In this document: positions 1 through 42,017 of the stretch, in pieces
Layout: the number at the start of each line of letters is the position of its first letter
How positions within the stretch are numbered: position 1 is the stretch's first letter
IMG/VR virus record: IMGVR_UViG_3300045988_006872
Coordinates: 1 to 42,017 of that record
Length of the DNA stretch: 42,017 nt
Origin: a virus
Strand: one strand, 5' to 3'
Notes under the pieces: generated by a model
The model's database searches: none
Seen by the model: the letters and a program-made list of their open reading frames with translations, nothing else
What the model was told of the DNA's origin: nothing
Position numbers and translations under genes: made by a program

Positions 1-85
1 AACGGCGCAGAAAACAGGAAGCGCCGCAGACAGAGCGGCGAGAGCGCGCGGTGAAATGGATAGCTACATGCGGAAATTGCGTGAC
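1..85. repeat. Terminal direct repeat copy 1 (identical to 41933-42017)
   Basis: Direct comparison of the first and last 85 nt shows an exact match. Confidence 0.95.
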
Positions 86-235
86 CAGTCCAGTAAAAAC
101 CGCAAAGCAGCAGAAAACAAGGCGTTTTCCAATGCCTTTGTAACAGCGCAAAAGTCCGGCGCGTTGGAAGTTACGGTAAACGGAAAGAAATACCGCAGGG
201 CTAACAAGCGCAGCGGTACATGGCGTCCGGTATGA
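2..235 (+). CDS. 3' part of the junction-spanning CDS that starts at 41622 (combined 181 aa, Gly-rich N-terminus, basic C-terminus, unknown function)
   Basis: The frame stays open through the 85-bp repeat and stops at TGA 233-235. Same orientation and packing as the neighbouring head genes. Confidence 0.6.
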   Translation, partial: TAQKTGSAADRAARARGEMDSYMRKLRDQSSKNRKAAENKAFSNAFVTAQKSGALEVTVNGKKYRRANKRSGTWRPV

Positions 236-879
236 TTAACTTCGAAAATCTCGACAAGTTCACATTCCCCGGCGTTGGAAAGTACGACATTCCGCAGATC
301 GAGCCGGTCAAGGCATACCCACAAGGTGAGTTTATCCCCGTGAATTACCATTACACTGCGAAAGACACGAAAAGCAAGATCGTGCATTTCTTCGTGGACG
401 ATTATCAATTCATTCGGTATTGGAACACACCTGACAAGTACATTCCGCAACTGTCGCAGTTTGCGGCGGTGTGCGCACCGGACTTCTCCACCTACACGGA
501 TATGCCGATGGCGATGCAGATATACAATCATTACCGCAAGCACTGGTTGGCGGCGTATTGGCAAATGCACGGCATGACGGTTTATCCAACGATCTCCTGG
601 AGCGACGAGAATAGTTATGATTGGTGCTTTGACGGCGAGCCTATCGGCGGCGTGGTGGCTGTTTCCTCGGTAGGCACACAGCAAAACAAAGAAAGCAAGC
701 GCCTGTTTCTGCGCGGCTATGAGGAAATGATGAAACGGCTTTCACCGGAATGGGTGATATTCTACGGGAAAGTGCCGGAGGAATGCGACTGGAATGTAAT
801 TCGAGTAAAGCCGCACTATGATGAGATTGTGAAACGGAGGAAAGCAAATGAAATATCCGTTTCGGCCGGAAATACTTGA
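220..879 (+). CDS. DUF4417-like protein
   Basis: 219-aa ORF. Motifs 'HFFVDDYQFIRYWNTPDKY' and 'CAPDFSTYTDMP' resemble DUF4417 as I remember it. Overlaps both neighbours, so translation is probably coupled. Confidence 0.65.
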   Translation: MASGMINFENLDKFTFPGVGKYDIPQIEPVKAYPQGEFIPVNYHYTAKDTKSKIVHFFVDDYQFIRYWNTPDKYIPQLSQFAAVCAPDFSTYTDMPMAMQIYNHYRKHWLAAYWQMHGMTVYPTISWSDENSYDWCFDGEPIGGVVAVSSVGTQQNKESKRLFLRGYEEMMKRLSPEWVIFYGKVPEECDWNVIRVKPHYDEIVKRRKANEISVSAGNT

Positions 880-2365
880 TGCCCTTCCCGAAGAACTTGC
901 GGAACTATTCCGCGGGCTGGAAGATACGCTTCTCAATGAGATTTGTAGTCGTCTTGCACTGAAAGATCAGCTGAACGAAGTGACGGTTCAGGCAATCCGG
1001 TCGCTTCGGTCGCACGGCATTGACACAAAGGATATCGAAAAGGCGATTCGAAAGACCGCTGGGATCAGCGAAAAGAAACTGAGCGATCTATTTGACGATG
1101 TGATAGCCAGAAATCAAAAGTATTACACTGAGGTTATCGACCTTGCAGGGCTGACACAGCCTGAAACGCTGGTGAGCGTAGAAGACACGTGGGCGGTTTA
1201 CGAACAAACTCGGCAAACGTTGCGAAATATCACGCAGTCTATGGGCTTTCTGGTAAACAATGGGCGGACGAGGCTCCCGCCTGCGCGTGCATATCAGTGG
1301 GCGTTGGATTCTGCTGTTATGCAGATTCAGAGCGGGGCGATCAGCTACAATCAGGCGATAAAGTCTTCGGTGCAACAGCTTGCAGGTGGGCTGAAAGTCG
1401 TGAACTACGAAAGCGGACACGCTGACAACATCGATGTTGCTGTTCGGAGAGCTGTCATGACCGGCGTGAATCAGATCTGCGACCAGTACACAAACCAAAG
1501 CGCAGAGTACCTTGATACGAGATACTTTGAAGTGTCTGCGCACGCTGGGGCGCGTGACAAGCCGGGTGCTTCGCCGTGGTCAAGCCACAAAGACTGGCAA
1601 GGGAAAGTCTATTACCAGAGTGAAAGCGGCGAACCTGACCCGCTGGGGCTTTACGATGACCTTGTGGAAACGACCGGTTACGGATATGTTGACGGTCTGA
1701 CAGGCGCAAACTGTAGGCATCACAAATACCCGTTTGTTCAGGGAGTTTCGGAACGAACTTACACAGACGAACAGCTCAAGCATATCGACGATGGTCTTGG
1801 CTGCACGTTTGACGGAAAGACTTACACGGCCTATGAAGCGACGCAGATGCAACGCCGAATAGAACGGCAAATCCGCGCGCAGAAGAAGCTTAGAAACGCA
1901 TACAAAGAAGCTGGGCTTTCCGAAGACGCGACCGCCGCAAACATAAAGCTTCGGCGGCTGAACGCAGAATATAGCAGGTTCAGCAAGGCCGCAGGGCTGC
2001 CGGAACAGCGTGAGCGGACAAAGGCCCTATACACAGATGCAAAATCCGAGGCTGCGGTCAGTGCGGCGAAAGCAGCAAAACCAATCACGAGGCTGCAAGA
2101 AACGCTGGATGTGAAAGCAGGGATTGTGAATGGCGTTGTCCCGAAAGGGTCAGAAATTGGGTCTATTCGAGAAATAGCCGGTGGAGGGTCCGGGAAGCAG
2201 CTAAAGGTCGCGAGCTTCCTTTCTGAAAACTACGGCGGGGAACCGTTGCAATGGCGGAAAATTGGCGGTATAATACAAACGGACAATTTCCAGTATGATG
2301 TTCACTGGTTTGAATGCAACGAGAAACACTTCGAAGAAAAGCTGAAAGGGGTGAAGAAGAAATGA
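848..2365 (+). CDS. Phage minor capsid / head morphogenesis protein (SPP1 gp7-like, 'minor capsid protein 2' type) with an extra C-terminal ~110 aa
   Basis: 505 aa with GGAGGA RBS. Motifs 'AVRRAVMTGVNQ' and 'LTGANCRHH', plus a helical 'MQRRIERQIRAQKK' region typical of the family. Lies downstream of the portal. Confidence 0.8.
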   Translation: MKYPFRPEILDALPEELAELFRGLEDTLLNEICSRLALKDQLNEVTVQAIRSLRSHGIDTKDIEKAIRKTAGISEKKLSDLFDDVIARNQKYYTEVIDLAGLTQPETLVSVEDTWAVYEQTRQTLRNITQSMGFLVNNGRTRLPPARAYQWALDSAVMQIQSGAISYNQAIKSSVQQLAGGLKVVNYESGHADNIDVAVRRAVMTGVNQICDQYTNQSAEYLDTRYFEVSAHAGARDKPGASPWSSHKDWQGKVYYQSESGEPDPLGLYDDLVETTGYGYVDGLTGANCRHHKYPFVQGVSERTYTDEQLKHIDDGLGCTFDGKTYTAYEATQMQRRIERQIRAQKKLRNAYKEAGLSEDATAANIKLRRLNAEYSRFSKAAGLPEQRERTKALYTDAKSEAAVSAAKAAKPITRLQETLDVKAGIVNGVVPKGSEIGSIREIAGGGSGKQLKVASFLSENYGGEPLQWRKIGGIIQTDNFQYDVHWFECNEKHFEEKLKGVKKK

Positions 2366-2610
2366 AGGTGAGATATAAAGGAACGACGTTCGGCGGCGGG
2401 GTTCTCGGGCTGACGGATGGGAAAACCTATGAATGCGTGGGGGTCGAATATGATTTGCTCCGCATCATCGATGATGAGGGGGAGGATTACCTTTATTCCG
2501 CTTCGGCCCCTGCACCGCTCAATGGCAAAATCAAGCCGGGCAAATGGGAAGTGGTAGAAGATGACGATCAGGGAACGCTTTCAAGACTGATTTCTAAGGA
2601 GAATGCATGA
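2362..2610 (+). CDS. Hypothetical small acidic protein (82 aa)
   Basis: ATGA start/stop overlap with the minor capsid gene. Internal Met of track ORF 2314-2610. Confidence 0.6.
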   Translation: MKVRYKGTTFGGGVLGLTDGKTYECVGVEYDLLRIIDDEGEDYLYSASAPAPLNGKIKPGKWEVVEDDDQGTLSRLISKENA

Positions 2611-2735
2611 TTGACGAAAAACTGAAATCCGCTATTGAGCGGGCGCTTGCCGCCGGGTTCCGCGTCCAGCTAAAGCGCATGAAGGACGGAACAGTAAAGG
2701 CGCAGATCATCAAGGCGGAAGAACTGAAAAAATAA
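2607..2735 (+). CDS. Hypothetical 42-aa protein
   Basis: ATGA overlap with the preceding ORF. Translation MIDEKLKSAIERALAAGFRVQLKRMKDGTVKAQIIKAEELKK was read manually; it is below the ORF-track size cutoff. Confidence 0.4.
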   Translation: MIDEKLKSAIERALAAGFRVQLKRMKDGTVKAQIIKAEELKK

Positions 2736-2777
2736 TACAGATACCGCAGCGCAATTGAGCGCGCGGAATGGCACGAT

Positions 2778-2821
2778 GAGCCAACTGACTACGATTTGTT
2801 GTCGGTTGGCTCTTTTTATTT
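2778..2821 (+). terminator. Rho-independent terminator inside the head module
   Basis: 12-bp stem gagccaactgac/gtcggttggctc (one G-U pair), 11-nt loop, then TTTTTATTT. Confidence 0.75.
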
Positions 2822-2861
2822 ATCAACACTGTCCGACAGGACGTTAAACAAGGAGATTTTT

Positions 2862-3359
2862 ATGACAGAAGAAACCAACGTGCAGGGCACGGGAATCACT
2901 GCTCCTGAGCAGGAAAAGACGTTCACGCAGGCCGACGTTGACAAGATGATTCAGTCGAGGCTTGACCGAGAACGGAAGAAATACCCCAGCGAGGAAGAAA
3001 TCACCGCATACCGGACATGGAAAGACAGCCAGCAGACCGAACAGGAACGGCAGGCCAAGCAGGCGAAGGACCTTGCGGACAGCAAAGCTGCTTTGACTGC
3101 ATCGCAGGCAGAGGTCGAGCAGCTGCGGCGCGACAAGTATGTGTTGAGCAAGGGCTTGACCGGCGAGGATGCCGAGTTTATCGCGTTCAAGGCGATGAAG
3201 ATGGTCAACGACAAGACCACGTTTGAACAGGCTGTCGACGAGCTTACAGCGAATCGCAAGAAGGCGACGTTCGACTGGACAGCACCGGCAGGCGGTGGAA
3301 CCAAAGAAACAAACATGAACAGCACGATGAACGCCCTGATTCGGGGCGCTCTGAAATAA
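2862..3359 (+). CDS. Scaffolding protein (DUF4355-like)
   Basis: AAGGAG RBS. Charged coiled-coil protein with 'FTQADVDKMIQSRLDRERKKY', immediately upstream of the major capsid gene. Confidence 0.8.
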   Translation: MTEETNVQGTGITAPEQEKTFTQADVDKMIQSRLDRERKKYPSEEEITAYRTWKDSQQTEQERQAKQAKDLADSKAALTASQAEVEQLRRDKYVLSKGLTGEDAEFIAFKAMKMVNDKTTFEQAVDELTANRKKATFDWTAPAGGGTKETNMNSTMNALIRGALK

Positions 3360-3374
3360 CGAAGGGAGAATCAT

Positions 3375-4592
3375 ATGCCGAATATTATTGACAGAAATGC
3401 ACTTTCCGGTCTTATTCCGGAGCCTGTAACCCGCGAGATCATGCAGGGCGCTATCGCGGAATCCGCAGTCCTGCGCATGGGTAAGCGACTGGCGAATATG
3501 TCCAGCAAGACGCAGACCATCAACGTCCTGGACGCGCTGCCCTCTGCGTACTTCGTCAACGGCGAAGCAACTGATACCGGAGCCGGTGAAGCTTTCAAGC
3601 AGACCACGAAGATGGCGTGGGACAAGAAGAAAATCTATGCCGAGGAAATCGCAGTTATTGTCCCCATCCCCGAAGCAGCACTGGATGACGCAGATTATGA
3701 CATCTGGGGCGAGGTTCGCCCGAGACTGACTGAGGCGTTCGGTAAGGTCATCGACGCGGCAATCCTCTTTGGCACCAGCAAGCCTAGCACTTGGCGCGAC
3801 GGCGTTGTTCCTTCGGCCATCGCTGCCGGTAACGGCGTACCCGTCGGCACAAGCGTCTTTGACGACATCATGGGCGAGAACGGCCTGATCGCGAAGGTCG
3901 AGCTTGACGGATTCAATCCGAACGGCGTTATGTCCGCTATCCAGATGCGCGGGAAGCTGCGTGGCCTCAAGGACACGACCGGCCAGCCCATCTTCAAGTC
4001 CGATATGCAGGGCGCGACCCGCTATGGCCTTGACGGCATGGATATGTACTTCCCGATGAATGGCGCGTTTGACCCGAATCAGGCACAGATGATCGTCGGC
4101 GATTGGAGCCAGCTGGTGTACGCCATTCGGCAGGATATGACCTTCAAGATCTTCACCGAGGGCGTGATTCAGGATCCGACCACCAAGGCCATTACCTACA
4201 ACCTGATGCAGAACGACATGGTTGCGCTCCGCGCTGTCATGCGTCTGGGCTGGGAAATCGCGAACCCGGTCAACGCCTACAACGTGGACAAGACCACTCC
4301 GTTCCCGTTCTCCGTCTACGGCAAGGCAGGCACGGTCTCGACCGTGACCGTTACCCCCTCGACCGCGACGGTCAGCAAGGGTGACAGCAAGGCGTTCTCC
4401 GCCTCTGTGACCGGTGAAGGTATCGTGAGCGGTGACGTCACGTGGAGCATCAACAGCACGAAGTCCAGCATCACGGACGACGGCATCCTGACTGTTGGTT
4501 CCAGCGAGACCGGCTCCAGCATCACGGTAACGGCGAAGTCCAAGCAGAACGAGAACAAAACCGGCACGGCAACTGTGACGGTCGGCTCGTAA
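3375..4592 (+). CDS. Major capsid protein (HK97 fold) with C-terminal Ig-like Big_2 domain
   Basis: 405 aa, in the position after the scaffold gene. The last ~85 aa, 'VTVTPSTATVSKGDSKAFSASVTGEG...VTWSINS...ITVTAKS', match the bacterial Ig-like group 2 pattern. Confidence 0.9.
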   Translation: MPNIIDRNALSGLIPEPVTREIMQGAIAESAVLRMGKRLANMSSKTQTINVLDALPSAYFVNGEATDTGAGEAFKQTTKMAWDKKKIYAEEIAVIVPIPEAALDDADYDIWGEVRPRLTEAFGKVIDAAILFGTSKPSTWRDGVVPSAIAAGNGVPVGTSVFDDIMGENGLIAKVELDGFNPNGVMSAIQMRGKLRGLKDTTGQPIFKSDMQGATRYGLDGMDMYFPMNGAFDPNQAQMIVGDWSQLVYAIRQDMTFKIFTEGVIQDPTTKAITYNLMQNDMVALRAVMRLGWEIANPVNAYNVDKTTPFPFSVYGKAGTVSTVTVTPSTATVSKGDSKAFSASVTGEGIVSGDVTWSINSTKSSITDDGILTVGSSETGSSITVTAKSKQNENKTGTATVTVGS

Positions 4593-4615
4593 GGATTGAA
4601 TAGGAGGCGGCACGA

Positions 4616-5056
4616 ATGACTTATTCGGATTATGAGTTTTACTCCGGCTGCTATCTCGGCACCGTAGGAGAGGAAGATTTTGAACGTTTGGTGATTCGTG
4701 CCAGCTCTTTCCTCGAGTATTACACACAAGACCGTGTGAAAAACTTTGCAGACTTCGACGCGGTGAAGATGTGCTGTTGTGCGCTGGTTGATCAATACAA
4801 GCTCATTGAAACGGCGCAGGAACTTGCTAGAAAGAACGTCGACGCCGGGCTTGCATCCGACGGTGCAGAAGTGCAGAGCGAGACCGTAGGCGGCTATTCA
4901 CGGACCTTGAGAAGCGGCGGGGATTCTTCACTTGCCGCGCTCAAAGCTGCGTCAGAAGCGAAACAGGCGCTTGCTGGTGTTGTTCGCGAATACCTCGCGC
5001 ATACCGGACTTCTCTACAGAGGGAGGTGCTTTTCATGTATGCCCCACACACCGTAA
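4616..5056 (+). CDS. Head-tail connector protein (gp6-like)
   Basis: 146 aa, GGAGG RBS, position right after the major capsid gene. The N-terminal 'YSDYEFY...EDFERL...AS..LEYYT' pattern is typical of phage gp6-like connectors. Confidence 0.65.
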   Translation: MTYSDYEFYSGCYLGTVGEEDFERLVIRASSFLEYYTQDRVKNFADFDAVKMCCCALVDQYKLIETAQELARKNVDAGLASDGAEVQSETVGGYSRTLRSGGDSSLAALKAASEAKQALAGVVREYLAHTGLLYRGRCFSCMPHTP

Positions 5057-5493
5057 CGATCTACAACGTTACGCAGGAAACTGACCCGGAGACGTTCAAG
5101 GATGTGCGGAAATGCTACATCACGGTCATGCGGGGCGTCATGCTGCAAGCGTCTAAGGCGGCGAACGTCCGCGCCAGCGGTCTTGAAAGCGCCGATGCGG
5201 TCAACCTGTACATTCCGTTCTCCGCGCCTGCTGTGGACGGCGTGACAGGAATGGAGAAGCGCTACGTCGGGCCGCAGGAATTTTGGCGTGCAACTGATAA
5301 AAGCAAAATCTGGACACTTTCTACAGACGGTAACGGCGGCACAACCTTCTTTGTGAAGGGCGAAGTAGTCGAGCAGGACAAGACGGAAGAACAGATCGAG
5401 ATGCTTTACGATGATGTGTACAAAGTGACAAAGGTGGACATGAAGGACTTCGGCAGTCCATCTATGCAGCACTGGCAGGTCGGAGGCTCGTAA
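5035..5493 (+). CDS. Head closure / head-tail adaptor protein (putative)
   Basis: GGAGG sits 8 nt upstream of ATG 5035. Size and position fit the connector series. Confidence 0.55.
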   Translation: MYAPHTVTIYNVTQETDPETFKDVRKCYITVMRGVMLQASKAANVRASGLESADAVNLYIPFSAPAVDGVTGMEKRYVGPQEFWRATDKSKIWTLSTDGNGGTTFFVKGEVVEQDKTEEQIEMLYDDVYKVTKVDMKDFGSPSMQHWQVGGS

Positions 5494-5903
5494 TGCTGAA
5501 ATTCAGCGTAAAGGCAGACGGATGTGACGCGCTGCAGGAAAAGCTCGCGCAGGCCTGCACCAAAGCAGAGCATATTGTTGCAACGCAGGTGCGGAAGGAC
5601 ACAAGCCCATATGTGCCGTTCTTGACTGGGTCTCTCGACGAGAGAACGCAGGTTGTGGGAAATGCTGTTGTCTACCCCGGCCCGTATGCGCGATTTTTGT
5701 ACTACGGGAAAGTCATGGTGGATCCGGAGACCGGGAGCACATACGCGCCGAAGGGCGGCACGAAAGTGCTAACCGACAAAAACCTTGTGTTTAACAAGTC
5801 CGGACACGCACAAGCACAGTCGCACTGGTTCGAGGCGTCCAAAGCCGAAAACCTTGATAAATGGATCCGTGTTGCGGATAAGGCGGTGAAAAATGGCCTC
5901 TGA
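5493..5903 (+). CDS. HK97 gp10-like / 'minor capsid protein' family tail-completion protein
   Basis: 136 aa. 'DTSPYVPFLTGSL' and 'YARFLYYG' resemble the Minor_capsid_1 / gp10 family. Start and stop overlap the neighbours. Confidence 0.6.
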   Translation: MLKFSVKADGCDALQEKLAQACTKAEHIVATQVRKDTSPYVPFLTGSLDERTQVVGNAVVYPGPYARFLYYGKVMVDPETGSTYAPKGGTKVLTDKNLVFNKSGHAQAQSHWFEASKAENLDKWIRVADKAVKNGL

Positions 5904-6348
5904 AAAGCAAAGAAAACTGGTATCCGCGGAGGAAGAGCAGGACATTTCCAGAAAAATGATGATTTGGGCAAACGCCTTTTCCGATGACGACATGCCAGCT
6001 GCAACGATTAACTATGAATTTCTCGCTGCGGATTCTGCAAGTATGGCGCTGTCCACTATTCAGGGCGCGTATATCACGCAGAAATACATCCTCGGCGGGC
6101 ATGAAGCGGAATACCAATTTAAGATCATCGCCCGCATTATTCCCGGAAACAGCAACGACAAGCGCCTGAAATGTGACGCCATGCTGAATCGTTTCGGGGA
6201 CTGGGCGATGCAAAACCACCCGGCTCTGGGCAACGGAATGCGCGTCAGGCGTGTGGAAGCGTCCAGCCGCGCGGCAATGTTCGCCCGGTACGAAGATGGA
6301 TCAGAAGACCATCAAATTCTTATGAAACTGACATATGAGGTGATTTAA
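5893..6348 (+). CDS. Tail terminator-like protein (putative)
   Basis: 151 aa; last gene before the major tail protein. Confidence 0.5.
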   Translation: MASEKQRKLVSAEEEQDISRKMMIWANAFSDDDMPAATINYEFLAADSASMALSTIQGAYITQKYILGGHEAEYQFKIIARIIPGNSNDKRLKCDAMLNRFGDWAMQNHPALGNGMRVRRVEASSRAAMFARYEDGSEDHQILMKLTYEVI

Positions 6349-6350
6349 TT

Positions 6351-6884
6351 ATGGCAGACATGACATTTAATACCACTGCTGGCCAGACCATTGACCGCGA
6401 ATTGCTGATCGCGTACCTGAATACCGGCGAGGCGTCTACGCCTGTCTGGTCTCCGTTCGGCAAGCGCGTCACGGATTCCAGCATGGAGTACGACTGGCAG
6501 GAAGATTCCAGCAAGGATATCCTCGGGACTACAAGAACCACCATGAAGAAGCCCATCATCACGCAGAGCTTTGACCCGTGCGAGCTGGACGCAGGAGACG
6601 CGGCGCTTGTCAAGCTGTGGAACCTGGCTGTCAAAGACCAGGACGCAGCAGCACTGGCGAATCAGGACGTTCTTATCGTCCATTTTTACGCAGGCACGGC
6701 CAAGACGGCTGTTTTTGCGGAGCGCTACGACGGAACAATGGTCAAGCCCGCGAGCCTCGGCGGCGAGGGGGGCGGATTTGTCGGCATGCCGTTCGACGTG
6801 ACGCTCGGCGGCACGCGCACGACTGGCACGGCTGCGATCGGCAGCAACGGCGCAGTCACGTTCACGGCGGATTCTGCGGCGTAA
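6351..6884 (+). CDS. Major tail protein (TP901-1/phi13-like)
   Basis: 177 aa. 'LIAYLNTGEASTPVWSPFGKRVTDSSMEYD' fits the family pattern. Precedes the chaperone genes and the tape measure. Confidence 0.75.
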   Translation: MADMTFNTTAGQTIDRELLIAYLNTGEASTPVWSPFGKRVTDSSMEYDWQEDSSKDILGTTRTTMKKPIITQSFDPCELDAGDAALVKLWNLAVKDQDAAALANQDVLIVHFYAGTAKTAVFAERYDGTMVKPASLGGEGGGFVGMPFDVTLGGTRTTGTAAIGSNGAVTFTADSAA

Positions 6885-6897
6885 GGAGGGACGCTAA

Positions 6898-7323
6898 ATG
6901 GCAGACATCAGATTTGATACTGGCGTTCAGTCCTTCCAAATTAACGGAGGCGTGAATGTAGAGTTCAACCCTACCGACAGCGAATTTGCAAAAAAGCTGT
7001 TTTCGCTGTTTGAAGAGTTGGAAGCCAGACAGCATGAATACGCAAAACGCGCCGAAAACGAGGCGGACCCGAAAAAAATTCTCGATTTGGCAGATCAGTT
7101 CGATAAGGAGATTCGCGAAAAAATCGACGCGATCTTCGGAAAGCCAATTTGCGCCGATGTATTCAAAACGAATGTTCTGGCGCTGGGGGATGGCCTCCCT
7201 GTGTGGGCAAACCTGATGCTTTCAGTTCTTGACCAGATGGATACCGGCTTTGATGTCCAAAAAGCAAAAACGAACGCCCGCGTCAAACAGTACACGGAAA
7301 GATGGGCGAGAAGAAAACGCTGA
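6898..7323 (+). CDS. Tail assembly chaperone (gpG-like)
   Basis: 141-aa acidic protein between the major tail protein and the tape measure. Confidence 0.6.
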   Translation: MADIRFDTGVQSFQINGGVNVEFNPTDSEFAKKLFSLFEELEARQHEYAKRAENEADPKKILDLADQFDKEIREKIDAIFGKPICADVFKTNVLALGDGLPVWANLMLSVLDQMDTGFDVQKAKTNARVKQYTERWARRKR

Positions 7324-7877
7324 TTTACGCGCTTCCGACGTCTGCGGAGATCAACGGGACGACATATCAGATCGAGTCGGACTATAGGGCGGTGCTGGAT
7401 ATCCTCACCGCCCTTGTTGATAACGATCTGGACGAGCAGGAAAAGGCACTTGTTTCTTTAGGCATCTTTTATCCGGACTTCGACGAAATGCCCGTAGAAG
7501 ACTATCAAGAGGCGCTGAATCAGTGCTTCCGTTTTATCGACATGGGAGAAGAGCGGAAGGAGAAGAAACGCGAACCAGTTCTGATGTCTTGGGAGCAGGA
7601 TTTTAACATGATCATTGCCCCCATTAACCGCATCGCCGGGTGCGAGGTGCGGGCCCTCGAGTATGTCCACTGGTGGACGTTTCTTTCGTGGTACAGCGAG
7701 ATTGGGGACTGCTTCTTTGCGCAGGTGGTTCGCATCCGCGGCAAAAAAGCACACGGGAAGTCTCTGGACAAGCAGGACAGAGAGTTTTACCGGAGGAACA
7801 GGGATGTTATCGACCTGAAAACAACGTACACAGAGGCGGAAAAGGACGTTCTCGCTGCATGGGGCATCTCAAAATAA
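7302..7877 (+). CDS. Phage Gp15-like protein (second chaperone-position gene)
   Basis: 191 aa. 'INGTTYQIESDYRAVLDIL' resembles the bacteriophage Gp15 family. Lies in the -1 frame relative to 6898-7323 but has its own ATG. Confidence 0.6.
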   Translation: MGEKKTLIYALPTSAEINGTTYQIESDYRAVLDILTALVDNDLDEQEKALVSLGIFYPDFDEMPVEDYQEALNQCFRFIDMGEERKEKKREPVLMSWEQDFNMIIAPINRIAGCEVRALEYVHWWTFLSWYSEIGDCFFAQVVRIRGKKAHGKSLDKQDREFYRRNRDVIDLKTTYTEAEKDVLAAWGISK

Positions 7878-7889
7878 GGTGGTGAAAAA

Positions 7890-10172
7890 ATGGCGGATGG
7901 GAAAATCGTTGTGCAGGCGGAAGTTGATGCAAAAAAAGCACAACGGGAGCTTGACAAACTTACGGCAAGAATCGACAAGCTGGAAACCGACCTGAAAAAG
8001 AGCAGCGGAGAGCAAAGCGGGATCAAGGCGCAGCTTGACGCGGCAAAGGAATCCGCAAAACAGGCAGAAACTGCGTTGAAATCGTTGCGCGCTGAATCTG
8101 AACGGCTGCGGCAGGTCACATCCGGCGAGGTGTCTGCATCGCCTGATGCGTATATTTCTGCATACAGTCGGCAATCCGAAGTTGCTGCACAGATCAAGGA
8201 ACAGGAAGCGCTTCTGAAAGAGCAAGACAAGATCGTTGAGAGCTTGGACAGCAAGTACGCAAAAATTACGGACAAGGTAATGGAGCAGACCTCCGCGCTG
8301 GATGCGGCGAAGACACGCGCAGGAGAGCTGACGCGAGAGATCACAAACGCAAGCGGCGCGTCTGAACGAATGGAGCTTGCCGCAAAAAATGTTTCCGACA
8401 GCAGGAACACGTTCAGCAGGCGTGTTTCCGGGCTTTTTAAGCGTGTCCTTGTATTCTCTCTGATTACCAGAGCTCTGCAAAGCCTGCGGACATGGCTCGG
8501 AAAAACAATCATGCAGAACGATGCGGCGCGTGCAGCGGTTGCGCGGCTTAAGGCTGCGTTTTTGACGCTGGCCCAGCCGATTCTTCAAGTCGTGATCCCC
8601 GTTTTTGTGAAGCTTGTGAATATCCTCACGCAAGTTGTTACTGCGATTGCAAAGTTCTTCGGCATGCTGTCCGGTAAAAGTTGGGGCGCGCAAGTCGCAG
8701 CGGCCAAAGGGCTGAATGCGGAAAAAGAAGCAATCGAGGGGGTAGGCTCCGCAGCCGAAGACGCCAGCAAGAGCATGGCAAGCTTCGATGAGATCAACCA
8801 GATTACCAGCAATCAGGCATCTGGAGGCGGAGGCGGCGCAGGCGGGGCGGCGTCTACGGATATCGCGCCGGATTTCGCAAATCTCGACATGGCAGAGGAC
8901 AAGCTCCACGACATTCTCGGCTTGGTAGGAGCGATTGCAGCAGGGCTTCTGGCATGGAAAATTGCGAGCTTGTTCACGAACGACCTGAGCAAGATTTGGG
9001 GTATCGCCCTTGCTGTTGCCGGGGCGTTTGCGCTTGTATACTTCTGGCTGGATGCTTGGAATAACGGGATTGATTTACAAAACTTCCTCGGGATGCTGGC
9101 AGGGCTTGCCGCGCTTGCAGTTGGACTTGCAATCGCCTTCGGACCAATCGCAGCAGGAATTGCGCTCGTTGTAGGCGGTCTTGCCATGCTGGTTGTTGGT
9201 ATCAAGGACGTTATTGAAAATGGCTTCAATTTAGTAAATACGCTTACGATCATCGCAGGGCTGCTTGCCGCCGGTATCGGCATTTCGATTCTGACGGGTA
9301 GCTGGATCCCACTCCTGATTGCGGGATTTGTTGCCGCTCTGGTTGCACTTGTTTCCTTTACCGGACATGGCGAAGAACTAATCGAAGGCCTGAAAAATAT
9401 CATAGACGGATTCGGTAAATTTTTCAAGGGTGTGTTTACGGGTGACTTGAAGCTTGCCGCAGAAGGCGCGAAACAAATTTGGGAAGGGCTTAAGCAGACG
9501 TGGAATGCCATCATAAACTCCATCAAATATGCATGGGATATGTTCATTACATGGTTACAATCAAAAAGCCCCATGCTCGCGGCGATTTTCCAGACATACG
9601 GAAACTTTATATCCGGCCTATTCAACAGTATAAAGCAGTGGCTAAGCGGAATCATCGAGTTTATCAGCGGCGTTTTTACCGGAGACTGGGCAAAGGCGTG
9701 GGAAGGCGTAAAGGATATATTTAAGGGAATCTGGAATGGAATCATTACCGCTGTTGAATATGCGATAAACTTTATCATCAACGGTATAAACCTCCTAATC
9801 TCCGCGCTGAATACCATTCATTTCGAGGTTCCTGATTGGGTTCCTCTAATTGGCGGTAGTTCTTTCGGAATTAGCATTCCCCTAGTGAGCAACGTTGCGC
9901 TTCCTCGTCTCGCGCAGGGCGCAGTCATCCCCCCAAACCGCGAATTTCTCGCCGTTCTCGGCGACCAGAAGAGCGGGACGAATATTGAGACGCCGCTGGC
10001 AACGATGGTGCAGGCCTTTAAGCAGGCCATGAACGATACCGGAGGCATGGGCGGCAGGCAGATCACGGTTGTTATGCAGCTCGACCACAGAGAACTTGGC
10101 CGCGCGGTGTATAACCTTAACAACGAGGAAACACAGCGCGTCGGCGTGAAGCTTGCGGGGGTGAAGGCATGA
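7890..10172 (+). CDS. Tape measure protein
   Basis: 760 aa: N-terminal coiled coil, central block of Gly/Ala-rich TM-like helices, C-terminal 'LAVLGDQKSGTNIETP' motif. Canonical position. Confidence 0.9.
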   Translation: MADGKIVVQAEVDAKKAQRELDKLTARIDKLETDLKKSSGEQSGIKAQLDAAKESAKQAETALKSLRAESERLRQVTSGEVSASPDAYISAYSRQSEVAAQIKEQEALLKEQDKIVESLDSKYAKITDKVMEQTSALDAAKTRAGELTREITNASGASERMELAAKNVSDSRNTFSRRVSGLFKRVLVFSLITRALQSLRTWLGKTIMQNDAARAAVARLKAAFLTLAQPILQVVIPVFVKLVNILTQVVTAIAKFFGMLSGKSWGAQVAAAKGLNAEKEAIEGVGSAAEDASKSMASFDEINQITSNQASGGGGGAGGAASTDIAPDFANLDMAEDKLHDILGLVGAIAAGLLAWKIASLFTNDLSKIWGIALAVAGAFALVYFWLDAWNNGIDLQNFLGMLAGLAALAVGLAIAFGPIAAGIALVVGGLAMLVVGIKDVIENGFNLVNTLTIIAGLLAAGIGISILTGSWIPLLIAGFVAALVALVSFTGHGEELIEGLKNIIDGFGKFFKGVFTGDLKLAAEGAKQIWEGLKQTWNAIINSIKYAWDMFITWLQSKSPMLAAIFQTYGNFISGLFNSIKQWLSGIIEFISGVFTGDWAKAWEGVKDIFKGIWNGIITAVEYAINFIINGINLLISALNTIHFEVPDWVPLIGGSSFGISIPLVSNVALPRLAQGAVIPPNREFLAVLGDQKSGTNIETPLATMVQAFKQAMNDTGGMGGRQITVVMQLDHRELGRAVYNLNNEETQRVGVKLAGVKA

Positions 10173-10561
10173 CAAGCATTTTGAGCCTTGACGGCAAGGA
10201 GTATCCGAATCTGCATGTTGTGAGCCTAAAGCGTTCGTTTGCCGTCCTCGACGGCGACAACGCAGGCCGCGTCATGACTGGCGCGATGACCCGTGACATC
10301 ATCGGCACGTACTACAATTACAGCATGGAGATCGATCCGGTATCCTCCGATCTCTCCGAATATGACGAATTTTATGAAGCGATTTCCGCCCCAGTAGACA
10401 GCCACGTTCTAACCGTCCCTTATGCACAGACTACGCTCACCTTTGACGCTTACGTCGCAAACGGCGAGGACGAGCTTGTATCCAAGTATGGCAGCCGCAA
10501 TGATTGGCAGAACCTCGCGATTAATTTTGTCGCCATGAAGCCCAAGAGGACGCCAGTATGA
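10169..10561 (+). CDS. Distal tail protein-like (putative)
   Basis: 130 aa, ATGA overlap with the tape measure gene. Called on position only. Confidence 0.45.
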   Translation: MTSILSLDGKEYPNLHVVSLKRSFAVLDGDNAGRVMTGAMTRDIIGTYYNYSMEIDPVSSDLSEYDEFYEAISAPVDSHVLTVPYAQTTLTFDAYVANGEDELVSKYGSRNDWQNLAINFVAMKPKRTPV

Positions 10562-12021
10562 GTGTAAAAGTTGTTTACGAGGACGTCGCAGTCGGCGCAG
10601 CTGACGCCGCGACCGTTGCGAGCAGCGACGCAAATGCATTTTCCATCATCCAAGATCTGCCGCACGGAACAAACCAGCTGTTAATCGAAACGAACGAGCT
10701 GAACCAGTGGATATTGGACGGCTCCCGGAAGATCCGCACGGCGGAGACTGCGGCGTTCTGGTCGGCGGAGCAGAGCAAGGCGGACTGCACCTTCGATACA
10801 AACCCGACGATTACTGTCACGCTGGACGGTGTATTTGCGTCCTCCGGCATCTTCTTTAACTTCGACGGCGGAGCAGGCGATTATTGCAGTGAGCTGACGC
10901 TTACGTGGTATAACGGTAATACAGTTGCGGCGACGCAGCAGTTCATGCCGGACGCGCAGAAATACTTCTGTGCAAAGCCTGTATCGGCTTATAACAAACT
11001 GGTAATTGAGATCACGAAGACAAGTTTGCCGTACCGGTACGCGAAGATTCGCCAGATCTTTTTTGGCATCGTTCGCGAGTTCGAACGGGCGGATCTGCGA
11101 AGCGTCAGTGTGACGGAGGGTATCAGCGTGATCTCGGACGACGTTGAAATCAACACGCTTGATTTCACGCTAGACGATTCCGATGATATCGAATTTATTT
11201 TCCAAGAGAAGCAGCCAGTAAGTGCCTATGACGGAAGCAATCTGATCGGCGTGTTTTACATCAAGAGTTCGTCCCGGTCGAGCGCTCGCCTGTACGACGT
11301 TTCGTGCCATGATGCGCTCGGCGTCCTCGACGACGAGCCGTTTTCCGCTGCAATCTACAGCGGCAAGAACGCAAAGGATCTGATCACAAGCATTCTCGGT
11401 GGGCACTTTTTGCTCGACATGGACGAGAGCCTGCAGGCCGAGACCGTCACAGGCTATATTCCGGACTGCACCTCTCGCGAAGCCTTGCAGCAGATCGCGT
11501 TTGCGCTCTGTGCAACTGTAGATACGAGCGGCAGCCGTGGGATCTGCGTGCGTAAGTTGACTACGGATACGGCAACAGAGATCCCACTTGACCGGCTCTA
11601 TACGGGCGGAAGTGTGGACACCTCCGCGATTGTGACAGAGGTGCGCATCACGGCGCACAGCTATTCTACGTCCGGCAGTGGCGACAGCGTGACTGTTGGC
11701 GGAAAGACCTACTACCACACGACATCAGTCACGGAAAAAACCAATCCGGACGTCACCACCAGCACAAAACCGAACGTCATTGAGGTCAAGGACGCGACGC
11801 TGGTCAACCCCAGCAACGTCGCCACCGTGGCGCAGCACGTCTACGACTATTACATGCGCCGCCAGACGCACAGCGTGAAGATCGTTATGAAAGGCGAAGT
11901 TCCGGGCGATTACGTCGAGACCACAACGCCGTGGGGGACAAAGATCACCGGAACGATTACCGGCATGGGGATCCGGCTCAGCGGTATCGCGGCGGCGGAC
12001 TGCGAGATTATTGGCACATAG
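10558..12021 (+). CDS. Tail tip / baseplate hub-like protein (putative)
   Basis: 487 aa, overlapping start, second gene after the tape measure. Confidence 0.5.
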   Translation: MSVKVVYEDVAVGAADAATVASSDANAFSIIQDLPHGTNQLLIETNELNQWILDGSRKIRTAETAAFWSAEQSKADCTFDTNPTITVTLDGVFASSGIFFNFDGGAGDYCSELTLTWYNGNTVAATQQFMPDAQKYFCAKPVSAYNKLVIEITKTSLPYRYAKIRQIFFGIVREFERADLRSVSVTEGISVISDDVEINTLDFTLDDSDDIEFIFQEKQPVSAYDGSNLIGVFYIKSSSRSSARLYDVSCHDALGVLDDEPFSAAIYSGKNAKDLITSILGGHFLLDMDESLQAETVTGYIPDCTSREALQQIAFALCATVDTSGSRGICVRKLTTDTATEIPLDRLYTGGSVDTSAIVTEVRITAHSYSTSGSGDSVTVGGKTYYHTTSVTEKTNPDVTTSTKPNVIEVKDATLVNPSNVATVAQHVYDYYMRRQTHSVKIVMKGEVPGDYVETTTPWGTKITGTITGMGIRLSGIAAADCEIIGT

Positions 12022-12022
12022 A

Positions 12023-12334
12023 ATGGAGGTGCGACATTTGGTACAGGGAGATTCTTACAACCTAATCGTTACCGTTAAAAATAAAGGGGAGCCACTGGAC
12101 ATTGCAACTATCAAGAAAGTAGAAATATCGCTGCTTTATTTGCAAAAAAGTTATCCGGGTGAAGTCAGATACGAAGACGGGAAATTTCTGTTTCCCCTCA
12201 CCCAGCAGGAGACCTTCCGGCTCCCGAAACTCTGCCAGATGCAGGTGCGCGTGAAATTCAGGAGCGGGGACGTGATCGGCTCGGAGATCAAGCAGATCGA
12301 CGTTGTGCATGCGCTTTCAAAGGCGGTGTTGTGA
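12023..12334 (+). CDS. Small tail/baseplate Ig-like protein (putative)
   Basis: About 100 aa. 'VQGDSYNLIVTVKNKGEPLDI' resembles the BppU_N-type Ig domain. The start is uncertain: ATG 12023, or TTG 12038 which sits behind GGAGG. Confidence 0.5.
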   Translation: MEVRHLVQGDSYNLIVTVKNKGEPLDIATIKKVEISLLYLQKSYPGEVRYEDGKFLFPLTQQETFRLPKLCQMQVRVKFRSGDVIGSEIKQIDVVHALSKAVL

Positions 12335-12582
12335 TGGGCGGCATCGAATTTGAACTCAAGAATCGTGAACCGGTCGACGTTTCCTTTAATGTTTCCGTGC
12401 GCGCTGACAGCGGCACCGGCTGCGGATACAACATCGGCTCCGGCCTCAAACTCGACGCGGCCACCAATACCCTGTCCGTCGACACGGCGGAGGCAGTGGA
12501 GAAGGACAACACCAAGCCCGTAACCAGCGCCGCCGTCTATACCGAGGTCGGAAACATCAATGCCCTGCTGGCGACAATCTAA
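12331..12582 (+). CDS. Tail fibre N-terminal-type small protein
   Basis: 83 aa, ATGA-style overlap. 'KPVTSAAVYTEVGNINALL' is a common phage fibre motif. Confidence 0.55.
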   Translation: MMGGIEFELKNREPVDVSFNVSVRADSGTGCGYNIGSGLKLDAATNTLSVDTAEAVEKDNTKPVTSAAVYTEVGNINALLATI

Positions 12583-12594
12583 AGGAGTGATTTT

Positions 12595-13476
12595 ATGAGC
12601 ACACAGACGGAAATTACCAGACTGCAGACCGCGCGGAACAAGCTGCGCACATGGCTCGTCGGCCTCGGCCTTGCCGCGAGCACGGACAAACTCGACGCGC
12701 TGGCAGACAAGGCCGCCGCCATCAAGAATAACGGCGCGATCGATGCGCAGGTCAAGGAGGGCGAGAGCTACACTGTTCCGAAGGGCTATCACGACGGCAC
12801 AGGTACGGTCAAGGGCGTCGGAGGCGGCGGCAATTACCAGCTGCAAGCCAAGACCGTCACGCCGACCAAGGAGCAGCAGGCGATCACGCCCGATCAGGGC
12901 TATTACGGCCTGTCCGGCGTCACCGTCGGCGCGATCCCGGAAAACTATCAGGACGTATCCGCGACAACGGCCGCGCCTGGCGACGTACTGGCGAACAAAG
13001 TCTTTATCGACGCAGACGGCGTGACGCAGGCAGGCACCATGCCGGACAACGGCGCAGTATCCAAGGTTCTGGACGCCACGACCGGCAATCAGGAATACAC
13101 CGTCCCGGCGGGCAAGCACTCCGGCGCGGGCAAGGTATCTGTCGTGCTGGAAACCAAGTCCGCCACGCCTGCCGAGACCGCGCAGGACATCACGCCAACA
13201 AAGGGCAAAGTCCTCGGAAAAGTAACGGTAGGAGCGATTCCCGCCAAGTACAAAGACGTTTCCGGCGTGACCGCCGGAGCGGCTGACGTGCTGGACGGAA
13301 AATTCATTGTCGACGCGACTGGCGCGAAGATCGAGGGCACGATGGCCAACAACGGCGCGATCGCAAAGACCATCGACGGCCTCACACAGACAAGCGTCGC
13401 GGTCCCGGCGGGCTACACCTCCGGCGGCACGGTATCGCTGACCGACGCGATCGAAACGGCCCTCGCCGCAATCTAA
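12595..13476 (+). CDS. Tail fibre protein with internal ~97-aa tandem repeats
   Basis: 293 aa. The unit '...TP...ITP..G..L..VTVGAIP..Y.DVS..TA...DVL..K.F.DA.G....GTM..NGA........YTVPAG...G.G.V' is repeated about 2.4 times. Confidence 0.6.
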   Translation: MSTQTEITRLQTARNKLRTWLVGLGLAASTDKLDALADKAAAIKNNGAIDAQVKEGESYTVPKGYHDGTGTVKGVGGGGNYQLQAKTVTPTKEQQAITPDQGYYGLSGVTVGAIPENYQDVSATTAAPGDVLANKVFIDADGVTQAGTMPDNGAVSKVLDATTGNQEYTVPAGKHSGAGKVSVVLETKSATPAETAQDITPTKGKVLGKVTVGAIPAKYKDVSGVTAGAADVLDGKFIVDATGAKIEGTMANNGAIAKTIDGLTQTSVAVPAGYTSGGTVSLTDAIETALAAI

Positions 13477-13486
13477 GGAGGCAGGC

Positions 13487-14836
13487 ATGAGCATCCAGAG
13501 CGAAATCGACCGCATTATCACGGCAGTCAGCGCGGCGTATGACGCGGTGGAATCCAAAGGCGGCACAGCCCCAGCGGCGCAGACCATTGAAAGCCTTGCT
13601 ACAGCAGTCGGCACGATTTCGACCGGGATCGCGCTGCAGCTGATTGTAACGGTATCTGCCGGAGCGACGGTCACGGCGACAAACGGCTCAAAAACAATCA
13701 GCGGAACATCTGACAGCACCGGCGTTTGTACGCTTACTGTGCCGGAACCCGGCACATGGAGCGTATCTGCAACGCTGGGCGGGCAGACGTCCGACACAAA
13801 ATCCGTATCCATCACGGACAGCTACGCGGTGGCGCTGACGTTCTTCTCCGCGACGATCACCGTAAACGTAGATGCCGGCGCGTCCGTCACGCTGAAAAAG
13901 GGCGGGACGACTATCGCAACAAAGACAAGCAACGGGACGGCGGTTTTCACCGTCACGGAGACGGGTACATACACTGTCGAGGCCACAAAGAACGGGCAGA
14001 CTGTGAGCGGCTCCGTCAATGTTGTTTCCGGCACGACATCCTACACGCTGACGCTTTCTTTCGTAAGCTCCACGCTCAACGACAACGAGTGGAGCGTTAT
14101 CAAGTCCGTTTCCGACGCGGGACAGGGCGCGAACTATTGGAGCATTGGTGACCGAAAGGCGGTCACGCTGAACGGCACGGTCGGTGCGCTGACGCTATCT
14201 AATTACACAACATATGTGTTTATCATCGGATTCAACCATAATGCCAATGTCGAGGGCACAAACCGCATCCATTTTCAGCTTGCAAAGACCGCGCTTTCCG
14301 GCGGTACGGACGTTGCCATCTGTGACAGCTATTACAATGGTGCGAGCGACGGTTTCCGAATGAATACCAACGACACAAACTCTGGCGGATGGAGAGCGTC
14401 GAATATGCGCAAGAGCGTCTGCGGCACAAGCCTGTCAAGCTACTCCGGCACGATTCTTGCCGTCATCCCGGCAGCACTCCGCACCGTACTGAAATCCGTG
14501 ACGAAGTACACGAACAACACAGGCAACAGCAGCGCAGCCAGCGCGGTAACGGCAACGACAGATTACTTTTTCCTCCTGTCCGAGTACGAAGTATGCGGGG
14601 AACTCGTCGCCAGCAACACGAACGAAAAGAGCAAGCAGGCGCAGTATTTGTATTACAGCGCGGGCAACAGCAAAATCAAATACAATCACGGCGAGACAGG
14701 TACAGCCGTTAATTGGTGGTTGCGTTCCCCGGCTGCCAACGGACTCGACAGCTTTATGATGGTGTATAAGTACGGGTCAGCCACCTATTACCCCGCGGGC
14801 TACTCGTTTGGCTTTGCCCCCGGCTTTTGCGTATGA
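13487..14836 (+). CDS. Receptor-binding/tail fibre protein with two Ig-like repeats and a lectin-like (DUF6273-like) C-terminal domain
   Basis: 449 aa. Repeats 'VTATNGSKTISGTSDSTGVCTLTVPEPGTWSVSA' and 'VTLKKGGTTIATKTSNGTAVFTVTETGTYTVEA'. C-terminal 'NWWLRSP...GFAPGFCV'. Confidence 0.6.
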   Translation: MSIQSEIDRIITAVSAAYDAVESKGGTAPAAQTIESLATAVGTISTGIALQLIVTVSAGATVTATNGSKTISGTSDSTGVCTLTVPEPGTWSVSATLGGQTSDTKSVSITDSYAVALTFFSATITVNVDAGASVTLKKGGTTIATKTSNGTAVFTVTETGTYTVEATKNGQTVSGSVNVVSGTTSYTLTLSFVSSTLNDNEWSVIKSVSDAGQGANYWSIGDRKAVTLNGTVGALTLSNYTTYVFIIGFNHNANVEGTNRIHFQLAKTALSGGTDVAICDSYYNGASDGFRMNTNDTNSGGWRASNMRKSVCGTSLSSYSGTILAVIPAALRTVLKSVTKYTNNTGNSSAASAVTATTDYFFLLSEYEVCGELVASNTNEKSKQAQYLYYSAGNSKIKYNHGETGTAVNWWLRSPAANGLDSFMMVYKYGSATYYPAGYSFGFAPGFCV

Positions 14837-14847
14837 GGGACAAGCAC

Positions 14848-15216
14848 ATGGAGTATATCGTATATAAGCGGTTCCGTGGAGCGGGAATAGATGGGGAATT
14901 TAATCTCCGGTACGGAACGGCTGTAACGGAAGACGGAGGATTTCTGATCGCGCCGGACGGCAGACGGATATGTGCTGCGACGTCCGAGAACGGATGGGAG
15001 CATTTCAGGCCGAACACGCAGGAAGGTGCCGAGCGGCAGAAAATGCTTGAACGCCTCTATCAATGGTATTCAAAGCACGGCTGTGGTGAAGACTTTACGG
15101 ATGAAAAATGGCCGGGGCAGGAAAACGGCTACTGGAAAAACCGGCTGCGGACCGCAAGCACAAGTCTGTTGAGGCAAATATACAAGGCAAAGATTGGAGG
15201 GAACGCATGTATATAA
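14848..15216 (+). CDS. Hypothetical protein (fibre locus)
   Basis: Internal Met of track ORF 14827-15216, behind GAGGGA. Confidence 0.55.
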   Translation: MEYIVYKRFRGAGIDGEFNLRYGTAVTEDGGFLIAPDGRRICAATSENGWEHFRPNTQEGAERQKMLERLYQWYSKHGCGEDFTDEKWPGQENGYWKNRLRTASTSLLRQIYKAKIGGNACI

Positions 15217-15524
15217 TCACGAGCGAAGGGGCGTTTGCCGGATACGCGGACAGAGTTATCCCGATCAGGCTGCATCAAAACGGTTGCTATGTCCCATGCG
15301 GGGAGAGCGAAGCAGAAGGATTCTGCGCACAAAAGGCAATCACGCAGACGGATAAGGAAGGGAACGAATACCGAACGCTGGCCGATACAGTGTACCGGAC
15401 GGAAGGACACGCAATGAAAGGAACAGAGCCGGTCGGAAGCTACAAACAGCATGGCGCAGCCGTTCCGCTGACCGAGGCGGAAGCCGCGCTTGCAGAATTG
15501 GAGGCAGTCTATGACGCAAGATAA
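15207..15524 (+). CDS. Hypothetical protein (fibre locus)
   Basis: Internal Met 'MYIITSEG' behind GGAGGG. Overlaps the preceding ORF. Confidence 0.55.
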   Translation: MYIITSEGAFAGYADRVIPIRLHQNGCYVPCGESEAEGFCAQKAITQTDKEGNEYRTLADTVYRTEGHAMKGTEPVGSYKQHGAAVPLTEAEAALAELEAVYDAR

Positions 15525-15837
15525 ATTGGAAAAGCTCAAGTCTGCCATCAAGGACGGCAAGCTGGTGCAGGAGGCGGGCGGCATCACCAGCACCCTGACG
15601 CAGTCGGACAAGCTAGGCTTCGACTGGCGCAACATCTACGTCAACAAGATCCTCGTCCGGCAGGAGTACGTTGAGCAGGCCGTGAAAGCCGGCACGGCGG
15701 ACAACCCAATCGTGTGGGCCTCCGGCATGCCCCTCATCCAGAACGCGTACTACACGCACAACGGCGAGATCAAGGTCTGGATGGGCACGGCCGGGAAAAA
15801 GGCCGACTGGACAGACGCGGCCTTTGTGCCGATTTGA
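15511..15837 (+). CDS. Hypothetical protein (fibre locus)
   Basis: Internal Met 'MTQDKLEKL' behind GGAGG. Confidence 0.55.
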   Translation: MTQDKLEKLKSAIKDGKLVQEAGGITSTLTQSDKLGFDWRNIYVNKILVRQEYVEQAVKAGTADNPIVWASGMPLIQNAYYTHNGEIKVWMGTAGKKADWTDAAFVPI

Positions 15838-15867
15838 TAGCGCAGAAGGGAGAAAGGCTGAACGTGC

Positions 15868-16356
15868 ATGAGCACCATCATTGACATTCTGATCACCGAC
15901 CGGACACAGGCGGACGTGGAGCGCGTCAAGGCACTGGCCGGGAAGGGCTTTGCGGCTATGACGGCAGACGAACAGGCGGAATGGCTGGCCGGGATGAAGG
16001 GCGCATACAACGTGAGCGATTTGAACCGTGTTGGCACGGCTCTGAACTATTTGACTGGGCGTCTCGCGCCGCTCTGTGGGAAGGATATCCAGTGGCCAGC
16101 TAAGACGGATTGGGGCCTGACGGACGTTATAACGGCGTCACAGGCCGCTGTATACCGGCAGCAGATACAGGATGTGCGAAACGCGCTGACGTATCCACCC
16201 GGAACGCCTGCTGCGCCGGAGATCGACCGGCTGACGTACACTGGCGCAAACGATATTGAGCGCATTTTGTCGCTGTGCGAAACGCTGATCGATAACATCA
16301 TTAAGGCGTTTCGGTACACCGGCGCGGCGGAATGCGCCGCAGGAGGACTGATATGA
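15868..16356 (+). CDS. Hypothetical fibre-associated protein
   Basis: 162 aa. The 'ITDRTQADVERV...YNVSDLNRV' pattern recurs in Firmicutes phage fibre loci, as far as I remember. Confidence 0.55.
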   Translation: MSTIIDILITDRTQADVERVKALAGKGFAAMTADEQAEWLAGMKGAYNVSDLNRVGTALNYLTGRLAPLCGKDIQWPAKTDWGLTDVITASQAAVYRQQIQDVRNALTYPPGTPAAPEIDRLTYTGANDIERILSLCETLIDNIIKAFRYTGAAECAAGGLI

Positions 16357-17768
16357 AAGACAGACAACCGACACAGGTGCTGGCCAACGGCGCGATCCGA
16401 TACGGCATTTACGGCGTCGACGGAACGCTCGACCGCTACGAATACATGAAGCGCGAGGACGAGCCCACCATCGAAGGTACGCCGCTCAATAAGGCAAATC
16501 TTTTATCCGACGTGACGGAGAATAAGATCTGGAACAACAAGGAGAAACCGACTGATCCGACCGTCAACGATGCGCTGTACGAGTTATCTAAAGGCACGGC
16601 GCGTATTGGCGACATCTCCATGACTGCCCGCGGGGATCGCTCGGCTTCGTGGCTCCCCTGCGATGGACGAGCGATCTCAAACGTCACGTATCCGGATCTG
16701 TACAACGTCTTGCGGACGGACGTAGACGCGGGAGACTGGGACGAAATTGAAGTCACGGGCATGATTGGCACGCACCCGTCGATCTCGTACGCGAATGGGC
16801 ATTGGTTTATCGTAGCGAAAAGCGGGAACAACTACTCGTTGAAAGTCGCGACATCAGACAATCTTGAAACATTCACGGTTGCGAACATCAGCAACGTTGG
16901 AACAACACAAAAAACGGTGGTCGGATGCAGCAAAGTGCGCTACTACGATGGCAAATATGTATTTGCCTATTACACAACAAGCGGATCGCACAGGGTTTGC
17001 GTTATCTATGCAACGTCCCCGAACGGGCCGTGGACGGTTGCTGCAAATGAGTCCCTGAGCTCTCCGGAAAGCTACATAAATTGGGAGCCCGGAGAAGTGC
17101 TGATCTATGGCGGAATCTACTATGTTATGCATCCGAGATACGCAAAGGTACAGCAGCAGAGGTACATATGGGCATCCGATTTAGGCGGGAACTGGGACTA
17201 CGGATCAATAACGCAGGAGTACGTCGGTTCGTTCGTGCAAGATGCAGAATATGGGCCTATTTATGCCAGCAAAAATGCTGGTGGCATGCAGAAGTTTATG
17301 GGCCTCGGCAGCACGCCGACTGCACTTCCGGCCCATTTTGGATACCCGGGCCCCGGCCTTGCGGTAAGCGGGAGCAAAATCGTTGTTGTAGAGGGAAACC
17401 AAATATCCTATTCGCTCGACGGCGGACAAACAATCGCCGGGACAACGGCGCTTGGTGGTACATATACCGACTCCGTCCGAAACATGGCGGTTTACAATGG
17501 CGACCTTCTTGCCGTTGCGCTTGAAAACTCCAATGGGCACTATATTGCCGTAATGAGTGCGCTGGATGCTGCGCCCGTGATTGCTTCGACCACATACAAT
17601 GTTGCTGGGCTTGCGATCGGTGGGAACGTGGTTGCCGGTATCGTCGACACATCCTCAGATGAGCAAATTAAAATCCTGAGAAGGGATTTTTCCTACTCCG
17701 CAAAACGTATCCCCAACATCACCCCCGATGGCCGCAGTTATGCTTACATCAAAGCGCTGGAGGAATAA
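16353..17768 (+). CDS. Tail fibre / receptor-binding protein with tail-collar-like motif and beta-rich C-terminal domain
   Basis: AGGAGG RBS. 'IGDISMTARGDRSASWLPCDGRAISNVTYPDLYNVL' fits the phage tail collar pattern. The C-terminal ~330 aa are beta-propeller-like in composition. Confidence 0.65.
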   Translation: MKDRQPTQVLANGAIRYGIYGVDGTLDRYEYMKREDEPTIEGTPLNKANLLSDVTENKIWNNKEKPTDPTVNDALYELSKGTARIGDISMTARGDRSASWLPCDGRAISNVTYPDLYNVLRTDVDAGDWDEIEVTGMIGTHPSISYANGHWFIVAKSGNNYSLKVATSDNLETFTVANISNVGTTQKTVVGCSKVRYYDGKYVFAYYTTSGSHRVCVIYATSPNGPWTVAANESLSSPESYINWEPGEVLIYGGIYYVMHPRYAKVQQQRYIWASDLGGNWDYGSITQEYVGSFVQDAEYGPIYASKNAGGMQKFMGLGSTPTALPAHFGYPGPGLAVSGSKIVVVEGNQISYSLDGGQTIAGTTALGGTYTDSVRNMAVYNGDLLAVALENSNGHYIAVMSALDAAPVIASTTYNVAGLAIGGNVVAGIVDTSSDEQIKILRRDFSYSAKRIPNITPDGRSYAYIKALEE

Positions 17769-17771
17769 GCC

Positions 17772-18200
17772 ATGCAGGACAGACACGGCACGAATGATCT
17801 TGCAAACGGCGCTGTGCGGTACGGCGTGTACGATGCGGACGGGAGCCTGCTGCGGTACGAGTGGATCCGGCCAGAGGATGAGCCGCTGGAAGCCGGTACG
17901 CCGCTGCTCAAAGCAAACCTTCTGACGGACGCCACCGCCGCAAAGGTCTGGCCTGCGGGCAACGCGCCCGCTGACCCGAAGATCGACGAAGCACTCGCCA
18001 AGCTTACCACGCCGCGCGCCCGCCCCGGCGACGTCGTAACGACTGCCCGATATCTCGATGAGACATGGCACGTCTGCGACGGATCGACGTTTTCCCAGAC
18101 TGATTACCCGGCGCTGTACGCCGTTCTCGGTAGCACGACGCTGCCGGATATCAGCTATTCAAGCGACACCACGACATACATCAAAATGGTGGACGATTAG
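17772..18200 (+). CDS. Short paralogue of the preceding fibre (N-terminal anchor + collar motif only)
   Basis: 142 aa. The N-terminus aligns with 16353-17768 ('LANGAVRYGVYDADGSLLRYEWIRPEDEPLEAGTPLLKANLL'). Collar motif 'WHVCDGSTFSQTDYPALYAVLG'. Confidence 0.6.
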   Translation: MQDRHGTNDLANGAVRYGVYDADGSLLRYEWIRPEDEPLEAGTPLLKANLLTDATAAKVWPAGNAPADPKIDEALAKLTTPRARPGDVVTTARYLDETWHVCDGSTFSQTDYPALYAVLGSTTLPDISYSSDTTTYIKMVDD

Positions 18201-18229
18201 CCCGCCGGAAAGAGAAAGGTACATAATCA

Positions 18230-18568
18230 ATGGATGCTGGAACCATCACTGCGATCATCTGCGCCGTCCTCGGCTCGTCCGCGCTGACGGCGGTAGTCAA
18301 CGCCGCTATCAGTGCAAGACAGAAAAAGCAGGACAAGTCCGATAATCAAAACACCCACCTTGCAGAGATCGACAAGAAGCTCGATCGGATGCAGCAACAT
18401 CAGGCGGAGCAGTATTTGTCCATCCTGCGGCTGACAATCATGTCAGAGGAGATGCCAATGTCTGAGCGCCTGATCGCGGGGCAGAAGTATGTGAAGCTTG
18501 GCGGAAACGGCGATGTAAAAGCTTTCTTGCACCAGCTTGAAAAACAGTGCGAACACAATGGAGTTTAG
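18230..18568 (+). CDS. Lysis-cassette membrane protein (N-terminal TM + coiled coil)
   Basis: 112 aa; TM 'ITAIICAVLGSSALTAVVNAAI'. Position just before the holin and lysin. Confidence 0.5.
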   Translation: MDAGTITAIICAVLGSSALTAVVNAAISARQKKQDKSDNQNTHLAEIDKKLDRMQQHQAEQYLSILRLTIMSEEMPMSERLIAGQKYVKLGGNGDVKAFLHQLEKQCEHNGV

Positions 18569-18815
18569 TAAAAAGTGGATGCTCGGCAGCGCGCTCGTCA
18601 GCCTCGCGCTGATCATCGCCTGCGCTGCAGGCGCGGAGCTGACGGAAATCACGCTTGCCGCTATGGCCGAGACCACGGCCAGCACAGGGTTTTACCTCTG
18701 GAAAGCAAAAAACGAAAACCGCGCGAAGTACGCGCAGAAGTACATGGATAAATGGGCCGAGAAATACGGCCCGGAAGCGGCAGCACGCATCGCGGAGATC
18801 GTGCTGAAGGATTGA
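18558..18815 (+). CDS. Small membrane protein, holin-like (putative)
   Basis: Internal Met 'MEFSKKWMLGSALVSLALIIACAAGA'. Overlaps the preceding ORF. Confidence 0.45.
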   Translation: MEFSKKWMLGSALVSLALIIACAAGAELTEITLAAMAETTASTGFYLWKAKNENRAKYAQKYMDKWAEKYGPEAAARIAEIVLKD

Positions 18816-18828
18816 AAGGAGCATACAT

Positions 18829-19056
18829 ATGGAAAACATCAAGAAGCGGCTTGGCAATCTGCTGAGCGTCAAATCCCTCGTCACGCTCGGCCTGACCATT
18901 ATCTTCGCCGTCCTCGCCCTGCGCGGCGATATCACCGGAAAGGACTTTCTAACGATCTTCCTGACGGTCATCACGTTCTATTTCGGCACGCAGAGCCAGA
19001 AAGCGCAGGACGCCATCGATGCGGCAGGCAAACCGCAGGAGGACGCGCAGAAATGA
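18829..19056 (+). CDS. Holin (two TM helices)
   Basis: 75 aa. TMs 'LVTLGLTIIFAVLAL' and 'FLTIFLTVITFYFG', charged C-terminus, ATGA overlap with the endolysin. Confidence 0.6.
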   Translation: MENIKKRLGNLLSVKSLVTLGLTIIFAVLALRGDITGKDFLTIFLTVITFYFGTQSQKAQDAIDAAGKPQEDAQK

Positions 19057-19751
19057 GCATCATGAAAGCCTCCGAGCTCGTCAGGCGGCACATCGACGTC
19101 GCGAAGAATTACAAGACCGTTTATATGTGGGGCTGCTTTGGCTCGCCGGTCACGGATGGGATCATCGCAGAGAAGGCCAAACAATACCCGGACTGGTACG
19201 ACGCCGCAAAACAGGCCAGATTCCGCGGGCTGATCGGGAAGGGCTACTTTGGCTTTGACTGCGTGAATCTCACAAAGGGGATCCTGTGGGGATGGAACGG
19301 CAACAAAAACGCCTACCACGGCGGCGCCCGATACGCCGGAAACGCCGTCCCGGACGTCTCTGCCGACGGCATGATCGCCAAATGCAAGGACGTATCCGCA
19401 TCCGGCTGGGACAAGCTCGTCCCGGGCGAAGGCCTGTGGATGCCCGGCCACTGGGGGCTGTACATCGGAGACGGCTTGGCCGTTGAGTGTACGCCCATCT
19501 GGGATAATGGCGTGCAGATCACCGGCGTCGGCAACATCGGCGTCAAGGGCGGCTACAACAGCCGTGTATGGCAGAAGCACGGCAGGCTCCCGTGGGTGGA
19601 CTACGACACGGAAACCGTTGACAAGGCCGTCGAGGACGCTAAGAAGACCATCAAGGCAAAGGCCGGACTTGCGGACAACACGATCAAATATCTCGCCGAC
19701 TACAAGTACGGCGATGATCTCCTAAAAAAACTGGCTGCGGCTATGAAGTAA
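19053..19751 (+). CDS. Endolysin, NlpC/P60-like cysteine peptidase
   Basis: 232 aa. Candidate catalytic Cys in 'GFDCVNLTKGILWG' and His in 'GHWGLYIGDG'. Follows the holin. Confidence 0.7.
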   Translation: MSIMKASELVRRHIDVAKNYKTVYMWGCFGSPVTDGIIAEKAKQYPDWYDAAKQARFRGLIGKGYFGFDCVNLTKGILWGWNGNKNAYHGGARYAGNAVPDVSADGMIAKCKDVSASGWDKLVPGEGLWMPGHWGLYIGDGLAVECTPIWDNGVQITGVGNIGVKGGYNSRVWQKHGRLPWVDYDTETVDKAVEDAKKTIKAKAGLADNTIKYLADYKYGDDLLKKLAAAMK

Positions 19752-19763
19752 GGAGGCGGCGCG

Positions 19764-20012
19764 ATGGCACCGCATGCACGAGTTAATCTGCCGCCGGAGC
19801 TTGGCAGGCTGACGCGGAAGGACATGGAGGCTGTGATCTATCAGGCCAATCTTGGACGCGAGAACTCGCAGATCGCGCAGCTTTACTTCGTAGACAAGCT
19901 CCCGCAAGTGGACGTTGCGACAGAATTGTATCTTGGCCGCGCCACCGTGCAGCGCCGCCTGCCGGAGATCATGGCGCGGATGAAGGCTGCGTCCGGCAGT
20001 CTTCCAAACTGA
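19764..20012 (+). CDS. Sigma-70 region-4-like HTH protein (82 aa, region 4 only)
   Basis: GGAGG RBS. 'IAQLYFVDKLPQVDVATELYLGRATVQRRLPEIMARM' resembles sigma region 4 / ArpU-RinA-type HTH. Confidence 0.6.
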   Translation: MAPHARVNLPPELGRLTRKDMEAVIYQANLGRENSQIAQLYFVDKLPQVDVATELYLGRATVQRRLPEIMARMKAASGSLPN

Positions 20013-20098
20013 GCGGAAATGATGCACAAGTGATACGAAGCTGAGGCACATCAAAACGCAAAAAAGCCCATACTGGACACATCAAAGGAGTGTTCGGT

Positions 20099-20485
20099 AT
20101 GGGCTTTTCTTATTTCAATCCAAATCCCGCCGGGCGGCAGGTCGGGGACTGCACTGTTCGAGCAATCGCAAAGGCGACGGGGAAAAGCTGGGATGAAATA
20201 TATATCGGGCTGTGCTTGCAAGGTCTGATCTTGGGCGATCTTCCGAGTGCAAACAGTGTATGGGGTGCATACCTCCGGCAGCATGGTTTTACCCGGAACG
20301 TGATACCGGACACCTGCCCGGATTGCTACACGGTCGACAGGTTTGCCGATGAGCACCCGCGCGGGACGTATATTCTCGCCCTCTCTGGGCATGTAGTGTG
20401 CGTGCAGGATGGGACGATCTATGACAGCTGGAATAGCGAGGACGAAATCCCGCTTTATTACTGGGTAAAAGAAACGGAGGAATGA
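20099..20485 (+). CDS. Standalone papain-like (C39-like) Cys-His protein, function unknown
   Basis: AAAGGAG sits 8 nt upstream of ATG 20099. 'RQVGDCTVRAIAKATGKSW' supplies Gln and Cys; 'SGHVVCVQDGTIYDSW' supplies His and Asp. Confidence 0.5.
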   Translation: MGFSYFNPNPAGRQVGDCTVRAIAKATGKSWDEIYIGLCLQGLILGDLPSANSVWGAYLRQHGFTRNVIPDTCPDCYTVDRFADEHPRGTYILALSGHVVCVQDGTIYDSWNSEDEIPLYYWVKETEE

Positions 20486-20487
20486 AC

Positions 20488-21138
20488 ATGGCATATCCCT
20501 ATTTCAATCCCTATTATCAGCAGCCGATGCCGGATAACCTCATGCAGATGCGGCAGATGCAGCAGCCACAGATGCAGCCCATGCAGCAGCCTATGTCGCA
20601 GCCAGTGCAACAGAACCCCATCGCGCAGAGCGGCGTGCAGTGGGTAAGCGGCGAGCAGGAGGCAAGGGGTTATCTCATCGCGCCAAACTCCGCTGTGGCG
20701 CTGTGGGATTCTACCGCGCCGACTGTGTATCTCAAGCAGGCGGATGCAAGTGGAAAGCCGACGCTCAAGATTTATGACCTCGTAGAACGCACAGAAACGG
20801 CCCCTAACGCGCCACAAAAGCCGGGCGTGGAATTTGTCACCCGCGAGGAGTTCGACCGTCTAGCGGCGCTTGTGGGCGAAATAAAGGGTAAAAAGAAGCG
20901 CAAGGTAGAGAGGAGGACGAGGACGATGACTAATCCGTTCATGGCCGCGCTGGGCGGCGGGCAGATGCCGATGGGCAATTTTGCACAGATGGTGCAGCAG
21001 TTCAACCAGTTCAAAGCAAATTTCAAAGGCGACCCCAAAGCCGAGGTCGAAAAGCTCTTGCAGAGTGGTAGGCTAAACCAGCAGCAGCTCAATCAGCTAC
21101 AGCAGATGGCGAAGCAGTTTCAAAGCCTGATGCAGTAA
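20488..21138 (+). CDS. Q/P/M-rich protein with central beta-rich domain and C-terminal Q-rich helix (unknown function)
   Basis: GGAGG sits 7 nt upstream of ATG 20488. N-terminal 'QMRQMQQPQMQPMQQPMSQPVQQ', basic linker 'KGKKKRKVERRTRT', C-terminal 'QQQLNQLQQMAKQFQSLMQ'. Confidence 0.6.
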   Translation: MAYPYFNPYYQQPMPDNLMQMRQMQQPQMQPMQQPMSQPVQQNPIAQSGVQWVSGEQEARGYLIAPNSAVALWDSTAPTVYLKQADASGKPTLKIYDLVERTETAPNAPQKPGVEFVTREEFDRLAALVGEIKGKKKRKVERRTRTMTNPFMAALGGGQMPMGNFAQMVQQFNQFKANFKGDPKAEVEKLLQSGRLNQQQLNQLQQMAKQFQSLMQ

Positions 21139-21204
21139 TCATCAACATAAATCAACATCGTGGCCACGATTTGATGAATAAAAATTTTTCAAAGGAGTGA
21201 TACT

Positions 21205-21981
21205 ATGTCTCTTTCTGACGGCGGCGTTCAGGCCACTATGCCTGTTGCGCCAACCGGCATGATGAACAGCGGCTTTGGCGGCTTCGGTGGCGATGGCGCG
21301 TGGTGGATCATCATTCTTTTCCTGTTTGTTTTCTGCGGCTGGGGAAACAACGGCTGGGGAAACAACGGCAACAGCGGTGCTGCTGACAATTACGTCCTTG
21401 CAAGCGATTTTGCCACTCTTCAGCGCCAGATCGACAGCGCAGCATCGACGATCGAACGTAAAAGCGACATTACGCAGCAGGGCATCTGCGATGGCTTCTA
21501 CTCCATGAACACTACGCTGCTGAACGGCTTTGCGGGCGTCAATCAGAACATGAACAGCGGTTTCCAGAATGCCGAGCTTTCCCGCTGCAACCAGCAGGCA
21601 GCTCTCATGCAGCAGCTCAACGCCATGCAGATGCAGGCCGCAGATTGCTGCTGCGAAAACCGTGCAGCTATCGCCCAGGTGCGCTACGACATGGCGACGC
21701 AGGCGTGCGACACGCGCAACACCGTGCAGAACGCCACGCGCGACATCATTGACGCGAACAACCAGAACAGCCGCGCCATCCTCGACTTCCTGACGCAAAG
21801 CAAGCTGTCCGACCTCCAGACCGAGAATCAGAATCTGAAGCTGGCGGCATCTCAGGCCGCGCAGAACAACTATCTGATCTCGCAGCTGCGTCCGTGCCCT
21901 TCGCCTGCCTACATTACTTGTAACCCGTGGGCAGGCAGCGGTTACGGCGGCTGTGGCTGCAATCAGGGTTGTGGCTGCTGA
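21205..21981 (+). CDS. Membrane protein: YjcZ-like Gly-rich TM N-terminus, N/Q-rich helical body, Cys-cluster C-terminus (unknown function)
   Basis: AAAGGAG RBS. 'GFGGFGGDGAWWIIILFLFVFCGWGNNGWGNNG'; 13 Cys including 'CCC' and the terminal 'GGCGCNQGCGC'. Followed by a terminator. Confidence 0.65.
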   Translation: MSLSDGGVQATMPVAPTGMMNSGFGGFGGDGAWWIIILFLFVFCGWGNNGWGNNGNSGAADNYVLASDFATLQRQIDSAASTIERKSDITQQGICDGFYSMNTTLLNGFAGVNQNMNSGFQNAELSRCNQQAALMQQLNAMQMQAADCCCENRAAIAQVRYDMATQACDTRNTVQNATRDIIDANNQNSRAILDFLTQSKLSDLQTENQNLKLAASQAAQNNYLISQLRPCPSPAYITCNPWAGSGYGGCGCNQGCGC

Positions 21982-22050
21982 CAACTGCATAGCATAGCTT
22001 TTTCGTGACCTCACGAAAATGGTCGGCCCCGTGCCGATACTAACAACAAC

Positions 22051-22084
22051 GCGGCGGGGCAATAGCCCTGCCGCTGTATTTTTA
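22051..22084 (+). terminator. Rho-independent terminator
   Basis: 10-bp GC-rich stem gcggcggggc/gccctgccgc (one G-U pair), loop AATA, then TGTATTTTTA. Confidence 0.7.
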
Positions 22085-22100
22085 TGAAAGGAATGATTTT

Positions 22101-22523
22101 ATGGCTGAATTTACATCATCCGGGATTCAAACTGTCACCGCTGGGCAGAACGTCCCTCTGATCTCCACGGCGGCTTGTGGAAAGCCGTGCATCGTACATC
22201 GCGAAGGAAGCGGGCTTGTTACGCTGCGTGGTCTGACGCAGCAATGCAAGGCGAAGTTCCGCGTATCCTTTGGTGCTAATATCGCCGTCCCTACAGGCGG
22301 AACAGTAGGTGCCATTACCGCTGCGCTTGCAATCAACGGCGAACCTCTGAGCAGCGCCACAGCGACCGTAACCCCTGCGGCTGTTGAGAACTATTTCAAC
22401 ATCTTCGTTTCCGCATTCGTGGAAGTCCCGCGCGGCTGCTGCCTGACAGTAGCGGCGAAGAACACCAGCGTGCAGGCGGTAAGTTTCGCAAATAGCAATA
22501 TGATCGTCGAGCGCGTATCGTGA
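22101..22523 (+). CDS. BclA C-terminal-domain / C1q-TNF-like jelly-roll protein (putative), Cys-rich
   Basis: 140 aa. The pattern 'ANIAVPTGGTVGAITAALAINGEPLSSATATVTP...NTSVQAVSFANSNMIVERV' resembles exosporium BclA-CTD-type domains. 5 Cys. Confidence 0.45.
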   Translation: MAEFTSSGIQTVTAGQNVPLISTAACGKPCIVHREGSGLVTLRGLTQQCKAKFRVSFGANIAVPTGGTVGAITAALAINGEPLSSATATVTPAAVENYFNIFVSAFVEVPRGCCLTVAAKNTSVQAVSFANSNMIVERVS

Positions 22524-22537
22524 AAGGAGAATGCAAT

Positions 22538-22909
22538 ATGTACGATTTGAGAAACCTGCGTGAAATGCTCTGCAAAGAGCTTGACGAAATCGCCGACAAG
22601 CGCGAAATGTCTGCGGGCGATCTGGACGCGATCCAGAAGCTGACGAGCTCCATCAAAAACGCCTATAAGATTGAAATGCTTGAGGACGGCGGATACTCCC
22701 GCGACGGCGAATGGGAATCGGATATGCGCGGCACATATGGACGCGGAAGTTCATACCGTGGGCGCCGCCGCGACGCAATGGGCCGCTACAGCCGCACCGA
22801 CGCCCGCGAGCACATGCATGCGCAGCTGGAGGATATGATGCGCGACGCGGACGACGATAAAACCCGCGAAGCGATCCGCCGCTGCATGGAGCAGATCGAG
22901 CGGGCATAA
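22538..22909 (+). CDS. Small helical protein with R/G/Y/S-rich central segment (unknown function)
   Basis: AAAGGAG RBS. 'GGYSRDGEWESDMRGTYGRGSSYRGRRRDAMGRYSR' is flanked by helices. Confidence 0.6.
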   Translation: MYDLRNLREMLCKELDEIADKREMSAGDLDAIQKLTSSIKNAYKIEMLEDGGYSRDGEWESDMRGTYGRGSSYRGRRRDAMGRYSRTDAREHMHAQLEDMMRDADDDKTREAIRRCMEQIERA

Positions 22910-22918
22910 GGAGGAACT

Positions 22919-23251
22919 ATGCTGGATGAACGTGAAATCCGAAAGGAGATAGCCAGACTGGAATACGAAGAATCCAGCTATCGGAACTATGCGAAGCTTG
23001 CCGACCTCTATGCCATCCGCAGGGAGATGCATGGCGGCAGTGAGATTGTGGGTGCTTACTCTGCTGCTGCACCTCCTGAACCATCCGAACGGTACACCGT
23101 TGGCGAATATGGGGATAGTGATTTTTTGCTTGCCGTATCAGGCAAGGATCCTACTAGGGTATGGCCGATCATCGACGAGCTTATGGATACGCTGTCGATG
23201 GTGAACAAGCGCGTGTATGATTCTGTTATGCGAAAGATCGACATGATCTAA
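22919..23251 (+). CDS. Small hypothetical protein (110 aa)
   Basis: AAGGAGG RBS; last gene before attP. Confidence 0.6.
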   Translation: MLDEREIRKEIARLEYEESSYRNYAKLADLYAIRREMHGGSEIVGAYSAAAPPEPSERYTVGEYGDSDFLLAVSGKDPTRVWPIIDELMDTLSMVNKRVYDSVMRKIDMI

Positions 23252-23253
23252 CC

Positions 23254-23278
23254 TGTAAGCTACATTTTAAGCTACAAA
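23254..23278 (+). promoter_or_regulatory. Two tandem TAAGCTACA repeats: candidate arm-type integrase binding sites (P arm)
   Basis: taagctaca at 23256-23264 and 23268-23276. The same 13-mer tgtaagctacatt recurs at 23505-23517, on the other side of the tRNA fragment. Confidence 0.5.
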
Positions 23279-23312
23279 AGCAGAAACGCGCTGTGATACC
23301 AATGGCTTTTGA

Positions 23313-23376
23313 TCCCCTGCTAAGGGAGTAGGCGTCTAAAAAGCGCGCGAGAGTTCAAATCTCTCCTTCCGCGCCA
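23313..23376 (+). tRNA. Partial tRNA-Ser(GCU) copy (anticodon arm to CCA), the attP core; not a functional gene
   Basis: Anticodon loop ctGCTaa, long variable arm, T arm gagag-ttcaaat-ctctc, acceptor 3' strand cttccgc + g + cca. The required 5' acceptor strand GCGGAAG is absent; the sequence there is gcgctgt. Confidence 0.7.
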
Positions 23377-23423
23377 AAGTACCGCATTTGACCTGATTTT
23401 AAGTCAAATGCGGTACTTTTTTT
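23377..23423 (+). terminator. Rho-independent terminator right after the tRNA fragment
   Basis: 16-bp perfect stem aagtaccgcatttgac/gtcaaatgcggtactt, 10-nt loop, T7 run. Confidence 0.8.
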
Positions 23424-23438
23424 ATTATTTTATCCATG

Positions 23439-23448
23439 AAATGCTACA
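23439..23448 (+). promoter_or_regulatory. Variant arm-type repeat (aaatgctaca)
   Basis: 8 of 9 positions match TAAGCTACA. Lies between the core and the integrase gene. Confidence 0.35.
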
Positions 23449-23504
23449 CAAGTTGATTTTGGAAAGTCACATCGTATCATGCACGGTTCTATAAAATTGT
23501 ATTC

Positions 23505-23517
23505 TGTAAGCTACATT
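23505..23517 (+). promoter_or_regulatory. Arm-type repeat tgtaagctacatt (P' arm)
   Basis: Exact 13-mer copy of 23254-23266. Confidence 0.5.
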
Positions 23518-23532
23518 ATATGATACATAAAA

Positions 23533-24642
23533 TCAGCCTTTCTCGATTTTGTTAATCGCGGCAACCATGCCCTCTGTGTTCGGGTGAACATACCTCTGCG
23601 TTGTTGTGATTTTCGCGTGGCGCATGATCTCCTTGATTGTAAACGGATCGATGTTCTTCATTGCAAGCGCGGTCGCGGTCGTGTGCCGACAGGCGTACGG
23701 CGGGAGGCGCTTCACTCCAGCCTGCTCCAAGCATTCGTAATATCTTGCATAAAAGTTGTCTTCGTTCATGCAGCATATCTTACCGACCTTCGATTTGCTT
23801 TCATCGCAGAGCTGCTGGAAAACAGGAGCGACAAAATCAGGAAACACCATAGGCGTTTCCTTCCGTTTTTTTGTCTTGAGGCCGCTATTTACGATCTCAT
23901 TTTTGTCAAAGTCGATCATACTCTTATCCAGCTTTCGGAGCTCTCCCGGCATCATGCCCGTGTATATCATTGCGAGGATAAACCCAGCAAAATTGTTTTT
24001 CGGGTACACTTTCCAGATCTTTTTTACGTCGTCCTCCGAGAACGGCTCTGGCGATTTTTCCTCCAGCTTCGGAAGTTTGACGAATTTTGAAAGATTGACT
24101 GTTGTCTGCTTTTCAGCGATGGCAAGATTGAAGCAGTGTGACAGGACTGTTTTCATGTCTCTGCGTGTATAGTAAGTGCTGGCTTTCCGGTCGACCACAT
24201 CCTGAATCTGGCCGATCGTCAGTGCGTCAATCTCACAGTCCGCAATTTCTTCCAGACGTTCAAATGCTTTGTCTGCTGCGCCCTGCCGGTCGTGGGAGAG
24301 GGACAAATAATCGCCCTTTAAGTATGTTTTATAATATTCTCGCAAGGTAGGGCTCCGTTTTTCTTTCTGCGGCGGGTTCGCAGCGTATTGAAGTGCGGCC
24401 CGTTTTGTTGCGAAGCCGCCCTTTGTCTTCGTTTTCTGATGCAGTTTGTCGTTCTCATCGAGATATATTCCGACAGTCCACCGCGCCGTCCAGGTCTTGC
24501 CGCGTTGATAAGCGCTACCTTGCCCGTTCCCGCGAGACTTTGCGCGCGGCTTCTCTGTCTGTTTCTTTCCGCACCAGCAACAGTAGGGCGCGCCGTCTGG
24601 AATCCCTTTTTTACACTTGATGCACTCCATGTTTCCCTCCAC
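23533..24642 (-). CDS. int: Tyrosine integrase with N-terminal zinc-ribbon
   Basis: 369 aa. C-terminal 'ACRHTTATALAMKNI...IMRHAKITTTQRYVH' carries the R-H-R-Y catalytic pattern. N-terminal 'CIKCKKGIPDGAPYCCWCGKKQ'. Adjacent to attP. Confidence 0.95.
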   Translation of the reverse strand: MEGNMECIKCKKGIPDGAPYCCWCGKKQTEKPRAKSRGNGQGSAYQRGKTWTARWTVGIYLDENDKLHQKTKTKGGFATKRAALQYAANPPQKEKRSPTLREYYKTYLKGDYLSLSHDRQGAADKAFERLEEIADCEIDALTIGQIQDVVDRKASTYYTRRDMKTVLSHCFNLAIAEKQTTVNLSKFVKLPKLEEKSPEPFSEDDVKKIWKVYPKNNFAGFILAMIYTGMMPGELRKLDKSMIDFDKNEIVNSGLKTKKRKETPMVFPDFVAPVFQQLCDESKSKVGKICCMNEDNFYARYYECLEQAGVKRLPPYACRHTTATALAMKNIDPFTIKEIMRHAKITTTQRYVHPNTEGMVAAINKIEKG

Positions 24643-25186
24643 GTTCTTTTCGGATCGCGTAGAAAGTAATTGCCGAAGCCAGCGCTGAACCTACGATCAG
24701 GGCAATGCAAACCCATGCAGCTACGGACAAATCTCCATCGCGAATGAGGCCTGCGTTCCGACTCTGTGCATCCGTTACAAGGCAGGCAATCAGAGAAAAA
24801 GAGAGCAGCATACAAAACAGGGCGAGGACGTAACACATTGTATGTGTAGACTTTATCTGTGCGCTTTGCGCGGCCGCTGTTGCCTCCAGCTTGGCGTTTT
24901 CAAGCTCGACATGATGGATCTGCTTGGTCAGCTTTTCCGGGCTCCCGACGGGATTTTCAAGGCCGAACAGCTCGTCGAGCGACAGGCCAAGCGCTTTACA
25001 TATTGCGGCCGAGTTATAAAGCCGTGGATCCGCTTGTGTTCCAGCATATAATCGGCTCACGGTGGAGAAGGAAACTCCGGACTTTTCCGACAGCTCCTCC
25101 AGCGTCATTCCGCTATGATCTTTCGCATTTCTGATTTTCCCATGATACGCGCCGATAAACGGCGCGAGTTCCTGTATTGCGGACAT
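24611..25186 (-). CDS. Membrane-anchored XRE-family HTH protein
   Basis: 191 aa with GGAGG RBS. HTH 'MTLEELSEKSGVSFSTVSRLYAG', coiled coil, then two TM helices 'MCYVLALFCMLLSFSLIACLV' and 'AAWVCIALIVGSALASAITFYAI'. Overlaps the int start by 32 nt. Confidence 0.75.
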   Translation of the reverse strand: MSAIQELAPFIGAYHGKIRNAKDHSGMTLEELSEKSGVSFSTVSRLYAGTQADPRLYNSAAICKALGLSLDELFGLENPVGSPEKLTKQIHHVELENAKLEATAAAQSAQIKSTHTMCYVLALFCMLLSFSLIACLVTDAQSRNAGLIRDGDLSVAAWVCIALIVGSALASAITFYAIRKERGGKHGVHQV

Positions 25187-25531
25187 TGGTGCGCCTCCAA
25201 TTGCAGATTGTATTGTTATTTCTTACATTTTCCGTGTGAAAACGCAAACTATGAGAAGAAAACGCAAAACTCGAGCTTTTTTTACAAACATTATCTGGTA
25301 CAATGAAAACGTAGCAGATAGTTCCTGAATCCGGCATCTGCTGAAATGGCCCCACCGTATGTTCCAGATACGATGGGGCCGGCCAAACAGAATATTGTAT
25401 TACATTATCAGCCCCATAAACGTCTTTTTTCATTTTCTGTACGCCCAAAAACAGGCGGCATTTTTGTCGAGGACTTCCAATCAACGAATTAGAACGAAAG
25501 TTCTAAAATATACAACATCGGAGGAACGAAT

Positions 25532-25714
25532 ATGAAAAGCATCAATGTTCGGCTGGATAACGGGCAGGTAAATGTCATCGTCGACGGCGCGCTGTTCCAG
25601 GATGTGCATAGTCTGAGCCTTGATTATATCAAGGGGCTTCCTATGCTATTTTCCTGCGTCTCAGATGTTGGTGAGGAGCAGGACAAACGGCGGGAGCCGA
25701 GGATCCTGCATTAG
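25532..25714 (+). CDS. Hypothetical 60-aa protein (rightward ORF inside the leftward lysogeny region)
   Basis: GGAGG RBS 7 nt upstream. Converges on 25711-26334 with a 4-nt overlap. Confidence 0.5.
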   Translation: MKSINVRLDNGQVNVIVDGALFQDVHSLSLDYIKGLPMLFSCVSDVGEEQDKRREPRILH

Positions 25715-26334
25715 TCATAGTACTCCATTCGCATGGACGGTATTGTGACTGTATTTCCGAGTACGGCAATATAAGTTTCGACGCCGTTGCATTCTCCATA
25801 GCATGTAATGCGATCGTTCTCTAGGATACGGCTTTCCCCTTCCGGTCGCGTGTATGTGACGTACCAGATTCCGTATTCGGTTTGTACGCGGAGCGTAACT
25901 GAATCTAGGATTCCTTCCTGCACCTGAATGACAGTTCCGTTGATTACGGTTTTTCTACCCTTGTATTCGTCTGGGTTTCTGGAAATTCCGGAGTAGGAAA
26001 GATCTTCGCACTGAGCAATGTATTCTTCACGTGTGAGCTCCGGAGACTTACCGTCAGCACCCTGCGTGCTGGTATCTTGCGAAGCCATGCCGATACACAT
26101 GAAGATAAACAAAACGCCGAAAACGGCAACTAGTATTTTCCCAATCGGCGACAGCTTCTTGCGATGTTTCGCGCCGCAGGATGGACAACGCTTGACGCTT
26201 GCGCTGATCTGCGCACCGCACGTCTTGCATACGCTCTTTCTGTTTGGAGTCTGACAGTACGGACAACGCTTCATCTTTTCGTCAAACTCTTCCCCGCACC
26301 GCGGACATGTCACATAATAGATTTGCTTCTGCAT
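25711..26334 (-). CDS. Zinc-ribbon / single-TM / extracytoplasmic beta-domain protein (candidate superinfection-exclusion-type membrane protein)
   Basis: 207 aa with GGAGGG RBS. Two CxxC pairs occur twice ('CPRCG...CPYC', 'CKTCG...CPSCG'). TM 'ILVAVFGVLFIFMCIGMA'. Confidence 0.7.
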   Translation of the reverse strand: MQKQIYYVTCPRCGEEFDEKMKRCPYCQTPNRKSVCKTCGAQISASVKRCPSCGAKHRKKLSPIGKILVAVFGVLFIFMCIGMASQDTSTQGADGKSPELTREEYIAQCEDLSYSGISRNPDEYKGRKTVINGTVIQVQEGILDSVTLRVQTEYGIWYVTYTRPEGESRILENDRITCYGECNGVETYIAVLGNTVTIPSMRMEYYD

Positions 26335-26458
26335 ACAACATCACCCTCCATATATTTTGGCAATACTTGTATGGTATCATCAAAACGAAACAGCAGCAAT
26401 GCCGAACCTGCACAAAAATAGACGTTGAAATTTGGAAGTTTGGAGATAGGAGGCCGCA

Positions 26459-26602
26459 ATGCTGGAAAATTTACAGGAAGTGTGCTATGATAGCAGCCAG
26501 ATAGAGCGGATCCGCACACAGCTAAAGCGGATCGTGTTAGAACTTTCGGTTGAAGAACAGGAAGAACTTTTGAGAATGATTAAGGAGGGTATGCATGAGT
26601 AA
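26459..26602 (+). CDS. Hypothetical 47-aa protein
   Basis: AGGAGG sits 5 nt upstream. MLENLQEVCYDSSQIERIRTQLKRIVLELSVEEQEELLRMIKEGMHE was read manually; it is below the ORF-track cutoff. Confidence 0.4.
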   Translation: MLENLQEVCYDSSQIERIRTQLKRIVLELSVEEQEELLRMIKEGMHE

Positions 26603-26607
26603 GCCGT

Positions 26608-26835
26608 TCACTCCGATTCATGTAATGACTGAAGCGTTTCGGAAAGCCATGTGTGATATTGTTGCAAAAGAGCGAGAGAAACGGCAACAGAGCACGACGC
26701 AAGAGCAGACACCTGCTCCGCAGAAAACGGGAGAGAATTGCCCGCAGTAAATGCAGTTAACGCATTTTCAAAGTCATATGCTGCGGCCTCGATGTCGAGC
26801 TGCGCTTTGAAATCTGAAAAAGACGGAATTTTCAT
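26608..26835 (-). CDS. Hypothetical 75-aa protein co-transcribed with the repressor
   Basis: ATGA-type overlap with the stop of the cI-like gene. Confidence 0.55.
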   Translation of the reverse strand: MKIPSFSDFKAQLDIEAAAYDFENALTAFTAGNSLPFSAEQVSALASCSVAVSLALLQQYHTWLSETLQSLHESE

Positions 26836-27182
26836 GCTTGCCCCCTCTGGCTTTTCAAATACCGGATATATTTGATCACGTCAGCGAGTTCTTCGCCGGA
26901 CGCAGAATCCAGAAAGTCTAATATCTCCTGCGCGGCAAGACTCACCGCCTCGTCCTTCGGGACGGGGTCTTTTTTTATGCCTGCAGACGGGTCACCGTAA
27001 AGCAAGTACTCAACAGAAACATTGAAATAGTCTGCAACCTTTTTGACTTTGTCTGGACTGGGCGCGTGGTCATCCCACTTTGCCATTGACCCGCGTGTAA
27101 GACCGCATTCCTGCTCCAACTTGTTAATGGAAAGCTTTTCGTGTTGCTTTCGAAGTTCGCCGATTCTGCTGAGTATTGACAT
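26832..27182 (-). CDS. CI-like repressor (XRE HTH, no S24 peptidase domain)
   Basis: Internal Met 'MSILSRIGELRKQHEKLSINKLEQECGLTRGSMAKW' behind GAGGA. Divergent from the cro-like gene. Confidence 0.8.
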   Translation of the reverse strand: MSILSRIGELRKQHEKLSINKLEQECGLTRGSMAKWDDHAPSPDKVKKVADYFNVSVEYLLYGDPSAGIKKDPVPKDEAVSLAAQEILDFLDSASGEELADVIKYIRYLKSQRGQA

Positions 27183-27203
27183 AGGATAGTCCTCAAAGAA
27201 ATT

Positions 27204-27219
27204 TACGAATAAATTCGTA
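27204..27219. promoter_or_regulatory. Operator O1: TACGAA-TAAA-TTCGTA
   Basis: Perfect inverted hexamers with a 4-nt spacer, in the cI/cro intergenic region. Confidence 0.6.
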
Positions 27220-27227
27220 AAAACATC

Positions 27228-27255
27228 TTGACAATTACGAAAATATTCGTATAAT
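27228..27255 (+). promoter_or_regulatory. Rightward early promoter (TTGACA-16 nt-TATAAT)
   Basis: Consensus -35 at 27228-27233 and consensus -10 at 27250-27255, oriented toward the cro-like gene. Confidence 0.7.
27236..27251. promoter_or_regulatory. Operator O2: TACGAA-AATA-TTCGTA, overlapping the promoter spacer and -10
   Basis: Same half-sites and spacing as O1. Confidence 0.6.
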
Positions 27256-27379
27256 GAAAAGTACAAACGGGCGCAACAAACCAGCCACAAAGGAATTGCC
27301 CCTGTAGCGGAAATGTTTACTTTTGCTGACAACGATAGTTTAGAACATTTTCGCAACTTTGTCAATAAGGAGGGAGAAA

Positions 27380-27595
27380 ATGCTCTTAGAAAACATCAAG
27401 AAACTTTGCGCATCACGCAATATTTCGCTTTCTGCACTTGAAAAGACACTTGGCTTTGGCAATAGCACGATTGCAAAATGGGCGGATTGTAGTCCGACAG
27501 TCGAAAAACTATCGCTCGTTGCCGACTATTTCGGCGTATCGGTCGATTCACTGCTGCAGAAGCCGGGGAAAAGGAGGGACACGAAGTGCCATTGA
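27380..27595 (+). CDS. Cro-like XRE HTH protein
   Basis: AAGGAGGG RBS. 'ISLSALEKTLGFGNSTIAKW'. Confidence 0.75.
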   Translation: MLLENIKKLCASRNISLSALEKTLGFGNSTIAKWADCSPTVEKLSLVADYFGVSVDSLLQKPGKRRDTKCH

Positions 27596-27798
27596 CCATC
27601 AATGATATCCGGGCAATGTCAAAGCCCACAATCCTCGCAAGCGAGGCGGCGCAGGTGCTCGGCTGCGATCCGCAGTGGATCCGCCTAATGGCGCGGGAAC
27701 GGCCTGAAAAGCTGGGCTTCCCGGTCTGCTGCACAAGCAAGCACAGAGTGAAGATCCCGAGAGAACCATTCATTAAATTTGTTGGAGGAGAGCTATGA
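27586..27798 (+). CDS. Small HTH DNA-binding protein (excisionase/MerR-like)
   Basis: 70 aa. 'ASEAAQVLGCDPQWIRLMARE...GFPV...RVKIPREPFIKF' fits the excisionase-family pattern. Confidence 0.55.
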   Translation: MPLTINDIRAMSKPTILASEAAQVLGCDPQWIRLMARERPEKLGFPVCCTSKHRVKIPREPFIKFVGGEL

Positions 27799-28007
27799 GA
27801 GAGGAAACCACTGAAGAACGTCAGGAACGGCTGTGGGACGAGCTGCAGTACCGCAAGACGTTGCGGCGGGTGGCAAAGGTATGCAGCCTGTGGGTCGGCG
27901 GCGTGGCGTTCGCGATGGCCGTGATCGCCGGATACGCGGAGCTTACGGACGCCGCCGTGATCACCGGCGCGATCGCACTCGGCTGCACGACGTTCGGGGT
28001 GCTGTGA
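27795..28007 (+). CDS. Small membrane protein
   Basis: 70 aa; hydrophobic 'VCSLWVGGVAFAMAVIAGY' and 'VITGAIALGCTTFGVL'. Confidence 0.5.
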   Translation: MREETTEERQERLWDELQYRKTLRRVAKVCSLWVGGVAFAMAVIAGYAELTDAAVITGAIALGCTTFGVL

Positions 28008-28189
28008 TGGATGAGATCGGCAAAGCGGCGCTGACCATGACGCCCTGTGAGATCTGCGCAATGCTCGACGCGAAGCGCTGTTACCGCCCGACCGAGGACG
28101 CTTATGGCTGCGGAATTTATGCCGAGATCATCTGCGCACAGTGGGACGCGACGTGCAAGCTCATCCGTGAGCGAACGAAAAAGAAATGA
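28007..28189 (+). CDS. Hypothetical Cys-containing 60-aa protein
   Basis: TGATG overlap. Internal Met of track ORF 27833-28189. Confidence 0.45.
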   Translation: MDEIGKAALTMTPCEICAMLDAKRCYRPTEDAYGCGIYAEIICAQWDATCKLIRERTKKK

Positions 28190-28264
28190 CCCCTGCCGCG
28201 CTGCAACGCGACAGAGGCCGACAGAAAAACTATGTCGCCCTCATTATAGGGCAGAAAGGAACCT

Positions 28265-28609
28265 ATGTCAAGTTTAACGGATTCCCGCGTCCGGCATGGG
28301 TCGAAAGCCTGTGTCGACGCAGTTCATCGGGCTGACTACCCGAAATTCAACAAATGCCTGCTTTCGCAGTGCGAAGCACCGGAGAAATACGGTGTGCAGC
28401 TCGTCCCGGAGGCTGCGGCGGCAATCAAGGCGCTGGACGCGCCGAAGAACCGCGCCGACCGGCGGAAGAAGACAAACCGGTATTATTTCCGCCTGACGGA
28501 CGATCAGGCGAAGAAGCTGGACAGGTTGCTGAAAAAGCTCGGCTATTCCACGGTGCAGAGCTTTTGCGAGGCGATGATCAGGCAGGAGGCGAACCGGAAT
28601 GGCGTATGA
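28265..28609 (+). CDS. Hypothetical protein with C-terminal RHH-like segment
   Basis: 114 aa. 'YYFRLTDDQAKKLDRLLKKLGYSTVQSFCEAMI'. Confidence 0.55.
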   Translation: MSSLTDSRVRHGSKACVDAVHRADYPKFNKCLLSQCEAPEKYGVQLVPEAAAAIKALDAPKNRADRRKKTNRYYFRLTDDQAKKLDRLLKKLGYSTVQSFCEAMIRQEANRNGV

Positions 28610-28733
28610 CGGCGAAAATCTGTACTTGAGCATTCCGGAGCCGAAGTATGAGCCGGACGAGCCGGAGGACGAAGATCGTTATTTATTCCCGCCGCTGTGG
28701 CTGGTGGGGTTGATGAAACAGGAGGGCGAATAG
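28599..28733 (+). CDS. Hypothetical acidic 44-aa protein
   Basis: Read manually: MAYDGENLYLSIPEPKYEPDEPEDEDRYLFPPLWLVGLMKQEGE. Fills the gap before the exonuclease gene. Confidence 0.35.
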   Translation: MAYDGENLYLSIPEPKYEPDEPEDEDRYLFPPLWLVGLMKQEGE

Positions 28734-28734
28734 A

Positions 28735-29679
28735 GTGCTTGAAATGATCTCAACCGCGAACATGAGCCGCGAGGCGTGGCTAGAGGAACGCCGAAAGTCT
28801 ATCGGCGGCAGTGATGCAGCGGCGATTGTCGGCATGGGCCGGTATGCGAGCCCATACACCGTATGGATGGACAAAACCGGGCGGCTGCCTGAAAAGGAAG
28901 ACACCGAGGCAATGCGGATCGGGCGCGACCTGGAATCATACGTTGCTTCCAGATTCGAGGAATCTAGCGGTAAGAAAGTCCGGAAATGCAACTATATTAT
29001 GCGCAACCCTGCGTACCCGTGGGCGCATGCCGACATTGACCGGCGGCTTGTCGGAGAGGACGCCGGGCTTGAATGTAAGACAACCTCCACATTAGATATC
29101 CGGCAGTTCAACGGTGTGGATTTCCCGGAGAAATATTATTGCCAGTGCGTGCATTATCTGGCCGTCACCGGCCTTGACCGTTGGTATTTAGCGGTGCTCG
29201 TCTTCGGGCGCGGATTTTTTACATACACGCTGGAACGCGACGAGGCGGAAATCTCCGCGCTGATGGAGGCGGAGAAGCTTTTCTGGCGGTGCGTCGAGGA
29301 AGACACCCCGCCTGCACCGGACGGCTCGGAGGCGACGACGGACGCGATCAGCACGGTTTATGCCAATAGCAGCGGCGAACAGCTTGATTTGTTTGGACGC
29401 GAACAGCTGCTGTCTGAGTATATGCAGATCAAACGTCAGGCGGCGGCACTGGCGGAGCGCAGCCGAGAGATTGAAAACACGATCAAGCTCGATATGGGTA
29501 CGGCAGAGCGGGCCGCCTGCAACGGCTACAACGTCTCTTGGAAGCAGCAAAACCGGCAGACGTTCCAGCCCAAGGCCTTTAAGGATGCATACCCGGATAT
29601 CGATTTGACGCCGTTCTATAAAACGGTGCAGGCCCGGCCATTCAAAATTACAGAAATGAAACAGGAGGAAGAATCATGA
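28735..29679 (+). CDS. YqaJ-type viral recombinase exonuclease
   Basis: GTG start 9 nt after GGAGG. 'REAWLEERRKSIGGSDAAAIVG...SPYTVW', 'IGRDLE' and 'GLECKT' motifs. Confidence 0.85.
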   Translation: MLEMISTANMSREAWLEERRKSIGGSDAAAIVGMGRYASPYTVWMDKTGRLPEKEDTEAMRIGRDLESYVASRFEESSGKKVRKCNYIMRNPAYPWAHADIDRRLVGEDAGLECKTTSTLDIRQFNGVDFPEKYYCQCVHYLAVTGLDRWYLAVLVFGRGFFTYTLERDEAEISALMEAEKLFWRCVEEDTPPAPDGSEATTDAISTVYANSSGEQLDLFGREQLLSEYMQIKRQAAALAERSREIENTIKLDMGTAERAACNGYNVSWKQQNRQTFQPKAFKDAYPDIDLTPFYKTVQARPFKITEMKQEEES

Positions 29680-30512
29680 ACAAAATCCAGCAGGCAACCG
29701 CGCAGACGGCTATGAAGGCACAGAGCGGCGGAAATCCGACAATGCAGCAGTATATCAAGCAGATGGAGGGTGAGATCAAGAAAGCGCTTCCCTCCGTTAT
29801 GACGCCGGAGCGGTTCACGCGGATCACGCTTTCCGCGCTTTCCACAAATCCGAAGCTGGCGCAGTGTACGCCGCAATCCTTCCTCGGCGCAATGATGACT
29901 GCCGCGCAGCTTGGCTTGGAGCCGAACACGCCGCTTGGGCAGGCATACTTGATCCCGTATTGGAACGGGAAACAGAACCGCCTTGAATGTCAGTTCCAGC
30001 TTGGGTACAAAGGCATGATTGATCTGGCATACCGCTCCGGCGAGATCCAGACGATCCAAGCACAGGTCGGACACGCGAACGATACACTGATTGCCGAGTA
30101 TGGCACAGAATGCAGCCTGAAATTTATCCCGAAGCTGAACGGAGATCGCGGCGACCCGGTGAACGTCTGGGCGATGTTCAAAACAAAGGACGGCGGCTAC
30201 GGTTTCGAGATCATGACACTGGACGATGTTCGCGCCCATGCGCAGAAGTACAGCAAGGCATTCGGTTCCGGCCCGTGGCAGACCAACTTTGAAGAGATGG
30301 CAAAGAAGACCGTTCTGAAAAAGGTTCTGAAGTATGCCCCGATGAAGTCTGAATTTGTTCGGCAGATCGCGCAGGACAGCACAGTCAAGACGGAGATCAG
30401 CGACGATATGTTCAGCGTTCCAACTGTTGTCGCAGATGCGGAAATGGTCGACGATATGCCTGTTGATCAGACTACAGGTGAGGTAATGGAGGGCAACACA
30501 AATGTTGAATGA
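29676..30512 (+). CDS. recT: RecT single-strand annealing protein
   Basis: 278 aa. 'SFLGAMMTAAQLGLEPNTPLGQAYLIPY' and 'FQLGYKGMIDLA'. Paired with the YqaJ exonuclease. Confidence 0.9.
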   Translation: MNKIQQATAQTAMKAQSGGNPTMQQYIKQMEGEIKKALPSVMTPERFTRITLSALSTNPKLAQCTPQSFLGAMMTAAQLGLEPNTPLGQAYLIPYWNGKQNRLECQFQLGYKGMIDLAYRSGEIQTIQAQVGHANDTLIAEYGTECSLKFIPKLNGDRGDPVNVWAMFKTKDGGYGFEIMTLDDVRAHAQKYSKAFGSGPWQTNFEEMAKKTVLKKVLKYAPMKSEFVRQIAQDSTVKTEISDDMFSVPTVVADAEMVDDMPVDQTTGEVMEGNTNVE

Positions 30513-30942
30513 AGTAACGTTGATGGGCCGACTGACCCGTGACCCGGAGATCCGCATGACACAGAGCGGCACAACCGCAGCAAGCTTTGCACTGGCTTGC
30601 GAACGTGACTACGCGCCGCAGGGACAGGACAAAGTTACGGACTTTTTTGATATTGCCACGTTTGGCAAAACCGCTGATTTCGTCGGCCAGTATTTTGCCA
30701 AAGGGCAGCTCGTGGCAATCAAAGGCCGTCTGCAGCAGCGCGACTGGACAGACAAGCAGGGCAATAAACGCCGCACGACGGAGATCCTTGCAGATCGGTG
30801 CTATTTTGCCGAGAAGCGGCAGACGCCCGCAGCAGTACAGCCTGCGGATTTCTCGCAGCTCCCCAGCACAACGCCAGTTCCGTTTTCCGAACCGGATATG
30901 CCGCAGATGGAGATCGGCGACGAAAACGAGCTTCCGTTCTGA
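30502..30942 (+). CDS. ssb: Single-stranded DNA-binding protein
   Basis: 'NEVTLMGRLTRDPEIR' OB-fold start and an acidic tail ending 'DENELPF'. Confidence 0.9.
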   Translation: MLNEVTLMGRLTRDPEIRMTQSGTTAASFALACERDYAPQGQDKVTDFFDIATFGKTADFVGQYFAKGQLVAIKGRLQQRDWTDKQGNKRRTTEILADRCYFAEKRQTPAAVQPADFSQLPSTTPVPFSEPDMPQMEIGDENELPF

Positions 30943-30952
30943 GGGCTGACGG

Positions 30953-31783
30953 ATGGGAGAGAAAAAGGAATACGTCAAGCTGTGGCTGAGTTACAGGAGC
31001 TATTTCGAGGCGTACAGTGCCGCTGAGGTGGGGCGCTTGGTGCTGGCCGCGATGGATTATCGCGAGTCGGGAGCAGAGCCAGAGTTCAGCGGGAGTGAGC
31101 GTTTCATTTGGCCTGCGATTCGACGGGACATTGACGAATCCGTAGCGGCTCAAAAAGCCATCTCCGCGTCCAGAAGCGAAGCAGGAAAGCAGGGCGGTCG
31201 GCCTGAATCAGAAAAAGCAAATGCTTTTGATGAAAGCAACGAAAAGCAAAAAAAGCAAATGCTTTCCGAGGAAAGCAAAAAAAGCTATGGACAAAGGAAA
31301 AGGACAAAGGAAAAGGACATGGACAGTATTCTTTCCCCCCTACCCCCCACGCTGCGCGAAGCAGTTGAAAAATGGGTGACGTACAAGGGCGAACGACGGG
31401 AGGAGTATAAGCCTGTCGGCCTGCAAAGCCTTGTCACGCAGATCACGAAAGCCGCAGAGGAATATGGCGAGGCTGCAATGATCGACGTGATAACCCGCTC
31501 TATGGCCGCAAATTACAAGGGGATCGTGTTTGACTGGCTGAAAGAGGCCAGCACACGCCCTGCGTCGCTTGGCCGCGCTGCAAAGCCCGGCTACGGCGTG
31601 CAGGGGCACCATGATGAGCTGAATCCGTTGGAACGCGCTGCCGTGGACAGGGTGATGGGGCCTATATCGAAGGGGGCCGCTCGGATGCAACATGGCGTAC
31701 AGCGCCACGGGGATGAGTTGGATACGATCCAGCAGGCGGCAATAGACCGGATGCTTGCGGAAAACGAGGAGGATAAGACATGA
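30953..31783 (+). CDS. Replication organiser / initiator-like protein (DUF6291-like N-terminus)
   Basis: 276 aa, positioned after ssb. Low-complexity K/E-rich middle coincides with DNA iterons. Confidence 0.55.
   Translation: MGEKKEYVKLWLSYRSYFEAYSAAEVGRLVLAAMDYRESGAEPEFSGSERFIWPAIRRDIDESVAAQKAISASRSEAGKQGGRPESEKANAFDESNEKQKKQMLSEESKKSYGQRKRTKEKDMDSILSPLPPTLREAVEKWVTYKGERREEYKPVGLQSLVTQITKAAEEYGEAAMIDVITRSMAANYKGIVFDWLKEASTRPASLGRAAKPGYGVQGHHDELNPLERAAVDRVMGPISKGAARMQHGVQRHGDELDTIQQAAIDRMLAENEEDKT
31205..31325. repeat. Iteron-like repeat cluster (candidate origin of replication) inside the replication gene
   Basis: The 16-mer aaaaagcaaatgcttt occurs at 31212-31227 and 31250-31265 and contains the palindrome aaagca-aa-tgcttt. 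gaaagcaa occurs twice (31232, 31271), with a variant gaaaagca at 31241. Tandem ggacaaaggaaaa x2 at 31289-31314. Confidence 0.45.
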
Positions 31784-32049
31784 AAATGCTGGGAAAACTG
31801 GCAAGATCGCTGGCAGCTCGCTATGTCTGCCAGAACTGCGAGAAGGAAAAAGAACGAAGGGCCGTGGCCCATAATGCTACGAAATGTCTGGAACGCAACA
31901 GCCTTTTGGCCGAAAGCAATCAGGCCGCGTCCATCGAGATCCACCGCCTCGAAAAAGCGCTGGCGAAAGCAGAGCTGGAGCGCGACGTTGCACGTGAAAT
32001 GCTGCTCGAGAGAAGCACGCCGGATACACGGCCGGGGGCGCTGGTATGA
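31780..32049 (+). CDS. Hypothetical coiled-coil protein
   Basis: 89 aa, ATGA overlap. Confidence 0.5.
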   Translation: MKMLGKLARSLAARYVCQNCEKEKERRAVAHNATKCLERNSLLAESNQAASIEIHRLEKALAKAELERDVAREMLLERSTPDTRPGALV

Positions 32050-32480
32050 ATAAAGATGTGATGTTTTCCAGCGCGACGGATTTGTGGGAAACGCCGCAGA
32101 GCTTTTTTGACGCGCTGAACGAAGAATTTGGCTTTGAAACGGACGTCTGCGCGCTGCCGGAGAATGCAAAATGCGCGCGGTATTTTACACCGGAGGACAA
32201 CGGCCTTGCTCAGACGTGGACGGGCGTCTGCTGGTGTAACCCGCCGTATGGGCGGGAGATCGGGAAATGGGTGCAGAAAGCATCAATGTCCGCCAACAAA
32301 AATGGGGCAACCGTCGTCATGCTGCTGCCCGCGCGGACGGATACAAAGTGGTTTCATCGATACATATACGGGAAGGCGAAAATCCGCTTTATCGCCGGTC
32401 GGCTGAAATTCGGCGGCGGCAAGCACAACGCGCCGTTTCCAAGCATGGTTGTGGTATTCGGGCAGGAGGATAAGACATGA
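32046..32480 (+). CDS. Phage N6-adenine DNA methyltransferase (Dam/PF05869-type)
   Basis: 'DLWETPQSFFDALNEEFGF..DVCA', 'CNPPYG' (NPPY) and 'LLPARTDTKWFH'. Confidence 0.9.
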   Translation: MNKDVMFSSATDLWETPQSFFDALNEEFGFETDVCALPENAKCARYFTPEDNGLAQTWTGVCWCNPPYGREIGKWVQKASMSANKNGATVVMLLPARTDTKWFHRYIYGKAKIRFIAGRLKFGGGKHNAPFPSMVVVFGQEDKT

Positions 32481-32644
32481 GATTTGTCTGCGACTGCTGC
32501 CACGATCTGACGAACATCGAGGCAGACCGGATGGAGATCCAGGGCGAGAAGCTGATGGTGTACAGCCGCGGGCGGCTGGTGTACATGGCGGATCTCGGCC
32601 AGATCATGCTGGCCAAGCTGACGCCGGGGAGGGATGAAAAGTGA
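32477..32644 (+). CDS. Hypothetical 55-aa Cys-containing protein
   Basis: ATGA overlap upstream and GTGA overlap downstream. MRFVCDCCHDLTNIEADRMEIQGEKLMVYSRGRLVYMADLGQIMLAKLTPGRDEK was read manually. Confidence 0.45.
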   Translation: MRFVCDCCHDLTNIEADRMEIQGEKLMVYSRGRLVYMADLGQIMLAKLTPGRDEK

Positions 32645-33789
32645 GAGCTAACAAAGACGGCAGGTTCAGGAGCAGCGTGTATACGCAGCGACCGCCGTAT
32701 GCAGATTTCGATGCGCCTGCGAAGTTTCAGGCAATTCAGAGCATCATCGCAAAGCGCCTGAAAGAGCATCCGAACGCGATGTGTTCGTACTCTGGAGGCA
32801 GCGACAGCGACATCATGATGCACATGATTGAGACCGCTCGGAAGATATTCCGCCTGCCGCCGATCAGATATTACTTTTTCGAGACGGGGCTTGAGATGGA
32901 GGCCACGCGCCGCCATGTGAAGGAAATGGCAGAGCTTTACGGCGTGGAGATCCAGACCGTCCGCCCGAAGAAAAACATCGTGCAGGCTACACGGGAATAC
33001 GGGCAGCCGTTCGTCTCGAAGATCATGTCTGCCGGGCTGGAAGGCGTGCAAAAGAAGGGCATTCCGCTGAGCATCCACGAGGAATACAACAACGCAGAGG
33101 ATAAGGCGGCGAAGCGCCAGGAGCTGAAAGAGCGGTATCCGGGCTGCGAAACGACGATCAATTTCCTTTGCTGCTGCAACTCGAAGGGCGAACCACGCCC
33201 GGATATTCAGCTGGTCATCAATTCAAGCAAGTACATGCTGGACTTCATCCGGGAAAATCCGATTCCGTTCCGGGTAAGCAACCATTGCTGCGACGTCTGC
33301 AAAAAGCAGCCTGCACATGAGATCGAAAAGCAGTTTGAGATGGTCATCACCGGCGAGCGCCGCGACGAAGGCGGAATGCGGTCTGTGCCACGCGGCGACA
33401 GCTCCAGTATGTGCTTTACGGAAACGGCAAAAGGCACATTCCGCCTCCGCCCGCTGTTTTACGTCTCGGACGCGGACAAGCAATGGTACAAGGATTACTA
33501 TGGCCTCAAGTACTCGGACGCCTATGAAGTCTACGGCCTCAAGCGGACGGGCTGCTGCGGCTGCGCGATCTCTGCCAGAGCCGCAGCGGATCTGGAGCTG
33601 ATCCGGCAATATGAGCCGAACGTCGTCAAGGCGGCGTGGGCGATCTTCGGCGACAGCTACCGCTATCGCGCTCTTTACAACGAGTACAAAGCCAAGCGCA
33701 TGGAATCAGAAAAGGCGGCAAAGAAAGTGAAAGCCGTAACTGAGAATCTGCCGGGGCAGATGGTTTTTGAAGGAATGGAGAATATATGA
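32641..33789 (+). CDS. PAPS-reductase-family PP-loop protein with Cys clusters (IbrA/DndC-like)
   Basis: GTG start behind GGAGGG. PP-loop 'SYSGGSDSD'. Cys clusters 'FLCCCNS', 'NHCCDVCKK' and 'TGCCGCAIS'. Confidence 0.8.
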   Translation: MRANKDGRFRSSVYTQRPPYADFDAPAKFQAIQSIIAKRLKEHPNAMCSYSGGSDSDIMMHMIETARKIFRLPPIRYYFFETGLEMEATRRHVKEMAELYGVEIQTVRPKKNIVQATREYGQPFVSKIMSAGLEGVQKKGIPLSIHEEYNNAEDKAAKRQELKERYPGCETTINFLCCCNSKGEPRPDIQLVINSSKYMLDFIRENPIPFRVSNHCCDVCKKQPAHEIEKQFEMVITGERRDEGGMRSVPRGDSSSMCFTETAKGTFRLRPLFYVSDADKQWYKDYYGLKYSDAYEVYGLKRTGCCGCAISARAAADLELIRQYEPNVVKAAWAIFGDSYRYRALYNEYKAKRMESEKAAKKVKAVTENLPGQMVFEGMENI

Positions 33790-34280
33790 CAGAAAAAGAA
33801 ATCGCACAGGCGCTGCGGTGCTGCGCCAAGGGGCTTGGACACGACGACGCGTGCGAAAACTGCAAGGTCGGAGAAACCCAAGATCGGCGGGAATACATCG
33901 AGTTTGCGGCTGCTAACGTGATCGAGCGCTTGTCCGCCGAGAACGCGGCACTGCGGGAGAAACAGAGGTGGATTCCAGTGGCGGAGCGGCTGCCGAAACC
34001 AGAGACAGATGTTTTGGCAGTTTGCAATCGAAACGGATACATTTTCGTGATACCGGCTATCTACGAGGACGGGAAGTTACTGACGCAGGAAAGTGCGTGG
34101 AACTGGAGCGACATCTACTGCTATGGCCTGTACGACGAGGAGGCGGATGATTACTACATCCCGGAGGGTTGGTGGGAGAACAGACAGTTTAATCCGGACG
34201 ATGTGTACAACAACCCGGTAGACTGCGCAGTTACCCACTGGATGCCGCTGCCGGAAGCACAAGAGGAGGGTGGCACATGA
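33786..34280 (+). CDS. DUF551-domain protein
   Basis: C-terminal 'VTHWMPLPEAQE' matches the DUF551 signature. Cys-rich N-terminus. Confidence 0.7.
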   Translation: MTEKEIAQALRCCAKGLGHDDACENCKVGETQDRREYIEFAAANVIERLSAENAALREKQRWIPVAERLPKPETDVLAVCNRNGYIFVIPAIYEDGKLLTQESAWNWSDIYCYGLYDEEADDYYIPEGWWENRQFNPDDVYNNPVDCAVTHWMPLPEAQEEGGT

Positions 34281-34633
34281 GCTACGATATTTCGTTCAAG
34301 GTTAAAGTCGACGGAGTTGATGCATACGTCCCCGTTGGTACGTGCGACGCAAATGTAACGTGGAACGTTCGGAAGATTATTAAGAAGTCAACTGGACTGG
34401 AATGGAAGAACTGCCAGAACAACGGGCTTTGCGTGGATGTAATTCCAAAAATCGAGGCTGGTCTGAGAAAGTTGGAGCAGAACCCCGACAAGTTCGAAGA
34501 ATACGAAGCACCGAACGGATGGGGAACGGTAAAAGGGACGGCACAATTTTTCCGGAACATTCTTAACGATTGGAATGATTTCCAGCGATGGTATGAAGAG
34601 CTTGTTCCGGTTGCGACGTTTTGGATTGAATAG
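34277..34633 (+). CDS. Hypothetical protein
   Basis: 118 aa, ATGA overlap. Confidence 0.6.
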   Translation: MSYDISFKVKVDGVDAYVPVGTCDANVTWNVRKIIKKSTGLEWKNCQNNGLCVDVIPKIEAGLRKLEQNPDKFEEYEAPNGWGTVKGTAQFFRNILNDWNDFQRWYEELVPVATFWIE

Positions 34634-34641
34634 GAGGGGCT

Positions 34642-35127
34642 ATGGAACGATTAACGTTTGAAGGAAACTTCTGCGACATTGCGCAATGCCGCGAGCTGCC
34701 TTGCCCGTATGACGGAAGCTGCACGCAGAAGGAGGTATGGGGAAGGCTCAAGGCTTACGAGGACACGGGGCTTGAACCGGAAGCAGTGGAAACGGTTAAG
34801 CTTGCGCTATGTGCAAAACACATGGTTGATCTCGAAACGCTCAACAATACGCCAATCAGCAGGCTTGTAGAGCTTGCCGAGGCCGACAAGGACGGGCGCG
34901 TCAGGATCATGCCGGAAAGCCAGAACGAAACATGCGGGAATTGCGACAATTTCAAGCGCGAATCGGGAACCAGGCACGGGTTGTGCGCGAAGCGGCCGCA
35001 CCCGCGCAACAGATACGGGAAAATAGATCGCAGCAGGAAATTTATTGTGTACCAGAACACACAGAGTTGCAAATTGTACACACCGCTCTGCCTCTGTGCA
35101 GAGCGGGCGATGAAGGGAAAAACATGA
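34642..35127 (+). CDS. Hypothetical Cys-rich protein
   Basis: 161 aa with GGAGGGG RBS. The 'MERLTFEGNFCDIAQC...WGRLKAYEDTGLEPE' pattern is common in Clostridia phages, as far as I remember. Confidence 0.6.
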   Translation: MERLTFEGNFCDIAQCRELPCPYDGSCTQKEVWGRLKAYEDTGLEPEAVETVKLALCAKHMVDLETLNNTPISRLVELAEADKDGRVRIMPESQNETCGNCDNFKRESGTRHGLCAKRPHPRNRYGKIDRSRKFIVYQNTQSCKLYTPLCLCAERAMKGKT

Positions 35128-35375
35128 CCAGAAAACGCGCAAGAAAGATCCTTATGTCTATCGGCACGAGCCGGAACCATGCAAACTGGGGGCTGACAGC
35201 AAAGCCGCGCTGGAAGACAAACGCCGGTGTGGTAGAGGATACGCTGACAATCACCCTGTACGCGAAGCTGCTGCGGAAGAAAATGGATGAGGGCAAAATA
35301 ACGGAGGAACCCGCAATCCGGGCGGGAGCGATGGCAGCGAGTGAGCTTTGGCTAAAGGAGGTAAACCATGCCTGA
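35124..35375 (+). CDS. Hypothetical protein
   Basis: ATGA overlap. Internal Met of track ORF 34932-35375. Confidence 0.5.
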   Translation: MTRKRARKILMSIGTSRNHANWGLTAKPRWKTNAGVVEDTLTITLYAKLLRKKMDEGKITEEPAIRAGAMAASELWLKEVNHA

Positions 35376-35520
35376 CGAATACATCAGCCGCGAAGCGGCG
35401 CGAGTACAAGCGGACGACACGCTCGAGGACGGAATCGTTTACGATTATACGTTCCGCTGCCCTGTCTGCGGCGTGAACGTCTATCTGCAAAATGAGCGGG
35501 CTGCGGTTTGCGCGCGGTAG
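35368..35520 (+). CDS. Hypothetical 50-aa protein
   Basis: AAAGGAGG RBS; read manually (MPDEYISREAARVQADD...CPVCGVNVY...). Confidence 0.4.
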   Translation: MPDEYISREAARVQADDTLEDGIVYDYTFRCPVCGVNVYLQNERAAVCAR

Positions 35521-35585
35521 TGCGAAAGGAGGAAGGTTCGGGTTTGAGAAAAGAAGCCTTAAGGATATTTTGGGAGGAGGCACAA

Positions 35586-35978
35586 ATGAACAAACCAACG
35601 AATGCGGTTGAGATGCGGGAGCTGCTGCTGGATTACATTGACGCGCTGCTCTTGGGAGGGATCCCGAAAGTGGAGCTTGACCCGCCGAAGGAGGAAGCGG
35701 ACATCGAAAAAACGGCTGTGGAGCTGGCGGAGCTGGCAAAGAGGGTGGAGAGCCTGCACACGGATGAATACCGGCTGCTGCTGGATGGCATATCCATCCT
35801 GTACGGCGAAAACCGGGGAACTGCGACGGAGCGCTGCTATGCGCTGTTCTGGCAGGTGCAGCAGATGAAGTCTGTTTCCGGACAACTTGAAAAATGCTTT
35901 GGGATGCTGCGGATGCTGGACTATGTGACAAATAAGACCAGGATGAGCCTTTGGCCGTCTGCTGCACTCGGAATTTAG
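35586..35978 (+). CDS. Hypothetical helical protein
   Basis: GGGAGGAGG RBS. Internal Met 'MNKPTNAVEM'. Confidence 0.55.
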   Translation: MNKPTNAVEMRELLLDYIDALLLGGIPKVELDPPKEEADIEKTAVELAELAKRVESLHTDEYRLLLDGISILYGENRGTATERCYALFWQVQQMKSVSGQLEKCFGMLRMLDYVTNKTRMSLWPSAALGI

Positions 35979-35987
35979 GAGGGCAAC

Positions 35988-36515
35988 ATGAACACTAAAA
36001 TTTTGAAAATCAAGGGCGATTGGCAGGAGGTCGTGGACACCTGCCGCGCCACTTCCGGCAAAGGCTCTTTGGGACATGAGCCGAGCGAGGACTTTAAGCG
36101 CCGAATTTTGATTGCTGAACACTCGCCGATTCGGCGGATCTCGGTATCGTGGGTTTGGCAAGGCATTAAGAGTTGGATTGCGACGCACTGGTCAAGGCAC
36201 AAATGGGAGTGCTTTATCTCTACGCAGAGAACAGACCGAACCGGAACGCCGAGGGACAAGCTCCCGCAGGACGCGCCGGTGCTCTTCGAGGGAGAAGCGG
36301 CGCTGCATGAGATTCAGCCGGAGATCTCGGACGTTCTGGTACCTAACTGCATTTACCGGTGCGGATGCCCGGAGATGCAGACATGCGGTTTGTATGAGAG
36401 CTGGTCCCGCCTTCGACCGGAAGTCATGAGTACATACATCCAACACCGATACGACATCTACAACAGTATGTTTTGGAAAGCGAGGGCAAAACGTGGGAAC
36501 GATTCTGGCGATTGA
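35988..36515 (+). CDS. Short divergent ThyX-like (FAD-dependent thymidylate synthase fold) protein
   Basis: 'AEHSPIRRISVSWVWQGIKSWIATHWSRHKWECFISTQRT' parallels the ThyX 'H.SP.EH..f.F.i.gisr.....l.RHR......S.RY' core, but with RHK and TQRT substitutions. Only 175 aa, with a Cys-rich tail. Confidence 0.45.
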   Translation: MNTKILKIKGDWQEVVDTCRATSGKGSLGHEPSEDFKRRILIAEHSPIRRISVSWVWQGIKSWIATHWSRHKWECFISTQRTDRTGTPRDKLPQDAPVLFEGEAALHEIQPEISDVLVPNCIYRCGCPEMQTCGLYESWSRLRPEVMSTYIQHRYDIYNSMFWKARAKRGNDSGD

Positions 36516-37002
36516 CCCCGGCAATATTCAATCCGGCTATGTAATCGTAGAGCATGACGGCGAAGAGATCCGCCGCGTGCTGGACGCCGGGAAGAAATGC
36601 AACAATGAGCTGCTGCCGATGCTTGAGCGGAAGCTTTACGGGAACGGCTCCGACGTGGCAATCGAAATGATTGCTGGCATGGGCATGACGGTAGGCCAAG
36701 AGGTTTTCGATACTTGCGTCTGGATCGGACGGTTCTGGCAGACTGTATTGTGGCAGACTGGATATGCGCCGACGCGGATATACCGCCGGGAAGAAAAGCT
36801 GAATCTGTGCGGCTCGCTATCTGCCAAAGATGCAAACATCCGGCAGGCCCTCGTTGACCGCTACACGCTCGGACAGCCGAACTTCGGCAAGGGCACAAAG
36901 AAGGACCCCGGTTTCTTCTACGGTTTCTCGGCGGACATGTGGGCGGCTATGGCTGTGGCTGTGACGTATTTTGATAAATACATAAAGGGGGTAAAGCTTT
37001 GA
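36493..37002 (+). CDS. RuvC-like Holliday junction resolvase
   Basis: GTG start. 'ILAIDPGNIQSGYVIV' has the catalytic Asp context and 'AIEMI' follows. Confidence 0.7.
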   Translation: MGTILAIDPGNIQSGYVIVEHDGEEIRRVLDAGKKCNNELLPMLERKLYGNGSDVAIEMIAGMGMTVGQEVFDTCVWIGRFWQTVLWQTGYAPTRIYRREEKLNLCGSLSAKDANIRQALVDRYTLGQPNFGKGTKKDPGFFYGFSADMWAAMAVAVTYFDKYIKGVKL

Positions 37003-37337
37003 TGAGAGAGCCGGAGCGCTGCGCATACTGCGGCAATATCATCACCGGTAGCCGCAACAAGCGGATCAAGCTGCACTTCTGCAGCCGCGTATGCAGTGGC
37101 ATGTACCACAAGCTGCACCCGGCCAACACGCGGCCGGGCAGCGGCCCGGAAACACAGTGGACGCCGGTGCAGATCGTGATCACGGCCGCAATCCCTGTAT
37201 ACCCAGAGCTGCAGCCGCAAGTCGGCAGGCGGTACAACGCGGAGCGGTACGCGGGCAGGCTGAATGCGATCTCGTATATCGTGGAGATCGGCGGGAAGCG
37301 GATCTGCGTCAGGAGGGACGAATGCAGGGAGATTTGA
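36999..37337 (+). CDS. Hypothetical zinc-binding-like protein
   Basis: 'CAYCGN...FCSRVCS'; overlapping start. Confidence 0.5.
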   Translation: MMREPERCAYCGNIITGSRNKRIKLHFCSRVCSGMYHKLHPANTRPGSGPETQWTPVQIVITAAIPVYPELQPQVGRRYNAERYAGRLNAISYIVEIGGKRICVRRDECREI

Positions 37338-37555
37338 AAATTAGCCCGTATTCCGCGCCGTGCAAGGATTGCCCCGAAAAGGGCTGCGGGCCGAAGCATG
37401 CCACATGTGAGGCATACATAGCGTACCGCAAGGCTGCGGACGAGTACAACAAAAGCAAGGTAGAGCGCACAGAGCGCGGGATGGAAACAAGCGGCATGTC
37501 CGCCAGAGCGCGGAAATACGATCGGGCAAAACGTGAAGGGAGGGTACACTATTGA
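37322..37555 (+). CDS. Hypothetical Cys-rich basic protein
   Basis: Internal Met 'MQGDLKISPYSAPCKDCPEKGCG'. Confidence 0.5.
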   Translation: MQGDLKISPYSAPCKDCPEKGCGPKHATCEAYIAYRKAADEYNKSKVERTERGMETSGMSARARKYDRAKREGRVHY

Positions 37556-37872
37556 TGGAACAGATTAAGGGGGCAAAGTACGACGAGGGCAAGCCGAGGC
37601 CGTCGCTTGTACCGGTAGAGGCAATCGAGGCAATCATGCAGGTGCGGGAGTTTGGCAAGGCAAAATACGCCGATGCAGAGGACTGGCGCAAGGTGCCGCG
37701 TGAGAAGTGGCTGGACGCCCTTCTGCGCCACGTTCTGCATATCTGGGATAATCCGCTGGCGCTCGACTATGAGAGCGGCTTACCGGCTCTGTGGCATATT
37801 ATAACTAATGCTGCGTTTCTGTGCGCAGCGTACAAGGACGAGCTGCAGGCTTGCCAAAAGGAGGAGTTATGA
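37552..37872 (+). CDS. DUF5664 / dATP-dGTP diphosphohydrolase-N-like (MazG-like all-alpha) protein
   Basis: 'KYDEGKPRPSLVPVEAIEAIMQVREFGKAKY...W...LDALLRHV...ESGLPALWHIITNAAFL' closely follows the family pattern. Confidence 0.7.
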   Translation: MMEQIKGAKYDEGKPRPSLVPVEAIEAIMQVREFGKAKYADAEDWRKVPREKWLDALLRHVLHIWDNPLALDYESGLPALWHIITNAAFLCAAYKDELQACQKEEL

Positions 37873-38159
37873 GTAAGCCGCGCTACGGCTGGTGGCCATA
37901 TGCAAAGTGGATGATCCGCAATTATAAGGGCGGCGGGCTGATGACGAAGTCCGAGCGTGCTGCCGTTGAGGAGGCAATCGCGGAGACAGAACAGCTCGTT
38001 GACGGCGCGGAGCGACTCCGGCTCATAGATTTGGTCCTTTGGAAGCGTACACACACCTTACAGGGCGCTGCGATGGCGGTTTATGTGTCCGAACGCACCG
38101 CACAGGAGTGGCACAGGCAATTTATTCGCCTTGTGGGGCAAAAAAGAGGGCTTTTATGA
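37869..38159 (+). CDS. Late-gene transcriptional activator (ArpU/RinA-like, sigma region-4-like HTH)
   Basis: ATGA overlap. 'LIDLVLWKRTHTLQGAAMAVYVSERTAQEWHRQFIRLV'. Lies just upstream of the packaging genes. Confidence 0.65.
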   Translation: MSKPRYGWWPYAKWMIRNYKGGGLMTKSERAAVEEAIAETEQLVDGAERLRLIDLVLWKRTHTLQGAAMAVYVSERTAQEWHRQFIRLVGQKRGLL

Positions 38160-38200
38160 AAAAGTCTGCGTCCCAGAGCCAAATTTAACATTTACTATAA

Positions 38201-38230
38201 GGGCGTAGAGATCAACTCTACGCCCCTTTT
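38201..38230 (+). terminator. Rho-independent terminator after the early/middle operon
   Basis: 10-bp stem gggcgtagag/ctctacgccc, loop ATCAA, then CTTTT. Confidence 0.7.
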
Positions 38231-38269
38231 CATCTGCACCGCAGCGTTCTGCGGAAACCTCCTCCTCCT

Positions 38270-38327
38270 GTTCTCGTGTTCTCCGGTGTGAATAAATATA
38301 TTTATTCACACACGGAGACACGAGAAC
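38270..38327. repeat. 58-bp near-perfect inverted repeat (perfect 26-bp AT-rich palindromic core at 38287-38312)
   Basis: gttctcgtgttctccggtgtgaataaata | tatttattcacacacggagacacgagaac. Only a one-base bulge on each arm. Confidence 0.85.
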
Positions 38328-38354
38328 GAAAGAATGAGGCAGAAAGGAGCGGCT

Positions 38355-38591
38355 ATGGCGAGTTTGCGCGCCCTTGCACACAAGCTGCAAACAGCGCTCT
38401 TGTACAACGGAATCAAAATAAAAATCAATCAAATGCAGACCTATTCCGCGAAAAATGACAGGATGGTGACGAAATACATGGTTTACGAATATCGACCTGA
38501 TGAAAAGCCGAAGAATGTCACTCTGCTGGAAACGTACCAGATTGCGGATGTGGTGAAACTGCTGGCCGGACTTTACAGTGATGGCGGATGA
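38355..38591 (+). CDS. Hypothetical small protein upstream of terS
   Basis: AAAGGAG RBS. Internal Met 'MASLRALAHKL'. Confidence 0.55.
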   Translation: MASLRALAHKLQTALLYNGIKIKINQMQTYSAKNDRMVTKYMVYEYRPDEKPKNVTLLETYQIADVVKLLAGLYSDGG

Positions 38592-38964
38592 AAAGCTTAC
38601 GCTGAAGCAGAGACGATTCTGCGAAGAATATTTGAAATCCGGCAATGCCACAGAAGCGGCGAAAAAAGCGGGATATAGCCTGAAAACGGCCCCGTTCATC
38701 GGCGCTGAAAACCTAAAAAAACCTCAAATTTCTGCCTATATTGAGCGCAGGATGGGCGAACAAGAAGCGGCGCTGGTCGCTGACGCAAACGAGGTGCTGC
38801 AGTTTTATTCTGCTGTTATGCGCGGAGAGGTAAAGGACCAATTTGGAATGGACGCTTCGCTTTCCGACCGCCTGAAGGCTGCAGACAGTCTGGCGAAACG
38901 TCTTGCTGCGGCAGAACTTAAGCCAAACGCGGAAGATGCGGTGCGGGTGATTATCGATGTCTGA
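38581..38964 (+). CDS. terS: Terminase small subunit (Terminase_2/P27-like)
   Basis: 'LTLKQRRFCEEYLKSGNATEAAKKAGYS' is a classic terS N-terminal HTH. Confidence 0.85.
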   Translation: MADEKLTLKQRRFCEEYLKSGNATEAAKKAGYSLKTAPFIGAENLKKPQISAYIERRMGEQEAALVADANEVLQFYSAVMRGEVKDQFGMDASLSDRLKAADSLAKRLAAAELKPNAEDAVRVIIDV

Positions 38965-40201
38965 TGTTCGGTTGTCAGAAAAAATCGGCCCTGCCTTTTA
39001 TAGTGTGGCGCGTGACGTATTCCGGCACGGCCATACACACTACGACGAGAGCGGCGGGCGCGGCTCCCTGAAATCCTCGTTTGTGTCCATTATCGTTCCG
39101 ACCCTGCTGATGCAGGAGGAAAACAAAAACTGTCATGCGTTGGTGCTTCGGAAGGTTGCGAATACCATTCGTGACAGCGTTTATGCACAGTATGTCTGGG
39201 CAATCGGGGAGCTCGGCGCGGCAGAATATTGGGAGGCGAAAGTCTCTCCGATGGAGCTGATTTATAAGCCTACAGGGCAGAAGATCATGTTCCGGGGCGC
39301 AGACGACCCGATGAAGATTAAATCCATCAAGGTCCCGTTTGGATATATTGCCGTGACGCACTTTGAAGAAAAAGACCAGTTCGCGGGGCGTGCGGAAATA
39401 CGAACGATTTTGCAGTCGACAATGCGCGGCGGCTCTAAGTTCTGGAACTTTGAAAGCTATAACCCGCCGATCAGCCGCGACAACTGGGCAAACAAGGACA
39501 GCTCGGAAGAACGAGCCGACCGGCTGTGCCACAAGTCCACGTATCTGCAAGCACCGCCTGAATGGCTGGGAGAACAGTTTCTTGCAGAAGCGGAACACCT
39601 GAAAGCCACAGATGATCGGGCGTATCAGCATGAATACCTCGGTGTCCCGGTCGGAACCGGCGGCAATGTGTTTGACAGGCTCGAACTTCGGGAGATCACG
39701 GACGAAGAAGTTTCCAGATTCGATAAAATCTATCAGGGCGTGGATTTCGGATGGTTCCCAGACCCATTTGCATTTATCCGGCTGCATTACGACAAGGCAA
39801 GGGAAACAATTTACCTGCTTGACGAGATATACCAGAATAAACTTTCGAACGAGCAGAGCGCGACGATAATCAAACAGCGAGGATATGGAAATGTGCGCGT
39901 CATCTGTGACAGCGCGGAGCCAAAGAGCGTGGCTGACCTACGAGCAATGGGATTGCCTGCGTATGAGGCGGTCAAGGGACCCGGCTCGGTCGAATACGGC
40001 ATGAAGTTCTTGCAGAGAAGAACGATTGTCATTGATAGAAAACGAACGCCACATGCCTACGATGAGTTCGTGGGCTACGAATATGAAAGAAACAAAGACG
40101 GCGATATTATCAGCGGATACCCGGACGCGAACAATCATCTGATTGACGCGACGCGGTACGCCTTAGAGCCTGTGAGCCGTAGAATGGGAGTTATTGCATG
40201 A
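38957..40201 (+). CDS. terL: Terminase large subunit (PBSX family)
   Basis: 414 aa. Walker A-like 'ESGGRGSLKS', 'IMFRGADDP' and nuclease-half motifs 'GVDFGW' and 'ICDSAEPKS'. Confidence 0.95.
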   Translation: MSDVRLSEKIGPAFYSVARDVFRHGHTHYDESGGRGSLKSSFVSIIVPTLLMQEENKNCHALVLRKVANTIRDSVYAQYVWAIGELGAAEYWEAKVSPMELIYKPTGQKIMFRGADDPMKIKSIKVPFGYIAVTHFEEKDQFAGRAEIRTILQSTMRGGSKFWNFESYNPPISRDNWANKDSSEERADRLCHKSTYLQAPPEWLGEQFLAEAEHLKATDDRAYQHEYLGVPVGTGGNVFDRLELREITDEEVSRFDKIYQGVDFGWFPDPFAFIRLHYDKARETIYLLDEIYQNKLSNEQSATIIKQRGYGNVRVICDSAEPKSVADLRAMGLPAYEAVKGPGSVEYGMKFLQRRTIVIDRKRTPHAYDEFVGYEYERNKDGDIISGYPDANNHLIDATRYALEPVSRRMGVIA

Positions 40202-41622
40202 CGGTTATCGATAAATTAAAGGAACTCGGGTATACGACAATCCCAGAGGAATTTTATACATACGTGTCCCTTTGGAAGTCGTGGTACGTCGGCAAAGTCA
40301 AGGGGTTCCATCAGTACCGGCGATATAACGGACATAAGTGGACAAAGTGCAACCGTGCAAGCCTCGGTATGGCGAAAAAGGTTTGTGAGGACTGGGCAAA
40401 CCTCCTGATGAATGAGAAGGTTCAGATTACGCTTGAAGGCCAGAAGGAGCAGGAGTTTATCGACAGAGTTCTGACGGCGAACAACTTCACGGTCAAGGCA
40501 AACGAAATGCAGGAAATGAAGTCAGCGCTCGGAACTGTGGCTTACATTCCTCGTGTGGTTGGGCAGGCCGTCAACGAAAGCGGTGAGATCGTGCCGGGGG
40601 ATGTTTCCGGCATCGAGCTGGACTATGTGACGATTGAGCACATCTTTCCGCTGGCTTGGCAGAACGGGTTTATCACAGAGTGCGCGTTCGACAGCGTGGT
40701 CACGCGAGCGGGAAAGAATTACCTGTACTTGCAGATCCATCGGAAGGACGAAAACGGTCTTTACGTCATCGAGAATAGTATTTACAGATACGAAAACGAG
40801 ACGTTTTCTGCAGCCCTGCTGACAGATGTTCCTGGGTTTGAGCGAATCCCACCGGTTGTGCATACAGGAAGCAACAAAAGACAGTTTGTCATTGACAGAC
40901 CGAATATCGCAAACAATCTTGACTATCTGCTTCCAGTCGGTATTCCTGTGTACGCAAATGCGATTGATGTTCTGCGCGGCGTTGACTGTGCCTATGACTG
41001 CTACGTCAACGAGTTCGAAAACGGCCCAATGATGATGATGGTCAAAATGCCCGCTACAAGGTGGGAGGACGACGAACCGACGCTTGACGACAACGACCGG
41101 CGTTTCTATCTGCTTCCAGAGGATACGCAGCAAGGAAACGTCGTAGATACGATTTCCCCGACGCTCAGAACTGAGCAGCTGAATGTAGGGCTTCAAGACC
41201 AACTGAACGTATTGTCCAGTAAGTGCGGCTTCGGAGAGACTTACTATCGTTTTGACGGCGGCAGCGTGGCAACAGCTACGCAGGTTATCAGCGAGAACAG
41301 CACCATGTTCCGCACGATCAAAAAGCATGAGATTGTGCTGGAGCAGGCGCTTGTGGAGCTGTGCCGTATTCTGCTTCGGCTGGGAAACACAGCTATGAAC
41401 GCCGGGCTGAATGAAGATGTGGAAATATCTATAGATTTCGATGACAGCATCATAGAAGACAAAGCTACTGATTTCTCCCGCGACATGCAGCTTCTCAGCG
41501 CAGGCATTATGAACGATTGGGAGTTCCGCATGAAGTGGATGAATGAGGACGAGGCGACCGCAAAGGCGGCTCTGCCGAAGATGCAGGAAATGACGACCGA
41601 AGGACAACAGGAGGTAGAGTAA
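40198..41622 (+). CDS. Portal protein (SPP1 Gp6-like)
   Basis: 474 aa, follows terL with an ATGA overlap. N-terminal 'IPEEFYTYVSLWKSWYVGKVKGFHQY' is typical of this portal family. Confidence 0.9.
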   Translation: MTVIDKLKELGYTTIPEEFYTYVSLWKSWYVGKVKGFHQYRRYNGHKWTKCNRASLGMAKKVCEDWANLLMNEKVQITLEGQKEQEFIDRVLTANNFTVKANEMQEMKSALGTVAYIPRVVGQAVNESGEIVPGDVSGIELDYVTIEHIFPLAWQNGFITECAFDSVVTRAGKNYLYLQIHRKDENGLYVIENSIYRYENETFSAALLTDVPGFERIPPVVHTGSNKRQFVIDRPNIANNLDYLLPVGIPVYANAIDVLRGVDCAYDCYVNEFENGPMMMMVKMPATRWEDDEPTLDDNDRRFYLLPEDTQQGNVVDTISPTLRTEQLNVGLQDQLNVLSSKCGFGETYYRFDGGSVATATQVISENSTMFRTIKKHEIVLEQALVELCRILLRLGNTAMNAGLNEDVEISIDFDDSIIEDKATDFSRDMQLLSAGIMNDWEFRMKWMNEDEATAKAALPKMQEMTTEGQQEVE

Positions 41623-42017
41623 TGGGCGGTAGAGGTGGAAGTGGAGCCGGTGGCGGCGCTGGAGCCGGAGAATTTGGGCGTGGGCGCGGTATGAGCCTTG
41701 CGCGCTTTTTGTCACAGCAGGATATTAACCGAGCAAACGCTGCGTCTGTCACTGATATGGGCGATATTATCAGGCGCACATTCGAGCGCAACGCTGCTGA
41801 AATCAATGGGCTTGAGCTGTCGGACGCTGAAAAGAAAGACGCAGTAAAGCAGATGGCAACTCTCGCAACAACGGCGCTAAAAACGGCGGCAGGAGCAGTC
41901 AATCCTTATGCAAGCGGGCCTGCGCGCCTGACAACGGCGCAGAAAACAGGAAGCGCCGCAGACAGAGCGGCGAGAGCGCGCGGTGAAATGGATAGCTACA
42001 TGCGGAAATTGCGTGAC
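41622..42017 (+). CDS. 5' part of the junction-spanning CDS (continues at nt 86-235 of the window)
   Basis: TAATG overlap with the portal stop. 'MGGRGGSGAGGGAGAGEFGRGRG...'. Open to the end of the window. Confidence 0.6.
   Translation, partial: MGGRGGSGAGGGAGAGEFGRGRGMSLARFLSQQDINRANAASVTDMGDIIRRTFERNAAEINGLELSDAEKKDAVKQMATLATTALKTAAGAVNPYASGPARLTTAQKTGSAADRAARARGEMDSYMRKLRD
41933..42017. repeat. Terminal direct repeat copy 2 (identical to 1-85)
   Basis: Direct comparison. Confidence 0.95.

Follow-up and report, generated by a model that had tools for sequence, protein, structure and literature searches.

A gene block at a prophage attachment site is one copy of a mobile cassette shared by unrelated gut and rumen phages and possibly acting at the cell membrane

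The seven-gene block described here is a copy of a cassette, abundant and so far undescribed, that is exchanged among unrelated phages of gut and rumen, an apparently virulent one included. It occupies positions 19,764 to 23,251 of the window, that is, of the whole 42,017-nucleotide stretch of viral DNA that was analysed (IMG/VR record IMGVR_UViG_3300045988_006872). We consider it probable that this mobile cassette serves a function of the phage rather than being spore or host cargo. Whether two of its products, o4 and o5, form a membrane-anchored assembly appears evenly balanced, and our best explanation as a whole, a mobile phage cassette that builds this assembly and acts on the cell membrane for the phage, is put forward tentatively, at a little under even confidence. 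That the action is specifically a lysis-associated membrane step is doubtful.

The original prediction of seven co-oriented reading frames with good ribosome-binding sites was verified, each frame lying on the plus strand with a Shine-Dalgarno sequence 5-10 nt upstream (Table 1). Five of the seven products match PHROG families (E values from 1e-9 to 2e-57) and all seven have homologs in more than 100 other loci, so that these are genuine genes and not chance frames. Searches of the seven products against Pfam, NCBIfam and PADLOC, as well as a search of PDB sequences, returned no fitting family, and the PHROGs matched by five of the products are of unknown function; the earlier statement that no family matches thus stands for the first three collections but not for PHROG. 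The cysteine counts that had been given, 13 in o4 and 5 in o5, are exact, and Asn plus Gln make up about 20% of both o3 and o4. Only o4, the sole hydrophobic product, has a hydrophobic segment of membrane grade (residues 31-45, peak hydropathy 2.36), with neither a signal peptide nor a membrane segment found in the other six. The GC and GC3 values of the block agree with those of the remaining phage genome.

Table 1. Position of the genes and non-coding elements of the cassette and its boundary in the window.
Feature	Position	Strand	Length	Description
o1	19764-20012	+	82 aa	HTH protein, weakly sigma-70 region-4-like
RNA hairpin	20062-20108	+		Spans the o2 Shine-Dalgarno sequence and start codon; T-rich sequence follows
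o2, reading frame	20090-20485	+		
o2, likely gene	20099-20485	+	128 aa	phrog_3754 (E=3e-33); starts at ATG 20099
o3, fused reading frame	20482-21138	+	218 aa	
o3N	20482-20925	+		phrog_21718 (E=1e-32); N-terminal part of fused o3
o3C	20926-21138	+	~70 aa	phrog_22984 (E=6e-19); Met/Gln-rich, helical
Palindrome ATCGTGGCCACGAT	21157-21170		14 nt	Perfect; in the 66-nt gap 5' of o4; taken from the sequence itself
o4	21205-21981	+	258 aa	phrog_16490 (E=2e-45)
Intrinsic terminator or attenuator	22051-22084	+		Between o4 and o5; stem 22051-22074, then T-run
o5	22101-22523	+	140 aa	phrog_20016 (E=2e-57)
o6, reading frame	22520-22909	+		
o6, likely gene	22538-22909	+		phrog_28802 (E=1e-9); likely start ATG 22538
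o7	22919-23251	+	110 aa	Helical protein; last phage gene before attR
att core	23313-23376	+		3' portion of a tRNA with terminal CCA; outside the cassette, at the right-hand limit of the prophage

Co-occurrence across prophages, the check named in the original prediction, established the block as a linked unit within the Clostridia-phage clade. In loci sampled through o5 and having enough flanking sequence, a sample enriched for close relatives, o4 accompanies o5 in 120/121 cases (99%), o2, o3 and o6 in about 92% (o2 106/115, o3N 112/120, o3C 112/121, o6 111/121), o7 in 81/105 (77%) and o1 in 56/113 (50%), with an identical gene order throughout. In nearly all relatives o3 is represented by two separate, translationally coupled genes, o3N (~147 aa) and o3C (~70 aa), and the block is therefore really an eight-gene cassette with the conserved order (HTH gene)-o2-o3N-o3C-o4-terminator-o5-o6-o7. 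The fusion in the window corresponds to a 2-nt insertion near position 20906 relative to the related locus L004; in L004-L009, o3C is called as a gene of its own of 66-70 aa. No lineage departs from the order o3N-o3C-o4, o3C being always directly upstream of o4.

The phages around the cassette are unrelated. When the window was compared with the complete genome of Ceridwen, a cultured Butyrivibrio phage, and with 29 kb of Dulem virus 33, protein similarity was essentially confined to 19.7-23.3 kb. Ceridwen has o2 to o7 in the same order (hmmsearch E values from 7e-18 to 1e-52), with only a weak o1-like match (E=1e-3). Moreover, the lysins flanking the block are of four types (that of the window, PGRP, glucosaminidase and amidase), and the integrases of carrier phages are unrelated (19% identity). 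The window, Dulem virus 33, Ceridwen, Vescimonas and cr115_1 have the block behind their lysis genes, cr115_1 with the order holin, LysB-like gene and, two genes downstream, the o4 homolog. In L131, Dulem virus 39, the Clostridium perfringens phage CPD1 and Bacteroides phage C3_41T2LP, it is found away from the lysis genes, amid early, replication or recombination genes or beside the terminase.

The most widespread member is o4, whose family comprises at least 8000 clusters at 90% identity. A Gly-flanked hydrophobic segment is followed by an N/Q-rich helical body and a Cys/Gly/Tyr-rich tail; the invariant CCC (residues 148-150) and the RPCPSPAY motif hold in homologs from Clostridia, crAss-like, Bacteroides and archaeal viruses. 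Full-length homologs were found in crAss-like phages (3.5e-42) and C. perfringens phages (5e-30), in both of which o4 occurs without o2, as well as in a cultured B. uniformis phage and in viruses with Methanomassiliicoccales as recorded host. The likeness to YjcZ that had been proposed does not amount to membership of that family by sequence in Pfam or NCBIfam, and the flanks of the hydrophobic segment give no clear positive-inside signal. Searching PDB with an o4 profile gave only weak matches, to coiled coils and to subunits of class-I fusion proteins, among the latter influenza C HEF2 (E=0.006, the hydrophobic segment being aligned on the fusion peptide), the CoV S2 HR1 and HA2. A plainly spurious coiled-coil match, CSM1, outscores the fusion proteins, and these matches may reflect mere composition and coiled-coil character.

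For o5, the AF2 model (pLDDT 89, pTM 0.83) was confidently assigned a standalone TNF/C1q-like jelly-roll fold, presumably trimeric. The BclA-CTD/C1q-like fold originally predicted is upheld by Foldseek, the best matches being the Bacillus exosporium proteins BclA and ExsFA/BxpB at TM ~0.77 and 10-14% identity (F-BclA CTD 9h38, E=8e-7, TM 0.78; BclA 1wck; ExsFA 7r1m; BxpB 8d02), along with EDA. The family contains about 900 clusters at 50% identity, essentially all of 100-196 aa and without fusions; the Cys113-Cys114 pair is invariant, and identity remains at least 52% across very different phages. Behind o4, CPD1 and cr115_1 have beta-proteins for which no relation to o5 could be detected; o5 is thus not a universal partner of o4.

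The start of o2 is likely ATG 20099, as in the gene calls of relatives, and not GTG 20090. With numbering from the latter, no substitution of C21, H101 or D112 occurs in sets of 21 and 61 homologs, and the AF2 model (pLDDT 91) places the Cys at the N-terminus of a helix and the His at the start of a strand. Foldseek returned nothing significant for o2 (best E=0.098), the top matches, Josephin-2, AvrPphB, TssM and USP5, all belonging to clan CA. We regard o2 as a putative minimal papain-like (Cys21-His101-Asp112) peptidase or acyl-transferase; of the earlier papain/C39-like assignment the papain-like geometry is retained, while C39 was not detectable. Similarly, the sigma region-4 helix-turn-helix predicted for o1, which starts 12 nt past the endolysin stop behind a GGAGG site, was recovered as a weak likeness (Sigma70_r4, E=0.004, below the Pfam cut-off; TIGR02937, E=6e-4; the PHROG "transcriptional regulator/sigma factor", E ~2e-3), making o1 a variable companion of the cassette and a candidate regulator.

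No PDB relative was found for o3N, o6 or o7. The alignment of 25 o3N homologs, among them those of Ceridwen and CPD1, shows a low-complexity N-terminus rich in Y/P/Q/M, then a ~50-aa beta domain and lastly a helix, and that of 23 o6 homologs a Tyr/Ser/Arg/Gly-rich low-complexity centre between helical N- and C-terminal segments. For o7, which lacks a PHROG match, homologs occur in Ceridwen (6e-27) and CPD1 (4e-8).

Both structured elements of the original prediction proved genuine. The hairpin between o1 and o2 has 19-nt arms that are 89% complementary (-31 kcal/mol); it is kept with compensatory changes in three related loci (L002, L042 and L079), is missing in most other lineages, and may act as a terminator or as a translational occluder. 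An Rfam match to STnc320 at this hairpin (E=0.049, under the gathering score) was judged to be due to chance. The terminator between o4 and o5, a 10-bp stem with nine G-C pairs, is found in nearly every related locus; in L096, L097 and L105 the stem carries compensatory changes or is wholly different. The repeats announced at 21141-21175 amount to an 8-nt direct repeat and the palindrome, a possible operator, and fall below the threshold of the repeat finder. Promoter-like sites are not enriched in the block (6 found for 4.8 expected). The predicted attP beside the block was also confirmed: the match to L008 and L009, which are integrated prophages, stops at 23379, with host sequence beyond, and the att core is followed by a perfect 17-nt hairpin and a T-run (23376-23419). 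No complete tRNA is present in the window. Placed at the attR end of the prophage, the block is the last stretch of phage sequence ahead of the attachment site.

This location, together with the missing signal peptides, which would suit mother-cell assembly, fits the lysogenic-conversion reading of the original prediction, in which a BclA/ExsF-like o5, an ExsY/YjcZ-like matrix protein o4, a CotG-like o6 and the protease o2 would remodel the envelope or the spore coat and exosporium. Exosporium proteins head the list of structures that o5 matches, and the Cys-, Gly/Tyr- and Tyr/Ser/Arg-rich compositions resemble those of coat proteins. Distribution largely refutes this reading, which we hold to be most unlikely. 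Ceridwen, isolated as a lytic and apparently virulent phage, lacks an integrase and has every gene on the same strand, and its host, Butyrivibrio fibrisolvens, does not sporulate; the XRE gene and antirepressor of the phage make temperate ancestry or cryptic lysogeny possible. The o4 gene is carried also by viruses assigned to archaea and by phages of Bacteroidota, hosts that do not sporulate either, and several other phages have the block among early genes. None of the products belongs by sequence to BclA_C, ExsF, CotY/ExsY, YjcZ or CotG, no collagen stalk or exosporium-targeting N-terminus occurs in 150 o5 representatives, and the composition is native to the phage. The TNF-like fold is, moreover, common in the tips of phage fibres, as in the phi812 spike, cyanophage fibres and BFVD tail fibres, and could also point to virion proteins, with o5 as a decoration or fibre tip and o4 as a membrane-active ejection or pilot protein kept soluble by the Met-rich chaperone o3C. 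The block follows the late operon in the same orientation, virion structural genes come after it in cr115_1, and crAss homologs are annotated as "spike" or "viral fiber". This too is very unlikely: the carriers range from siphoviruses to crAss-like phages with unrelated heads and tails, whereas a docked component should co-vary with its docking partner, and o5 lacks an attachment domain and is in no case part of a fibre fusion. A conserved terminator precedes it, and several phages keep the block in their early region.

Superinfection exclusion is an unlikely explanation that would place o4, with o5-o7, in the membrane of a lysogen or an infected cell, where it would stop DNA entry or adsorption in the manner of Sie or Imm. 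The N-terminal membrane segment and large remaining body of o4 agree with it, as does a position at the prophage end between terminators, frequent for exclusion genes and morons. Its presence in a virulent phage is also compatible, such functions helping virulent and temperate phages alike, as with Imm and Sp of phage T4. To our knowledge, however, a Sie system consists of one small protein that evolves fast. In the block, seven to eight genes are tightly conserved in phages with unrelated tails, which speaks against the recognition of any particular incoming phage; six of the seven products, moreover, are cytoplasmic, and PADLOC gives no match. An organiser of replication or assembly modelled on phi29 p16.7/p1, in which o4 would tether to the membrane a nucleoprotein or condensate-like assembly made up of the low-complexity and RGG/Tyr-rich products o3N and o6 together with the basic o3N tail, is quite unlikely; it draws on the block's position amid recombination and replication genes in CPD1, C3_41T2LP, Dulem virus 39 and L131, on conserved prion-like Q/P/Y-rich and Y/S/R/G-rich segments and on an RGG-rich tail in the neighbour of o4 in crAss cr115_1. 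The replication modules of the carriers are unrelated, however, a DNA-binding domain was detected by Pfam, PHROG and NCBIfam in o1 only, and the TNF-like o5 and the Cys-rich tail would be left without a role. Finally, the Gly-Gly motifs ahead of the hydrophobic segment of o4, its Cys-rich C-terminus and the papain-like geometry of o2 recall the other original proposal, a processed, secreted or membrane-inserted effector or bacteriocin matured by a C39-like peptidase. This is hardly credible, as the defining ABC exporter and an immunity gene are absent, o4 and o2 each occur without the other (the o2 family stands alone, without the rest of the block, in Bacillus, Geobacillus and Lak phages), and the known leader-processed bacteriocins do not resemble a helical protein of 258 aa.

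In the membrane-anchored assembly that we prefer, o4 would enter the cytoplasmic membrane through its hydrophobic segment and form, from its N/Q-rich helical body, an elongated and probably trimeric stalk with a Cys/Gly/Tyr-rich end, which the o5 trimer would cap or cross-link through its conserved Cys pair. The products o3C, o3N, o6 and o7 may be chaperones or adaptors, and o2 may process or cross-link some component. The ratio of expression, with o2-o4 above o5-o7, could be set by o1 and the two RNA hairpins, the conserved terminator parting o4 from o5-o7. Most likely the assembly is directed at the cell membrane, since no other structure is shared by all hosts of o4-bearing viruses (Clostridia, Bacteroidota and archaea), and the act that we favour would be a remodelling of this membrane late in infection, at or after holin triggering. 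Such a step may be likened to that of a spanin or of a class-I fusion protein; as monoderm hosts have no outer membrane, a spanin-like step would find no obvious substrate in them. As a pair, o4 and o5 would represent a split form of the membrane anchor, stalk and TNF-like head found in BclA fibres and in EDA, a type II TNF ligand.

The window is a complete temperate siphovirus genome, and the seven co-oriented ORFs that the original prediction listed between the lysin stop and the attachment site (o1 to o7, here called the cassette or block) were all found exactly as described, each preceded by a Shine-Dalgarno sequence. The claims on composition were also correct, with 13 Cys in o4, 5 Cys in o5 and an Asn+Gln content of about 20% in o3 and o4. 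Only o4 has a hydrophobic segment of membrane grade, and no signal peptide or lipobox was found in any of the seven products. The o1 gene starts 12 nt past the lysin stop with no terminator in between, and the most likely start codons of o2 and o6 are the ATGs at 20099 and 22538. The GC and GC3 of the block are those of the remaining phage, with no compositional deviation. Coordinates are listed in the table.

Features of the window and of comparison loci (L numbers denote comparison loci; presence is counted over those loci of the o5-seeded sample that have enough flank)
Feature	Coordinates	Strand	Presence	Remarks
Tape measure	7890-10172
Tail fibres	16332-18200
Three small membrane proteins				Listed between tail fibres and endolysin
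Endolysin	19053-19751
Antisense ORFs	19722-22062	minus		110, 147 and 306 aa; overlap o1, o2 and o4
o1	19764-20012	plus	56/113	HTH protein
Hairpin	20062-20108
o2	20099-20485	plus	106/115	Papain-like protein
o3	20482-21138	plus	o3N 112/120; o3C 112/121	o3N and o3C fused in the window
Short repeat and palindrome	21141-21175
o4	21205-21981	plus	120/121	Core membrane-segment protein
o4/o5 terminator	22051-22074			Followed by a T-run
o5	22101-22523	plus		TNF/C1q-like jelly-roll
o6	22538-22909	plus	111/121
o7	22919-23251	plus	81/105	Final gene before attR
att core	23313-23376			tRNA 3' fragment with CCA end
Tyrosine integrase	23533-24642	minus
XRE-type repressor	24611-25186	minus		HTH_3 N-terminus, phrog_3; adjoins integrase
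'Endonuclease' gene, Dulem virus 33	L001:6947-7498	minus		Between o3C and o4
HNH-like gene, CPD1	L136:4047-4670			207 aa; o3C/o4 junction
Insert, MT835551	L002:6240-7923			1.7 kb; between o1 and o2
Second integrative element	L006:12274-19300			One metagenomic contig
o4 homolog, cr115_1	L137:3207-4127			In-frame stop codons
HExxH protein	L124:11100-11420, L127:11012-11401, L122:6731-7081, L138:6506-6970			Weakly Peptidase_M78/SprT-like
Vescimonas fastidiosa MM35 prophage	L144, pMM35_01 247528-258217			Cassette o4/o5 81-83% identical

In nearly all relatives, o3 is represented by two translationally coupled genes, o3N (about 147 aa) and o3C (about 70 aa), whose stop and start codons overlap in GATGAxTAA. 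In the window, a 2-nt insertion near 20906 (region 20900-20930, compared with L004:9664-9774 and L058:8868-8978 of two related loci) moves the final ~8 codons of o3N into the o3C frame and gives a fused ORF of 218 aa; the o3C ATG at 20926 and a GGAGGA-like sequence upstream of it are still intact. Either a natural fusion variant or an error of assembly could explain it. The antisense-ORF "hits" in related phages are spurious because the sense-strand DNA is conserved, and a length-greedy gene caller would mis-annotate this part of the window.

Similarity to integrated copies ends at 23379, with host DNA from there on, so the block is the final phage DNA before attR. In two related loci (L008 and L009) o7 is similarly followed by the att core and host genes, as expected of a moron, and in Vescimonas fastidiosa the block is likewise at the prophage end beside att. 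On the other side of the att core, the XRE-type repressor carries two strongly hydrophobic C-terminal segments, …MCYVLALFCMLLSFSLIACLV… and …AAWVCIALIVGSALASAITFYAI…, a sequence that suggests a membrane-anchored CI-like repressor.

Through o5 we gathered 124 loci from viral and genome collections. This sample is biased to relatives, yet it goes down to 45-55% o5 identity and covers Oscillospiraceae, Acutalibacteraceae, Lachnospiraceae and Christensenella bins. Gene order is identical throughout, and in these o5-seeded loci the families are linked as a unit, the co-occurrence on which the original prediction had staked its island. Conservation of the block is far above that of the flanking phage genes. 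Four unrelated types of lysin adjoin it, and the integrases of its carriers are likewise unrelated. The block is found beside holin/endolysin genes in five lineages, and among replication/recombination genes or beside terminase in L131, Dulem virus 39, the C. perfringens phage CPD1 and the B. uniformis phage C3_41T2LP.

The complete block, in order, was also found behind a glucosaminidase lysin in the Butyrivibrio phage Ceridwen, where hmmsearch matched o2 to o7 with E values of 7e-18 to 1e-52 and gave a weak o1-like match (E=1e-3). Ceridwen was isolated as a lytic phage and is, according to its authors, probably virulent (PMC7372960). All its genes lie on one strand, with no integrase. When the window was compared with the whole of Ceridwen and with 29 kb of Dulem virus 33, protein similarity was essentially confined to 19.7-23.3 kb. 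The cassette is thus strongly selected and horizontally exchanged, and a phage that is apparently virulent has kept it.

The o4 and o5 families each contain at least 8000 clusters at 90% identity and the exact o4 protein of the window is present on 404 contigs, which places them among the commoner functional dark matter of human and animal gut viromes. In the phage collection, o4/o5 matches came exclusively from phages of gut and rumen strict anaerobes (Clostridia, Bacteroidota and viruses assigned to methanogens), and none was found there among the heavily sampled Bacillus, Staphylococcus, Streptococcus, Lactococcus and Listeria phages. Since the cassette surpasses heads, tails, lysins and integrases in conservation and passes between unrelated phages, it must be of some general use to phages of strict anaerobes. 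A tie between the many conserved cysteines and the anaerobic lifestyle is possible. The o2 family, unlike o4/o5, does occur in Bacillus phages.

The sole match in the plasmid collection was a prophage on the 861-kb secondary replicon of the cultured human-gut Oscillospiraceae strain Vescimonas fastidiosa MM35; NCBI labels every gene of this prophage region "hypothetical". Its cassette follows a holin and an N-acetylmuramoyl-L-alanine amidase and directly adjoins the host lactate permease/LDH genes. The PLSDB gene table is blank for the 950 bp between lysin and o3N, the expected place of o1 and o2.

The cassette is repeatedly broken by selfish-looking inserts. An "endonuclease" gene splits o3C and o4 in Dulem virus 33, an HNH-like gene occupies the same junction in CPD1, and an insert separates o1 and o2 in MT835551. 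The o3C/o4 junction has the look of a hot spot for homing endonucleases. One metagenomic contig carries a further small integrative element, placed in tandem between the prophage's attR side and a Na+/H+ antiporter gene of the host; it encodes a different integrase of 400 aa, an HTH protein, DUF6291, a sigma-r4-like protein and a Fic protein. This element may be a satellite or another element at the same att site.

The most widespread member of the cassette, and the sole hydrophobic one, is o4. The family has a Gly-flanked hydrophobic segment, a long helical N/Q/A/L-rich body with conserved Cys behind it, a nearly invariant CCC motif, the motifs ASQQAQ and RPxPxPAY, and a Cys/Gly/Tyr-rich end. 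Against PDB sequences, the o4 profile gave a weak match to influenza C HEF2 (E=0.0056), with the hydrophobic segment aligned to the fusion peptide, followed by coronavirus S2 HR1 (E=0.12) and HA2 (E of about 1-10); a spurious coiled-coil match at E=0.002 stands beside these fusion-subunit matches. We treat the similarity to class-I fusion subunits, whose matches are at or below significance, as a resemblance and not as homology; it may be compositional. These weak coiled-coil/fusion-subunit matches of o4 were the sole ones in the PDB sequence searches, which found no relatives with the single sequences of o2, o4 and o5 or the profiles of o5, o2, o3N, o7, o6 and o4.

Full-length o4 homologs were identified in C. 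perfringens phages, there with o3N-like and o7-like genes, in several crAss-like phage lineages, in a cultured Bacteroides phage and in viruses recorded with a Methanomassiliicoccales host, the hosts of metagenomic records being those written in the records. In the crAss-like phage cr115_1, the homolog is annotated "spike protein/glycoprotein" and lies two genes downstream of a holin and a LysB-like gene. This homolog and its neighbours have in-frame stop codons, as would fit the recoding of stops known from some crAss-like phages. The homolog is preceded by a gene in which DUF7841 (E=2e-42) is joined to an RGG/Tyr-rich tail that recalls o6. In CPD1 and cr115_1 the slot after o4 is filled by Cys-containing beta-proteins, which we rejected as remote o5 homologs (hhalign probability <1%, BLASTP E=8.6). 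A Pfam scan of ten o4 neighbours in distant cassettes returned just DUF7841 (crAss gp42) and a weak M78/SprT-like match for a small HExxH protein. The latter often follows the cassette in distant lineages, in o7's place or just beyond, and is annotated "PolyVal metallopeptidase" in the Bacteroides phage C3_41T2LP. This protein may be a part of lysogeny control (ImmA-like) instead of a cassette member.

The AlphaFold2 model of o5 (67-sequence alignment) is all-beta, with a pLDDT of 89 and a pTM of 0.83, and its predicted fold is a TNF/C1q-like jelly-roll. Foldseek matched it best to the Bacillus exosporium proteins F-BclA (CTD), BclA (CTD) and ExsFA/BxpB (entries 9h38, E=8e-7, TM 0.78; 1wck, TM 0.76; 7r1m, TM 0.76; and 8d02), with E values of 8e-7 to 1e-5, TM scores of 0.73-0.78 and identities of 10-14%. 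After these rank EDA/TNF ligands, C1q domains and a number of phage fibre tips. Within the viral structure library, o5 is closest to uncharacterised gut-phage proteins that are standalone and ~140 aa long. An exhaustive profile search retrieved ~900 clusters (50% identity) whose members are essentially all standalone and 100-196 aa in length, and no collagen stalk or fibre fusion was found among these homologs; nor was an exosporium-targeting N-terminus found in o5 and 150 representative homologs. No Pfam or NCBIfam family matched o5 at E<=1, and phmmer and profile hmmsearch against PDB sequences returned nothing relevant. We considered and rejected an Ena/DUF3992-like pilus subunit as the identity of o5, since its fold matches are of TNF/C1q type and the top ones include no Ena entry.

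The model of o2 is also confident (pLDDT 91). C21, H101 and D112 are invariant, the Asp being eleven residues after the His, and in the AlphaFold2 model Cys21 is at the N-terminus of helix 21-30, His101 starts strand 101-106 and a further strand spans 109-112. The modelled structure thus has the papain-like Cys-His-Asp arrangement with clan CA geometry. The top Foldseek matches are clan CA enzymes throughout; no significant clan CA match was obtained from Pfam, PDB sequences or Foldseek (best E=0.098, probability 0.84, TM 0.52). The Josephin deubiquitinases, AvrPphB/C58 and C39 have in common with o2 the Cys at a helix N-terminus, the His at a strand start and the Asp, whereas o2 is much smaller at 128 aa. 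Transglutaminase or acyl-transferase chemistry is equally possible for this predicted fold. A C39 peptidase would need an ABC-transporter context, and the suggestion of C39 bacteriocin processing is contradicted by the absence of a transporter from the window block and related loci, and by the occurrence of the o2 family without the rest of the cassette in Bacillus Tsamsa/Kirov-like phages ("putative peptidase"), Geobacillus GBK2 and Lak megaphages.

For the seven proteins together, Pfam and NCBIfam scans gave no match above cut-off, and no PADLOC defence model matched at E<=0.01. Five of the seven products belong to PHROGs of unknown function. From its sequence, o1 appears weakly sigma-70 region-4-like: PF04545 scored 17.0 bits (cut-off 24.1, E=0.004), TIGR02937 scored 19.5 (cut-off 42.9), and PHROG transcription-regulation families matched at E of about 2e-3. 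The o3N, o3C, o6 and o7 products are low-complexity or helical, with no relatives of known structure detected. A STI1/SGTA-like holdase role for the Met/Gln-rich o3C was considered and dropped; composition alone hints at it and no model supports it. Our literature search found neither a functional study of any o1-o7 family nor a described system with this composition, and on that basis we regard the whole system as a new category; o5, and probably o2, have folds of known kinds.

Two elements of the proposed RNA punctuation were confirmed. The hairpin upstream of o2 (-31 kcal/mol) encloses the o2 ribosome-binding site and start codon; only some lineages have it again, with compensatory changes. 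The terminator between o4 and o5 is kept in nearly all related loci, several of them with compensatory changes or entirely different stems; it is therefore a selected feature that divides o2-o4 from o5-o7. The "repeats" after o3 amount to a short direct repeat and a 14-nt palindrome, and nothing more. Promoter-like sites were not enriched in a sigma-70 promoter scan, so that any sub-operon promoters are putative. No complete tRNA was detected by a tRNA scan, and the sole Rfam match was one sub-threshold sRNA on the o2 hairpin.

The original prediction offered two hypotheses, a module that remodels the host surface or spore layer, or a processed, secreted or membrane-inserted Cys-rich effector with its peptidase. 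The spore and lysogeny-cargo reading is largely refuted by the presence of the whole block in Ceridwen, a lytic phage whose host genus, Butyrivibrio, does not form spores, and by blocks that lie among replication genes or beside terminase in other phages. The carriers share no heads, tails, lysins or replication genes and o4 crosses host phyla and domains; the cell membrane is therefore the likeliest common target. Tentatively, we favour a cassette that acts in a membrane-remodelling step of the lytic cycle; our confidence is low because an outer membrane is lacking in the monoderm hosts and some blocks lie away from lysis genes. In the cassette as we picture it, o4 would anchor in the cytoplasmic membrane and form an elongated stalk, an o5 trimer would cap or cross-link this stalk, the low-complexity proteins could be chaperones or adaptors, and o2 might process or cross-link some component. 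Superinfection exclusion, a membrane-tethered organiser of replication or assembly, and virion association compete with membrane remodelling, as do the two original hypotheses.

Membrane remodelling can be extended to a broader proposal, which we consider improbable. There, o4 would be the core of an unrecognised class of phage membrane-remodelling proteins, a fusion- or spanin-like anchored coiled coil with a TNF-like trimer cap in the clade of Clostridia phages, serving one membrane step of release or spread (rupture, vesiculation or fusion) in monoderm, diderm and archaeal hosts among gut anaerobes. If true, a near-universal component of lysis or egress has been overlooked by current holin-endolysin-spanin schemes. 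Solving the function of the cassette would annotate thousands of genomes and could uncover a new step in phage-host membrane biology. Two cultured carriers now offer tests, the lytic phage Ceridwen and the V. fastidiosa MM35 prophage.

By parts and composition, the closest analogue among known systems is the BclA-ExsFA/BxpB-ExsY exosporium assembly; by layout it is spanins or class-I fusion subunits, and type II TNF ligands. On the features tested, the cassette is a member of none of them. Exosporium BclA undergoes proteolytic processing and is attached to BxpB inside a Cys-rich ExsY lattice. The o5 protein has the same TNF/C1q-like fold as BclA/F-BclA and ExsFA (BxpB), is standalone and ~140 aa long like ExsFA/BxpB, and has beside it a Cys-rich partner, o4, and o2 as a putative processing enzyme; this comparison also took in the anchoring complex of F-ENA (PDB 9h3d). 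However, o5 has 10-14% identity to BclA/ExsFA and lacks their Pfam/NCBIfam membership, collagen repeats and exosporium-targeting N-terminus, and o4 is unrelated to ExsY/CotY. The ExsY/CotY, YjcZ and CotG family models of Pfam/NCBIfam did not match o4 or o6, the likeness being compositional only. The block is encoded by phages, among them a lytic one whose host does not sporulate, and the range of o4 extends to Bacteroidota phages and archaea-assigned viruses.

An i-spanin of the Rz type has an N-terminal transmembrane domain and a periplasmic coiled coil with Cys; o4, with its N-terminal Gly-rich hydrophobic segment, long helical region and conserved Cys, may resemble this layout and that of HA2, HEF2 and S2, whereas its CCC and RPxPxPAY motifs and Cys/Gly/Tyr tail have no counterpart in spanins. 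Spanins need a diderm host and the hosts of the window clade are monoderm (Oscillospiraceae and other Clostridia); no outer-membrane lipoprotein partner was found among the seven products, and the block, unlike spanin genes, is not always near lysis genes. Conversion cassettes between lysin and attR carry, for example, toxin or immune-evasion genes in Streptococcus and Staphylococcus prophages. Like these morons, the block occupies this slot in the window, moves between unrelated phages and is bounded or subdivided by terminators. Morons have one or two genes, whereas seven or eight are co-conserved here, and the assignment to a temperate-only, compositionally foreign moron is contradicted by lytic Ceridwen, by the early and terminase positions and by the native GC and GC3. 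Finally, the likeness to type II TNF ligands is one of fold and layout only; o5 is without a signal sequence. EDA is among the top structural matches of o5, and if o4 and o5 act jointly, they would reproduce the anchor, trimeric stalk and TNF head of EDA-A1, split into two polypeptides.

Follow-up and report, generated by a model that had tools for sequence, protein, structure and literature searches.

Gene T of this phage genome encodes a 258 aa member of a widespread protein family and lies in a conserved, co-directional cassette of 6–8 genes, next to a gene (D) for a protein with a predicted TNF/C1q-like jelly-roll fold. Our preferred reading, offered tentatively and judged possible rather than probable, is that T may provide the anchor and the stalk, and D the head, of a thiol-stapled fibre built from these two proteins and made in the cytoplasm during lytic growth. 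The stretch of DNA analysed, referred to as the window, is 42,017 nt long (IMG/VR record IMGVR_UViG_3300045988_006872), and its relevant features are listed in Table 1.

Table 1. Features of gene T and of the surrounding cassette in the window.
Feature	Coordinates	Strand	Description
Sigma-70 region-4-like small HTH gene	19764..20012	+	Upstream edge of the cassette; Pfam Sigma70_r4 E = 0.004
Gene A	20090..20485	+	131 aa; putative papain-like cysteine peptidase, PHROG 3754
Genes B and C, fused here	20482..21138	+	B, PHROG 21718; C, PHROG 22984, from 20926
Gene T	21205..21981	+	258 aa putative anchor-and-stalk protein; PHROG 16490 member
N-terminal segment of T (residues 1–31)	21205..21297	+	Short, Gly-rich, net acidic; Lys/Arg absent in this copy
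Hydrophobic anchor of T (residues 32–46)	21298..21342	+	AWWIIILFLFVFCGW; AF2 helix 34–43
15 bp tandem duplication	21337..21366	+	Exact; encodes GWGNN-GWGNN in the Gly/Asn/Trp hinge after the anchor
Continuous alpha-helix of T (residues 66–228)	21400..21888	+	Predicted (AF2 and periodicity), ~24 nm; N/Q/A/S/T-rich, amphipathic
CCC motif of T (C148–C150)	21646..21654	+	C148 and C150 ≥90% conserved
C-terminal tail of T (residues 229–258)	21889..21978	+	Docking-type Pro motif RPCPSPAYITCNPW, then Cys cluster GYGGCGCNQGCGC; proposed D attachment site
Hairpin and T-run between T and D	22051..22074	+	GC-rich, 10 pairs (9 GC), then TGTATTTTTA; terminator-like or attenuator-like
Gene D	22101..22523	+	140 aa; TNF/C1q-like jelly roll (predicted), PHROG 20016; CC motif C113–C114
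Gene E	22520..22909	+	PHROG 28802; helical, Arg/Gly/Tyr-rich middle
Gene F	22919..23251	+	110 aa; position taken by an HExxH mini-metallopeptidase in other loci

The T reading frame starts with ATG, and an AGGAG motif (21193–21197) lies 7 nt before the start. Comparison with six relatives (62–68% identity) gave dN/dS values of 0.08–0.19, so the ORF is under purifying selection. Judged by these values and by thousands of homologues, the plus strand frame is the coding frame, and the antisense ORF (21142–22062), already suspected in an earlier note made from the sequence alone, is an artefact. The protein matches the phrog_16490 profile with E = 2.1e-45 (residues 1–227 on profile positions 1–224 of 286), a significant match over most of its length that places it in this family, which the database annotates as 'function unknown'. 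The homologue search returned at least 7,984 matches clustered at 90% identity, and the exhaustive family search at least 1,797 clusters at 50% identity; one identical T sequence was present on 404 contigs. No match to T was found in Pfam or NCBIfam (E ≤ 1) or in the PDB, nor did Foldseek return one with the T model, as expected for a lone helix, so the earlier note was right to find no characterised counterpart. The same held when characterised proteins were sought for T together with its partners (Pfam, NCBIfam, PADLOC and PDB sequence).

Among 91 diverse members, G28, W34, G45, G47, G52, C148, C150, S216, Q220, P232, P234, P241 and C250 are at least 90% conserved. Judging from such alignments, the repeat, the cysteines, the CCC motif and the CxC-rich tail are conserved family traits and not peculiar to one copy. 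The N-terminal segment has a mean length of 30 aa in the family, and the 15 residues before the anchor hold on average 1.4 Asp/Glu versus 0.38 Lys/Arg. In most members it contains the motif [ST][LP][AS]D[IV]AA[AV]TG, and the present copy has the alternative TMPVAP type. Association of this motif with the type of peptidase in the cassette, which might have hinted at a cleavage site, was rejected, as the same ADIAAxTG motif occurs with both types. The hydrophobic core of the anchor is about 15 residues across the family, which is short for a membrane span, and is the sole hydrophobic segment among the cassette proteins. The positive-inside rule does not indicate an orientation for T (Lys/Arg 0.38 versus 0.47), and a lipoprotein reading of FVFC/G was discarded, the motif not being a lipobox and C44 not being conserved. 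In the hinge, TRF detected a 15 bp unit (21336–21369, 2.3 copies, 100% matches), and GGCTGGGGAAACAAC is present in exactly two codon-aligned copies in the window (21337–21351 and 21352–21366; 0 expected by chance), confirming the exact GWGNN duplication noticed before. Relatives of at least 75% identity carry one, two or three copies of GWGNN, a variation as expected for slippage.

The AF2 model of T (monomer, pTM 0.36) predicts the long helix with pLDDT values of 70–97, exceeding 90 for residues 160–230, and the composition of the protein (N 10.5%, Q 9.3%, G 10.5%, C 5.0%) agrees with the N/Q-rich helical body described originally. Hydrophobic periodicity peaks at 3.64 residues, both in T and in the average over 99 relatives. 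A canonical heptad coiled coil was rejected, since no register is prominent and the period is not 3.5; a period of 3.64 would fit a hydrophobic stripe running almost parallel to the axis, as in a helical bundle of the straight hendecad type with a length of about 24 nm. There are 13 cysteines in T (44, 95, 128, 148–150 in DCCCE, 168, 231, 239, 250, 252, 256 and 258), six of them within the last 28 residues, and three (C148, C150 and C250) are at least 90% conserved. The CCC motif is present in nearly all loci, is duplicated in some members, and has all three Cys invariant in A2, while the tail, which AF2 predicts to be disordered, carries 2–6 Cys in almost all loci. Family-wide, 29% of 529 helix Cys lie within 60 degrees of the hydrophobic (core) face versus 33% by chance, so nothing points to a ladder of metal sites or disulfides in the core. 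By eye, the helix Cys of this particular copy follow a hydrophobic-face pattern in an 11-residue register, a pattern not upheld across the family.

T is not isolated prophage cargo, one of the contexts that the earlier note had proposed to look for, but belongs to an accessory cassette of tailed phages that consists of genes for a sigma-region-4-like HTH protein, a peptidase, B, C, T, D, E and F, and the order peptidase-B-C-T-D-E-F is kept in most of 84 loci. Counterparts of the HTH gene match Sigma70_ECF (3e-6) and Sigma70_r4 (0.003) in other loci, and Sigma70_r4_2 in L091. The putative catalytic residues of gene A (C21, H101 and D112; Cys-His-Asp) are invariant across 40 sequences, and relatives in Bacillus phages are annotated 'putative peptidase'; where gene A occurs outside the cassette (Tsamsa-like Bacillus phages, Geobacillus GBK2), its context was uninformative. 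The two peptidase types are mutually exclusive, with 28 loci having only A, 15 having only the HExxH type and none having both. B combines a Q/P-rich N-terminus with a beta-rich core that is conserved, and C is a small, Met/Gln/Asn-rich helical protein (family Met 8.8–11.9%); the two are fused here because of two extra nucleotides at 20907–20908 relative to L004–L006. A variant form of E in other loci carries Pfam DUF7841. The 264 aa gene after D in phage Ceridwen and the c21 genes were rejected as cassette members, being HNH homing endonucleases instead. Export signals are absent from all cassette proteins other than T, and PADLOC defence-system models gave nothing better than E = 0.02 against seven cassette proteins. 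Nothing relevant was found in the literature on DUF7841, virion proteomes of carrier phages or BclA-like phage fibres.

D is the most constant neighbour of T, found downstream of it in 55/83 loci by tblastn and in more by clustering. Its AF2 model (pLDDT 88, pTM 0.82) gave as top Foldseek matches in the PDB the C-terminal domain (CTD) of F-BclA, BxpB, ExsF, BclA, EDA and 4-1BBL (E ~2e-6, TM 0.65–0.76, probability 1.00), so the modelled protein has a TNF/C1q-like jelly-roll fold with BclA-CTD and BxpB/ExsF as its closest counterparts, and like these it is expected to form a trimer. Some standalone homologues of D in BFVD are named 'BclA protein', and one homologue has a faint precomputed Pfam BclA_C match. 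In some loci the position of D is occupied by an unrelated Cys-rich protein (c13); hhalign gave a probability of 0.8% for homology between the two gene kinds found there (c3 and c13), which was rejected.

Almost all D proteins carry the CC motif, and the tail Cys of T co-vary with the presence and Cys content of D, a pattern that is in part phylogenetically non-independent. Five loci from at least three lineages (L012, L025, L043, L091 and L093) have Cys-poor, Thr-rich T tails and lack any D; in L094 a Cys-free T is paired with a Cys-free, BclA-like D, and in L096 a T with a Cys-free tail is paired with a D lacking CC. This co-variation supports a probable contact between T and D, and together with the conservation of the Cys it fits a disulfide- or metal-stapled assembly. 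The membrane-anchored, cross-linked assembly proposed in the earlier note is supported as regards the single hydrophobic anchor and the conserved, functionally constrained Cys.

The T family occurs in gut and rumen phages, including crAss-like phages, and the anatomy of T is conserved from Clostridia phages to the latter. Carriers include Ceridwen, an apparently virulent phage of the non-sporulating Butyrivibrio (B. fibrisolvens), and phages of Clostridium perfringens. Many are associated with Clostridia, and MAG labels, for which binning is unreliable, add Negativicutes and Bacteroidota. The crAss-like members of PHROG 16490 (cr115_1 gp43, cr53_1, cr116_1, cr52_1 and cr125_1) bear the unverified annotation 'spike protein/glycoprotein', and cr115_1 gp43 has the same order of parts as T: a Gly-rich N-terminus, a WWWIWIILIFF anchor, CCC, IRPCPVPAYLTCNP and a terminal GCGCGC. 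In profile comparisons the crAss gp44 and gp45 were not related to D and B, nor was gp42 to the common (c2) form of E; by BLAST, gp42 groups with the DUF7841 form (c10), and it matches Pfam DUF7841. The usual site of the cassette is outside the morphogenesis block, after the lysis genes or beside the integrase. That an apparently virulent phage and crAss-like phages carry it argues that it serves lytic growth.

In the fibre that we tentatively envisage, the short, acidic N-terminal segment and the hydrophobic helix of ~15 residues would hold T in or on the membrane, the Gly/Asn/Trp hinge would follow, with a length that may drift through repeat slippage, and a single helix of ~165 residues would then form the stalk. 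Docking and stapling of D would fall to the conserved helix end together with the Pro-rich motif (RPCPxPAYxxCNPY) and the CxC cluster at the terminus, and contact would be fixed via the Cys of both partners, either as disulfides or as a shared metal-thiolate site. Most of the hosts are strict anaerobes, in which disulfides are disfavoured, and this was counted against a stapled fibre, as were the shortness of the hydrophobic core and the unrelated c13 protein at the D position of some loci. The dedicated peptidase (Cys or Zn type) may mature the assembly, and the hydrophobic segment of T may be held by the Met-rich C. The lack of export signals in the other cassette proteins and the short, acidic flank at the N-terminus of T lead us to infer that T is oriented N-out/C-in and that the fibre is put together on the cytoplasmic side in the course of lytic growth.

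The nearest parallels are the Bacillus exosporium (BclA/F-Anchor on BxpB/ExsF) and the endospore appendage Ena, to which the likeness lies in the jelly roll and CC motif of D and in the Pro-rich motif and CxC Cys of T. These structures are also assembled from signal-less cytoplasmic proteins, as the T-D assembly would be. The ExsF trimer takes up Pro-kinked leader peptides in its inter-subunit clefts, which gives a Pro-rich docking motif in T a precedent, and CC motifs are used for covalent coupling of Ena and L-BclA (PMC12357932). The differences are also considerable: the stalk of T is predicted to be alpha-helical and not collagen, with no GXX repeats, and the head-like fold is in a separate protein; the docking motif is C-terminal whereas the exosporium leader is N-terminal, and no TIGR03720-type match was found; and T has a hydrophobic anchor, is phage-encoded, is present also in phages of non-sporulating hosts and has no sequence homology to exosporium fibres. 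The second parallel is with TNF-superfamily ligands, type II membrane proteins in which a stalk carries a trimeric TNF-homology head. Ligands such as EDA-A1 and 4-1BBL share the layout of N-terminal anchor, extended stalk and TNF-like head, but in the phage the putative head and stalk come from two polypeptides, which are probably oriented the other way round, are encoded by a virus of prokaryotes and are unrelated to the ligands in sequence.

T and D might instead belong to the virion, as a head/neck whisker or accessory receptor-binding fibre, or T could be an ejected membrane-inserting protein, with its hydrophobic segment buried or shielded by C until use; we consider this rather unlikely. 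TNF-like knobs are typical heads of phage fibres, and Foldseek matches of D include the phi812 spike knob, cyanophage fibre domains and 'fibritin neck whiskers'. The partners lack export signals, as virion proteins do, the cassette is in the late region (in L096 directly after the head-tail connector gene), fibre maturation usually involves a peptidase and possibly a chaperone, and homing endonucleases are frequent within the cassette. On the other hand, the same cassette is common to siphovirus-like, crAss-like and other morphotypes and is mostly outside the morphogenesis block, and a WWIIILFLFVF segment would be odd for a soluble fibre.

The vicinity of lysis genes in very different genomes raises the question of whether T is an accessory to lysis or egress, a role that we find distinctly unlikely. 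Together with the holin and endolysin encoded nearby, T might assist or regulate the holin, act as a connector like a spanin or remodel membranes as an amphipathic helix. In the window the order is holin-like gene (18829–19056), endolysin, cassette; in Ceridwen the cassette follows the endolysin, in L096 the endolysin follows the cassette, in crAss cr115_1 the cassette comes after a holin and a LysB/FtsL-like gene, and Phage_holin_1 and NlpC/P60 genes are upstream in other loci. In CPD1, however, 3.4 kb separate the cassette from the lysis genes. T resembles i-spanins (lambda Rz type) in its N-terminal anchor, long helix, conserved Cys and frequently adjacent holin/endolysin genes, and the 3.64 period would also suit a helix on a lipid surface (one member has a weak Apolipoprotein match). 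It differs from them in being much longer and in its Cys/Pro-rich tail, and the hosts include monoderms, those of the B. fibrisolvens and C. perfringens phages, which have no outer membrane for a spanin to fuse. No lipobox partner was seen adjacent or obviously embedded: C and D lack a hydrophobic signal, and inspection of the embedded plus strand ORFs (21275–21508 and 21569–21793) revealed no signal-peptide or lipobox features. No spanin match for T was obtained in PHROG, Pfam or PDB, and known lysis or tail proteins, the identities that the earlier note had thought might emerge among homologues, were likewise not matched. Holins are small membrane proteins (~60–150 aa) with a charged C-terminus; T as a holin was rejected, as it has 258 aa and a polar, uncharged, Cys-rich C-terminus, and separate holins are already encoded. 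A role in lysis would also leave D, B, C, E and the peptidase unexplained.

Lysogenic conversion or superinfection exclusion is more improbable still; here T would be a surface protein made by the prophage, with an N-in/C-out orientation, and would reach across the wall to expose its tail, alone or together with D, on the lysogen. The classic moron position between lysis genes and integrase (seen in Dulem virus 33 as well as in the window), the cassette's own small sigma-like regulator, the layout like that of type-II membrane proteins of the TNF-ligand kind and the Thr-rich tails of some variants, which resemble glycosylation sites, all speak for such a role, but it is difficult to reconcile with carriage by an apparently virulent phage and crAss-like phages, with the lack of signal peptides in D and the remaining partners, with an acidic N-terminal flank that disfavours N-in, with the absence of defence-system matches and with the 6–8 genes, many for exclusion.

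YjcZ proteins are tiny (tens of residues) and come from sporulation loci. They share with T a Gly-rich run that leads into a strongly hydrophobic helix, but T, at 258 aa, is five times too long and lies in a phage late/accessory region, and the sporulation link drawn in the earlier note proved to be a compositional likeness only (no Pfam/NCBIfam match at E ≤ 1, none among 91 members at E ≤ 0.01, and non-sporulating hosts also represented). That T is a YjcZ-like spore-surface protein of a cassette that modifies host spores by hijacking exosporium-type assembly is hardly credible, despite the resemblance of D to exosporium BclA and BxpB/ExsF, the many Clostridia among carriers, and the Cys-rich, Gly/Tyr-rich and Arg/Gly/Tyr-rich low-complexity proteins and processing peptidase reminiscent of coat/exosporium assembly, since YjcZ and exosporium-leader models were unmatched and the cassette occurs in phages of non-sporulating Butyrivibrio, in crAss-like phages and, by unreliably binned MAG labels, in Negativicutes and Bacteroidota. 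T is neither a spanin, a holin nor a sporulation protein.

Returning to the stapled fibre of T and D, a bolder form of it, which we regard as rather unlikely, is that the cassette is an undescribed phage system that assembles, on the inside of the host membrane, thiol-stapled fibres or a lattice resembling exosporia or appendages, in sporulating and non-sporulating gut bacteria and from Clostridia phages to crAss-like phages. At lysis, progeny, membrane fragments or vesicles might be tethered or coated by these structures, with T as a viral 'tetherin' or a membrane-stored pilin.

Among the proteins without an assigned function in gut and rumen phages, the T family is one of the common ones, and it is accompanied by a fixed, equally uncharacterised set of partners in phages of different morphotypes and, it appears, of different host phyla. 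Solving the function of T would annotate 6–8 genes in thousands of phage genomes at once, and the existence of cultured carriers (Butyrivibrio virus Ceridwen and several C. perfringens phages) makes the question directly testable. If the model of a stalk with a TNF-like head is true, building blocks of spore exosporia and appendages would be used also by phages in non-sporulating anaerobes, and the fibre would be a new example of a thiol- or metal-stapled protein assembly in an anoxic habitat.

The ORF of the 258-aa protein under study (T) starts with an ATG lying 7 bases past an AGGAG motif. Compared with relatives at 62–68% identity, its frame has a dN/dS of 0.08–0.19, indicating purifying selection. 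It follows that the long ORF on the opposite strand is a compositional artefact, as the earlier note had suspected. The sequence features listed there were likewise found: an exact, codon-aligned 15-bp tandem duplication for GWGNN-GWGNN (TRF: 2.3 copies, 100% identity, with 0 matches expected by chance), an N/Q-rich body (N 10.5%, Q 9.3%, G 10.5%, C 5%), a DCCCE motif and a terminal cluster with 6 Cys in the last 28 residues. Close relatives carry 1, 2 or 3 copies of GWGNN.

These parts are traits of a whole family, which has a Gly-rich N-terminus, a hydrophobic segment of the WWIIILFLF type, a hinge (GWGxNG(W/F)G), a CCC motif, the block AASQxAQNxYLxxQLRPxPxPAY..NPY and a C-terminal CxC cluster. 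All are kept even in gp43 of the crAss-like phage cr115_1, read with recoded TAG codons. The genes at 1586-6631 of that locus, the T homologue among them, have in-frame TAG codons, which break standard translation and are presumably read through as Gln. T is already catalogued, in PHROG 16490 (labelled function unknown; E=2e-45), and searches of Pfam, NCBIfam, PADLOC and PDB sequences gave zero matches. A word-indexed search returned at least 7,984 homologues, every one named 'hypothetical', and an exhaustive search gave 1,797 clusters (representatives at 50% identity). Among annotated genomes, T occurs in gut and rumen phages, in six phages of C. perfringens, in Butyrivibrio virus Ceridwen and in five crAss-like phages, where it is labelled 'spike protein/glycoprotein'. 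No described function was found in the literature for PHROG 16490 members or for the B, C, D, E and F families introduced below.

T was examined in 84 loci, drawn from phage records and from genomes representative of species; it lies within a conserved, co-directional cassette. In the usual order, the first position is taken by a small sigma-70 region-4-like HTH gene; in many loci the protein at this upstream edge is HTH-only (70–140 aa), and is possibly a dedicated cassette regulator. It is followed by A (126 aa, with invariant Cys, His and Asp), B (Q/P-rich N-terminus and a conserved, beta-rich core), C (~70 aa, 9–12% Met and 10–17% Gln), T, D (~140 aa), E (Arg/Gly/Tyr-rich, or in some loci a DUF7841 protein instead) and F. 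Loci that lack A have, at the F position, an HExxH protein of 105 aa that is weakly SprT-like in sequence. This mini-metallopeptidase (motif (C/A/I)HE(L/I)xH, also weakly similar to M78) occupies the last position exactly where A is missing, and looks like a non-orthologous replacement. A alone was found in 28 loci, the HExxH protein alone in 15, both in 0 and neither in 13, some of the last being detection failures. HNH-type homing endonuclease genes have repeatedly inserted in or beside the cassette of unrelated phages, in the C/T gap, the T/D gap or past D, and Dulem virus 33 has an 'endonuclease' directly upstream of T on the opposite strand.

Features of the window and of related loci (L-numbers denote other loci carrying T homologues)
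Feature	Position	Strand	Basis or remark
Terminase-sized ORF	848-2365		ORF size
Tape-measure-sized long ORF	7890-10172		ORF size
Holin-like gene	18829-19056		PHROG match
Endolysin gene	19053-19751		PHROG match
HTH gene	19764-20012; L012:728-988; L071:2874-3089; L091:945-1205		examples
A	20090-20485	+	putative papain-like Cys peptidase
B-C ORF	20482-21138		single ORF, 218 aa
Added bases (AG)	20907-20908		relative to L004-L006
Palindrome	21157-21170		14 bp, perfect
T	21205-21981	+	258 aa
GWGNN duplication	21337-21366		within T
D	22101-22523	+	TNF/C1q-like jelly roll
Integrase-sized ORF	23533-24642	opposite to T	size and equivalent genes in relatives
HNH genes	L088:7518-8312; L003:4020-4670; L008:9118-9780; L021:6762-7217 and 8616-9197; L077:8954-9793
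Mini-metallopeptidase	L019:9575-9895		and 17 other genes in related loci
D-position protein (c13)	L003:5379-5756		and eight other genes
Genes with in-frame TAG	L002:1586-6631		cr115_1, T homologue included

The window, which from its ORF sizes and our own reading we take to be a siphovirus-like phage or prophage, shows B and C as one ORF. The cause is two added bases compared with near-identical relatives (L004-L006), where B closes with an acidic stretch (...KAEEDEDDE) and C begins at an overlapping ATG; the two bases reflect either a frameshift mutation or an error in sequencing. A 66-bp gap separates B-C from T and houses the perfect palindrome ATCGTGGCCACGAT, a candidate operator or RNA hairpin lying ~35 bp ahead of the T start. 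T is identical in nucleotides in L004-L006 and has a single synonymous change in L007, while the B-C region directly upstream differs at ~56 sites over ~810 nt between the window and L004-L007, a pattern that indicates mosaic recombination around T. At the place of the integrase-sized ORF, L004-L007 carry Pfam Phage_integrase genes.

The AF2 model of T, built with 91 sequences, has a short helix (34–43), a disordered hinge, a single unbroken helix (66–228; pLDDT 70–97) of ~24 nm, and a disordered tail; Foldseek returned zero matches for it. The helix shows a hydrophobic periodicity of 3.64 residues, as do 99 relatives in their mean spectrum, and a heptad register was looked for and is absent; a straight bundle of the hendecad type, or an amphipathic helix lying on a surface, would fit this. 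Cys residues are not enriched on the hydrophobic face. AF2 confidently models D as all-beta (pLDDT 88, pTM 0.82), its best PDB matches being the F-BclA head, BxpB, ExsF, BclA-CTD and the TNF ligands EDA and 4-1BBL (probability 1.00, TM 0.65–0.76). Standalone viral homologues of D lie on contigs labelled Sipho-, Podo- and Myoviridae, and some of these homologues are named 'BclA protein'.

The C-terminus of T combines a conserved proline-rich motif with the CxC cluster, and D has a nearly invariant CC. In the exosporium, the fibre protein has a proline-kinked peptide that binds in inter-subunit clefts of the ExsF trimer, and Ena-type appendages are covalently coupled through CC motifs (PMC12357932). 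Where the T tail has Cys, D is present and bears CC in all loci but three. Five loci with a Thr-rich, Cys-poor tail all lack D (L012, L025 and L043, forming one clade, and L091 and L093, separate lineages). In L094 both T and the BclA-like protein after it are Cys-free, and in L096 a T with a Cys-free tail precedes a D lacking CC. Judged from these sequences, the tail Cys and D co-vary. The poly-Thr or Thr/Ser-rich ends (e.g., TSTTTTTTT) that replace the Cys cluster in D-less variants may be glycosylated and take the place of the head. At the D position, some loci have an unrelated protein, c13 (~130 aa, 6.4% Cys, N-terminal CxxxCxxC, conserved IRTRTRYS), which has zero Pfam matches and is partnered with the DUF7841 form of E.

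The best-supported reading, held tentatively, is a two-protein fibre, in which D would form the head and T both the anchor and the stalk, the two being stapled through cysteines, with the dedicated peptidase as an integral factor in maturation. Met-rich grooves are known from proteins that bind transmembrane segments, and by composition and this precedent C might hold the hydrophobic segment of T, a thin possibility. That segment is the sole one among the cassette proteins, so every partner looks cytoplasmic; its core is only ~15 residues, with an acidic N-flank and Lys/Arg nearly absent from both flanks. From the partners without export signals and the short acidic N-flank we infer that T is N-out/C-in and that assembly takes place in the cytoplasm while the phage grows lytically; oligomeric state, contact between T and D, and biological purpose are likewise inferences of ours.

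That T belongs to a virion-borne fibre is rather unlikely. A role as lysis or egress accessory is less probable still. The cassette usually lies past lysis genes, as it does in the window, in Ceridwen and where Phage_holin_1 or NlpC/P60 genes stand upstream; it sits past a head-tail connector gene and ahead of an endolysin in L096, 3.4 kb beyond the lysis genes in CPD1, and in cr115_1 with lysis genes to one side and structural genes to the other. The window's endolysin match is partial (E=1e-12), with zero matches in Pfam and NCBIfam and a weak NlpC/P60 match in a relative. A lysogen surface or exclusion protein seems improbable. CrAss-like phages are generally without integrases, and none is annotated in the examined 9-kb stretch of cr115_1. 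Presence in crAss-like phages and in Ceridwen, reported to be apparently virulent (PMC7372960), means that the cassette is not specific to lysogeny. A sporulation-related protein is very improbable, and the proposed YjcZ likeness proved to be one of composition only, with zero model matches for T or 91 relatives. Spanin, holin, YjcZ and BclA membership of T each miss at least one defining feature.

The T-D pair is nearest in kind to fibres with a stalk and a TNF-like head, such as BclA/ExsF and the TNF ligands, but differs from them in that the stalk is helical and not collagen, carries a hydrophobic anchor, is encoded separately from the head, and is of phage origin. The cassette may represent a categorically new phage assembly system, to which we give a real but minor chance.
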